A stretch of 64,000 nucleotides of DNA. Origin: Octopus bimaculoides. Its lineage: Eukaryota. The translations under genes and the position numbers were made by a program. Shown one piece after another: positions 1-64,000 of this stretch (the first letter of the stretch is position 1; every line of letters starts with the position of its first letter). Location of the stretch: the NCBI RefSeq assembly GCF_001194135.2, contig NC_068984.1:91580748-91644747 (forward strand), written 5' to 3'. The notes beneath the pieces are model-generated. The model was not told the origin of the DNA, made no database searches, and worked only from the letters and a program-made list of their open reading frames with translations.

Positions 1-149
1 ACACACATATATATATTCATTGACATAGTGGCAGAAGGAAAGAATGCAATAAAATACTTACCACACATGACATATAAAAATGCGTAAATAGTGCTTTTTC
101 AGGCATAAAAGAATTACGTCAGATGAGTTAGAGAAATATGCATACTAAC

Positions 150-263
150 CTGCTGAGCAGCAAATAACACTGGTGCTGTAGCTAGACCAAGCCTTAAGTC
201 AGCTGCTGTTGGTTTTCCTATAGTTTTATCGCAGGCCACAAAGTCCAGCAAATCATCCACCAA
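150..263 (-). CDS. PDSS1: PDSS1 exon with second Asp-rich motif (LVDDLLDFVACDKTIGKPTAADLRLGLATAPVLFAAQQ)
   Basis: Manual translation. SARM DDxxD and GKP..ADL.LGLAT.PVLFA as in human PDSS1. CAG acceptor, CAG|GTTAGT donor; 114 nt. The remaining 3' exons lie outside the window. Confidence 0.97.
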
Positions 264-411
264 CTGTTGAATAGATTACAATATGTACCATTATATATAT
301 AATATAATATATGTTTACACACACACACACACACACACACAGTTGGATATATGTCACAAGACTTCCTGAAAACAGAAACAAGAAATTATGGATTATCCTA
401 GAGTAATAAGA

Positions 412-672
412 TTATAATAAATAATAATAAATGCGCCCTTTTAAAGCCTAGCCAGGCTCATGGGCCCGGTTTCAATGGCATATGTGTTTCCCAGCTGGAT
501 GGGACACCAGTCTATCGCAGCGTTACTCATTTTTGCCAGCTGAGTGGACATGAGCAACATGAGATGAAGTGTTTTGCTCAAGAACACAACGCGTCGCCCG
601 GTCCAGGAATTGAAACCATAATCTTACGATCATGATGCTGACACCGTAACCACTAAGCCACGTGTCTCCACT
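412..672 (-). mobile_element. tRNA-derived SINE with (TAA)n tail
   Basis: Minus strand reads as a tRNA-like head (gtggcttagtggtta...gtttcaattcctggacc), a central gtgttcttgagcaaaacacttcatctc block and a 3' TTA-repeat tail. Confidence 0.7.
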
Positions 673-1180
673 AATAAGATTATACTCAAAGACAATTAGT
701 GAATACACACACACACACACACACACAAACACACAACATACATAATTAAGATTCTGTTGAATTAGGTATTTAAATTGAGGCACCCTGTAAGGTCTGTATA
801 ATCTGCACACCCAAACAATATTAATTGAATATTGAATATCAAAACTCTGTGCAGGAGTGTTTGCACCTGATATTCCTGCTGTGTGTGCAGACAACACAAC
901 CCAGCTGATTGAAGAGATCTGCTCCAGATAGTTCAGACATGTACTTTACATAAAGATACTTTTTATAGTATTTCCAAAGTGCAGATTTCAAGGTAGGTGA
1001 ATAAAACATAAATGAGTAATGAAGATGTACAGGTGTCAATTCATTACAGCCATTTCAAGTGACTCCTTTAATTGATTAATGAAAACATTACATAATATGA
1101 AAGAAACTGTTGTCATCAGATGACTGCATAGGCCTCAAACATACAGGATAAAAACCACTGCTTTAACATATATATCTACA

Positions 1181-2200
1181 TATCAGGTCATCTCATAAGT
1201 AATGTCCAGATTTTAAATAAGGAAAACAAGTGATCAAATCTTACATTTTAATGAATATAGTTTCCATGACCATCTATGACATCTTCCCATCTACTAGCAA
1301 GCTTTTTAATCCCATTAGTGAAAAACTCTTTTGGTTTCAAAGAGAAGAACTCTGAAAGGTCAGTTTTGACTTCCTCAGCTGTTTCAAGAGTTAATCCATC
1401 CAAATGATTCTGTAAACTACAGAGCAAGGTCTGGGGAATAAGGCGGATGAGCAATTTTCTCTCAGCCAAGTTCCTTTATCTTTTATGATGTGATCTTTGC
1501 AGTGTAGGGTCTTGCATTGTTCTGATGAAACACCACTGCCTTTCGATTCACTGAAGCAAGCCTTTTTTTCTTCAAAGCAATGTTCAAATGCTCTAATTGC
1601 TGATAGTAGAGTTGAGCATTGATTGTTGCATTAGTTGGTAGCAACTTAAAGTGGATGACTTCTTTGCGATCCCACCAAACAGAGAGAAGAACCTTCTTTG
1701 CACGGAGTTCTCTTTTAGTTGTGGTTGGGCCTTTTCCCCTTCACCAAGCCAATGTCTATGATGCCTAACATTTTGATAAAAGACCCACCTGTCTGTCCAA
1801 AAAGGGCGAGATGAGTTCATGAGAATGAAGTGAAGGGCAGATGTACACTCAGGATTTGTGGTTGGCTTCAGATAAATCATGAGGCACCCATTTTTCAAGT
1901 TTTGGGTCCTTTCCAAGCTCTTGAAGATGGTGGTGAACAGTTGTATGGCTTGACTGAAGCTTGCTTGCCAATTCTTCAACTGAAACTGTATGATCTTTTT
2001 CAAGTTCTGCCAAAAAGGAGCTTGTCATCAAACTCAATTGGCCTCATCCTCAAGACTGACATCTGCACTTTTGAGTTTTACAAACCATCTCCATAAGCTG
2101 AGTGAATATTTCAAGTTACTTCAGCTGCAGAGATCCCCTTTTTTTAAACTCATAAATGCTTCTCAGACACTTCCGTGTTTGAAGAGCTATAATTAGTGAA
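1181..2200 (-). mobile_element. Degenerate mariner (DD34D-type) transposon
   Basis: Fragments ...TTVHHHLQELGKDPKLEKWVPHDL... and ...EFFSLKPKEFFTNGIKKLASRWEDVIDGHGNYIH, broken by frameshifts. TA-flanked terminus tcaggtcatctcataag at about 1183; the other end was not found. Confidence 0.85.
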
Positions 2201-2557
2201 ATTTAAATTAGATTATCCTGCAAAATGAAATTTAATTACTTTAAATCTGTCCAAATACATATAAATATTACTCGATGCCATTAGATATTCTAAAATACTG
2301 TTAAAGAGCATACAAATTGAAAATATAGAAGTCCAAACATTATGTGTGTACCCACATACATGCATTCATCTACATTTTGATGTATGTGGAGTGTGTAAAG
2401 TGTTATACTTAAAAAATATGTGATGACACATTTACATACAAATGTAAGCATACATATATAATATATTCTCAAATGTACATGTATGTTTACACTTGCATTT
2501 GAATGCTTGAGAATATATATATATATATATTTGCATGTATGTATATATATATATATT

Positions 2558-4507
2558 TGGTAAATAAAGCAATTAAGAGTATGAAGACAGGGAAAGCCCC
2601 CAGCCCATCAGGAATCAATGCAGAGATGCTCAAAATATCTGGCAGTGTTGGCTACAGCCTAGTCACCCGTATTGTTAACCAGGTGATACACGAAGGAGTC
2701 ATACCCAATGACTGGTGTAGCAGCACCATAGTCAACTGCTACAAAAGTAAAGGTGATACTTTAGATACAAATAATTACAGGGGTATCAAGTTGTTGGATC
2801 AGGTAATGAAAGTCACGGAGAGGGTCATAGCCCAATTAATTAGGGAGAGAGTTAGTCTAGACGAGATGCAGTTTGGGTTTGTGCCAGAGAAAAGCACCAC
2901 TGATGCTATATTTCTGGTAAGACAACTGCAGGAGAAATCTCTATACCTGGCTTTAGTTGACATGGAGAAAGCCTTTGACAGGGTCCCCCGATCCCTTATC
3001 TGGTGGTCAGTGAGGAAATTAGGGATAGATGAATGGTTAGTGAGAGCTGTGCGAGGGTTGGCAACAAGTACAGTGAAGAATTCCAGGTAGAGGTAAGGGT
3101 CCACTAAGGTTCAGTCCTCAGCCCCCTCCTATTTATCACGGTCCTCCAGGCAATAACACAGGAATTCAAGACGGGATGCCCCTGGGAGCTCCTCTATGCT
3201 GATGACCTTGCTCTAATTGCTGAGTCACTAACAAAACTAGAGAAGTTTCAGGTGTGGAAGCAAGGATTCGAATCGAAGGGCCTTAGAGTCAACCTAGCTA
3301 AAACCAAAGTCCTAATAAGTAGGAAGGTAGACAAACCACATACCCCTTCAGGTAGATGGCCCTGCTCGATTTGTAGAAAAGGCAAAGGTAGAAACTCTAT
3401 AAGATGTACCCAGTGTAAGCTATGGACACATAAGAGGTGCAGCAATATCAAAGGAAGGCTAAATAGGAAGATAGTTTTTGTATGTGGCAAATGCTGAGGG
3501 GCAATAAACACTGAAAATGTGCAGTAAACAGCTTCTGTCACATTGCAGGGGAAAAAACTACAAGTAGTTGGTAGCTACAATTACCTAGGTGACCAAGTCA
3601 GTAGTGGGGGTGGTTGCTCTGAGAGTGTGGCTGCCAGAATAAGAATAGCTTGGGCAAAGTTCAGAAAGCTCTTACCTCTGCTGGTGACAAAGGGCCTCTC
3701 GCCCAGAGTAAAAGGTAGACTGTACAACGCATGTGTGTGAACTGCCATGCTACATGGCAGTGAAACATGGGCTGTGACTGCTGAGGACATGCGCAAGCTT
3801 GCAAGGAATAAAGCTAGTATGATCTGCTGGATGTGTAATGTTAGTGTGCATACACAACAAAGTGTGAGCACCCTGAGAGACAAGTTGGACATAAGAAGCA
3901 TCAAATGTGGTGTGCAAGAGAGACGACTGCCCTGGTATGGTCATGTGTTGTGTATGGATGAAGACAGCTACGTGAAAAAGTGTCACACCCTAGCAGTAGA
4001 GGGAACCTGTGGAAGACCTGGGATGAGGTTTTGAAGCAGAACCTTTGAATGTTGGGCCTCACTGAGGTGATGACAAGTAACCAAGACCTTTGGAGACATG
4101 CTGTGCTTGAGAAAACCTGGCAAGTCAAGTGAGACTGTAATTGTGGCCTATGCCAATGCAGCATAATCAGCCTATTTAAGAGTACCCTTCAATCATTGGG
4201 CAATAAACTGCACTTGCAAAGACCTGTTGAGGCAAGTCAAGTTGTTGTTGTGGCCGATGACAGTACCGCCTGATTGGTACATAAAAAGCACCATTCGAGC
4301 ATGGTCGATGCCAGTACCAACTGACTAGCCCTTGTGCCTGTAGCATGTAAAAAGCACCCACTACACACTTGGAGTAGTTGGCGGTAGGAAGGACATCCAG
4401 CTGTAGAAACATTGCTAGATCGGATTGGAGCCTGGTGCAGCTTTCTGGCTCGCCAGCCCTCAAACTGTCCAACCCATGCCAGCATGGAAAGCAGACGTTA
4501 AACGATG
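2558..4507 (+). mobile_element. 5'-truncated RTE-clade LINE (RT, C-terminal domain, 3' UTR)
   Basis: ORF pieces NYRGIKLL, QFGFVP, DMEKAFDRVPR, LLYADDL, LHGSETW, interrupted by stops and frameshifts. 3' tail ...ggaaagcagacgttaaacgatg. Confidence 0.95.
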
Positions 4508-5288
4508 TGTGTTTTTATGTGCATATATACTATATTAAAACAAATATATAAGCATAAATACAGTATATCTGAACTTACATACACAAAAACAAGATTTCAT
4601 ACAATGTATATGATTAGTCCTTGAAATTCATATTAACACAAGCATTAGGTCTATAGTTTTACATATAATATGTTCTATTGTAAAATATAGAGACATTTTT
4701 ATTTGCTGTAGTATAAATTCATGTAATATCATTCCAAGTGTGCGTACATAAGTGTTTACACATATATTTTATACACACATAACAGATCCATAAATGTAAT
4801 TCTATATTCAATAACTATACAAATATTTTTAGAATAGAATCATTATTTAAAATTAAAAGATATGTAATATATTTTTACAGTATTATTAATGTTATGATTG
4901 TGAAAATGATTATTTAATTTATGTAACAGTTTTATTATTGTAGTTGTTATTATTTACATTATTGATTTGAATATCTCTTATGTTACTTCATATGTTGAAA
5001 CAAATCTTGTGTATTGGGAGGGTCACTACATCAATAATAATAAACATATGCACTGGTTCGATATTACTTCTTTATTGCTAGTCAATCATTTGTTTAATGT
5101 GTTGGTTAAACAATCAATCAGTAGTTTGTTTGTCGAAGTCCTTTTGTCACTATTGGTGATCTCATCAATGACATGCCTCTTCTCTTCAAGAGTCTGTCTG
5201 TCTGAGAATTAGCCTTATGCCTGTGTGTATGTGGATGTGTGGTTGCTTACAAGAGAAGGGAAGGCTGAGAGCAAAAGAGAAGAGAGAG

Positions 5289-5975
5289 AGTGTGTGTGTG
5301 TGTGTGTGTGCGCGCATTGGCCATCCATAACCTCTTTAAGGCTTTAACCTTTCGCTGAAGGTCAGTTTGGTCTCAGATCTGCTGGGATTTGCTTGTCATC
5401 CCATAAAGATTTATGGGTGGAGTTCCTTATGTGGGGAGTGAGAGAGAAGGGGGTGGACAGCATAAGTGTGTGTGGGTGTGAGAGAGCATCCACATGAGCA
5501 TGCGTGTGAATGTATGTGTGGTTGAGTTGGTTCTGTGAGTGAGTGTATATGTACATATGTGTGTGTGTGAATGTGTGTTTGTTTATGTGAGTGCATTCCA
5601 GTATGTGTGTGTATGTGTATGATCCTGCATATGTGTGTGCCTGTGCATGTCTGTGTTCATGTGTGTGCATAGTGCATAGTGGATGAGTATGCTTGCGTAT
5701 TGGAATTGTTTATAATGCCATATATTTTCTTGTATCCTACTGTCATACAAGCCCTGCCCTACATGTACCTAGCTATGTGTGGATGTGTGGATGTGTATGC
5801 TTGTGTATTGGATTTGCTCATAATTACACATATTTATTTGTATGGATTACCTTGTATTCTACAAGGATAAACATACATTAACACACACAAGAATGTAAGA
5901 ACAAACCACCACACACCCATCCAAGCTCAGGTACACATACATACAGACACACGCATACAAGAATGAACACAGACA
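5289..5975. repeat. Cryptic (GT)n / (CA)n low-complexity tract
   Basis: Degenerate GT-rich then CA-rich repeats; the HTHT-type ORFs here are artefacts. Confidence 0.8.
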
Positions 5976-6667
5976 CATACACAATTGAATCAACCTAAAT
6001 TGGCCTCTATATAAAGTTAATTCGAGACCATCTAGCTTTTATATCCTTTTTTGAAACAATTAGTAAAATTAATCTCAATAATAGAAGTGTTATGAACAGC
6101 AATATTACGAGGGTAATATCAACAGTACTAATAATAATCCATGATTTGGGTGTAGAATGGGGCCAGATGTTTTGTTGTGAAAAGCAAAGGGTAATTTAGA
6201 TCTTCCAAGGAAGCAATTAAGCAGAGAAATGGTCAGTCTTCATCACTATATTAAATTAGCTCAAAATCCTGAATTTTTCTTCATCATATTTTGCCTTTTC
6301 TTCCTTACAATTTGACCATGAATTTTTATTTGTCTGTTTCTTTATGTCTGTATTTTGTATTTCCCTTATAATTGTGTTTTGTCTGTCACTATATCTATGG
6401 GTTTAGTTTGTCTACAAATTACTGAAAATAGCACACTGCTTTAGGTATTCATTCTAACACTGAGTGAAATGACAGTATGATCTAATGAAGGACTTATTTG
6501 AAATAATCACTAGAAGAAACATATTTTATGCCTTTGATGGATGATTGACATTACACAATATGTTAATTATATAATATCATCAATGTACTATAAATGTAAA
6601 AATGTGTTGAAACAATTGTAGTGATTTTAGATAAAGAACAAACAAACAAATATCCATCCATCCATCC

Positions 6668-6698
<31 letters not shown>

Positions 6699-7267
6699 TC
6701 TCCCTCTACCACTCTCTCTCTCTCCCCCTTACCCCTGCATGGTCACATGCTTCCGGTCACTAATCCTTTTCTTCCTTGGCTATCGCCGAGCAAACACGCG
6801 AACTTACTTCGTCCCCACTTTCAAGTTCGTGCCTCACAGCGTTCATATACACATAATTTTTCACGTCTGGCCGTATAGCCTTTTCCGTTTGTTTTCCTGT
6901 CTTGTTTTTTGTCCGCCACTACATTCCTCCATGGCACAGGTTTAATTTGTGTATACAAATTTAATTTGCGGTCCATGGGAAGAGNNNNNNNNNNNNNNNN
7001 NNNNNNNNNNNNNNNNNNNNNNNNNNNNNNNNNNNNNNNNNNNNNNNNNNNNNNNNNNNNNNNNNNNNNNNNNNNNNNNNNNNNNNNNNNNNNNNNNNNN
7101 NNNNNNNNNNNNNNNNNNNNNNNNNNNNNNNNNNNNNNNNNNNNNNNNNNNNNNNNNNNNNNNNNNNNNNNNNNNNNNNNNNNNNNNNNNNNNNNNNNNN
7201 NNNNNNNNNNNNNNNNNNNNNNNNNNNNNNNNNNNNNNNNNNNNNNNNNNNNNNNNNNNNNNNNNNN

Positions 7268-7338
<71 letters not shown>

Positions 7339-7600
7339 TATTAATAAGGTATTATCAATCTGGGAAAAATACTTAGTCTCTTTGCAAATACAGATATATG
7401 AAGCTAAACAAAAAGTTCTTTGATTGATATAGAACTCTAGGTAATCCTAATACTCAAACGTTTAAAGAAGTAAAGCCTCTGATGTTAAAGAATACTTACA
7501 TATAAATGAATATAAGTCTTGTATTAGCATTAATGTGATAATAGCATTAATACTTGCTAATTTCTTATTAGAAAAGGAAAAAAACCCAAAACAAACAAAC

Positions 7601-7681
7601 CTGAAAAGCTAAGCCTATGTGTCGGCCATAAAGGTAGGCAGTATTCACAATGTCATCGCAACAGTTTCCAAAAATAGCCAC
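7601..7681 (-). CDS. PDSS1: PDSS1 exon (VAIFGNCCDDIVNTAYLYGRHIGLAFQ)
   Basis: Manual translation. Matches human VSVLGCPDPVVHEIAYQYGKNVGIAFQ. TAG acceptor, CAG|GTTTGT donor; 81 nt, phase 0/0. Confidence 0.95.
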
Positions 7682-8212
7682 CTATAACGACCAAAGCATT
7701 ATAATTCAGCATGAATATTTCTCTAATATTAATTTTTGGGGGTCAAACATAAGATACATTTTTGCAACTGATATATGATACCTATTATATCTCCAGGCAT
7801 GAATAGAAGCATTGATCGTAACACAAATTGAAATGGGAATTTTAAAGGACTAAGTGAATAGTTAAAAAGAAAGTATATGTTTGAACATTTTGAAATAATA
7901 TAAAACATGGAAAATTGCAAATACAAGCAAAAGTGATATGCAATAATTACAGAGTATTAACTTATTATTCTTTTACAAGTTCTCTCTACTGAACTGCAAT
8001 CATGCTGTGGTACTACTATTAATGTAATCTTCAATCTGAGTTTGGTATTTGGAGAATGTTGCTGCTTTCATATGTGTTTCTTGCTGTGATCTTACAAAGT
8101 TGAACATCAAATTGTCAGTTAAATTTGTTGACATTAACTCTATTACAGATCCTTTATATTTTGTGGAAGATATTGAAAAGCTGTGGTCCTTTGAACCGGA
8201 GTTATTGCAGTA

Positions 8213-9691
8213 CAGTCTAACCTGTCAATAACAAACTTGTTGTTTCACGAAATGTTTGAACATTCATTACTGAGCAAGTTTTTAATATAAATATTTGTCA
8301 ATAACAAACTCTTTTTTGAGAAAAAAGTTATGAATTTAAGTTGCTTTCATGTATTTATTTACCTTAATTATGATTTATGATGCTCAATTCTTCTTTGCAG
8401 ATGTCAAATTCATAAGTCTTTTTTAGTCTCTTTTTACTGTTAATTGAGAGAATATTTTTTTCTGCTGAAAATATGTGCTTTAAGACTTTTTCCAATAAAA
8501 ATGGGTTTTAACTTCTCACCAGTTGCACTACATGTCAATAATATTGTAATTCTCTCTTTTGATTCCTTTAATTTTGTATTATCATCGTTAAGAAAAACAT
8601 AACTCTTAGTCGGCAATTTTTTGGAGAACAATGCACTTTCATCAGTGTTAAAGATATTTTCTGCATTATATTCAAGAAGCTTGTCTTTAAATTTATCATG
8701 AAATTCATTTATTTCATTTTCAGACAGGTCAACTTTAGTACCAGTTAGAGTTTTAAATTTAACCTTATTTCTTTTTAAAAAAGAATTTAACCACCCATTA
8801 CTGGCCTTAAACTCCTTTTCATCATTCTCTTTCACAATATCCAGAGCATTTTGTTTGATCATATTTACTGGGATTTTTAGTGATATAATATTTTTAAGGT
8901 GAAGTATATTTGCCACTTAAATGTGGCTGACCCCTAAGGGTGGATGTTACTGTTGCTTTTAGCCCCAGGAGAACATCTCCTCCAGTTCTTCAATAAGTGA
9001 TTCATCTTCTTTGGTCTTAATTGGCTGTAGTTTTTTTGTATTTAAATTCTTTCCTGATTGAAGCATGTCATTATAAGTACAAATTATTTTTTTCTCATTT
9101 TTTTAAAGTTTGGATATTGTTGATTTTTGTATGTTTCTTTTTTATATTACAAATGCAGCTTTGTTTTGTTTCAAATCATCAAGAATTTCATTTTTAGTTT
9201 TGATACAATATGCATTCCATTTATGTTCTGCCATGTGGTTGTATACTATTTTGCTTGTAATTTAAAAATGAAAAATATAATTTGTTAAGAATTTCCAAGT
9301 AAACTATAAAGATTTTGAAATACTAATAATGCTGTAAAAATAAAAACAAAAATATAAAGAAGTCTTGGAAGCCTTAACAATGCACATGGGTAAATCTCCA
9401 AGTAACAAAAAATCTGGTGGTACTGAGAGAAGGAGACGTAAGAGGAAGTGTAGAAATGCAGAAAGAGATGTAGAAGGTGTAAAAGAATGCAGGAAAAGTG
9501 TAAAATCTCGTCTCACATCTCTCAGATAGATTTTTAATCAAAAGTGCTTCCTTGATCCTTAAAGTCTATTAGTGTTAGTTTCCATTGTAGACGAAAAAAA
9601 AAAAATCTATTTAATGAAAATCTGCTAATAACGAACTTTTCTTTGGAGTTCGTTATATAGAGGGAAAATTCATTATTGACAGGTTAGACTA
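8213..9691 (-). mobile_element. pogo/Tigger-like DNA transposon, internally deleted, both TIRs present
   Basis: TIRs cagtctaacctgtcaataa (8213-8231) and ttattgacaggttagacta (9673-9691), TA on both flanks. ATG at 9234 with an HTH-psq-like N-terminus, then CENP-B HTH (FKASNGWLNSFLKRN) and DDE start (IFNTDESAL...KERITILL...GEKLKPIFIGKS). In-frame stops present. Confidence 0.9.
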
Positions 9692-10185
9692 TATATAGTT
9701 TTAACATGGATCAGAATTTTTGGGTATTATAAATTTCAGGTGAAAGTCTGTTCCCAGATCTTCCAGGTATAATTAACTGCAAATTATTGCTGTTTATTAG
9801 AAACAGTAATGACATAAGACCATTCCTTAAAGCACTCCATACTGAATTGTTGACTTTTTTGAAAGATTACTATTAGCAGAAACAATGTGACTTCAGTCTC
9901 TTAAAAGTTACACAACACCATCCCAGTTTTCTAACAATGCAGGGGACATATAACTTATGGTATATTATCCATTGAAAAGCTTTGCAAAGTACAAGGATAC
10001 TACTTCTGGCTGATTACTTGAGTAGCTTCTACAACATCTAGTTAAAAATCAGTTTCTCTTTGATAACTTCTTCATGACCTTCATTTATGTACACACAAGA
10101 ACAATCAGCTGGTTTCTAAATTCAAGCTCAGTTTATTGTAGGATTTTATATCATCTTTAGCATCAATATAATTGATGTCTGCCAT

Positions 10186-10520
10186 TGCATCATCATCATC
10201 ATTTAACGTCTGCTTTCCATGCTGGCATGGGTTGGATGGCTTGACTGAGGATTTGCAAGCCAGAAGGCTGCACCAGGCTCCAATCTGATCTGGCAAGGTT
10301 CCTACAGATGGATGCCCTTCCTAATGCCAACCACTCCAAGAGTGTAGCGGGTGCCTTTTACATGCTACCGGCACAAGGGCCGGTCAGGCGGTACTGGCAT
10401 TGACCACGCCTGAATCGTGGTTTTTACATGTCACCAGCATGGGGCAACGACCACGCTTGAATGGTGCTTTTTAAGTGCCCGCGGCACGGGACCAGTCAGG
10501 CAGCACTGGCATCGACCATC
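10186..10520 (-). mobile_element. RTE 3'-tail-related repeat ((GAT)n tail)
   Basis: catcatcatcatttaacgtctgctttccatgctggcatgggttgg... matches the reverse complement of the RTE 3' end at 4250-4507. Other copies at about 12680-13135, 19800-19975, 27030-27190, 27900-28097 and 46615-46980. Confidence 0.85.
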
Positions 10521-11850
10521 CTGTGCATAATTAATTAAAAATGAAGAATTTTCTGGCTAATCTAATGTGTACCATTAAAGCTGTGAAAACATTTAAAAAA
10601 TAGATGAGCTAAAGGAATCAATTCAAATACATCAATGACATGAATTTGAATTAAGGGGTAAATGCTGTACCAAAAAGCTTAGGGTACTGTCTTACAATTC
10701 TATATTTGTGAGATGCAGAATGTATATTTATATTAGTTGGACTGGTGCCCCCGTCTTGATTGCTGATTGTTGTATCAGAATTCCGAATGCAGAGAGCAGA
10801 ATGAGAAGTGTACCCTGTGGATCAAATAAAAGGTTAAGTTTGAAATTCTGATACAACTGAGTTCAATGCAAGACACCTGAAAAAGGCTGGAGCATACAAC
10901 AGCCAAAATGTAGTGAAATCAACAATCAAGATGAGGACATGAATCTGACTAATACAAATAGTATAAGTAATCTCTGATCTTGGTTTACAGGCAAGAGATA
11001 ATTATGGATTTGTTTCAGTTTGTCTCATTAGCAAGGTATAGTCAGCTCAGTTAAAAAACTATTTTACATACAAAGAAACAATTAGAAATAATTTTTGATT
11101 AGTATAACTTGCATAATTAAATAAATGAGTGAAGGGAATTAAACTCAAACAAGTCATTGGCAAAACTAGGTCAAATAAGTTTAGTGGTAATGTATTGAAT
11201 GCCACACACAAAAAAATTCTTAACAGAAATTTTCTTCCAAATTTAAGAAAGAAACACATACAAAGAACAGCAATTATTATTCATAACTCTTTTTCTGTGT
11301 ATAAATATAACTGTCAATTGATGAAGCAGACTTGAATAGACTATACTATCCTAATGAGTATAGGCTAAAAGATGTCTATAGCTGTTGTTCCTTGGCTGCA
11401 AAGAAAGATCAGACTTTTCCTTATGCAAATAAATTATCTTTGAGATTAATTTTTAATGTCTTGAAATTACCCCTCCTTTCCTTTAAGTGTTGCCAACAAT
11501 TACCTCTAGTTTTTTATGAAAATATTATTAACTGTTCAGTTTCCTACTTCCTTTTTGAATGAACCGTTTCCTTCAAACAATGGCTCTATTTGCAATATAC
11601 TGAAGATATTTTCTTTTTTTAATCTTATGAATCTGTAGAATGCTTTAGAATTTTTTTTTTAAATAGTTTTCTGCAGCATTTCTACTCTCTTATTTTCATG
11701 AGAACATAATATTCTGAAGTGGCATTTCCTTGTCAGTGTTTTGCCACTAAACAACTGAGATCTCTATTCATTGTCTTATGAGAATTATCTTCTCCCAGGG
11801 AATATTTTAATTTGGCCTTCCTCATGGGACATTTCTTTTTGGATCATATA

Positions 11851-12195
11851 CTCTTTTACTTGTTTCAGTCATTTGACTGCAGCCATGCTGGAGTACTGCC
11901 TCTAGTCGAACAAATCGACCCGAGGATATATTCTTTGTAAGCCTAGTACTTATTCTATCGGTCTCTTTTGCCAAACCACTAAGTTACAGGAACATAAACA
12001 CACCAACATCGGTTGTCATGTGATGGTGGGGGGACAAACACAGACACACAAACACACACATATACAATGGGCTTCGTTCAGTTTCCATCTACCAAATCCA
12101 CTCATAAGGCTTTGGTTGGCCCAAGGCTATAGTAGAAGACACTTGCCCAAGGTGCCACGCAGTGGTTGGGAAGCAAGCTTCTTACCACACAGCCA
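11851..12195 (-). mobile_element. Abundant tRNA-derived SINE (~350-400 bp family)
   Basis: Same family recurs at about 14155-14521(-), 14581-14790(+), 20290-20500(-), 21780-21955(-), 22330-22500(+), 25830-26040(-), 27765-27900(+), 37271-38030 (three pieces), 43480-43620(+), 43862-44265(+), 58208-58352(+), 61325-61626(-). Head ggctgtgtggtaagaagcttgcttcccaaccacatggttccgggttcagtcccactg; tail ...gtcaaatgactgaaacaagtaaaagagt. Confidence 0.9.
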
Positions 12196-13713
12196 ATCCT
12201 GGTCAGAGAAAACTATAGGTGGATTACCTTCACATAATGGATGTATTCTGCTAGTTTGTGAAGCAGATACTTAGAGTGCTGTTGCCTCTGGTTGGGTAGA
12301 GGATCATTTATTCCATTAATAACAGAGGCCAGTCAGAAATTCTACTTGTCTTAGGTTAGGCTGTGACATTCCTGAGAGAAGATGGCCTTCTGATTATCTG
12401 AAGCTGCAAAGATTGAAGTTACACAAAAAAAAAGACATTTAAATGTCGATCCACTTGGTTAATAATTGATCTGCCTTTCTGAGGATTTCCTCAAGTTTTG
12501 TACCATGATTTGAGGCACCAGATTTGTGATATGTATCAATGTTTTGATTCCTTTTATATATATATTGTTAATGTGTCTGACAATGAGTTTTAGTGTGATA
12601 ACCAAATAAAGAGACATCCTCATGAGTGTACACGGCAACTCCATCATAAATTTTTTCTTCCCTATAAATTCTGAAGATGATGATGATGATCATCATCATC
12701 ATTTAACATCCATTGTTCATGCTGGCATGGGTTGGACGGTTTCACCAGGCTGGTGCGCTGGAAGGCTGCACCAGACTCCAGTCTAATTTGGTGTGGCTTT
12801 CTATGGCTGGATGCCCTTCCTAACACCAACCACTATGAGAATGTAATTGGTGCTTTGATGTGCCACTGGCATGGGTGCCATTTGCATGACATTGGGGTGT
12901 TTTTACATGCCAATTTGCGTGACTCCGGTATCTGCCATGACTGCGATTTTGCTCGGCTTCAGGGGTCTTCTTCTCAAGCATGACATAAGGCTAAAGGTTG
13001 CAGTCTTTGCCTCTGTGACGCCCAACACTTGAAAGGAACTCAGCCACTTTGCCTCCATGAGGCTCAACAATTGAAGGGTATTCTTTATGTGCCACCAGCA
13101 CAGGTGTACTTGGTTTGTCAGGTCCTCTCAAGAACAGCACAGCACAACATCAAATATATTTTGAAATGTATATTTCTGCAACTGAATTGTTTCTTAATAA
13201 ATATATTTATCTAAGTATCATACAGTTAGTAAGGTCTCTCTCAGAAGGAAATTTTTGCTCTTATTACTCAGTTGTAAGAGTTTGCTTACTTATTTTATAT
13301 ATTTTAAAATGATATCATTTTTGTTTATTGCTTAAATGCAAAATGATGATGTCAGTTTTTCATAAACAACCACATAAATTGTATCTATATTAAGTTATTA
13401 TTGGTGCCATTTGGGGCTTCTGCACTATAAATCATTTATTTTGTATATTTATTTACACCTCATTTTATTTAGTTTATTAGCTGATATGCACATATTTTGA
13501 GTTTGATCCCAAAATGTTATAAAGCTGCATGAAAAAAAAAGTCATTAAATCAAACCAAGTCAAAATATAAATGCACAAACAGCACACTTAAGAGGACTGA
13601 AACCAATGTAGATAGAAATACTATTTTTTAAATGATCATTCTTCAAAATCTTTTTTTTTCACAGTTCTTAGAAAAAAGTTGAAAAATGAAATAAGTGAAA
13701 TGAAAATACTTAC

Positions 13714-13823
13714 TGCTTTGCAGCTATTAGCAATTAGACTAGCAGTTTTTTTGAAAGATTTTGTTAAATAGTGATTAAAACGTTCAGTTTCATCTTCTTT
13801 AGAACCTAATTGCATAAATTCCC
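13714..13823 (-). CDS. PDSS1: PDSS1 exon (GEFMQLGSKEDETERFNHYLTKSFKKTASLIANSCKA)
   Basis: Near-identical to human GEFLQLGSKENENERFAHYLEKTFKKTASLIANSCKA. TTTTCAG acceptor, GTAAGT donor; 110 nt, phase 1/0. Confidence 0.97.
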
Positions 13824-14154
13824 CTGAAAAAATATGAACCAATTTGCATGCATATAAGATATTATTCAACAATTACCTTCAACAATTCTTAAAATTTCTC
13901 ATTTTTAATTCTCAACATTCCTTAGAATTAATTACCCTGAGAATTACCTTTAACATTATTATTCTTAACATTCCTCATTACTAATTTGTGAAAGGTTACG
14001 ATACTGGATATGTAATATAACGAGCATAAGCTAAAGCCCTATCACAAATGATTACATTGTGTCTTTCAGTCAACAAGATGCCTGATACACTTTATGACAA
14101 AAAGATTGTTCTTAAGAAGATTATCAAATTGTTAATTAAGAATACAAATATTTA

Positions 14155-14790
14155 TTTTTTACTGGTTTCAGTCATTAGACTGTGGCCAAGCTGAGGCACT
14201 TCGAAGAATTTTTAGTTAAATGAATCGATCCCAGTCCTTTTTTGTTAAAGTCTCTTTTGCTGAACTGCTAAGTCACGGGGATGTAAACACACCAGCACCT
14301 GTTGTCAAACAGTGGTGGGGGCGACCAAACACAGACACGTAAAATACATACACACACATATACACGACAGGCTTCTTTCAGTTTCCATCTACCAAATCTA
14401 CTCTTTGGTCGGCCCGAAGCTATAGTAGAAGACAGTTGCCCAAGACGCCATGCAGTGGGACTGAACCCAAAACCATGAGGTTGGGAAACAAACTTCTTAC
14501 CACACAGCCACTCCTGCACCTGATATTAGTATCATTAAAATGTTTTAACACATATGGAGAATTAGTTTAAAAAAAGACATAGGTGCAGGCATGGCTGTGA
14601 AGTTAAGAAGTTTACTTTCCAGCCACATGGTTTCAGATTCAGTCCTACTGGATGGCCTCTTGGGCAAGTATCTTCTACTATAACTTTGGGCCAACCAAAG
14701 CCTTGTGAGTAGATCTGGTAACGGGAACTGAAAGCCAGTCAAATAAATGTACAAGTGAGTGTGTGTAGTTCTCCTTGTCTTGATATAGTG
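14155..14790. mobile_element. Head-to-head pair of SINEs (minus 14155-14521, plus 14581-14790)
   Basis: Both copies start aggtgcagg..ggctgtg in opposite orientation, separated by a 59-bp spacer. Confidence 0.85.
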
Positions 14791-15205
14791 TGACAGTTGT
14801 GAGAGTCCTTTTTTTATATTCTGCAAGAACATATCCGGTTATGGGGAGATATTATTTTGCTTAGAAACAGGTAAGGGTTGGCAATAAAAAGGGCAACTGG
14901 CCATAGAATACCTGCCTCAATAAAATTTATCCAATCCATACAAGCATGGAAAAGTGGATGATGATGAAAGAACAGTTGTATAATATTCTGTGTGCTTACA
15001 TTATTTGCAAGATCTATATTGAATCTCATAAGTTACAAATTTGAGAAAGTGGAAAAAAAAAATTGCAAAACAAAATCACTACCAATAACTAAATTATTAT
15101 AATCCATATGAAGTTGATATGTTATCATTTAAATACTGTGAAATATACACTTACATACAGAGCAACTAAAATTTAAGCACAATTTATCACATGTAATAAC
15201 CTTAC

Positions 15206-15317
15206 CTTTTACTAAGTCTTCTATAACACATGAAATAACAGATATAACATATTCATTTTTGAGCTTGGCTAAAGCTGATGATGCACTCCCAAGTATGAAA
15301 TTTCCAGCAAATACTGC
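15206..15317 (-). CDS. PDSS1: PDSS1 exon (AVFAGNFILGSASSALAKLKNEYVISVISCVIEDLVK-G)
   Basis: Matches human AVLAGDLILSAASIALARIGNTTVISILTQVIEDLVRG. CAG acceptor, G|GTAAG donor; 112 nt, phase 0/1. Confidence 0.97.
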
Positions 15318-15351
15318 CTGTAAAATAAATAATAAATTATGTGTAAATGTC

Positions 15352-15386
<35 letters not shown>

Positions 15387-15495
15387 TACTTGTACCCGAT
15401 TTAGCACCACTGAATGCAAAATTTTATAGTCAATCATAAATGGATTATGTTTAATATATTTCACTCTAATTTAGGAGACAGAGTGTGAGTGTGTA

Positions 15496-15557
<62 letters not shown>

Positions 15558-15579
15558 ATAAGTGCGAAAACGAATGTCA

Positions 15580-16430
15580 GTGTGTCACACTTTTTCAACT
15601 TTACTCCTCCGATCCCCTCTCTCACTATTCAATGACACTTCTACTTTTCTTCATGCTTTACCCATCTTTCTCACTATTCAATGGTACTTCTACTATTTCT
15701 CATGCTTTACCCCTCTCTCGCTATTCAACGACATTTCTAACTGTATCAAGTAATTTAACCATAACATGTACTTCATAACGTTTGGAACTGAAATATGTAT
15801 TGAACTCATTCTCTCATAACTCTCTACCATAAAAAAGTTGGAAACTTAGTATTTTTTCAGATATTAATAAAATTTGTCAGACCTATTTTCATGCCGTTGG
15901 AGCTATGGAAACTTAGTGCACCCCGACTGAATGAAAATAAATTCAATTAATTTTATTATTACTTTAAAAAATACTAATTCTATTCTCTAAAAAAGTTTCT
16001 TTCTTAATCCTAACATTTTGAAAAAAATCTGTCTCTAAATATTATAACTGTATCAAGTAATTTAACCATAACACTACTCTCTAAAATGTTTTTTCTTAAT
16101 CCTAATATTTTGAAAAAAATATTTCTCTAAATATTATAACTATTTCCAAAATAAACAGTTTGAAAAAAACTCTCTATATATTATAACTGTATCAAGTAAT
16201 TTAACCATAACATGCTTCATAACGTTTGGAACTGAAATACACATTGAACTCACTTTCTCATACAATATTACATCTCATAACTCTCTACCATAAAAATGTT
16301 GGAAACCTAGTACGTTTTCAGATATCAATAAAATTTGTTGGACCTATTTTCATGTCATTGGCCGTTGGAGCTATGGAAACTTAGCACACTCTGACTGCAT
16401 GAAAATAGATTCGACTAATTATATTATTTC
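15580..16430. repeat. Complex tandem array: ~45-bp unit x3, then ~220-250-bp unit x2 plus partial copies
   Basis: ctcactattcaatg... repeated at 15620-15730. aactgtatcaagtaatttaaccataac at about 15739, 16046 and 16185, with long copies at about 15737-15959 and 16184-16428. Confidence 0.8.
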
Positions 16431-17002
16431 CTTAAACAAATACGAAATTTCAAATACCTTTATGGTCAAATATGTTTAGAGCAATTCCAAACCATAAAAA
16501 TCACTCTTTAAAATAGTGTTTAGCAACAGTGGTGTAATTTTCCTTCAAACTATAAACAGGAGTTTGGATATGTACCAGCTACTATAAATAATTGTCTGAA
16601 TGAAAAGTAAGGCCCTACGTACATCAAATTGTCTTTAGATTAAGTGGCAGCAAAAGAATTATTGTTGAACTTTTAAAAGGTAAGTTTATTGTTGCCTATG
16701 GCTAGCTATAATTTGGTTGTTCAAGGGTAGGGAATGGAAACAAGCTAGTTGTACTGACCCTGAATGGGAAGACAAAAAATGTTTATCATGCAGCTTTGCA
16801 ATAAGTTCCAATCGACAAATTATTGTTTCAATGAAAATTGTTCATTGCTGGAAAAATATTGCTCAAGTTTAATAAAATTTAATATCTACTCAATTGCTTG
16901 AAGTGTCACTGTTGGGCCCAAGGCTCAATGAAGAGCCCTCCACAGGAGCTAGCTTAAAAACCACCCTGTTGCGCAGCTTTTAAGCTAGTGTGTGTATATA
17001 TA

Positions 17003-18228
17003 CAAGGGTTGGACAAAATAATGGAAACACTTAGCATCATAATTTTGAAATACCTATAAGACCATCAAAAGCTTGTTTATTTTTATGTTTCAAATTGCTG
17101 TTTCCTTTCAGATATCAGAAAAAGGTAATTAAAATTCATTAAAATAACAGATCTATTGGACTTTCAAACAGGTCAAATTGTTGGTGCTCGTATGGCAGGC
17201 ATGAGCATAACGTAAACAGCGGAAATGTTCAGTGTATCAAGAAGTACTGTCTCGAAAGTAATGACAGCCATTGAGAAAGAGGGAAAAACTTCTTCGTCGA
17301 AACAAAACTCCGAAGAAAACCAAAACTTTCAGATTGGGACTGTCAGACTCTTACGCGAAAATTACTGCAGAACTTAATGACCACCTTGAGAACCCAGTTT
17401 CCACAAAAACTATTTGCCAGGAGCTGCACAAAGCTGGATTTCACGAGAGGACTGCAATCAGAAAGCCACTACTTTCAAAAACAAATGTTAAAAAGCATTT
17501 AGANNNNNNNNNNNNNNNNNNNNNNNNNNNNNNNNNNNNNNNNNNNNNNNNNNNNNNNNNNNNNNNNNNNNNNNNNNNNNNNNNNNNNNNNNNNNNNNNN
17601 NNNNNNNNNNNNNNNNNNNNNNNNNNNNNNNNNNNNNNNNNNNNNNNNNNNNNNNNNNNNNNNNNNNNNNNNNNNNNNNNNNNNNNNNNNNNNNNNNNNN
17701 NNNNNNNNNNNNNNNNNNNNNNNNNNNNNNNNNNNNNNNNNNNNNNNNNNNNNNGGCCCAAAGGTTTCCCTTCATGGCAGAATTAATAGTCAAGACTATT
17801 TAAGCATTTTATCTGATCAAATTCATCCTATGGTTGCGGAACTGTTTCTGGAGGGAAACGCAATCTTTCAGGATGATAATGCACCAATTCACACAGCTAA
17901 AGTTGTTACTGAATGGCACGAGGAACATTCTAGTGAAGTTGAACATCTTATCTGGCCATCACAGTCCCCAGATCTCAATATTATTGAACATTTATGGTGC
18001 ATTTTAGAAAAACAAGTAAGGAGTCAATATCCTCCACCATCATCACTACAAGAACTGGAGACTGTTTTAGCTGAAGAATGGACACATATTCCTTTGGAAA
18101 TAATTCAAACTTTGTATGAGTCCATAACTTGTAGAATTCAAGCTGTAATTACTGCCAAAGATGGTCCTCATATTAAAATAAATTTGTTTGAAATTTTAAG
18201 GTGTTTCCATTATTTTGTCCAACCCCTG
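17003..18228 (+). mobile_element. Tc1-like (DD34E) transposon with both TIRs, spanning an N gap
   Basis: 28-bp TIRs caagggttggacaaaataatggaaacac / gtgtttccattattttgtccaacccctg (27/28 match), TA on both flanks. HTH region FQTGQIVGARMAG..SRSTVSKV; catalytic FQDDNAPIH...SPDLNIIEHLW. Confidence 0.95.
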
Positions 18229-18639
18229 TATATATAGTAAGCAGGAAAACAGACAGGCTGCTACATTTTCATGAAATGATTCTGTTTAGTATGTAGCAGA
18301 AGTGTAGGTAGAAATTCCATATGATGTATATAGTGCAAACCATGGATTTATTAGAAGTTCAATGGAATCATAGGAAGGTTAACAGAGAAAGTAGACTTTG
18401 TTCATGGCAAATGCACAGCAATATTAAACACAAAGAACATGCAGGAAATAGATTTTCCTCAAATGACCAGCAGTGTCCCTAGAAGTAGCAGATACTTTCT
18501 GTTATCCAAGCAAGCTAATTAGCTGTGGAGGAATAAGTTCTGAAAGTATAGTAGGTAAAATAAAATATGGCCTGATAATGTTTAGACAAATATTACATTT
18601 GTTGGTAACAAGGAGCCCCTCTCTCAGAGTGTAGAGTAG

Positions 18640-19750
18640 ATTGTATGGTGCTTATGTATGAACAGTGATGTTATATGGTAGCAAAATGCAGGTTGTGAAT
18701 GCAGAGGACATGCAAAAACCCAAAAGAAATGAAGCAAGCATGCTCTGTTGGATATGTTATGTTAGTATGCAAGTACAACAAAGTGGTAATATGTTGACAG
18801 AAAAACCGGACATAAGAAGATTCAGATATAGCGTGCAAGAGGAGAAGACTGTGCTAGTATGAACATGTGATGTAGATGGATGAGGACAGATGTGAAAAAT
18901 GTTGATTGCTAAATGCAGATACAACCTGTGGGAGAAGGAGATCCAGGAAGATGTGGAATGAAGTAATGGAGATTGACCTCAGGATGTTGAGCATTTCATT
19001 TCTGAGGAAATGAGAAAGAGCCAAGATGACTGGTGATTTGCTGTGCTCAAGAAAAGTCATCCATTTCTGCCCTGCTCCCAAGAAAAGTGGTACTTAGAGT
19101 ATATAATTTATGTTTATGCCCCTGCAATGAATCTACATCTGTCAAGCCTTCTCCACAATTCAACCTTCTAAATCTCATCCCTCTATCAATCTTTTTTAAA
19201 CTACAGCATATTTGCTCAGCTGCTATAAGTATATGAAAGTAGAAATGCATATATTTTGTTCCTTACTACATTATTTTCCCCTGAACACCCTCTCATATCT
19301 ACCATTGATGGTCTGTTACTGTTCATCCCTCCTTTGCCCTCAATTTCATATCATCTCCCTATTTCTCATTTAAGGTTTTATTATACTGCTGTGCTTCACC
19401 CTCTAATGTACTGCAACTTATCACCTCCTCCCCACTAACTTGTTCCTATTTCCTTCACCTTCTCCTCCAAACTGATAGTCAACACTGACCACACTTCCAC
19501 CTACATTAACCATTTACTGCATTCTCCTCTATCTCCATCTCTAATTATCTGTGACTCTCGTTTCACACTCTCAAGAACTTACCAATCCACTTTCCTAATT
19601 CTCTGTCCCTATTCTCTCTTATATTCACCTTCCTGTACTATGAGAGTATGTGCTGACAACTTGTCACCATTGTTTCTTTCTAGCCAGGGTATCACCTCTA
19701 CAGCAAGACACTTGTACCAATCCTTCAATCATACTTTGGCTTCTCAGCAT
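18640..19750 (+). mobile_element. Old RTE C-terminal fragment followed by a pyrimidine-rich tail
   Basis: MLYGSKMQVVNAEDMQK..RNEASMLCW resembles the younger RTE copies. A similar fragment-plus-tail unit occurs inverted at about 63300-64000. Confidence 0.7.
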
Positions 19751-20542
19751 CTGGTATAATGCAATGTCCCTTAATACTACATCACCACTCAATCATGGGG
19801 TTTTGTGAGTTACTTGGTGACTTCACTAGCAATAGAGCCTTGAAAAAAGCACCCAGTACACTCTGAAGAGTGGTTGGCTTGATGCGGACCTCTACATCAA
19901 ATTCTTGTCAAACTGTCCAACCCATGCCCACATGGAAGATTGATGTTAAATGATAATGATGACCATGATGATGATATAGAGACTTTTAAGGGAAATTCTT
20001 GTAAATCACATTGGGGACAAATACATTACTTTTAAATATCTGCCTTAATAATATTTGTTCATCAAAGCAGTGAATGTATCACTGATTAATAGTAATGACA
20101 TTTTATTTACTAACTCATAAAGGAAGGCCTCCTACTCTTTGAAATATTGCAGGTAACATTTTTCCAAATAAGGTTTGGAAGTAATAAAAATATTAGTTAA
20201 CATCTTTCAAGTGTAACACAAATATTAAAATATCAATCTAACAATTTTTATTAACTAACACTAATATTTTATTCTTTTTTAAAATTCTTTTTACTTGTTT
20301 CAGTCATTTGACAGCCAACCATGCTGGAACACCGCCAGGGTGTTTGTCAAAGAAATGACCTCAAGACCTATTCTTTCTAAGCCTAGTACTTATTCTATTG
20401 GTCTCTTTTCCCGAACTACCAAGTTACGGTGACATAAACATGGGCATCAGTTGTCAAGCAATAACAGGGGGAACAAACATGAACACATACACATAAATAT
20501 ATACATACATATATATATATATATATATACATACATATATAT

Positions 20543-20581
<39 letters not shown>

Positions 20582-20649
20582 CATATATATATACATACAT
20601 ATATATATACATACATATATATATACATACATATATATANNNNNNNNNN

Positions 20650-21768
20650 GGCCATTTTTTCCAGAATGTTGAATATAACATGGATAAAAAGTAAATTTGC
20701 ACAATTTTCTTATTCCAGTTCAAGCTAGGCCGAAAAGCTGCTGAAACAGCTCGCGATATCAACGATGTGTTTGGCCCAGGAACCACTAATGAATGTATAG
20801 CACAATGGTGGTTCAAGAAATTTCGTAGCAGTGACAAGAGTCTTGAAGGTGATAAGCGAAGTGGTTGGCCATCAGATGTTGACAACGATCAACTAAGAGC
20901 CTTAGTCGAAGCCAATCCACGCACAACTTTTTGAGACCTTGCTTCTGAATTAGACGTAATGTATATGACAATTTCCAACCATTTGAAAGAGATTGGAAAA
21001 ACAAAAATACTTGAGAAATCGGTGCCACACAAATTGAACGTCAACCCCAAAAAAAACCCGCCGTTTGCCGTTTTGAAGTGCTGTCTTCCTTCCTTTTACG
21101 CAACAGGAACAACCCGTTTCTCAACTGAATTGTGACTTGCAATGAAAAGTGGATTCTTTACAACAACCAGCGATGCTCAGCTCAGTGGTTGAATGCCAAT
21201 GAATCTCCACGGCACTTCCTGAAGCCAAAGTTGCACCAAAAGAAGGTCATGGTGACTGTTTGGTGGTCTGCGGCTTTTTTGGTTCCAGGCGAAATCATTA
21301 CGGCGGAGAAGTACTGTCAGCAAATGGATGAAATGCATAAGAAACTCCGACAACAACAGTCAGCATTGGTCAATAGAAAAGGACCAATTCTTCTCCACAA
21401 CAACGCTTGGCCGCATGTCGCACAACTGACCCTGCAGAAGTTGAATGAATTGGGCTATGAAACTCTGCCTCATCCGCCATACTCACCAGACCTCTCGCCT
21501 ACCGACTACCACTTTTTCAAGTATCTCGACAATTTCCTGCGTGAGAAATACTTAAAACACCAAGACGATGTCAAACACGCCTTCAACGACTTCATTACCA
21601 CTAGAACCCAGGATTTTTATGCTACTGGCATGAATAAACTTGTTTCATGTTGGCAAAAGTGTGTTGATTCTGATGGTGTTTATTTCGATTAATAAAGCTT
21701 TTTTGAGCTGAGATATGTGCATCCGAATTTAAAGGTTAAAAACCGCAAGAACTTTCTTGACAACCTAA
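20650..21768 (+). mobile_element. Mariner (Hsmar1/SETMAR-like) transposon, inactivated
   Basis: MDKK*ICTIFLFQFKLGRKAAETARDIN..., VTCNEKWILYNN, LLHNNAWPH, PYSPDLSPTDYHFF (two catalytic D read as N). Right TIR aaccgcaagaactttcttgacaacctaa followed by TA; the left end is lost at the N gap. Confidence 0.95.
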
Positions 21769-22891
21769 TATATATGACAGGTTTCTTTCAGTTTCTCTCT
21801 ACAAAATCCACAAGGCACTGGTTGGCCTGGGGCTATAGTAGAAGATGCCCAAGGTGCCGTGCAGTGGGACTGAACCTGGAACCATGTGGTTGGGAAGCAA
21901 GTTTCTTACCACACAGCCATGCCTGTGCCTAGCAAGCTTCTTACCACACAACCATATAGAAACTGAACTTTTAGAAATATCTGTACTCTGCATGATGGAT
22001 ATAATTTTATTTTCCTACAATGAAAAATACTACATTAAGACTGCATTATCAATTGACTTTAAACAATTTCTAAGTAATTCAAATAACTTCTATAGTTTCA
22101 CTTTTTAGGATCTCAACAAATGTTACAAAAAATGTATTTGAAGCTTTGATTTTTATCTTGTGACTTTTACTAAAACTACCAATTTTATATCACCCATGCA
22201 AAGATTTAGATGTTTTTGCAAATTCAACAATCCCATACATTTATAAAATATCAAAATGTGATTAGCATTTTAATACTTAAGTTATCCTTTAAAGAATCCT
22301 CAAATCTAACTGGAAAAAGTGCTGCCTGCAATATTTAAAAGTTAGGTTCCTGTAACTTAGCAGTTTGGCAAAAGAGACCGATAGAATAAGTGTGAGACTT
22401 AAAAAAAGGTACTGTTGTTGATTTGTTCAACAAAAAGTCCTTCAAGGAAGTGCCCTAGCATGGCCACAGTCTAATGACTGAAACAAATAAATGATAAATT
22501 CTTCAATTTATTTATTTTGCTGCTTCAAATACATCTTAAGTTTGGTCTTATCACCTCTAACTTTGGAGATACAGCATACCCCATGATGTACCCACTTGTG
22601 CACTGAAACAAGGGACCTCAAAATGCCCTTTACATTTTAGGATCTTAGAAGTTAGACCTATTTTTTAATCTAGTTGAATCCCTAATTAATTAATGAGCTG
22701 CTATTCTGATACAAAAATAACAAGAATACTAATGCCATGACAATATTATATGCTTCTGAATGAAATACTTATATTTCATTACAAAAACTTAGAGTGCAGC
22801 ACTATAATAAAATCTATAGCAATTGTAATACAGAAATAAAGATGAAACATGTAATTGGTTTATCCTTGCATGTTTTTGGATTTAGATACAT

Positions 22892-22970
22892 CATCATCGT
22901 TTAACGTCCGCTTTCCATGCTAGCATGGGTTGGACGATTTGACTGAGGACTGGTGAAACCGGATGGCAAC
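22892..22970 (-). mobile_element. Young, severely 5'-truncated RTE-tail insertion with probable 6-bp TSD (ATACAT)
   Basis: About 70 bp identical to the copy at about 27920-27990, CpGs intact. ATACAT at 22886-22891 and 22971-22976. Confidence 0.7.
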
Positions 22971-23069
22971 ATACATGATACAATAAAAATTATTTTGTTT
23001 CCATGAATCATTTTGTAAAATAAAACTGTACATTACATAATCTAAATCACAAAAGCAAAAAAGAATTAC

Positions 23070-23208
23070 CTTACGCTCACCCCACACAGCTTTCACACTT
23101 GGCTTTCCTCGCCGTATGTCTGATTGGTCTATAACATCATCATGCATGAGGCTGGCTATATGAATCATTTCCGAGATCATGGCTATCACATATTGTGAAT
23201 GAAGGATA
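23070..23208 (-). CDS. PDSS1: PDSS1 exon with first Asp-rich motif (ILHSQYVIAMISEMIHIASLMHDDVIDQSDIRRGKPSVKAVWGERK)
   Basis: FARM DDxxD plus RRG of trans-prenyltransferases. Acceptor TTTATTCTTTAG, donor AAG|GTAATT; 139 nt, phase 2/0. Confidence 0.97.
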
Positions 23209-23303
23209 CTAAAGAATAAAAGAGATCACAAAAGCATAAAAAAATAAATAGTGGCTCTACACATTATGTTTACATATATGGCACCAAAGATATAATTGTT
23301 CTA

Positions 23304-24206
23304 CGAGGTCTGATCAATAAGTATCCGGATTGTTGCCATAGTAACGAAGCTAAAGCATGCAGAGTAAAGCCGCTTGGCAAAGATTGACCTTGAACTCTGC
23401 TGTGCATGTGCACTAAGTTTTAACTTTCTAGCTCACTTCTGCTGTTTACAACAGTGCTTGGAAGGAAGGTGTGTAGCATGTGATCGTCGCATTGACCATG
23501 AAAGAGAAAGTTGTCATGGCAATACCTGCTCAGAGGCCTATGCAAGGTTGTAGAAAGTATATGGAGAGGAGTATATGAGCTGTACACAAGTATATGAGTG
23601 GTTCAGACGTTTTCAAGATGGCCAAAAAAATGTTGATATTGATGATCGTTCTGGGAGACCTGCAACCAGTAGAACCGAGAAAAACATTGCAGATGTGTGT
23701 GCAGGTGTGATGGGAAATCAGGAAATCACCAAATCAACGTCTGTGAATTATCAGAGGATGTACAGATTAGTTACATTTCAGTTCAGTCCATTATCACTGA
23801 AGATTTGGGTATGAGACGCGTGTCTGCCAAGTTTGTACCAAAACTGCTTTTAGCTGACCAAAAAGACACTCAAGTTTCAGTTGCACAAGATACCCTTGAT
23901 TGTGCCGAGAATGATGAAAACGTTTTGAAAACTTTGCATAGGCCTCTGAGCAGGTATTGCCAAGCTTTTGGTAAAAGTTGATGCAGATTTTCTACTCAAC
24001 TTTCTCTGTCATGGTCAATGCGATGATCACACGTTACACACCTTCCTTCCAAGCACTGCTGTAAACAGCAGAAGTGAGCCAGAACATTAAAACTTAGTGC
24101 ACATGCACAGCAGAGTTCAGGGTCAATCTGTGCCAAGCGGCTTCACTCTGCATGCTTTAGCTTTGTTACTATGGCAACAGTCCAAATACTTACTGATCAG
24201 ACTACG
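23304..24206 (+). mobile_element. Non-autonomous mariner derivative with ~210-bp inverted arms
   Basis: Arms 23304-23513 and 23997-24206, TA on both flanks. The interior holds the transposase N-terminus (QVYEWFRRFQDG..DDRSGRPATS, LGMRRVSAKFVPKLL). Confidence 0.92.
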
Positions 24207-26635
24207 TATATTTTCTAACATGTTGATAAAATCACTACTAATAGAAAAGCTGGATGATATACTTCTTGTAAACAATTTAACAGCATAGTTCACACTTGAA
24301 TATTTGATACTTCTGTTAGATTTTAGAACTAATATATGTCTCTTGGTTTGTGTTAATGATTTTCTGTATTTTAACTATAAAAAAAAATGCTTTAACAAAA
24401 CTTTCAAGCCAAAAGAAACGTATAAAGAATGATATTTTGCAAACAAAAAACTTGCAGTTGGGAAAATACTTTCAGTAGCAAACAAAGAAATAGAATTCAA
24501 ATGCAACAGAAAAACTTTGAATCTGTGAAAACCAAGACTACAACCTATCAAATGTCTAGCAAAATTCTAGAATGTGCACAGGTACATACACAGGAAAAAA
24601 TTACATGAGGTGAGGAGATGCACTCAGCTAAGATATAACCCATTTTCAATATTATTTTTTAATTTTTTATAATGCAAAATGTAGTTTCAGTTCATAAGTT
24701 ATAGAACAATAATTGTCAGTTATTCATTGGTATAAATATTCTCTCATTCATCTGTCTTCCCATTTCTTTAAAGTCCATCAGAATAAACTATACTGTGACA
24801 TGGAGATAACTTCATTCTCAGACAGCTCTTTGTATCCTACCTTTGCCTACCTACATAACTGAAGCAATCTTAGACTGGTAATATTAACTCTTTGATAGCT
24901 AACCACTTCTCTACATCATACAGAATGCATGGCATCTTAATTGTAGTGAAGGCATCTATCTAACAAATTTCAGTTCTCCAAAGAAACTCATTGAGTAGTA
25001 TCTCTGAATAAAGGGTGATCAGTGGAGAGCAGACAACCACTCTAATGCCAGGAGTATGATAAAATGTATCCAGTCAGTACTATAAAGTGGTTGGTGATAT
25101 GAAGGATACCAAACTATAAATACATGACATCCAAAGCAACAAAGTTGGCTAAATTTTTCTGTGTGCCAGATGATGAGATAGGCTGATGAATGGCAAGACA
25201 AGAGAATGGAAATGATGATGATGAAGATGACTGATGATTACAATGGTTATAATGATGTTGCAGACTACACAGTAGGTTGCCTAACAATGTGGCAGGTTGT
25301 ACCAGGTTACATATTACCAGTGGCACTAAGAGTGACCTGACAATAGTTTGCCTGCAATCACTGAGCTGTGTATGCAACTACTTATTTTCTTGCTCAGGAG
25401 CCCAGGTGAAGAGTAAAGTTAAACACAAGGGCCCAAGTCTGAGAGGGTTAATGCAAATATATTTGTATAATTTTTTGCATACTGAAGTTAATACTACATG
25501 GAAAAGGTTACAAAACAACTTTAATCATAAGGAAGTCATATAGCTAAATAAATCTACCTTCACCTCTCACAACTGCTTTACTTTATGCAATATATATCTC
25601 TCACTGAATAATTGATCATTTGGATTTTTCTGGATTTTCAGTTACACAGACTTCTGGAATGCACACACACACAAATACATCATCATTATCACCCTTTTAA
25701 TGTGTACTTATCCATACTCACATAGGTTGGATGGAAATTGTAGAGATGGATTTTCTACAGCCAGATGCCCTTTCTATTGCCAACCCTCACCTGTTTCTAA
25801 GTAACATCACTAGCATGATGGTGATACTTGTTTTACAATGTGATGACAAGGCAAGTAGACATAACACACACACACACATATACAATAGGCTTCTTTCATA
25901 CTCTTATCTACCAAATCCACCCAGAAAGCTTTAGTCAATCTGGGGCTACAGCAGAAGACACTTGCCCAAGGTTCCACACAGTGGGACTGAACCCAGAACC
26001 ATGTAGTTGGGAAGCAAACTTCTTACCACACAACCATACCATATAGAAATGTGTGTGAATGTGTGTATATATAATGGGCAAGAATACATAAAAAAAAACA
26101 ACAGACACAGAGAATTAGTGTTCAAACCAGACAAGATATGTAAAATCTAATGCTGATTGAAGGGACAGAATCCAGGGAAAGAGTTGGCTACAGGCAATGT
26201 ACCAGTTGAGCTTATGAAAGTACAATAAAATAAAATATAGGCAGGCAGTTGTTAATGGCTTCAAAGCATAAAATAGTTATACAGGAGTATGGAAAATATA
26301 TATATATAATTAAGCAGAAATGCAAAAAAATCAAGAAAGCAAGAGTTCATAGAATTCTTCATAGATAGGTATATATCTTCAAAGTTCATACTCAAACCTC
26401 ACAAATAGGACAGTGGATAATATAGTAACCCTTTACAATTGTGTTCAGTAAGTGCTGTATTGTGCATCATGTGTATATGTACATGATGTAGATTGGTGTT
26501 AGCAAATGTATATGAAATAACACAATAAATGAATTTTGTCTATCCCATGCAAAAGTAGACATTAAAAAAAAATGAAGAGAAAAATAAAATTTCATGGAAA
26601 TTTTTGCAATAAATATTTAAATATAATTAACTCAC

Positions 26636-26769
26636 GTTGAATCACCAATATGGTGAAAATTACATGATTTTGCCATGAGCATGACTGTCATGGGTCGCAG
26701 AGATTTGCCCCTGCCATCCAAATGGTAGTGTGCAATTTCCTGAAGGTCTGGATGGATTGTATAAATTAA
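26636..26769 (-). CDS. PDSS1: PDSS1 exon (LIYTIHPDLQEIAHYHLDGRGKSLRPMTVMLMAKSCNFHHIGDS)
   Basis: Manual translation (not in the ORF track). Matches human ELKEMSEYYFDGKGKAFRPIIVALMARACNIHH. Acceptor TTTTATGTTGCAG, donor GTGAG; 134 nt, phase 0/2. Confidence 0.95.
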
Positions 26770-29141
26770 CTGCAACATAAAAGAAACAACTTAATTAAAC
26801 TTCAATAAGAGCATTTTTTCATATGATCTTTACTGGAGCCAGATCCATAAATCAGGCATTGAAGCTTGAATTGTTACACATTAAACTGAGATTTGAAGCA
26901 ACTTATTTGGTAGAAAAACAGAAAAAAACATAAGTGATATATGAACAGGGAGACAAAGTAGAGCATCACATTTCTAAAATAAATGCTTATGTGCTGGTGT
27001 CACATAAATTGCACAAGTGCCAATGCTACGTAGATGCAACCATGCCAATGGCATGTGAAAAACACCTGGCACACTGAGTAAAGTGACTGGCATCAGGAAG
27101 GGCATCCAGCCGTAAGAACCATGCCAAAACAGATAACTGGAGCCTGACAGCATGGAAAATGGACATTAAATGACAATGATGATGATGATGAGTGTACAGG
27201 AAATAATTATAGTGTACTGGACAATATAACTATTTTCTGTACACTAAGTATTTTAGGTGCAATAAGAAATATAATAATATGAGCAACCATCAAGCAAAGA
27301 CTTTCATGACATAAGTACAGGAAATGGAGTAGTGATCAATCTTTTCATGTCTTCTAGGTAGTGAGAGCTAGTTTAGGTTGGTTTGAATTGTAGCAGATTT
27401 GTGATAAGAAAAATGTATATGAATGTAGTTTTGGTAACGAAAAATGTTTAGTGAGAGTTGAACACAGGGATTGGAACAAAAAGTATGCAATATGTTATCA
27501 TTAGTTGTACATAGGCCTCAAAAGCAGGAAATCTACAATGACATATTAATATAATGTGCAGAAGTGCTATACAAAGCTTGTAGAAGAAGTTAGTCATAAT
27601 TGAGTAGAGATCACTGAATGTAGGATGATACCTTTGCCTGTAAGGAAAAGATACACTCTGACTGAAAACGATCTCAGAGCCAGTGGTTAGATACTTGTAA
27701 TAAATACTAATCAAAGAGTTTGAAGCAGTTAGGATTACAGACAAGATAATGCAGAATCAAGATACATAGCTGTATGGTAAGAAGCATGCTTCCAAGCCAC
27801 ATGATTCTGGGTTCAGTCCTACTGCATGGAACCTTGGGTAAGTGTCTTTTACTTGTGCGTGGATTTCATAGACATAAACTGAAAGAAGGCCATTGTATGT
27901 ATCATCATCATCATCATAGTTTAACGTCCGCTTTCCATGCTAGCATGGGTTGGACGATTTGACTGAGGACTGGTGAAACCGGATGGCAACACCAGGCTCC
28001 AATCTAATTTGGCAGAGTTTCTACAGCTGGATGCCCTTCCTAACGCCAACCACTCAGAGAGTGCAGTGGGTGCTTTTACGTGTCACCCGCACGAAAANNN
28101 NNNNNNNNNNNNNNNNNNNNNNNNNNNNNNNNNNNNNNNNNNNNNNNNNNNNNNNNNNNNNNNNNNNNNNNNNNNNNNNNNNNNNNNNNNNNNNNNNNNN
28201 NNNNNNNNNNNNNNNNNNNNNNNNNNNNNNNNNNNNNNNNNNNNNNNNNNNNNNNNNNNNNNNNNNNNNNNNNNNNNNNNNNNNNNNNNNNNNNNNNNNN
28301 NNNNNNNNNNNNNNNNNNNNNNNNNNNNNNNNNNNNNNNNNNNNNNNNNNNNNNNNNNNNNNNNNNNNNNNNNNNNNNNNNNNNNNNNNNNNNNNNNNNN
28401 NNNNNNNNNNNNNNNNNNNNNNNNNNNNNNNNNNNNNNNNNNNNNNNNNNNNNNNNNNNNNNNNNNNNNNNNNNNNNNNNNNNNNNNNNNNNNNNNNNNN
28501 NNNNNNNNNNNNNNNNNNNNNNNNNNNNNNNNNNNNNNNNNNNNNNNNNNNNNNNNNNNNNNNNNNNNNNNNNNNNNNNNNNNNNNNNNNNNNNNNNNNN
28601 NNNNNNNNNNNNNNNNNNNNNNNNNNNNNNNNNNNNNNNNNNNNNNNNNNNNNNNNNNNNNNNNNNNNNNNNNNNNNNNNNNNNNNNNNNNNNNNNNNNN
28701 NNNNNNNNNNNNNNNNNNNNNNNNNNNNNNNNNNNNNNNNNNNNNNNNNNNNNNNNNNNNNNNNNNNNNNNNNNNNNNNNNNNNNNNNNNNNNNNNNNNN
28801 NNNNNNNNNNNNNNNNNNNNNNNNNNNNNNNNNNNNNNNNNNNNNNNNNNNNNNNNNNNNNNNNNNNNNNNNNNNNNNNNNNNNNNNNNNNNNNNNNNNN
28901 NNNNNNNNNNNNNNNNNNNNNNNNNNNNNNNNNNNNNNNNNNNNNNNNNNNNNNNNNNNNNNNNNNNNNNNNNNNNNNNNNNNNNNNNNNNNNNNNNNNN
29001 NNNNNNNNNNNNNNNNNNNNNNNNNNNNNNNNNNNNNNNNNNNNNNNNNNNNNNNNNNNNNNNNNNNNNNNNNNNNNNNNNNNNNNNNNNNNNGCTGTAG
29101 TTTAATGACTGAATTAAAATAAAACAAAAGAAAGGTAGAGG

Positions 29142-30978
29142 TGTAGCGAAGCTTCTCTCTCAGTTATATACATGTGAATGCGGACGTAGCGGGTAACATC
29201 TAGCTTTCGGCTGCATCTTTGGCCTGTTGTGTCCACCACTCCGATTGGTTGGTATTGGCGCACTTTTGTCTAGTTCTATTTCGCATCAGGGTGCATACCA
29301 ACCAATTGCAGCCTTCTGATAAGGTCACATGGAACAGGTTTTCTGAACCCCTGCTTGAGCAGATTTTTCCTCTTAAATAGCTTGCCTGTCTGCACTAAAG
29401 TTTGTCGCGACTTTAGACCTTCTGAGGTCTAGTCGCTGACCACAGAGCACCAGCCAGTTCCAGCGACAACATACCACCGTTCAACACCTTGCTGCAAACT
29501 CCATCTTCGTTGCCACTTCCAGCTTCTTAGCGTCTACACCGTCGTCTCAACATACACACCACCAACAGCGCCTGCACAGTTTCTCTCAACACTGTTTGTG
29601 TGAATTGCTTCACCATGAATAACAGCCAGAATTCAACCTGTGAGACTCCTGTACCAAGTAACCGGCCACAGCATTGAAACCTCAACTTCTTATGTGACAT
29701 GTCTTACTACGGCTCTGCCTACTCGACGCCATAACCTCTTGGTACAGCATTTCAACCTACTGTGTACCTTAGCTACGAACTGGTAATTCACATCCTTGTG
29801 TCTGAACTTTTAACGTCCTTATTTATTGACTTTTCTATGCTCTGTATCTCTTGCATCCACATACACATATTTGTATACACTCTTTTGTATACATGACGGC
29901 CTGTCTTATATTGTGTTTTATTATGTCGCATTCACTCTCACACAGACATACTAGTTGACAACCAATAAACCTTACTTCTATACATGTTACCAGATGAGTC
30001 TCTCTTTCTTTCCTTGTTAGCACTTACCTCATTCCATCTTTTGTACAAACTAGTTTGTAGACGACTGTGCGACCAAGGAGATGGTGACGAAGGAACGGCT
30101 CCTTTTAGCGCGTCGCACGGTCGGCAGAAATATAAGAAAAAACAAAAGATGGAATGAGGTAAGTGCCAACAAGGAAGGAGAGAGAGACTCAACCGGTAAC
30201 ATGTATAGAAGTAAGGTTTATTGGTTGTCAACTAGCATGTCTGTGTGAGAGTGAATGAGACATAATAAAACACAATATAAGACAGGCCGTTGTGTATACA
30301 AAAGAGTGTCTATACAAATATGTATATGTGAATGCAAGAGATATAGAGCATAGAAAGTCTATAATAAGGACGTTAAAAGTCCAGACACAAGGATGTGAAT
30401 TACCAGTTTGTAACTAAGGTACACAGTAGGTTGAAGTGCTGTACAAGAAGTCGTGTCCGAATAGCAAAGCCTGGAGAAATGGTACATGTTACCCGAGAAG
30501 TTGAGGCTACGATGCTGCAACCGATTACTTGGTACAGAGGGTCTTGCTGTTATTCGTGGTGAAGCAATTCACACAAACAGTGTTGAGAGAAACAGTGCGG
30601 GAGCTGTTGGTGGTGTGTACATTGAGTAGATGCTGGCGACGAAGAAGCTGATGGTGGCATCGAAGATGGAGTTTGCAGCAAGGTGTTGAATCTCCATGAA
30701 GCTGTGTCGAGTTGTCGCTGGAACTGATGAAGCAAGCTATTTAAGAGGAAAAATCGGCTCAAGCAGGGGTTCAGAAAACCGTTCCATGTGACCTTAGCAG
30801 AAGGCTATGATTGGTTGGTATGCACCCTGGTGTGAAATAGAACTAGAGACTAAAGTGCACCAATACCAACCAATCAGAGTGGTGGGCACAACAGGGTCCA
30901 AAGATGCAGCCAAAAGCTAGATGTTATCTGCTACGTCTGCATTCACATATATATAACCAAGAGAGAAGCTTCGCTACA
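29142..30978. mobile_element. Inverted (tail-to-tail) dimer of LTR-like units with a single 4-bp TSD (GAGG)
   Basis: TGTAGCGAAGCTTCTCTCT at 29142 and its inverse ending at 30978. GAGG at 29138-29141 and 30979-30982. Arms are complementary along ~850 bp. Junction TACA-AACTAGTT-TGTA at 30044-30059. Confidence 0.88.
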
Positions 30979-31049
30979 GAGGGAAGATTATATTAAGACA
31001 GAAAAAATAAAACATTACTTAAATGATGATGATATAAAAATATCTTTAC

Positions 31050-31241
31050 CTTTTTTATATCATTATTAAGCATTAAAAATTCATCTTCAACTAATTTATA
31101 AGAATTTTCAAACTGTTTCATATGTACATCCTGATTACTGTGATGAGTTGATGCATGCTGCTGGTAAGAATATAGTTTTGATGGTATTTCTGAGATCAGG
31201 GGCGAGACAGTGTTAGCTGGACGATTTCTGATTTGAAAAAT
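31050..31241 (-). CDS. PDSS1: PDSS1 exon (IFQIRNRP...NSYKLVEDEFLMLNNDIKK)
   Basis: Acceptor TATCTCTTTGCAG and donor AAG|GTAAAG; 192 nt, phase 0/0. The C-terminal part aligns to human DPFKLGWRDLKGLYEDIRK, which precedes the same intron position. Confidence 0.8.
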
Positions 31242-32559
31242 CTGCAAAGAGATAACTTTTCAATGAAATATTTACCAGCCAGAAATCCTTTGCAAGAACA
31301 AAGACAAAAAAAAAAACATTTGAAAGAAAATGAAAGACTGGTATAAACCCAATTTTTGGGGTAGTGTTTCTATGAATGTTTTTTTCTCATCTATTTGATT
31401 TAATTTACCATTTTTGTAGGTTATAAGGAAAAGCAAGATATAATATCAAGGACCTTGACTAATGATAAGCATTGATCTTGCAGATTTCTGAAAATTCACA
31501 GATTAATACTAGTCTATCCCATAAGTTCATATTGAAAATCATAGAGGTAAAAATTTGGTGTATGCAATTGGGTAGTATTTAAATTAAAATAAGCCATCCA
31601 TGTATCAGTCATAATGCATATATACACCAATGACAGGCAAATTACTGAGGCTTCTGTTTCTTATAGAGGGAGATGAAAAATCAAGTGAGACTGCTAGCAG
31701 CATTTTGGCCTTTCTGGGTCTTGTCAATGACATGTACTTACAGCCAGCCATATGCCTGGATGAGATTTGTCACCTCCAACATAGGATACAAATCTTGTCT
31801 AGGTGTGTGGCTGGCAGCAAGCACACATGATTAACAAGGCTCCAAGAGGCCAAAATACACCTATCATTCATGCTAGCTGCTGCTGGGACGATTTTTCGAC
31901 GCCTTCCAATCCATATAGTGTGTTTTTAATTACAGCACATCTACAAAAACAGACAAAAACTGCAGTAATTTGCCCGTCACTGGTGTATTTACATTAAGCA
32001 TGATACTGGGATGGGCTATTTCGTTGAGGTAAGTTTAAGTTTTTCTAGGCACCTAGTACATTGCTCCTATTACAGTTAATTAGTAGATCCAGTGATTTTT
32101 GGAATTTTAATTTGGAAGTAACTCACAATCAAAGCAATAGAATTGTTATGTTTCTTGGACTTCTAAAGTGTAGACCCAGATTCGGTGTGGTTCTTTATGG
32201 GTTTAAATGCAAGTGATGGCAATAGATCATGCTTTACTTTTCTTTTGCAAAAACTAAATGATTTTATCAGCTGCAGCAAGTTCCGATTCGGTAAATGGGT
32301 GAATACCAATGTTGTATGTTTCAATCCTTAATGTAGGTATTCTCAGTTGTTCTAAAGTTCTGCTCTTTTTAATACTGTTTCTCTGTTAGCCTCTTCCATT
32401 AGATTGACTTTTAAGATATTCACACGCAACTCACACTAACATAAGTCTGATATAGATCTAGTTCAAACTTATTTTTGAGAGAGAGAAAGTTATTCTTTTT
32501 TAAAGTGTTTACAGCATAATTCATATCCATAAAATTAATCTTTTTCGAAACTAGAGATA

Positions 32560-34150
32560 TCTATGTGTTCACAACTGATCATTGTAGGGAATGCGAGATG
32601 AAGTTCCCACTAAATAAAACGTTAGCGAAAGACTTACCATTTAAAAAGTAACGTACTTTAATTGTCTCTTATTCTATTTTTTTATTATCAGTTTAATATA
32701 ATGTAATTATAACAGAAGGTATGAATATTTACATCGTTCGGCGTTAATTAGCCGTTCACGTAATATATGGCAATATCATATTTCTGAAGGGCAAGTGTGT
32801 TTATTATATAACAAATAACAGCTCGGTACACCTTACCTAACGCTTAGCTAGGTTAATATACTTCAGATTAAAATATATTCTAAAATTGAAATAAAAAAAA
32901 TATTTATTTCATTTTCGATCAACTTCAGACAGCAATTTAGCAACTTAAAAACAAGGAGAAATATGTATAAGACACAAGGTTAAACTTGCCGGGTTTTTAA
33001 CTCCAATACAAATAGAAATACTTACTTTGCGTTTCAAAAGACATGGAGTACAATTATGAACAGGATAATATTTTTGATTAAATGTAGTATATATCCTTCG
33101 TATCATCCAGTCCACAGACACTCGTGATATTGAGAAAATTCTAACACTACAACAGCAGCTCCTTACAAAAGTCATACCTCAGATAATCAGGTTCACCATC
33201 CCAATTAAGGACATTAATACAAAGACAGTAAGTTTTACTTTGGCATTTTATTTTAAAAACTGCATTTTAATTGTCAATAAAAATGTTTAATTAATTGTAG
33301 TAGACAACTCATAATTATGAGATCTGTTATTTAATATACTGTAATAGTACGCAACTATCTAACACTTTTGAGAGGCATTATTTAAATTACCTAAACACGC
33401 CCTTTCATTTGTGCAAATAGGCTTATTGCCATTCAGTGAGTTTTGCTGTGTATCTAATGATCAGGCTAGTTAAACGATTGAGACTTAGGGAATTTGTTTT
33501 TGTTTTCACCTAAATTTATATTCAGTAAAATCTAAACGAGAACGAACATAAACAGAACATTACTCTTCCTACTCATATGATAGTTAACGAAAAATACAAC
33601 AAAAAATTTGTGTGAACGGCAACAACTTTGCGCTTAATCATTTTTCAGTATTCTGTTAATCCTTTTGTTTTATTAACTTTGTATTTAGTCCAAACTTGCT
33701 CCATTTTAAGTTTTGTAATTGAAATTAAAATCTTAGAGCATAAATGCATTATTATATGGAGGATAACATTATATTATTTCAAAGAGTATTTACTGTTTGT
33801 CCACTAACTTCTTGATTACTTCCCTTCGTACACTTTCCCCATTAGGTAACTAGTTAGTCGTTTAATAATCACTCATTTGATTTCCAATTTGAGTAAATTG
33901 TTTATATATATATTTACGTCCAATTTTTCTTTGTATCCTTCATCCGTACGATAGTACTCAATACGAAATAAATTTCGGGCATAACTTCAGAAGTGTGTAC
34001 CCTATTGATTCTGTTTCCGCATAACTTTCTGGAAATGTATATTTTGATGAAATTCTCTGCAAATATATTTCAGATGGCGTAGATTACAGTCATGTCGGAA
34101 TTTATCGTGAAAAACCTTTTCATTACCTGGAAGCTATCAGAAGAACAGTC
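32560..34150. promoter_or_regulatory. CpG-retaining region, probable PDSS1 promoter/5' region
   Basis: CpG dinucleotides are visibly enriched (about 11 in 32580-32860) relative to CpG-depleted introns, and the region coincides with the 5'-most candidate exon. Inference from invertebrate gene-body methylation patterns. Confidence 0.45.
33026..33175 (-). CDS. PDSS1: PDSS1 candidate first coding exon (putative mitochondrial targeting peptide, MTFVRSCCCSVRIFSISRVSVDWMIRRIYTTFNQ...LLKRK)
   Basis: ATG at 33175 opens 50 codons ending at a consensus donor AAA|GTAAGT (33025-33020), phase 0 and compatible with the 31241 acceptor. Arg/Ser-rich N-terminus. Together with the next exon it gives 114 aa before the conserved domain, similar to the human N-terminal length as I recall it. 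No recognisable homology, so this exon is inferred. Confidence 0.55.
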
Positions 34151-34269
34151 AGTTTCAGACTCTCTTTTAGAACCTGTATAGTTGCAACTGCTCGGTGATC
34201 AAAGTAAATGGCCACCTGTTGGAACTGTTCCTCATTGCACACTTAATTCATCAACAGTGTTCCATCTCG

Positions 34270-34460
34270 CCTTTCCTGTATGTGTTGCCTCTCGAGCCAT
34301 TGGTGAAGAAATTGCAACAGTTGAGAGGGTCATGTCAGTTTATGTGAATGACAGCACCGTCATGATGTCGAATGCCACTAAAATAGAGGCGGTCGGCCCC
34401 AATCTAAAGAAATATGAGATGCTACCAGAGGTTAAAATCAATCTGGACAAACCAATAAGT
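34270..34460 (+). mobile_element. L1/Tx1-type reverse transcriptase remnant
   Basis: VMSVYVNDSTVMMSNATKIEAVGPNLKKYEMLPEVKINLDK resembles the L1-clade YADD...GAKIN.DKS segment. Confidence 0.6.
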
Positions 34461-37270
34461 AGCTGCTTGACATTTGGAAAAGAAAGTTCATGACGACAGA
34501 CATGGTGATCTATCTTTCTGTATCAGGTAGACTGCATCATCATCCTTCATGCAACATGCTTCTCTTTCTTTTTTTTCCTCAATCAATTTTCTACGTAAAT
34601 CCCCCCACCTTATATATGTCTTTGTCACTGCAAACCCCTTATCCATTGTCCTGGTGGCAAAGAAGAGATATCATCATCATTATCATTATCGGTGATGGTA
34701 GTAGTAGGAAAAAAATCGCTTTGTGGTATTTTGCCAACTCTCAATATTCTGCTAAGCTTGACTTTGTTCAAATTCTGCTTATCTTGTATAGAAACAATTT
34801 CTGTTAAGCTTGACTTAGCCTTTCATCCTTTTTTTTTGGGGGGGGGGAGAAGGGAAGCGGTCAATAAAATAAGAACCAGTTAAGTATCAGTGTTGATGTA
34901 ACTGACTACTCCTCCTCTAAAACTGCCGAATTTCTGCTAAAATTTTGAAACAATTGTTATGATCCATCTATCAGTTTTTTCCACCCATTATTTCTTGGAG
35001 GATCATGTAGAGGTAGAGTCCTCATGTACTGTTTCCATAGGGTCCTATCAGAAACAGCCACCATTAAACTTCCCTGCTTGATTCCCAAACATGACTAACT
35101 GAGACTATTATCAAACCATCTCACTTATGATTTACCCCTAGGTTTCTTACTGGTTGGCTCTTTCATGTGATTCTTTCCTATGGCATTCCAACCACATGTC
35201 CATAGTACAAGAGCTGTGCTCTCTTAATGCAGAGAAGTACTGGCTCAACCTGGAGAGACTCCTTAAACTTTGAACTACTTTCCTTTGGAGGAATCCCATT
35301 TCAGGCACTTGTACTCATGGTTGTAATCTTTTGGTCATTATCCAACATTCATTTCAGCCTCCTGCTTCCCCATCACACATGAATCCAGCCCTTGAGATAC
35401 TTCTTATATGACCCCTACACAAAACTTCAAATACTTATTATACAACTTCTTCATAGAAAGTTTATAAAACATTGATAAGTCTGATATGTCTTGGAAATTT
35501 TAAATACACTGTTTTATAGGATTACAATTTTTAAACTGGATAATTGAACATTTTATTTTCAGCATCCATTGCTTGAAGAAATACCATAGGTAAAACTATT
35601 TTTACACATACTTAATATTTATACAAAGGCACCTAAAATTACACATAATACATAACTAAAACTTTCAGTCTACATCAAACAAAATACCCACCCCTTATGG
35701 TAACCACACATATACTGCATAGTTAAGTTATAAGATTTGTTTTCTGTTTCGGAACCAGCAACATCCTATATCATGTGATTCTTTACAAGATAAAAACTCA
35801 CACAACACTGAAATAAAGCTAATTCCTCTGTCTCCCATGGTATTTTGATAATTGTGCTAACAGGGATTTTGTTAAGGCAGATTTTCTATGGCTGAATGCC
35901 TCTCCTATCATAAAGTCTTGTGTGTTTCCAAGCAAGGTAATATTTCCTTATAGCTGGACATGTTTTTCCAAAAGATTGGAAATTAATGGACACCGCTTGT
36001 ATGACAAGGATGTTTGTTTACAACAATCATGCATTATCAAGCAAGGAAACCCAACCACACACACACATGATGAGTGTCTTTCAGTTTCCAACTACCAAAT
36101 CCACATACAAGGCTTTGGTCTTGTTGTGGCTACAGTTGAAGCTACTTGTCCATACTGCTGCATGGTAGGACTGAGTTTAAAACTACATGGTTGGGAAACA
36201 CACAGCCATAAATGTTTTCTTTTCTTTCCAAGTACACAATTTGATTTTAATTCTTGTTGAAACTTATGTTTTTGGAAAAATCAACTTTTAAGAATTAGTT
36301 TCGAGAGGAAGATTTTAGTTTTGTTAGAACTAATATATTGTTAGAGGTTCTGGGGGAGAAAGATTGGTTTTTTGTATCAGGAGTGAGACACAATAAAAGT
36401 AATACGAGCTGGGAAAGTATAGAGTTGTATTTGGAAGAATAGAGAATATTATAAACCTTTCTAAGGTTTGTAATATGTGGGGAAGGTAAAAGGAAATGGT
36501 TGAATGCTGTTGAGTGAAGTTTTGCTTCTTAGGTGAATGGTTTCGTTTTTATGGGTTATAGATGTATGGTGGGATCACTGTCATTGAGGATTTAACTTTA
36601 TTTCAGTGTTGGGTGAGATTTTATCTTGTACAGAATCACAAGATGTTTAGAAGTTGCTGATTCTGAAACAGAAAACAAATCTAAACTATAAATTATCTTG
36701 AGTTGTCTAGTATTAATATTTTGCTGCTACTAAAAATGAAACTTGGTTGTCATCAGTTCATAAAAGTTATTTTTGTAAACTATTTGACCATAGATGAGAT
36801 TTGAGTACTGAAACATAGGAGTACATGTTCATTCAAACAACAACAAATTGGTTATTAATAGAAAGCTTTGAGGTACATCTATTTTGACAGTGTGCTTTGG
36901 GTATTTTCCCAACAGAAGTTCAATACTATACAAATAGGCAAGTTTGGTAAATCAGTTTGGAAGATGGTTTCATGCTAAAAACACTACTTTTGAAATCTTG
37001 GAGTGAGCTATCAATATTTACTGAAGCAGAATCACTTGATAGGAGATATTGAATCCAGTAGCAGTGCCTAATGTTTACTGGTTTAATAGAAAAGAAAAAA
37101 AAAAGATTGAAATGTGCAGATATAAATATGGTTAACTTTTCAAAGATGTGGTTAATAGGAGAAAAGAAATTAAAATCTTATTAACAGTAAGTTACCTCAT
37201 TTTCTTAATTAGATTTCTGATCTGCATTAGATAACTAACGCTCAGTTAATGGTACAATTCTTTCTTTTTT

Positions 37271-38030
37271 TTGTTTCAGTCATTTGACTGTGGCTACGCT
37301 GAAGCACTGCCTCAAAGGGTTTTAGTCAAAGAAATCGACCCCAGGACTTATTCTTTGTAAGCCTAGTACTTATTCTATCAGTTTATTTTGCTAAACCACT
37401 AAGTTATAGGGACATAAACACACCAGCATTGGTTGTCAAGCGATGGTGGGGGGACAAACACAGACACACAAATACATGCATATTGGCTGTGTGGTAAGTA
37501 GCTTGCTTACTAACCACATGGTTTTGGGTTCAGTCCCACTGCGTGGCACCTTGAGCAAGTGTCTTCTACTATAGCCTTAGGACGGCCAAAGCCTTGTGAG
37601 TGGATTTGGGAGACAGAAACTGAAAGAAGCCTGTTGTATATATGTATATACATGTGTGTTTGTCCTCCCAATATCGCTTGACAACTGATGCTGGTGTGTT
37701 TACGTCCCCGTAACTTAGCGGTTCGGCAAAAGCAACCAATAGAATAAGTACTAGGCTTACAAAGAATAAATCCTGGGGTCGATTTGCTCAACTAAAGGCG
37801 GTGCTCCAACATGGCCGCAGTCAAATGACTGAAACAAGTAAAAGAGTAAATATATATTTTTATATACATATATGGCAGGCTTCTTTCAGTTTCCATCTAC
37901 CAAATCCACTCACAAGGCTTTGGTCAGCCTGAGGCTACAGTAGAGGACACTTGCCCAAGGTGCCATGCAGTGGGACTGCTGGAACAATGTGGTTGGGAAG
38001 CAAACTTCTTACCTTACAGCCATGCCAGTA
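37271..38030. mobile_element. Cluster of three SINE pieces in alternating orientation
   Basis: Minus tail 37271-37470, plus full copy 37480-37850, minus head 37870-38030. Confidence 0.85.
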
Positions 38031-38479
38031 CCTATGCAGCTACAAAAATCATTTATGTTCAGTTAGATAAAAATAATATACAAACTATGGGGAAAATATA
38101 TACATCGCAAAAGCAATGTTAAAACAGTACTAAGGCTTTCATAGAAAATTTTATTAGGAAATGTGCAATCAACATTTCTGATAGCTTTGAAATGCAGTTA
38201 GTTTTGTATTGCATATTGAATATTATTGAAGAGAAAATATGGACATTAGTGAATAAGAATCATGTGTGTGTGTATGTGTGTGTAACCAGTTGTATTTTGG
38301 GTGACATTTCTTGATTGAACCCTTTAGCATTCAGATTACTCCGGCAAATGTAATGCTTATTTATTCACTTTGTTTTAAATTTACTCATGCATTATCTCAT
38401 AGCTTCAAGATTTCAAGGATGTGATTGTTTATTTTTAGTATGACATTTTAGTGGGGTAGCTGTGAGAGGATGAACCCTA

Positions 38480-39220
38480 GTGGCTGAGACTTATAAATGG
38501 GTGCATATCCTGGGCGCTGGAGAATGCCAGCAACATTGACAAGAATAGTAGCCTCTCCTGGACCTGCGATAAGTACATCACATCTCATCATGAAGTCTAT
38601 CCAAGAACAGGAGATAGCCACTAAATACCTCATCAACAAAAGTGATAGAGAAGTCTGATGCCATACCAGTGTGGAAGGAATCACTCATATCATCAGTAGC
38701 TACCCAGAAATGACTACAAGATACTCCTTCCCCATGAGACATGATATCATTACCAAAATGGTTTACAATGCTATACACAAGTAAGAAGGATTGTCCTGAT
38801 GGCCATGCTGAAGGCACACAAGGACCAGAGAGTATCTACAACTTCAAAAATAAAGAATGCTGGTGGAAGATTCCAATAAAAACAGCAACATAGTGTAAGC
38901 ACAACAGGTCAGATGTGGTTGTGTTGGACAGGGAGCAAAAGTCATGTATTGTTTTAGAGATCAGCTTCTAAGCAAATGTGAATGTTGCTTCAAAAATCAT
39001 GGGAAAAGAGAACATCAATAGTGAACTGATGAGAAATCTAAAGCTCTTAAAGCCATGCTACAGATTTTCATTTGTTTCTGTTGTACATGCACTGAGCTAT
39101 GTTCAATAAAATCTAGAAAGGCTTGGTTTCTCAAAAGTAAAAAAATGGGAAAAAAGTGAGAACTGATTCACATTCTCCAGATACAATTGATCAGAGGAAC
39201 GGTAAATATTTGTACAACAT
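38480..39220 (+). mobile_element. R4/Dong-type (restriction-like endonuclease) non-LTR retrotransposon 3' fragment
   Basis: Manual translation across frameshifts: CHTSVEGITHIISSYP (degenerate CCHC), MRHDIITKMVY (RHD), WWKIPIKTAT*CKHNRSDVVVLDREQKSCIVLEIS (PD..D/E-type RLE). Confidence 0.75.
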
Positions 39221-40423
39221 TTCAGGGGTTCTCAATTTGAGTATTCATGGGAGAACACATCCACAAAACGATATATACATGTGATATACACATACAACAG
39301 TAATGAAATATGCACATTGTTCTATGTGACCCCACCCAACACAAATGCATATTTATCCACACACACATATATGCATAAATCAACCGATTCCGGTAACCAC
39401 AAAACCCGAGAATTGCATGACTTAAGAGAGCCTTGCCACTTTGGCTTGAATTTTGCAGCGGTAAAAATTTAAAATAAACGTTAAAGAAACATACATATGC
39501 ATGAATATATATGTGTGTGTATATATACATACATACATTTATATGTAGATAAAATCACTATATTTTTGATTAGTTCCTTGAAAAGATGCTGAGAATCAGC
39601 AATTTGTCTGAGAGGATTGTTTCACTAGAACTTGTTGCATTTTAGAAGATGGTTGAAGTTGAGCTTCACATGAGGACTTGCCCAATACATATACCAGCAT
39701 AAAAATGCGAATGTAAAATGTATTTAAACTGGTAACCATGAATATTAGCAACATACATTTTCTAAATACTTTAAGGAATCTTTTCATTCTGTACATATCT
39801 TTTACTTGCATTACATAGTCAAACCAAAGCAGCTGTTTCTCTTGCATACCCAGCTAATTTAGATGTTCAGTGTGTAAATTATCTCCCCTCTTCTTTGAGA
39901 ACTGCAAATTACGGCCTAATTTCTTTTTTCCTTTTCCCAAGAAAAATTTCAATTAAGAACTTTATGCATATATCATCCCTTAACTTGTTTAAATCTTTAA
40001 TTTCTGTTCAGTCTTTCCCATATGTTTCACAATACTTAGCTTAATCTTTTCTAATTGTAACAAATCTGCTTTCACTGTTGTGCTGCTCCTTACATTAACG
40101 ATCAATTCATAAAATATACCTTTTTTTTTCAGAGAAAACTCTTTGCTGCCAGAAATTCTACCATATTGTCTGCAAAACAGTGTCTCAAAGTCACCTTATA
40201 CTGGTGAGTCACATATTATGAACACATATTTAAAAGGAGGAAGTATTGTCTGGTGATACAAAGCAACAGTGATTAGGTGTTTATGGTTGAATCTGCAAGA
40301 GCATATTAAGAATGAATTTGATTACATTGAAAGTAAAGTTCAACCACTGGAAAGAAGCGTGTAGCTGTTTTGAAATAAAAATGATTTTGAACTTGATTCT
40401 TCTCTAGTGCTAAAAGTGATCTA

Positions 40424-41915
40424 CACCCAGAACCATGCTAATAGCTTAGGAGTGAAATTTAGGATTTCTCAGTTTTCTGTGAATTGATTTTGATAAAACT
40501 TTTCCCAGCTGGTTTGCACACTATGGCAACACCATTGTTATATTTTCATTATTCTGTGTAATGTCCTTTCTTTTATATTTCAGATTCTTCAGTTTTTGGG
40601 TGAACCACACTAATAGTGTCTCTCTTCTCTGAGAACGATGTGATGTGGAAAAGGCCTTAATGATGAAAAAAAAGTCTGTCATTATCAAAGAAAGTGCTAA
40701 AAGCACCTCTCTTCATGTTACTGCAGAGAAGTTAGGTTGTCATGTGGACACAAATCATTCCTGAAGGACCCTTTGCCAAGGAAGAAATGATCTGATTGTG
40801 GGACCTCCAAGACTGTGACAGCTAGGGATTTAAGGAATATTTGCTACAAGTTGCGTGGGAAACCTGGACAAACAAGCAAATACATTTTCACCACCCCTGG
40901 ACTTCCCCATGTACTGAAAACCATCAGAAATCATACCTTTGGGACCATGGCTTCTGTGTGAGAACCCCTGAAACTGCCCCACTTAATGCACCATCCCAAG
41001 AGTTTGAGGCTTTAATAGGGCCAAAAGTACATGATGTTAGACATGAGTTGTGTTCTGTTCACTGATGAAACCAGGGTGACCCTTGATGGTTGGGTCTATT
41101 TTGGAGATGAGCATCAGCATCAGGGTGGAGGGTTCATGTTGTGGGCTGGTATCATTGGGGATAGACTTGTTGGCCCAGTCAGGGTGCCTGAAGGGGTTAA
41201 AATGACCACAGCCGCCGACTGAAATCTCCTGAAGGTCTTGGATCCCTGGCTAGATGACATACAACTTGTATTCATGCATAACGCTCCCTCCCATTCTGCT
41301 AGGACCACCCAAACATTACTAGGGTCTTACAGCATACAAGCTGAAAGGCTGATGGTGTGGCCGCCAGCATCTCCAGATCTCAACCCTATCAAAATTCTTT
41401 GGTCCATCATTAAACAAGACGTTTACGCTGATGGACACCAATTTACGTTGAAAGATGTCTTATGGGTGACCATCAAAACTGCAGCAGAGGCAGTCCAGCC
41501 TGCTACTATTAAGCAATTGACAGATTCCATAACTAATAGGGTTTTTGAAGTTATCCGTCGAAATGGCGCTTGTTTGGCAAAATAATTCATTATGTCAATA
41601 AATGTTATAATATTATTATGGTTTTCTGTTAAATAAATATTCAATGTATGCTTAATATGTAACATAACCCTTCATTTTCTGAAAAAAAAAAAATGTCTAG
41701 TTGAGCTATTTTCATTCAAAAGCTATTAGCATGGTTCACCCCAAAACTGAAAAATCTGAAATAAAAAAGAAAGGACGTTACACAGAATAATGAAAACATA
41801 ACAATGGTGTTGCCATATTGTGCAAACCAGCTGGGAAAATTTTTGTCAAAATCGATTCACAGAAAACTGAGAAATCCTAAATTTCACTCCTAAGCTATTA
41901 GCATGGTTCTGGGTG
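40424..41915 (+). mobile_element. Tc1-like transposon with long IR/DR-type termini
   Basis: ~195-bp inverted repeats (40424-40616; 41721-41915), each with an outer and inner copy of ...accatgctaatagct; TA on both flanks. Fragments FTDETRVTLDG, MHNAPSH, WPPASPDLNPIKILWSIIK. Confidence 0.92.
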
Positions 41916-44019
41916 TATACTTATGTCCTATTTTCTTAATCTTAAAATGAGCTAAATCTGTCTCTGGATTCAATAAAATCAAATTACAAATAGATAAATA
42001 TATATTTACTAGCTAGGAAAATCTGAAGCTAGTTGGAGTTAAGAAAATGAATTACAATTCTTTGCTGATTTGTTTTTGTTCAGCAACAAGTTTGGAAGAA
42101 AACTAACAAAACAAAAATACAAGGGTCTAAATTTTTTTTATATAAATATTTAAAGTTTATACATGGCTGACACTATATGGTATCCCTAAAGCTCCACTGT
42201 TGGTATCTTCATCACTTAGTCTTGATTCAAGAATTCAATAGCTATCAAGAATACATCTCAGAATCAGGATTTTCTACATCTGTGACACGTTTCACTGAAA
42301 AATAGAAAATAAAATAATTCAACAAGAATTCAAATAAAAAAAACCCTTTAAAATTTATTAAATTGTAATATATTTCACAGCATGTATTTGAAGCTTAATG
42401 AAATAGGTAATATCTATTTCCCGACCACCACAACTTGTACCTTCTTCCCTTGACCCTCACAAATCTTGCACCCTGGCCCCTCCACCAAACCTCTTGCACA
42501 CAGTACACATCCACCCTCCTCTTCCTCAATTCCCCTTCCACACAGACTGCTCATTTCCAACATCCCAACCTCACCCCAATCTTCTCCTCAGGCCGTCGGC
42601 TATCATAAGGCAAGTCATGTTTGCACAACCCAGGATAAGGGTTTGCACCTTCCTTTTTCAGGTAGACAGGTGCAGCCCACCCCAACCCTTTGGATTGGCT
42701 GGTGCCCATTCTCCTTTGCTATTATCATGATGCTTTTCTGTAGCTAGATTTTCTATGGGGAGCATGCCCTTGCTTACCCCCAACCTCAGTTTCTAGACAT
42801 GAGTGGTCCTGAGACTAAGGCCTCTACCATGATTTTTAAGAAATGTGGTGGAAAACTAGCTCAGGAAGGCAGGGACGCTACTCTCTGAGACCCCTTATCA
42901 GAGACCCCCTCACACTGTGTTGTAATATTTATTTGATATGGAATTATATGATATATGTAAGAAATTACATATTCAAAAATACTTATATATGTTAATATAT
43001 GCATTCACATCATCCACTGAAATGCTGGATTTAGTATCAGTTTTGATGATAAATGCTCCAGTTGTTCAATCAACAGAATCACATCCTCACTATATTATAT
43101 AGTAGAATGGCTGAGTATCCCAGACACTAGTTGGTATTTTGAATTACTGGAAACTATGGTATTTGACACCCAAGCTACTGCATGGTAAGATGAAGCACAT
43201 ATACATTCATATAAATACAAAATACAAGCATCTCATACATAGCATGAATCAGACCCAGTGCATACTTTAAATAGAAAGACTAACGTGAGGTTATGCAACC
43301 TAGACTTGCTTTCCACCAGCTCTGTCAAATGGTTTGAATTTAACATAACATGTCAATAATGTATTTCCAATCTTCAGGGCAATTAAATACTCTATAAGCA
43401 ATTTATTATTTTTTACAGAGTAATTATACATGAAATTACTGTCTAAGCCTGTTCCAAATAGTACTTAAGGCAACTTCTTCTCATTGTTTAACCATGTGGT
43501 TTCAGGTTCAATCTCACTGTGTGGAACCTTGAACAAGTGTCTTCTACTAAAGTCATGAGCTAAGCAAAGCCTTGTGAGTGGTAGACTGAAACTGAAAGAA
43601 GGCCATCATACTTGTGTGCATGTGAGTGATCACTTCTATTGGAGTGCAGTGTTATCAGGTTTTCAAGTCAGCAAATTGTTTCACTTCTTTCTTTGGAAGC
43701 CAAATAGAAATCCCTTACTAGAAAATCAGATAAGGGTCAGTATCAGGAAGGGCATCTGGTCATAAAAAAATGCCTCATCCAACCCATGCAAAAAGGGATA
43801 CATTTGAGCATTTTAAATATGAGAAAATAATTTAAACTGAACATAATAATTTAAATTAAAGAGGCGCAGGACTGGCTGTGTGGTAAGTAGCTTGCTAACC
43901 AACCACATAGTTCTGGGTTCAGTCCCACTGCGTAAAACCTTGGGCAAGTGTCTTCTGCCTTGGGCCAACCAAAGACTTCTGAGTGAATTTGGTAGATGGA
44001 AACTGAAAGAAGCCAATCG

Positions 44020-44110
<91 letters not shown>

Positions 44111-44461
44111 ATATGTGTGTGTGTTTGTCCTCCCACCAGTGTTTATGTCCTCGTAACTTAGTGGTTTGGCAAAAGGGACCAATAGAATAAGTACTGCTGT
44201 TGATTTGTTTGACTACAGGCAGTACTCCAGCATGGCCATAGTCAAATAACAAACAAATAAAAGAATGTAACTGGGGAATTTATAATGAATCAATAAATTA
44301 AGATAAAATCATTACTTACCAATATAGCGTTTCTTGTACATGTATTTGTTTTCTCCGAGATGATTAGAATACTGTAGCAGTCCAAGCCAACCAATAACTC
44401 CTGATTAAGGTATAAATAGCGTGACATTGTGTGTAAACAATATAAAACATATAACAATTTC

Positions 44462-46260
44462 ATAATCATCATCATCATCGTTTAACATCTGCTTTCCATG
44501 CGGGCATGGGTTGGACGGTTTGACTGAGGACTGGTGAGCTAGAAGGCTGCACCAGGCTCAATCTGATCTGGATGCCCTTCCTAATGCCAACCACTCTGAG
44601 AGTGTAGTGGGTGCTTTTACGTGCCACTGGCATGAGGGCCAGTCAGGCAGTTCTGGTAATGACCACGCTCAAAAGGTGTTTTTTACATGCTACCTGCATA
44701 GGAGTCAGTCCAGTGGCACTGGCAATGACCACGTTAGAATGTTGTTTTTCACATGTCACTGGCATATGTGCCGGTAAGGCGATGCTGGCAATGATCACGC
44801 TTAAATGGTGCTTTTTATGTACCACAGGCAAGGGAGCCAATCCGCGGCCCTGGCAACGATCACGCTCGGATGTACTTTTAACATTCCACTGGCACGAGTG
44901 CCAATCAGGCAGTACTGTCATCGGCCACATCAACAATTTTGATTTTGATTTCACTTGCCTCAATAGATCTTTGCAAGCAAAGTTTATTGTCCAATGAATG
45001 AGGGGTATTCATAAGTGGGCTGGTTACGCCCACTGACATAGGCCACGGGCTATGGTCTCACTTGGCTTGTCGGGTCTTCTTAAGCACAGCATATTCCGAA
45101 AGGTCACGATCACTAGTCATTGCCTCGGTAAGGCCCAATGTTTGAAAGTTGTGCTTCATCACCTCATCCCAGGTTTTCCTGGGTCTACCTCTTCCACGGG
45201 TTCCTTCCATTGCTAGGGTGTGACACTTTTTCACACAGCTGTCCTCATTCATTCGCAACACATGACCATACCAGTGCAGTTGTCTCTCTTGCACACCACA
45301 ACTGATGCTTCTTAAATCCAACTTTTCTCTCAGGGCATTTACACTCTGTTGTGTATGCACACTGACATTACACATCCAACAGAGCATACTGGCTTCATTC
45401 CTTGCGAGCTTATGCATGTCCTCAGCAGTCATGGCCCATGTAGCATGGCTGTTCGTACACATGCGTCATACAGTCTACCGTTTACTCTGAGTGAGAGGCC
45501 CTTTGTCACCAGCAGAGGTAGGAGCTCTCTGAACTTTGCCCAAGCTATTCTTATTCTAGCAGCTACATTTTCAGAGCATCCACCCCCTCTACTGACTCGG
45601 TCCCCTAGGTAATGGAAGCTATCAACTACTTGTAGTTTTTCTCCCTGGAATGTGACAGCTGTTCTCTGCACATTTTCAGTGTTTATAGCACCTGAGCATT
45701 TGCCACATATAAAAACTATCTTCCCAGTTAGCCTTCCTTTGATATTGCTGTACTTCTTATGTGTCCATAGCTTACACTGGAGTTTCTACCTACACCTTTT
45801 CTACAGATCAAGCATGGCCATCTACCTGAAGGGATTTGTGGTTTGTATGCTATCCTACTTATTAAGAGTTTGGTTTTAGCTAGGTTGACTCTAAGGCTCT
45901 TCAATTCTAATCCTTGCTTCCACACCTGAAACTTCTGCACTAGTTCTGATAGTGACTCAGCAATTAGAGCAAGGTCATCAGTATAGAGAAGCTCTCAGGG
46001 ACATCCTGTCTTCAATTCCTCTGTTACTGCCTAGAGGACTATGATGAATAAGAGGGGGCTGAGGACTGATCCTTGGTGGACCCGTACCCGGAATTCTTCA
46101 CTGTACTCATTGTCAACCCTCACCTTACCGACGGCATCCCTGTACATGGCTTGCACAGCTCTCACTAACCATTCATCTATCCCTAGTTTCCTCATTGACC
46201 ACCAGATAAGGGATTGAGAACTCTGTCAAAGGCTTTCTCCATGTCAATGAAAGCCCTGCT
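44462..46260 (-). mobile_element. RTE-clade LINE, 3' half
   Basis: Reverse-strand RT C-terminus (LYTDDLALIAES, QVWKQGLE, AARIRIAWAKFRELLPLL, GRGRPRKTW) and (GAT)n tail at about 44462. Confidence 0.95.
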
Positions 46261-47133
46261 AAATACAAGGAAAGCTAAAACTAATTGATTTAGGATGAGA
46301 GAGTACTTTGCTCAAAGTACATGCTGATAAAATTTGGATAATTCTACAGAGATATTTGTTTGAAATTTTTGGAGCTGTATACCCTTAGTTTTCAAAATGA
46401 AAGAATATACTTGGTAATATTGTTTTCTCCACTATATTATTTATCACAAGTTTTAAAGTTCTTTTATGTCCCAAGGCAAGCTTTAACACAATAAAGAGTA
46501 ACTATAACATTGTCCAAATGGAGGAATAGTATCTAATGTTTAAACAAAAATTTTCTTTCTAACTACACATCAACATTTCACACATTTTGCTAGTGACCTT
46601 GCATTAATAAAGACCATCATCATCATTTAGTACCCATTTTCCATGCTGGCATGGGTTGAACAGTTCTCATGAGAGCATGGAAGATAGGCATTAAATGATG
46701 ATGAAGATGATCTTCATTAATGAAAGGTCACAATTTCTATGAGAAGGCATTCAGTAGGCTTTTCTCTATCAAATTCGATTTATCATCATTAATATTTAAT
46801 GTTCATTTTCCATGCTGGCATGGTTTCTACAGTTGTATGCTCTTCCTAATGCCAACCATTTTACGGAGTGTACTGGGTGCTTTTATGTGACAGCAGCTCT
46901 AGTGCTTTTTACGAGACACTAACACCAGTGGTTTTCATGTGGCACCATCACCAGTGCCTTTTATGTGGTACCAACAATGACAGAGTAATGAAGTACCTTG
47001 TAAGACAAAACCCCCTCAACTAGGAGGAGAACAGTATTGAGAGGTGTGGCTTTGTGCCAGTTGAGTGATTTAAGGTACAGATATAGGTGTCTTGCTGTAG
47101 AATAGATACTCACAAGGAGTATATATATATATA

Positions 47134-48385
47134 TGTAGTGAAACTACCTATCGCCATTAGATACAAAACTACTATCGCCATTAGATACAATCTTCTCATT
47201 TAAATATAAATAAATGCGAGCGTAGTAGAGAACCCATTCCTTGTCATCACGTGACTGATCATTATTCGAATCGGCAACTTCTTCGAACTGTTCCCGCCAG
47301 ACCGCAAACTGACCAATCACGGCCCCTAATAAGGTCACGTGATAGAGTATATTTCTACCATCTGGTGAGCCAATAGTTTGTTATAAATAGCNNNNNNNNN
47401 NNNNNNNNNNNNNNNNNNNNNNNNNNNNNNNNNNNNNNNNNNNNNNNNNNNNNNNNNNNNNNNNNNNNNNNNNNNNNNNNNNNNNNNNNNNNNNNNNNNN
47501 NNNNNNNNNNNNNNNNNNNNNNNNNNNNNNNNNNNNNNNNNNNNNNNNNNNNNNNNNNNNNNNNNNNNNNNNNNNNNNNNNNNNNNNNNNNNNNNNNNNN
47601 NNNNNNNNNNNNNNNNNNNNNNNNNNNNNNNNNNNNNNNNNNNNNNNNNNNNNNNNNNNNNNNNNNNNNNNNNNNNNNNNNNNNNNNNNNNNNNNNNNNN
47701 NNNNNNNNNNNNNNNNNNNNNNNNNNNNNNNNNNNNNNNNNNNNNNNNNNNNNNNNNNNNNNNNNNNNNNNNNNNNNNNNNNNNNNNNNNNNNNNNNNNN
47801 NNNNNNNNNNNNNNNNNNNNNNNNNNNNNNNNNNNNNNNNNNNNNNNNNNNNNNNNNNNNNNNNNNNNNNNNNNNNNNNNNNNNNNNNNNNNNNNNNNNN
47901 NNNNNNNNNNNNNNNNNNNNNNNNNNNNNNNNNNNNNNNNNNNNNNNNNNNNNNNNNNNNNNNNNNNNNNNNNNNNNNNNNNNNNNNNNNNNNNNNNNNN
48001 NNNNNNNNNNNNNNNNNGTATAATTGCTCACGTGTCATTTACTGACTCTTTCTATCTGCTGTAATAACTCACACATGTATCACTCACATACACACTTTTC
48101 TTTGTATGACGGCCTGTCTTTGATTATGTTCTTATATGTCGCATTCACACTCACACACAGACATACATCTTTAACGCTACAATAAATATCTCTGTTATTC
48201 ATCTAATACGGTTGTGGTCTTTCATTACTGGTCATCTATGTTATCGTCGCATAACATATCATCTATATCATCCATCGATATATTATTGTGTGTTCGACCG
48301 TGTGACTCGTTTCAATAAAAGGAGTCCTCTGTTTTTCCATTCGTCACCATATCTCCTTTTTGAGTTCGCACGGTCGTCCCTTACA
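47134..48385 (+). mobile_element. Solo LTR (Gypsy-like), TG...CA termini, TATA TSD, spanning an N gap
   Basis: Starts TGTAGTGAAAC and ends GTCGTCCCTTACA, with TATA on both flanks. CCAAT boxes and TATAAATAG before the gap, AATAAA after it. Shares blocks with the 29-31 kb arms. Confidence 0.8.
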
Positions 48386-48409
48386 TATATATATAAATAT
48401 GCAAATATC

Positions 48410-49285
48410 ATCATCATATAATGCCTGTTGTCTATACTGGCATAGGTTGGATGGTTTGACCAGAGCTGGCAAGCTGCACCAGACTCCATCTGATTTGGCA
48501 TGGTTTTTACAACTGGATGCCCTTCCTAATATCAACCACTTTACAGAGTGCACTGCCACGAGTGCTTTACATCATTGGGACTGGTCTTAGCACTTCTGCT
48601 GTGAAGTATGGGTCTTCTTGAGTACAGTAAAGTGCCAGGCATCTCAGTCCTTTGTTATCTTGCCTGAAATGATCGGCGTCTTCAGTATTTCATCCCATAT
48701 CTTCCTGGATTTCCCACTTTCAGATGTTCCATCCACTTTGAGAGGTTGGTACTTCTTTATGGAGCTGTTGGCATCCATCTGCATCGCATGACCAAACCAG
48801 TAGTCTTCTCTCTTGCACACAGCAACCAATTCTGCTTATGCCTAACTTCCCTCTCAGAACACTGACACTCTGTCGAACATGTACATTTACATTACACATC
48901 CAGCGGAACATACTAGCCTCATTCCTTTCTAATTTGTGTATGTCCTTGGCATTCAGGGTCCACATCACACTACCAAGTAGAATTGCTGTCTGGATACATG
49001 CATCATACAATCTTCCTTTCATTCAGAGAGAGAAACCTTTTGTGGACAACAGAGGTAACAACTCTGAATTTCCTCCATCCTACCCTACTACTAATTTGGT
49101 TCCCTAGGTAGCAGAAATTATCTACTACCTCTAATGAGCTACCAGGGCATTTGAAAGTATCAATTTCCCAGGTCTCTAAAGTTTTTACAGATCCAGTGCA
49201 TTATCCACATATGAAAACTATCTTCTCTGATAACCATCCTATTAATCCAGTGCAACTCTTGTGTGTCCATAGCTTACACTGGGTA
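48410..49285 (-). mobile_element. Older RTE LINE 3' fragment
   Basis: MKGRLYDACIQTAILLGSVMW...ERNEASMFRWMCNV on the minus strand, plus the RTE tail at about 48410-48560. Confidence 0.85.
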
Positions 49286-50879
49286 TATATATGCATACAC
49301 ACATACAGAATTGGTTGAGGCAGATTATCCTCTTTAGTACACACTCTTAAAATAATGAAAATATATGTATATAATCACATATTACCTATAGTGCAATAAA
49401 CCAAGGATCCTACAATTTCAGGATTTTCATGCCAGCCTTCTTTAACAACTTGGACAAGACCTAAAATAACAAATACAATATCAATATATAGATCAACATA
49501 ATGAATAGAGAATCAAGAATAGCTTTAAAACCCTTTTTTGAAATAGGCAAGGTTATAATGTATATAACATTAGATAAAATTGCATCTGAAGCTGATATTG
49601 AGAATATGCTGGAAAAAATACTACATGAATTAAAAAGTAAAGTTATCCATTTCAGTTTGTAGCATTGTTAAATTTTAGAGGTCCAGAATCTATAATATCA
49701 CTAATAAGTATTTTAATGCTTTTTCTTACTCATTATCTCACACGAACTCTTTGGATTTAGCTGATAAAAGTGGTTCAGTTTTCTCAGCATGTGTCGGACT
49801 AAACCTATAATTTGTTAAGCATAATATCTTTTTAATGTTCTCATTCGATCATAGTTTCATTATTAGCTCATGAGATGAAGGAATTCTCTTTTCAGATATA
49901 TTCATTCTCAGAAAAGTCAGATTTGCTTTGGAGAATGGCTTTTCTTTGTTTGTAGAGAATTTTACCTAAGTTAATCAGAATGATACCTTAGTTAATCATT
50001 CTTTATTTATTAACTTTGATTCAGTGTGAAGTGCAGAGTGAAGATATCTTGATATACTTTTACTACCCCATTCGTTTTTTTTTTACAGTTCCCATGCAGT
50101 TCTGAAACACACCTATTAAATCTTTAAGACCTATCTAATGTTTGCCTACTAAGTACAGATCATAGATTGTATCAATAGCAAAAATATATCGTGCATCCTG
50201 AGCTAAATACATTTGCCAATATGCATGCTTTAAATGAAGCACTAAGAAAAATTTGTATCTCTCGTGCCACAGAAAATTGAATCGATTGATGGCACGGGAA
50301 AGAATATGTGCATTTTAATCTGCCTTGTAATTAGCAGATACGAAAAGACCCACTTCATTTTCTTATACTGATCACAGGTGAGGCACAAGCTTCAGGATGA
50401 CACCTTCAATTAAAATCCCTAACTTTACATCTGATGATAAGTCAGTAATAAAAACGAGTTTGTTGATTCTGTCTGGATTTTCTTTCTTTCTATTCAACAA
50501 TCACGACATAAAAGAAACTGTCAAAAACCGAACATTTACACAAGAATCATAGCGGTAGGGAAAAACTAAAATTCCCAAGGAAGATGTTCCTGTAATAACA
50601 AATCTATTGTACATTTATTCAAGGTCGTTTATCAAATCGAGATATTACGATAAAATTTACTTATTTGTGTCCTTGTTAATAGGCGAGAAATATTTACGTT
50701 TATCTTAAAATTCGTTAAATAGATTTTTAAGAATGCTAGTGCTCATGTAAAGATACTTTTTAATTTTACAAAAAAGAAATATTTGAATGATATTAACATT
50801 TAAGTAACGACAAGACCTTAAAAGAATGAGGAAAATATACTAATATTTCAAAGAAGACGACTAGTTTCCTTTGTATGCA

Positions 50880-51010
50880 ACGATCTTAACTTACTTTTGC
50901 CCTTGAAGATACGGGTCCAACCTCCAATGACAGGACGCGACATTTTGAATCTGCAAAATGTAAACAGGAACCGGAATTAAATATCACGTGATCAACAACA
51001 CATTTCACTC
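50880..51010. promoter_or_regulatory. Candidate promoter/enhancer motif cluster in a CpG-retaining patch
   Basis: TGTAAACA (50959-50966), AACCGGAA (50969-50976) and ATCACGTGAT (50983-50992) within 35 bp, next to ACGCGAC. Motif-level evidence only. Confidence 0.35.
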
Positions 51011-51324
51011 TCTGTTTTGGTGTCTTTTTCTTAATGTTTAGTAAAGTTTATATGCCAACAGAATGTGACAGTCCTATAAAGGAAGATGTTTCTGTTGTTT
51101 TACCCCCAGGAAAACATCTTTTCCAGCTATCGACTTCTGACGTAATTTAGTTTGGTGAACTAAATACATGAGAATTGACAAACGAAATGCAGAAAAATAT
51201 AAAATACCCGATTGAATTTTTTTTTTAAATGGGCTATTTTTCATTATAAAACGTAATTTGGAGGCTGTGTTGCGGTTAGATTTTTTTTGCGTCATTGGTG
51301 TACACACATACACACACACACACA

Positions 51325-51482
51325 TGTAAAAATATGTGACACTTATTCAGTAGCCATGATAAAACTCTGAGTTTCGGATGCCAGGGTGGGAGCCCACGCC
51401 AACATCTCTTCAGTTATCCGGCCAATTAAAAATTCCTCGGAGTTTTATCATGGCTACTGAATAAGTGTCACATATTTTTACA
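51325..51482. mobile_element. 158-bp MITE-like hairpin with 47-bp TIRs and TGT...ACA ends
   Basis: tgtaaaaatatgtgacacttattcagtagccatgataaaactc(t/c)gag and its inverse match at 46/47. No clean TSD. Confidence 0.75.
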
Positions 51483-52726
51483 GATAAATTCCTCTATTTG
51501 CATAATATCGAGGTCTCTTTCTTTCTTTTGTTGTCCTTCCTGTCAAATATATATATATATANNNNNNNNNNGTGGTCTCCTTTATATATACATATACAAT
51601 AATCCTTTGAGACCTCAGATAATTTTTCTGAATCTCCTGATTCTTTCAATGTGTTAGTTCCATGGTATTAAATTGATATTAATTAATATCCAATTTTTTA
51701 CCTTACTGTTTTAATTTACGCACACACACACACACACACATATATATTCACAGCAAGTTGTTTTACACCTATCACACTAATTATTTTTTGCTTTTGAGCT
51801 CGGGCCAAACACTGTAGTTTAGAAGCCATGGACTGACGATGTGAATGTTCCGAGTCCTCTCCCCACCCCGCCTTTTGCGAGAGCCTATTTTTTTGGTCAT
51901 ATTCGTTCAGAGCAAGTCATTTTACATCTATTACACTATTTTTCTTTTGCTTCTTGGCTCTGGTGAGGCGTCTTGGAATATTCACATCGTGAATGTTCCG
52001 AGTCCTCTCCCCACCTCCCCGTTTGCGAGCACGCATTTTTTTCTTCTTCATATTCGTTCCCAGCAAGTTGTTTTACACCTATTAGACTAATTTAAAAAAA
52101 TTTTTATCGTCGGGTTAAACGCTTTAGTTTGACCCAGAATATTTCACTTTCAAACAGCTTGCACGAGCACTTTATGTGTGCATAAAGGAAGTTCAGCAAA
52201 ACAAATAAAATAATGAAGAGAATAAATACTTATCTTTGTGTTTGCGTACTATAACGACAAAGACAGATAAAATAGGAGGCAACTTTACATGTAGCTTATT
52301 AATCCATCCATCCAGCTTTCCATCTACCTCCCTACCTACCTACCTAAAACCCATTAAGTACATGCCAGCATGCACTGAATGGATTTACTACTGAGTGCTG
52401 AAAGGTAAGGATGAGTGTTAGTGTTGCGACGACTGAGACATTGGTCCCCTCAAGAAAGTCTTCCATGTTAGTTAGAACATCATTGAGGCAAATGGAGAAG
52501 TTTAAATATGTCGAGGCCATAATCAAGAGCGATGGGAAGCAGGAGGCTGAATTGGATGCCAGAAATGCAGGTACTGGCACAGTAATGCACTGACTTCAGT
52601 ATTTGATCCCCAGAAGGGTGGGGTGGGGGTCGGTAAAAATAGCCAAAGTTACTATCTTCAGTTCAGTTTATGTGCCTATTCTTATCAATTGTCATAAATG
52701 TTGGGTAATGGTCGAAAGACTACAAT

Positions 52727-53337
52727 TGTAACTACAAGCAGCTGAAATTGGGTTCCTCTGAAAGATCTCTTACCTGTCAGGGTACATAACTCTTTCCAGT
52801 TCGAGCCACTACTACGGATGTATGATTAGAATGTTACAGGAAAGAATCGCTAGATGCATTCTTCAAACCAAGCCAACTGACAGGTTGGATAACATCCTGA
52901 TATGACGTACGACTTCTTGTCGTCACTGTTATATCTGAGCTGTTATAATATCAAACGTTCCTGATGTTCTCTTATTACTCTCCAACTGCGTATCTTCAAC
53001 AAGCACTCCATGATATCTCCATTCGATAATTCCTACGACTTGTATACTATGACTGTGCATATGACACTCTTTTCAGAGTGTTCTGCACATGCTCATTTAT
53101 ACTAACTAGTATAGTTCACTTAGCCAATCATGGAGGTGTACAGATTCCCCTTACAACACATCCATATTCTCAGTTTGTCACACTTGGGAACCCATTAAGG
53201 AAAGTGTAATGATGGTCGTTTCTGATAGGATGCTTCAGGACTCTAACACGACGACCCTTCCAGGAATGGTGAACGGAAAAAATGGATAGTTGAAAGACTT
53301 GGAAATTAACAATATGAAAGTAATTGATACTGTGACA
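52727..53337 (-). mobile_element. Possible old solo LTR
   Basis: Minus strand starts TGTCACAG and ends GTAGTTACA, with GATTGG and GTATAAAT inside. Flanks (acaat / gaaat) do not form a clean TSD. Confidence 0.35.
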
Positions 53338-53354
53338 GAAATGTGTGTGTGTTA

Positions 53355-54076
53355 CGAGGTTGGGCTGAAAAGCTCATAGGCTGACTATAAAGGAGTGATA
53401 TTAGAACTGTGAGATTTTGCTTGCATCAATTTCAACACTTCTTATTAATAACTGTAATGTTTCTTTCTAGGTAAACTAGCACCTGACTGTTCAAAGAAGA
53501 CTTCAAAAGTAACTTGTAGCAACTTCTCTTAAAAATCGACAGAATTAGGCGTCAATGTGTTATCAAGTACCTGCGGGAGAAAACGGATGCAAAAGGTATT
53601 GTGTTTATTGACTATCTTCAAAAAGGCCACACTATCAATGGAGAGTAATATGCTACTTTGCTGAGGCAGTTACGAAAGGCTATCAAGACCAAACGCTCAG
53701 GAAAACTGATGAAATGGGTCTTGTTTCATCAGGACAATGCTCCAGCATACAAGTCCTTGCTTTCAATGGCTGTTGTGCGTGACTATGGCTTTGAACTGGT
53801 TGATAGTCCTCCCTATTTTCTTGATCTGGCCCCATCTGACTATCAGATGGAGCCAGATCCTCAACATGAAAAAAAAAACACTTGACTGGGAACCTGGCTG
53901 CTAACTTTTTTTTACCAACAAGATGAAAGCTTCTTCACTAATGGGATCCAAGCCTTGCAACACTGATGGAAGCAGTGTGTGGACCGCAAAGGGAACTATG
54001 TTTAAAAATAAACTTCAGTTGGTCACATTCCATGAGAGTATCTTGGCCAAGCTATGAACTTTTCAGCCGACCCTTG
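53355..54076 (+). mobile_element. Internally deleted mariner with both TIRs
   Basis: TIRs cgaggttgggctgaaaagctcatagg / gctatgaacttttcagccgacccttg, TA on both flanks. Fragment LFHQDNAPAYKS...DSPPYFLDLAPSDY. Confidence 0.9.
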
Positions 54077-55449
54077 TAAAAAGAAGAGGATAAAATACCT
54101 TACTGTTAAACTAGGTTTATATGTGTNNNNNNNNNNNNNNNNNNNNNNNNNNNNNNNNNNNNNNNNNNNNNNNNNNNNNNNNNNNNNNNNNNNNNNNNNN
54201 NNNNNNNNNNNNNNNNNNNNNNNNNNNNNNNNNNNNNNNNNNNNNNNNNNNNNNNNNNNNNNNNNNNCGAACAAAATAAAGGCATTATTTTAGGTCAGGG
54301 CACTTGATTCACACAAAGAATCTGAGTTTCTTTTTTTCTAAGTGAAAAATTGTGTGGGTGAAAAGGTCAATGGGGGTGGGGGATGAAATTTCCGAAGCTT
54401 CCACCTCATCCCACCCTGTTTTCTGAACACCCCACCAAAAGTTTTGTAGCTTATGAGGAGGTCACCGGAATTCATTCAACGCAAAAAAAAAAAAAAAAAT
54501 CCCAATGATTCTGGGATATAGGGGTGGGGGGGGTCCGGCCCCCACCTTTTTTTCTGAACAAAAATAAGGAGTTTGCAGCATATTAGGAGGTCAGGGTAGG
54601 TACTTGATTTCACGCAAAAAATTCGAGGTTTATTTTTCTTAGTTAATATCATATAGGTGAAAGAATCAAATAATACCTATAATATAATTTAATATAATAT
54701 AATATATTAAATGAAGCACGTTTCTCATAAACATATCTTTGAAATTTTTATATTAGTTTATAAAACTAAATTTGAGATAAAACATATTTTAATAGTAATT
54801 ACAACTTTAGTGTACTTAGTTTTAATATCAATTATCTATAAATAGTATCTGTTAATGTTTAGGTTTTGCTTTTGTTAACAAAATTTATATTGACCGTAGA
54901 TTTATATGTAAATATTGATGCAATACTATTATATGGTAATTAACTAGCAGTTTTGACACATCATATTTTTGTTGTCTTCAGTATTTTTAACAAATGGATG
55001 CACCATTCTATCTCTCATTCGCTTTAATCTCTCTCTCTTCCTCCCTATAACATCTATTTTGACCTAACTATTGTACCACCACCACCACCAACAGAACCAT
55101 CATGTATCACATATGCATGCGCACAAGTATATCAAACATGTTTGTTTATATGTAAATATATGAAAATAATGGTTTTTTTAAACAACGCACACATTTGAGT
55201 CTGTTGCAGATCAACCAACATGTTGAAATGTAACTCCTTTTCGGGAAAATTATTCCCTGGTGAAATATCCAATTAACCAGTTTCAATATGAAAATTTAAA
55301 TTAATTTAATTTAATTTAATTTAATTTCTGTAATTGAACTAGTTGGATATGGAAACGGCTGTAAGACAGGAGTTTCATCATATGGTTTTTAATATCTTTG
55401 AATAAATTGATGTCTGCATGTGAATTTCTCCACTTTCTTTTGTCATCAA

Positions 55450-57880
55450 TATATGCTGCCTCCTAGAAGTAAGGTGAAGAGGAGGTTCCGCTAGGTTCCT
55501 CACAGGCAAAGAACACGGGTACAAGATTTTCTGGGCAGGGAACACAGATGGGGTCGGGGGCGTGGGTATACTTCTTGCGGAGAAATGAGTGGATAAGGTA
55601 ATCGAGGTAGCCAGAGTATGCGATAGAATACTTAAGATTAGATTAGTCCTTCACCATGGTTTAGCAACCATTATCTTGGCCTATGCCCCTCAGCCCAGGC
55701 TACCCGATGTACAGAAAGACCGATTTTATGACACCCTCTTGCAGACTACCTCATCGATGAATGACAGGGACCTTCTCTTTGTGGCTGGTGACTTCAATGG
55801 AAAGGTTGGACAACATGCAGGGGGCTTCCATGGCATACATGGAGGCTATGGCTTTGATTTCCGCAATGAGGAGGGAACCAGGCTGCTGGAGTTCTGTGAT
55901 GCAAATGACCTTACGGTTTGCAATACTAACTTCAGGAAACCTGCCAGTCACCTAGTCACCTACCGTTCTGGCAGGCACACCAGCCAAATTGACTACATCC
56001 TCGCTAGGAAAAGGGAAAGATGGCTGCTTATAAATGCCAAAACCTTCCCAGGCGAAGAATGTACCCCACAACATAGACAAGTAGTTAGTGACTTCAGAAT
56101 CAAGGCTAAGTAGTTGCCCACAAGACGACCAGCATAGAGGAGAAGGGTCTGGAAGCTCAAAGATCCTGCGAATGGACAGAAATTTAGAGACTTATTACTC
56201 GAAGCCTTTGACGAAATAGAAGGGGATATAGCTTCACACGATGTAGAAGACAACTGGAAGTTGACAACATGCAGAGGGCCACTGACCAGATCTGTGGATG
56301 GTGCAAAGTCCCCTCTTGACCCAAAATAACGTGGTGGTGGAACAATGTTGTTGACAGGGCTATTAGACAAAAGAAACAGGCTTGGAAGGACTGGAAGAAT
56401 GGTGGTAGCAGGGAATTGTACCAGACTGCCAGAAGGCGACAGGTTTATTTAGCCAGAGGGAAGCAGATAAGAAAAAAATTGCCAATGTTCTGCGCCATGT
56501 GGACCAAAGAGTTGAGGTATTTCGTATTGCAAGACAGTGTGTGAGAGAGAATCGTGATGTCGTAGGAGAAAAATGTGTTTGCATGGATGATGGTACACTT
56601 GCACTAAACGAGGCTGCAAAGAGAGATGTTTGGAGACGCCACTATGAAAGGTTGCTCAATAAAGAGAATGAATGGGAGAAAGAGAGTCTGCCAAATGTCA
56701 ACCCAACAGAGGGATCAGCTACCCGAGTTGACAGTACTATGGTAAATAAAGCAACTAAGAGTATGAAGACAGGGAAAGCCTCAGGCCCATCAGGAATCAC
56801 TGCAGAGATGCTCAAAATATCTGGCAGTGTCAGCTATAGCCTAATGACCCATATAGTTAATCAGGTGATACACAAAGGAGTCATACCCAATGACTGGTGT
56901 AGCAGCACCATAGTCAACTGCTACAAAGGTAAAGGTGATGCTTTAGATACGAATAATTACAGAGGTATCAAGTTTTTGGATCAGGTAATGAAAGTCACGG
57001 AGAGGGTCATAGCCCAACTAATTAGGGAGAGAGTCAGTTTAGATAAGATGCAGTTTGGGTTCGTGCCAGGGAAAAGCACCACTGATGCTATATTTCTGGT
57101 AAGACAGCTGCAGGAGAAATACCTCGCCAAAGATAAACCTCTGTTCCTGGCTTTCGTTGACATGGAGAAAACCTCTGACAGGGTCACCCGATCCCTTATC
57201 TTGTGATCAATGAGGAAACTAGGGATAGAAGGATGGTTAGTGAGAGCTGTGTGAGCCATGTACAGAGACGCTGCCAGTAAGGTGAGGGTTGGCAACGAGT
57301 ACAGTGAAGAATTTCGGGTAGAGATAGGGGTCCACTAAGGTTCAGTCCTCAGCCCCCTCCTATTTATCATAGTCCTCCAGGCAATACCATAGGAATTTAA
57401 GACAGGATGCCCTTGGGAGCTCCTCTATGCTGATGACCTTGCGCTAATTGCTGAGTCACTATCAGAACTAGAGGAGAAGTTTCAGGTGTGGAAGCAAGGA
57501 CTAGAATCGAAGGGCCTTAGAGTCAACCTAGCTAAAACCAAAATCCTAATAAGTAGGAAGGTAGACAAAATACAAACCCCTGTTGAGGCAATCGAAATCG
57601 AACCAAATTCGACAACTGGCACCCATGCCAACCTCTCCTTCATTGGACACTAAACTGGGCTTGCGAAGACCTGTTGGGGCAAGTGAAAGCGAAATTGTGA
57701 TGGCACCTGTATCAGTGGAGTGCTAAGAGCACCGTCCGAGTGTGGTCGTTGCCAGAGCAGCTGTCTGGTTTCTGTGCCAGTAGCACATAAATAGCATGAT
57801 TGTTACCAGCGTCACTTTCCTGGCACTTGTGCCGGTGGCACGTGAAAAGATATCCGAGTGACGTCATTGCCAGTGCAGCA
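55450..57880 (+). mobile_element. RTE-clade LINE with APE endonuclease and RT, internally deleted toward the 3' end
   Basis: APE motifs (AYAPQ, VAGDFNGKVG, SQIDYILA) at 55589-56113. RT (NYRGIKFL, QFGFVPG, LLYADDL) at 56499-57560, with stops. Jumps to the 3' UTR at about 57583. Confidence 0.95.
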
Positions 57881-60800
57881 TATATAAATCAAAGTGTCCT
57901 GTATTATATATCCATTATGGCTGATCTTACCAATAGGTTTTGCACTTGAGGTTCAAGGGAGTGTTAGGTAACAGTCCAATTATGTAAACCTGCACTCATC
58001 AGAGGTAGCCATTATGGAATGAATCGACCTCAATACATATATATACCCATCTTCGTCTTTTGTTTTCCTATAAATTTCAACTATATATATATATATATAT
58101 NNNNNNNNNNNNNNNNNNNNNNNNNNNNNNNNNNNNNNNNNNNNNNNNNNNNNNNNNNNNNNNNNNNNNNNNNNNNNNNNNNNNNNNNNNNNNNNNNNNN
58201 NNNNNNNCTTGTAACTTAGTGCTTCAGCAAAGGGAACTGATAGAATAAATACCAGGCTTTAAAAAATATGTCCTGAGGTCGATTCATTCGACTAAAAAGT
58301 CTTCAAGGCGGTGCCCCAGCATGTTCGCAGTCTAATGACTAAAACAAGTAAAAGATAATTTCATAAATGATTTCATAGTGTATATGAATGTTCACTTCAG
58401 AAATTACTTGTATAAAAAAAAAATTACACATACAAAAGCAGGGTTAATAAAGACTTACATTCAATACAAATTCAAATAAAAATCCCTTATTTATTTTGAT
58501 GGTAAAAAATATTTGCTTGTTTTAGCTTAGATATTCCATAAAAGTAATTGCAATCATTATCTAAATTTTCATGGGTTCTAATTGGTGACTAAGAATAATT
58601 TATTCTTTCTTATACCTGTTTTCACATTTTTCTACTTTTTGTTTACATATAACAATCGAAAGTGCATTGTTCTAAATAACCTTCTTATTTATAAACACTG
58701 ATGGAACTATGAAAAAGTAAAAAAAGTACAAAACTATATTAATAATTTTAAACGGTATATTTCTACAGCATGAATTGTTTTCGATGGCCACCGTTTAAGT
58801 AATTTTCTGTACACTTTCCCAAAGCAGCTGGGTTGAATGCTATTATGATCGAATCCCCTTGCAAATCATTTGGGTTGGATATTTCCTTTTCGTGAACAAT
58901 GAGGTAACAAACTATTTTTACTTCTGACTCCACTATATTTATATTAATTATTTACCTTACAAACAAACAACTATGAGAAAGTTACAAAAATGATTTGTTT
59001 TTATTTCAGTTTATATTTTATTCAACAACTATTCTGCTGCAGATATTTATGAAAAGGATCTACCCTCACATATTGATCCGAAATAAAATTTGCTGTATTT
59101 CTCTTTCACTATATTGAAACTAAAAAAAAACAAACAAACAAACAAAAAAACCTCCCCATAAAAACCCGGCTCGATGTTTCGGTAGCTACAATATAAGCAT
59201 GTTCTATATGAGCTAATAAATTGTTAATTACCCTTTGTCACTGACATACATGACCAGGGAGATAACCTGTGTCTCACTCATGTTTTTATTTATCAGAAAC
59301 ATTCACAAATGATTGCTTTTTGTCATGAATTTCCCCTCTGATTAGTTAATTGCTCATGGAAAACTCCTTGACGTTTAAAGACTCTTCATTGCTTTTTATA
59401 GGTATATTTTTTATCGGGTGTTTCTTATTTTAGTAACATGTCGAAATGGTTCATCCGTAAAACGGAAACGACGAAATGTACTTAGTTTCAAGTTATGCTG
59501 TTATGTTCTTTGTGTACATTTACTGTTGTAATGTCATATACTTCTGTTTCAGTAACCCGCTGTGAATGAAGATAATACAGGTGCTCCAGCAGTGGCTATC
59601 CAGTCAATATGTCGTTAAATATAGAGTTTATATAAAGATGTGAAGCGTATGTATCTTATGCAAATAACACCTAGAATACCTTCGTGTTATTTCCAATTAT
59701 AGTGTTATTGAAACGGAAGTATAATTTGAAGAACTATACGATCTTGCAAGTAGTGTAAGTCAAGATTGTAGCAGCGTATGAAGTGAAACTAAGTAATTTT
59801 ATAATTTCCATTTCAGTTTTTCATTTCACTTGTGAATCTTTTCGACGGGTTAGTTAAATATGAAATAACTTCCTTACCACGCATGTCGTATGCGCTTACC
59901 AACACATAGACACGCACAAACACACGTGTGTGCGTGCGTGTGTCTATGTGTAAAGTATTAAATCATTTTGCCGGCTACTAAATTGTAAGTGGCTTCTTGG
60001 TGCATCATATTGGATATGAAGATTTTTTATTTGTTTAAAATTACTATTTATAGGATTATTGAAAACCACCACAATTGCTGGTGACATTTCTGTTGTCAGT
60101 GTTGTAGTTCACGCGAAAATATTCTCTGGAAGATCATTTTTATCAGAGCAAGCAAGTTATGTAACTAACATCAAAATATTTTTTGCGTGTAAATGCATTT
60201 TTTTTCTTAAATACGAGATATTGCATGTAAGTATTTAGAATATATGATAATATATTATAAATAATTAGTGGAGTAAACAATAACCAGCCTTACAATATCC
60301 TATTCGTTTTATCACGATCTGAATACAACTACAACTATGATTGTATCGTTATTCGGGAGACTATATTCCTCCACCCCACCCCAAATAAAAGGGAATAGCA
60401 CAGAAAACCGTTTATTATTGTTAACATTTTTAGTATATGAATAAATAAAGAGATCACTTTCTAGTAACATAACTAATTTTTTCTCATACATGTAATTAAA
60501 GTATTTCTGAATTGCTCAGCGTGTTCCTAGAGAGGGTGTAACGATATGTACAGCCGGGATCAGATATAATCGACCTTACTCCCTCCAAATTTAATGCTCT
60601 GTGGTTGAAAGCCCTCCCTTTCAGTTTTCGGCTATGAAAAGCTTACCGTAAGTGATACGCTGTCAGACCAAATTCGAAACCATGTGGTTGCCAAGCAAAA
60701 TTCTTAATCACACAGCGATGACTGCCCATTCACACACACACACACACACACACATGTATTCTTATAGGTGGATAATACCTATGGAAAAAGACATCATCCT

Positions 60801-61626
60801 TATGCGTTCATTTGGTTGTATAGGTACAGTTACGTGTATACAATTGTTCATGGTAGAAATTCTAACAAATATCTATAGTAGCATAGTCTCCTCAGTCGTA
60901 CACTTCCCAACATATTCAGTTTAAAATTTCTTAATAGACAGCTAATAACACCAATTCAACCTCAGCCTGACCCACAAAAACTGTTTCCCTACATCCAGCC
61001 AAATTAAATCTCCTTACCATAGCTTTGTATCAACCCACGTTCTATAAACATATTTTCTTCCTATCTCTATCTAGCCTTCCTTTCTACACAATTAGTATTT
61101 CATCTGTATCACACTGTATCATTCACGAAGTCGCCGACCTTACTAAAACTTGCCAAAGACTATATAAAGCTACTGCCTCCCTCCCCAATAAATCACAGCT
61201 TGATGAAATTGAACAAGCCAAAACTTCGAAGTCACTATGTAAAAAATTAATATGTACTCTAGCAAAAAAATATCGAGTAATGTTAAATTGTCTCTATGAC
61301 TTGACATAAAAACAGTATTAATATTCTTTTACTTGTTTCTTGTGGCCCTTGCTGGAGCACCACCTTGAAGGGTTTTAGTCAAACAAATCGATTCCAAGGC
61401 TTTTATGTTTTAAAGCTTAGTACTTATTCTATTGGTCTCTTTTGCTGAACTCCTAAGTTATATGGACGTCAACACACCAACACCGGTTGTCAAACGGTGC
61501 TGGGGAGACGGGACAAACACACACACATGACAGACTTCTTTCAGTTTCTGTCTAGTAGAAGAAACTCCCAAGGTACCATGCAGTGGGACTGAATCTGGAA
61601 CCATGTGGCTGGGAAGCAAGCTTCTT

Positions 61627-63105
61627 TATTTCTTTTAAATTGCCATAAAGGCATTACATAGAGGAGGACACTACAACACGCGGGGATATATAACAATTAA
61701 AATATGATGCTATGGATGACATATGAAAATGAACATGAAAAACATTAAAATCAAAATATTAAAATTATGATTCATGAATGATAAATGAGAAAGGAGAATA
61801 TGAAAAGTGTGTTACTCACCCCACACTGAGTAACACTACTCGCCACCTCTGAGTCTCAAGTCCTCTTTAGTCTTTGATCTAGTCTTTCGTTTAGCGTTTT
61901 CCCTATCGCTCAGTGACAACACTCTCTCCTCCATGTACTCTTCTCCCCTTTTTTACCAGGGGTGGGGCTTGTAGATTTTGTGGTGTCTGTTCTTTTTTTT
62001 TCCTGTGGGGAGAGAGGGTGGGTGGGTTTGGTGTTTGTATGGGGAGGGTGGGTCAGAGTAGTCTTGGGTGGGATGGAGTTGGTCTGGGGTCCCACATCAC
62101 ACTGACTGTTCTTCCTCTTTTTCCCTTTATTCTCTGTCACAGCCCATTCATCCTCCTTGTTCCTTCCTTCTATCTGTACTTCTTCCTTTTTATCCTCCAT
62201 CTCCACCACCACTTCTGCTGTTTTCCACTGCAGAGGGCAGTGCGTTCTAATGTGGCCCTTTTAGCCACATTTAAAACATCGTAGGATTCTGCCCTCCACC
62301 CACACTCTTAACACAATCTCTCTCAACGTCACCGTTTCCACCAAACTCTCCAATTGCCTCTCCTCTGCCTGTATAATGAGGTCCAGTGTTGTTTTTCCTC
62401 TCCATCCTCTGTCCTCCGTTTCCGTGGTTTGGATGACAGCCATCTCCTCCTCACTTCCAACGAGTACGGCTGCCGCAACCCAAGCCACTTCTATATCAGG
62501 TGGAATTCCTTCTACCCTCACCTTAGAAGTCTTTCTTCCAAGGTACGTGGGTAGAAGTACCATTTCCTCCATTTTTACAGTTGCACTCACTAGCCTCCTT
62601 GCCTCCTCCGCTGTCCTAAACTGGACAACCACCGTCCCATCTCCATTTCCTTTTGCTATGTATGTCACTTCCTTCAAAAGCCCCTTAAATGCTTTTTCTA
62701 CTTTTTCCATCTCCATCCGCTCCACCTGCCTATTCTCCACTGAGAACATCTTGTAGGTAATGGTCTTCTTTTCCATATTTTCCATAACCCTTTTTGGGGG
62801 TAATGACTTTACGTCACCGTCCACCTTCTGTGTCATCTTACTCAGCTCCTTCAGTCCGGCTAGGTGCACTTCCCTTTTCTTCACATCTGCAGCCTCAGCA
62901 AAACTCTTTATTCTTTCCAAATGCTCGTCCATTCTATTTACCGCCTTAACGAGCTCCTCCTCTGCTGAGGACAGCTCATATTCGCTAAGGTCCAAATACA
63001 TTCCTTTCCACTGGTACAACACTCACCGACAAACCACTGCCAAGCAGCACAAAAATTCCGTCCGACTCATCAAAAATCAACACATCGAATAGACCGACAG
63101 ATGCA
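61627..63105 (-). mobile_element. ORF1-only non-autonomous retroelement (gag-like CCHC ORF1) with 17-bp TSD, inserted into a SINE
   Basis: TGGGAAGCAAGCTTCTT at 61610-61626 and 63106-63122; the SINE halves rejoin across the insertion. One reading frame from ATG 63001 to 61910 with a single internal TAA (62261-62263) inside C-x2-C-x4-H-x4-C. No ORF2. Confidence 0.85.
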
Positions 63106-63299
63106 TGGGAAGCAAGCTTCTTATCATACAGCCACGCCCGCACCTATAAATATACAGAAGCTACCAAAAAATGTATACACACTTCAGGAAAAGAAGAATC
63201 TGTATGAATACTTAACTTGTAAAAGTATCTTTATAAATACAAATACCTCTTCCGATGTTTTATCAAATTGCAATAACACTGAATAAAAATATTTATGCA

Positions 63300-64000
63300 G
63301 ATTTTTCCACAGCAACCCTCAAGAAGCATGGAGGTGAGTTTAAGAGAGGGTATGGGTGTCCATTAGGACGGGGAAAGGAGGGAGAATAAAAAATGGTTAG
63401 AGATGAGGGTAGAGGTGAATGTAGTGAGTGCTGAACAGAAGTGGAAGTGTAGCTTGATGGGAAATATCAGTATGGGTGGGGTGGAATAAGATGTGAGAGA
63501 TAGGAGTAGATCAAGAAATAGGGGGAAATTAGTGAGGCATTAGAATGGTGGGGTGGGAGTACAGGAGTACATAAGGGTGGCTAGAGTGAGTGGGGTATAG
63601 TGGCAGATACTAGAGGGCATTGATAGCAGGTATGAGAGGTGTTACGTTGAAGTATGATAGAGGAGAGAGAGTGTAAACTGGATGCACAGAAAGGAGGTGA
63701 TCAGGGAAAATAATGTGGGAAGAGGTGATGAGAGTGAGGCATGGAAGTGGTATTTAATATGTGCTGAGACTGGATGGATGTTAGGGGAAGATGGGGGTAA
63801 TGGAGATGGGATGTGGGATATGTTTGATGAGACAAAATGGGTGTAGGGGTAAAGCCCAGCATGTACAAGCATAAACAAAGTGTTTTTAGAATCTCCTTTT
63901 TGCTGTGATGGAGAGATCTTCTTGAGAAGCAATTTGCTTCTTGTATTTCCATAGGTACAGCATATGGGATTTGTACCTATCCTTTTCTGCATATTGAGCA
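63300..64000 (-). mobile_element. Old RTE fragment plus purine-rich (on +) tail
   Basis: Minus strand at about 63860-64000 reads CSICRKG..GTNPICCT. The tail resembles the inverse of 19200-19400. Confidence 0.6.

Follow-up and report, generated by a model that had tools for sequence, protein, structure and literature searches.

An inverted dimer of long terminal repeats, flanked by a single 4-bp direct repeat, in Octopus bimaculoides DNA

A palindrome of 1.84 kb (29142-30978) was characterized in a 64,000-nucleotide stretch of Octopus bimaculoides DNA (contig NC_068984.1, positions 91,580,748 to 91,644,747), which is called the window hereafter, and its two arms, judged by their sequence, are two complete long terminal repeats (LTRs), fused tail-to-tail. 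The same four bases, AACT, follow the U5 end of both LTRs, the outer boundaries of the structure are sharp, and one GAGG duplication flanks the dimer as a whole. The best explanation is that the dimer arose as a dead-end by-product of LTR-retrotransposon replication, yet was integrated. We consider it rather probable that two unprocessed U5 termini of cDNA were joined end to end and that the resulting dimer was integrated via its two U3 ends. From this anatomy we infer the joining of the termini, what AACT stands for and that integrase took part.

The left arm (29142-30047, forward strand, 906 bp) and the right arm (30056-30978, reverse strand, 923 bp) are reverse-complement copies of each other according to repeat finding, self-BLAST and arm-arm alignment, which bear out the inverted arms reported at these positions in a preliminary description of this DNA. 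Each arm starts with TGTAGCG and ends with TACA, and AACT comes next in both, as had been described. The TG...CA termini form a short inverted repeat in each arm, and the U3 and U5 tips are near-identical (TGTAGCGA and TGTAGACGA, respectively). Because both arms run through TACA into AACT, the centre of the structure, TACAAACTAGTTTGTA (30044-30059; TACA-AACT back to back with AGTT-TGTA), is a perfect 16-bp palindrome. This 16-bp sequence was found once in the window, while 0.03 matches with at most two mismatches are expected by chance. The spacer between the arms (30048-30055) is 8 bp, i.e. 4 extra bases per LTR end, and since the same AACT stands 3' of both arms, the CA of each U5 is 4 bases away from the axis of symmetry.

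In the global alignment, the arms are 87.1% identical over 823 aligned columns, so the inverted similarity noted earlier stands, while the figure of roughly 90% given for it was slightly too high. The differences consist of 64 transitions (17 in CpG context) and 42 transversions, together with several indels, and one stretch shows only 63% identity across 86 columns. CpG transitions and large indels, both mentioned in the earlier description, are thus present. The largest indel is a U5 segment of 83 bp kept in the right arm only (30060-30142, reverse strand), which the left arm lacks directly before its terminal (T)ACA, in good agreement with the loss of about 80 bp first estimated there. The second is a segment of 64 bp kept in the left arm only (29388-29451, forward strand; alignment columns 271-334), just 3' of the TATA-like box, and the lesser indels measure 14, 11 and 1-2 bp. 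A small internal inversion at alignment columns 521-620 was considered and rejected, as this stretch is collinear with indels by eye. CpG decay shows no skew between the arms (8 vs 4; p=0.39) and is therefore compatible with arms of equal age. Given the divergence of about 13% between the two sequences, the insertion of the dimer is old.

The sequences around the dimer were read directly. The left flank gaaaggtagagg runs into TGTAGCG, and on the right CGCTACA is followed by gagggaag, so that GAGG forms a direct repeat hugging the whole dimer on the forward strand, with putative left and right copies of a target-site duplication at 29138-29141 and 30979-30982. The individual arms have no duplication of their own (GAGG/AACT around the left arm, AGTT/GAGG around the right arm), and both points are as the preliminary description had them. 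With this spacing, 0.54% of the positions in the window have matching 4-bp flanks (empirical), and for a single instance with a 4-bp duplication such a chance of 1 in 185 is non-negligible when many repeats are inspected. The homology between the arms ends exactly at the outer TGTAGCG on both sides, and beyond the arms the left flank is unrelated to the reverse complement of the right flank, the GAGG direct repeat apart. BLAST of the flanks against the 64-kb window returned no paralogous empty site.

These flanks bear on how the palindrome could have been made. One alternative is a fold-back duplication after integration, in which an ordinary 5' LTR or a solo LTR would have been broken 4 bp past U5, the resected strand would have folded onto itself, possibly at the micro-palindrome CTAG/ACTAGT, and repair would have copied the LTR in reverse. 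The centre is indeed a short perfect palindrome containing ACTAGT, and it is established that inverted duplications can arise by fold-back priming at breaks (PMC10622511, PMC10766183). However, nothing would make the copying end precisely where the LTR begins, the left flank does not recur in reverse complement on the right (GAGGGAAGATT), and such a process does not predict the GAGG direct repeat. We regard a fold-back origin as unlikely.

The same junctions can be set against two independent insertions of one family in opposite orientation, nested or adjacent, after which deletions or recombination left a symmetric junction by chance. Nested insertions and solo-LTR formation are common, and the 13% difference between the arms as well as their large indels could be read in this way. 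However, two deletions would have to be placed symmetrically, 4 bp past each U5 end, the duplications belonging to both elements would have to be lost, and the GAGG match would have to be a coincidence, which makes such a history highly unlikely. An inversion between two inverted LTRs was rejected, as the flank pairs predicted by it differ from those observed. Autointegration, or a nested insertion beside a 5' LTR, was rejected as well, since by geometrical reasoning it predicts a 4-bp spacer, whereas 8 bp (AACT plus AGTT) are observed.

The left flank is only 48 bp long and is preceded by a scaffold gap of 996 N, so that the contig begins 48 bp left of the palindrome, and eight gaps exist in the window. 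An assembly artefact, in which two copies of the LTR would have been joined into a chimera in this gapped draft, could be suspected from this. However, exact LTR termini and a flanking direct repeat are not expected from a mis-join, and beyond the reverse-complement arms there is no common junction sequence to drive one. Moreover, the arms differ by CpG transitions and indels, and therefore they do not represent one read used twice; these differences look biological, and the unskewed CpG decay likewise speaks against an artefact. We give hardly any credence to an artefact.

The LTR identity of the arms was assessed with a second LTR in the window (47134-48385, forward strand), which lies outside the palindrome. 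According to alignment and flanks, it is a direct solo LTR of a related family (TGTAGTG...CTTACA), broken by a gap of 626 N (47392-48017). It sits in a (TA)n tract with tata on either side, compatible with a 4-bp duplication, and from these TATA flanks the duplication length typical of the family is weakly known. The right arm, read on its own strand, is collinear with this LTR from the TGTAG start via CCAAT to the TATA box (score 61, compared with at most 40 in 100 shuffles), and again from the middle of R via AATAAA to the final TACA (score 152, compared with at most 46 after shuffling). The identity between them is 58-68%, well above shuffled controls. The preliminary description had spoken of sequence blocks in common with the LTR at 47134-48385; the similarity holds, but blocks alone is too weak a term for a collinear start, promoter, poly(A) region and terminus.

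Within the 83-bp segment of the right arm, a 10-bp U5 stem is formed by CTGTGCGAC (30065-30073) and GTCGCACGG (30112-30120; forward-strand coordinates), and the same 10-bp stem is also formed by the LTR at 47134-48385. Because of the collinearity with this LTR and the U5 stem common to both, each arm can be read from its sequence as a complete LTR (U3-R-U5) of a related family, the left one by arm-arm alignment and homology to the solo LTR, the right one by arm alignment and collinearity and with a full U5 end. The stem is present in the right arm and in the solo LTR, and therefore the 83-bp gap in the left arm is a secondary deletion.

The order of CCAAT, TTAAATAGC and AATAAA, as sequence motifs alone, is common to both arms and the LTR at 47134-48385. 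In the left arm, CCAAT/ATTGG motifs (29244-29306, forward strand; motif scan) stand upstream of the TATA-like box TTAAATAGC (29373-29381, forward strand), which points right and aligns with TATAAATAGC of the other LTR (47382-47391). The TATA-like box of the right arm, also TTAAATAGC (30736-30744, reverse strand), points left. An AATAAA poly(A) signal is located at 29964-29969 of the left arm (forward strand) and is conserved in the right arm (30217-30222, reverse strand, reading TTTATT on the forward strand) and in the other LTR (48181-48186). All the signals listed for each arm in the preliminary description, i.e. the TGTAGCG start, CCAAT, the TATA-like box and the TACA end before AACT, were found in the sequence. 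Since the TATA-like boxes lie on opposing strands, the putative promoters converge, as it had also proposed.

Using Rfam on 29094-31100 at E<=1, no hammerhead or other RNA family was detected except for one chance match, and the whole window yielded nothing at gathering score. Pseudo-LTRs of Penelope-like elements can be inverted, carry a hammerhead ribozyme motif and show an inverted copy that is truncated at its 5' side to a variable extent. A Penelope-like pseudo-LTR was rejected as an identity for the arms, for which Rfam gave no hammerhead and which are both full length with TG/CA ends.

The outer U3 boundaries and the single 4-bp repeat are explained by a linear DNA that has U3 at both termini and undergoes one concerted integration, and an axis 4 bases past both CAs is expected if the halves were joined at complete, unprocessed U5 termini. 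In the origin that we favour, two U5 termini of reverse-transcribed DNA would have been joined inside the particle or the pre-integration complex, and each of them would still have borne AACT as unprocessed bases between the terminal CA and the primer-binding site. These bases might be a 4-base spacer, or a spacer of three bases (AAC) followed by the T with which a TGG primer-binding site begins; the meaning assigned to AACT is our conjecture, drawn by analogy. The joining may have been performed by host end-joining, equivalent to the formation of a 2-LTR circle junction but between the U5 ends of two molecules, or by a reverse transcriptase that left one template at its end and went on to copy another plus-strand strong-stop DNA.

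Either route would lead to a product of the form U3-R-U5-AACT/AGTT-U5'-R'-U3', with an integrase-competent ...CGCTACA-3' U3 end at both termini. Integrase would then have paired the two identical ends, and one concerted insertion would have generated the 4-bp GAGG duplication, for which the pre-insertion site would be ...aaaggtaGAGGgaagatt... with a single GAGG. The joined molecules could have been LTR-only products or two full-length copies, and in the latter case each half would later have collapsed to a solo LTR by LTR-LTR recombination. Decay in place would account for the divergence of about 13%, for the 83-bp deletion on the left, by which the U5 stem was lost, and for the 64-bp deletion on the right. 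The arms, being 13% apart with a stretch of 63% identity, may also have been non-identical at birth. The aberrant integrase substrate with two U3 ends that had been suggested from the sequence fits the whole LTRs, the tail-to-tail fusion at AACT/AGTT and the single 4-bp repeat.

Through the 83-bp loss beside the centre, what was a near-perfect palindrome has become an inverted repeat whose spacer measures 97 nt. Palindromes are unstable, and a shift to a spaced inverted repeat would stabilise them. This deletion may therefore have stabilised the dimer.

The termini required by the favoured origin have parallels in retroviruses. In HIV-1, the double-stranded U5 terminus still has the bases that separate CA from the primer-binding site, as well as one rA:dT pair that incomplete removal of the tRNA primer leaves behind, and integrase trims these extra U5 bases only at 3' processing (PMC3185654). 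The reading of AAC-TGG as spacer and primer-binding site would agree with such retroviral U5 termini and is mechanistically attractive as an analogy. Pairs of identical ends can also be used, for example by foamy-virus integrase, which carried out concerted integration with pairs of U5 donors in vitro (PMC2615609). An integrated inverted LTR dimer was not found in any published case in the literature searched, and U3/U3 integration in vivo is therefore an extrapolation from in vitro work.

The step from one duplication pair to one integration of an aberrant reverse-transcription product follows the logic used for direct three-LTR complexes in grasses (PMC1950507). Those template-switching complex insertions (Sabot & Schulman 2007, PMC1950507) resemble the dimer, as we interpret it, in stemming from a single aberrant round of reverse transcription and in having extra LTRs, one integration and one duplication pair. 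However, they are arranged as direct LTR-internal-LTR-internal-LTR with normal U3 and U5 outer ends, while the dimer is inverted, contains no internal part and ends in U3 on either side. The junction of a 2-LTR circle, as formed by retroviruses and LTR elements, is likewise an end-to-end ligation of unprocessed cDNA termini that keeps extra bases, to which AACT would correspond in the dimer. In the circle, U5 and U3 of one molecule are joined, the LTRs are direct and the product is unable to integrate, whereas the dimer has a U5-U5 join and would have been linear and palindromic, with a free U3 at each end.

Autointegration products in which a segment is inverted (Shoemaker et al. 1980/1981, cited in PMC5314604) also contain inverted LTRs made by integrase before integration. 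They are circles with internal sequence and offer no free LTR ends for a chromosomal duplication; the 4-bp spacer beside an LTR that geometry leads one to expect of them differs from the symmetric 8 bp of the dimer.

Inverted terminal repeats are also found in other classes of elements. DIRS elements have a tyrosine recombinase, produce no target duplication, and possess repeat ends other than TG/CA as well as an internal complementary region. In contrast, the dimer shows TG...CA ends and a 4-bp duplication, lacks an internal region and has a direct solo LTR as a relative. The two are alike as retroelements with inverted terminal repeats (for DIRS, PMC3950715 and PMC7192593). We rejected a DIRS identity, as there is a 4-bp flanking repeat, only 8 bp lie between the arms, and no recombinase ORF was found near the dimer among the ORFs scanned.

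Ginger/Foldback-type elements are characterized by TGT...ACA termini, by duplications of 4 bp and by long inverted arms that enclose little sequence. Accordingly, the dimer could be taken for a member of a mobile non-autonomous foldback or terminal inverted repeat (TIR) family that was built from an LTR and moved as DNA by an integrase-like (Ginger-type) transposase making 4-bp duplications. Its TGT...ACA termini, 4-bp flanking repeat and long inverted arms with almost nothing internal are in line with this, and the 13% arm divergence could mean a long family history. However, the dimer is a single copy in 64 kb, its arms are full LTRs by their promoter, poly(A) signal and U5 stem motifs, like the nearby solo LTR, and to our knowledge LTR-element integrases do not excise DNA. 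No transposase was found among the ORFs scanned, no family in the collections searched and no second copy in the window, and we consider a mobile family quite improbable. The foldback alternative that the preliminary description had also offered, with its route from LTR to TIR elements, thus finds no support in these data. A propagating LTR-derived foldback family whose identical U3 ends are used by an integrase or Ginger-like enzyme, and which would be a living intermediate between LTR elements and TIR transposons, is in our judgement very unlikely.

The searches for relatives covered the window as well as protein and DNA collections; the window gave no second dimer and the collections gave no relative, which counts against a mobile family. 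Using blastn of the dimer against the window, the only matches were those of the dimer to its own position and to 79 bp of the solo LTR at 47134-48385, so no second dimer copy exists in the 64 kb. Among the ORFs free of N, the 10 largest in the window were scanned with Pfam, which detected no gag-pol, integrase or Ginger ORF, and neither blastn nor Pfam on these 10 ORFs indicated a full-length element or a pol gene of the dimer's family in the window.

At the protein level, exact look-up of the two junction-spanning ORFs gave no match in the protein collection, and the same was true for ten window ORFs. A 2027-aa chimera of every stop-free six-frame segment of the dimer had no match at E<=0.001 among 5.8 billion proteins. 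At the DNA level, metagenome and viral contigs were scanned with an exact 20-mer conserved in both arms and with a motif of 19 specified bases common to both arms and the solo LTR, and both scans ended with nothing or with pattern-only matches. The dimer is a rare curiosity, present in one copy, and no mobile family is demonstrated by these data.

If the favoured origin by U5-U5 joining is true, the cDNA ends of LTR elements can be joined U5-to-U5 before integration, and two U3 ends can be synapsed in vivo by integrase, which then completes a normal concerted insertion. U5-U5 joining and U3/U3 synapsis are known or plausible in vitro, and no record of a genomic insertion was found in the literature searched. 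If true, moreover, an axis 4 bases past CA marks precisely where U5 ended in the unprocessed cDNA of the family. Such dimers are long palindromes, which may be fragile and may give rise to hairpin RNA directed at the parent family. They also illustrate one route from an LTR to a TIR-like structure.

As for its present state, the locus probably does nothing today. By folding prediction, a read-through RNA of 29700-30420 has a free energy of -477 kcal/mol (z = -56), and a transcript crossing the centre would form a hairpin of roughly 300 bp, from which, in principle, small RNAs that silence the family could be made. Mu killer of maize is an inverted-repeat transposable element locus that gives hairpin RNA. 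Like loci of this type, the dimer is an inverted duplicate of a transposable element terminus that could yield a long hairpin RNA against its own family, but in the dimer the poly(A) signal of each arm precedes the centre and could end transcription before the hairpin is formed.

The window as a whole has a GC content of 36.7%, a CpG observed/expected ratio of 0.37 and eight N gaps, and represents animal DNA rich in transposable elements. Besides the LTRs, it contains fragments of LINE endonuclease and reverse transcriptase, Tc1/mariner fragments and a Tc5-type HTH. For one ORF of a LINE reverse transcriptase, the best matches show 57% identity, and the best named match comes from the octopod Argonauta hians (53%).

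A 10-bp stem of the GACCGTGCGA/TCGCACAGTC type was found close to the U5 end in both LTR families, at 30060–30142 (−) in the right arm of the LTR dimer (the palindrome of two LTRs joined tail-to-tail) and at 48295–48385 (+) in the direct solo LTR, with a single G-C to G-U difference. The stem is gone from the left arm of the dimer, and it may represent the U5 stem adjoining the primer-binding site. The solo LTR itself (47134–48385), whose family is related to the dimer arms, has the ends TGTAGTG...CTTACA and was inserted into a (TA)n tract, and a 626-N gap lies mid-way through it. Near its start, a tandem duplication of about 22 bp (ctatcgccattagataca, two copies) was noticed by eye.

Other repeats were identified as well. 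The positions 27082–27189, 27901–28054 and 48400–48560 are each occupied by a SINE-like repeat whose tail is (CAT)n (...catcatcat..tttaacgtccgctttccatgct.gcatgggttggac...); two of these copies, mutually inverted, bracket 27190–27900, and this pair is immediately to the left of the 996-N scaffold gap. On the other side, 700 bp to the right of the dimer, there is a near-palindrome at 31689–31869 (arms of 87 nt, complementarity 71%, spacer of 7 nt), which may be a MITE.

Two short elements carry long terminal inverted repeats, one at 23302–24208 (212 bp at 92%; end TACGAGGTCTGATCA...) and the other at 40422–41917 (195 bp at 94%; end TACACCCAGAACCATGC...). TA is present at the boundaries of both, and they look like non-autonomous transposons of the Tc1/mariner type. 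Transposase remnants with Tc1/mariner domains (DDE_3 and Transposase_1) and a Tc5-type HTH are located at 17271–18237, which is split by a 251-N gap, 21132–21692 and 8440–8916.

LINE fragments, in which the domains Exo_endo_phos_2 and RVT_1 occur, are located at 55589–57206 and 2503–3090; their nearest database proteins share only 57% identity, and the best named match is a protein of Argonauta hians. An ORF of 253 aa at 62261–63022 (−) gives a weak match to RRM_3, and it may encode a protein similar to LINE ORF1 or to gag. Its C-terminal ...RCFKCG may be the beginning of a zinc knuckle.
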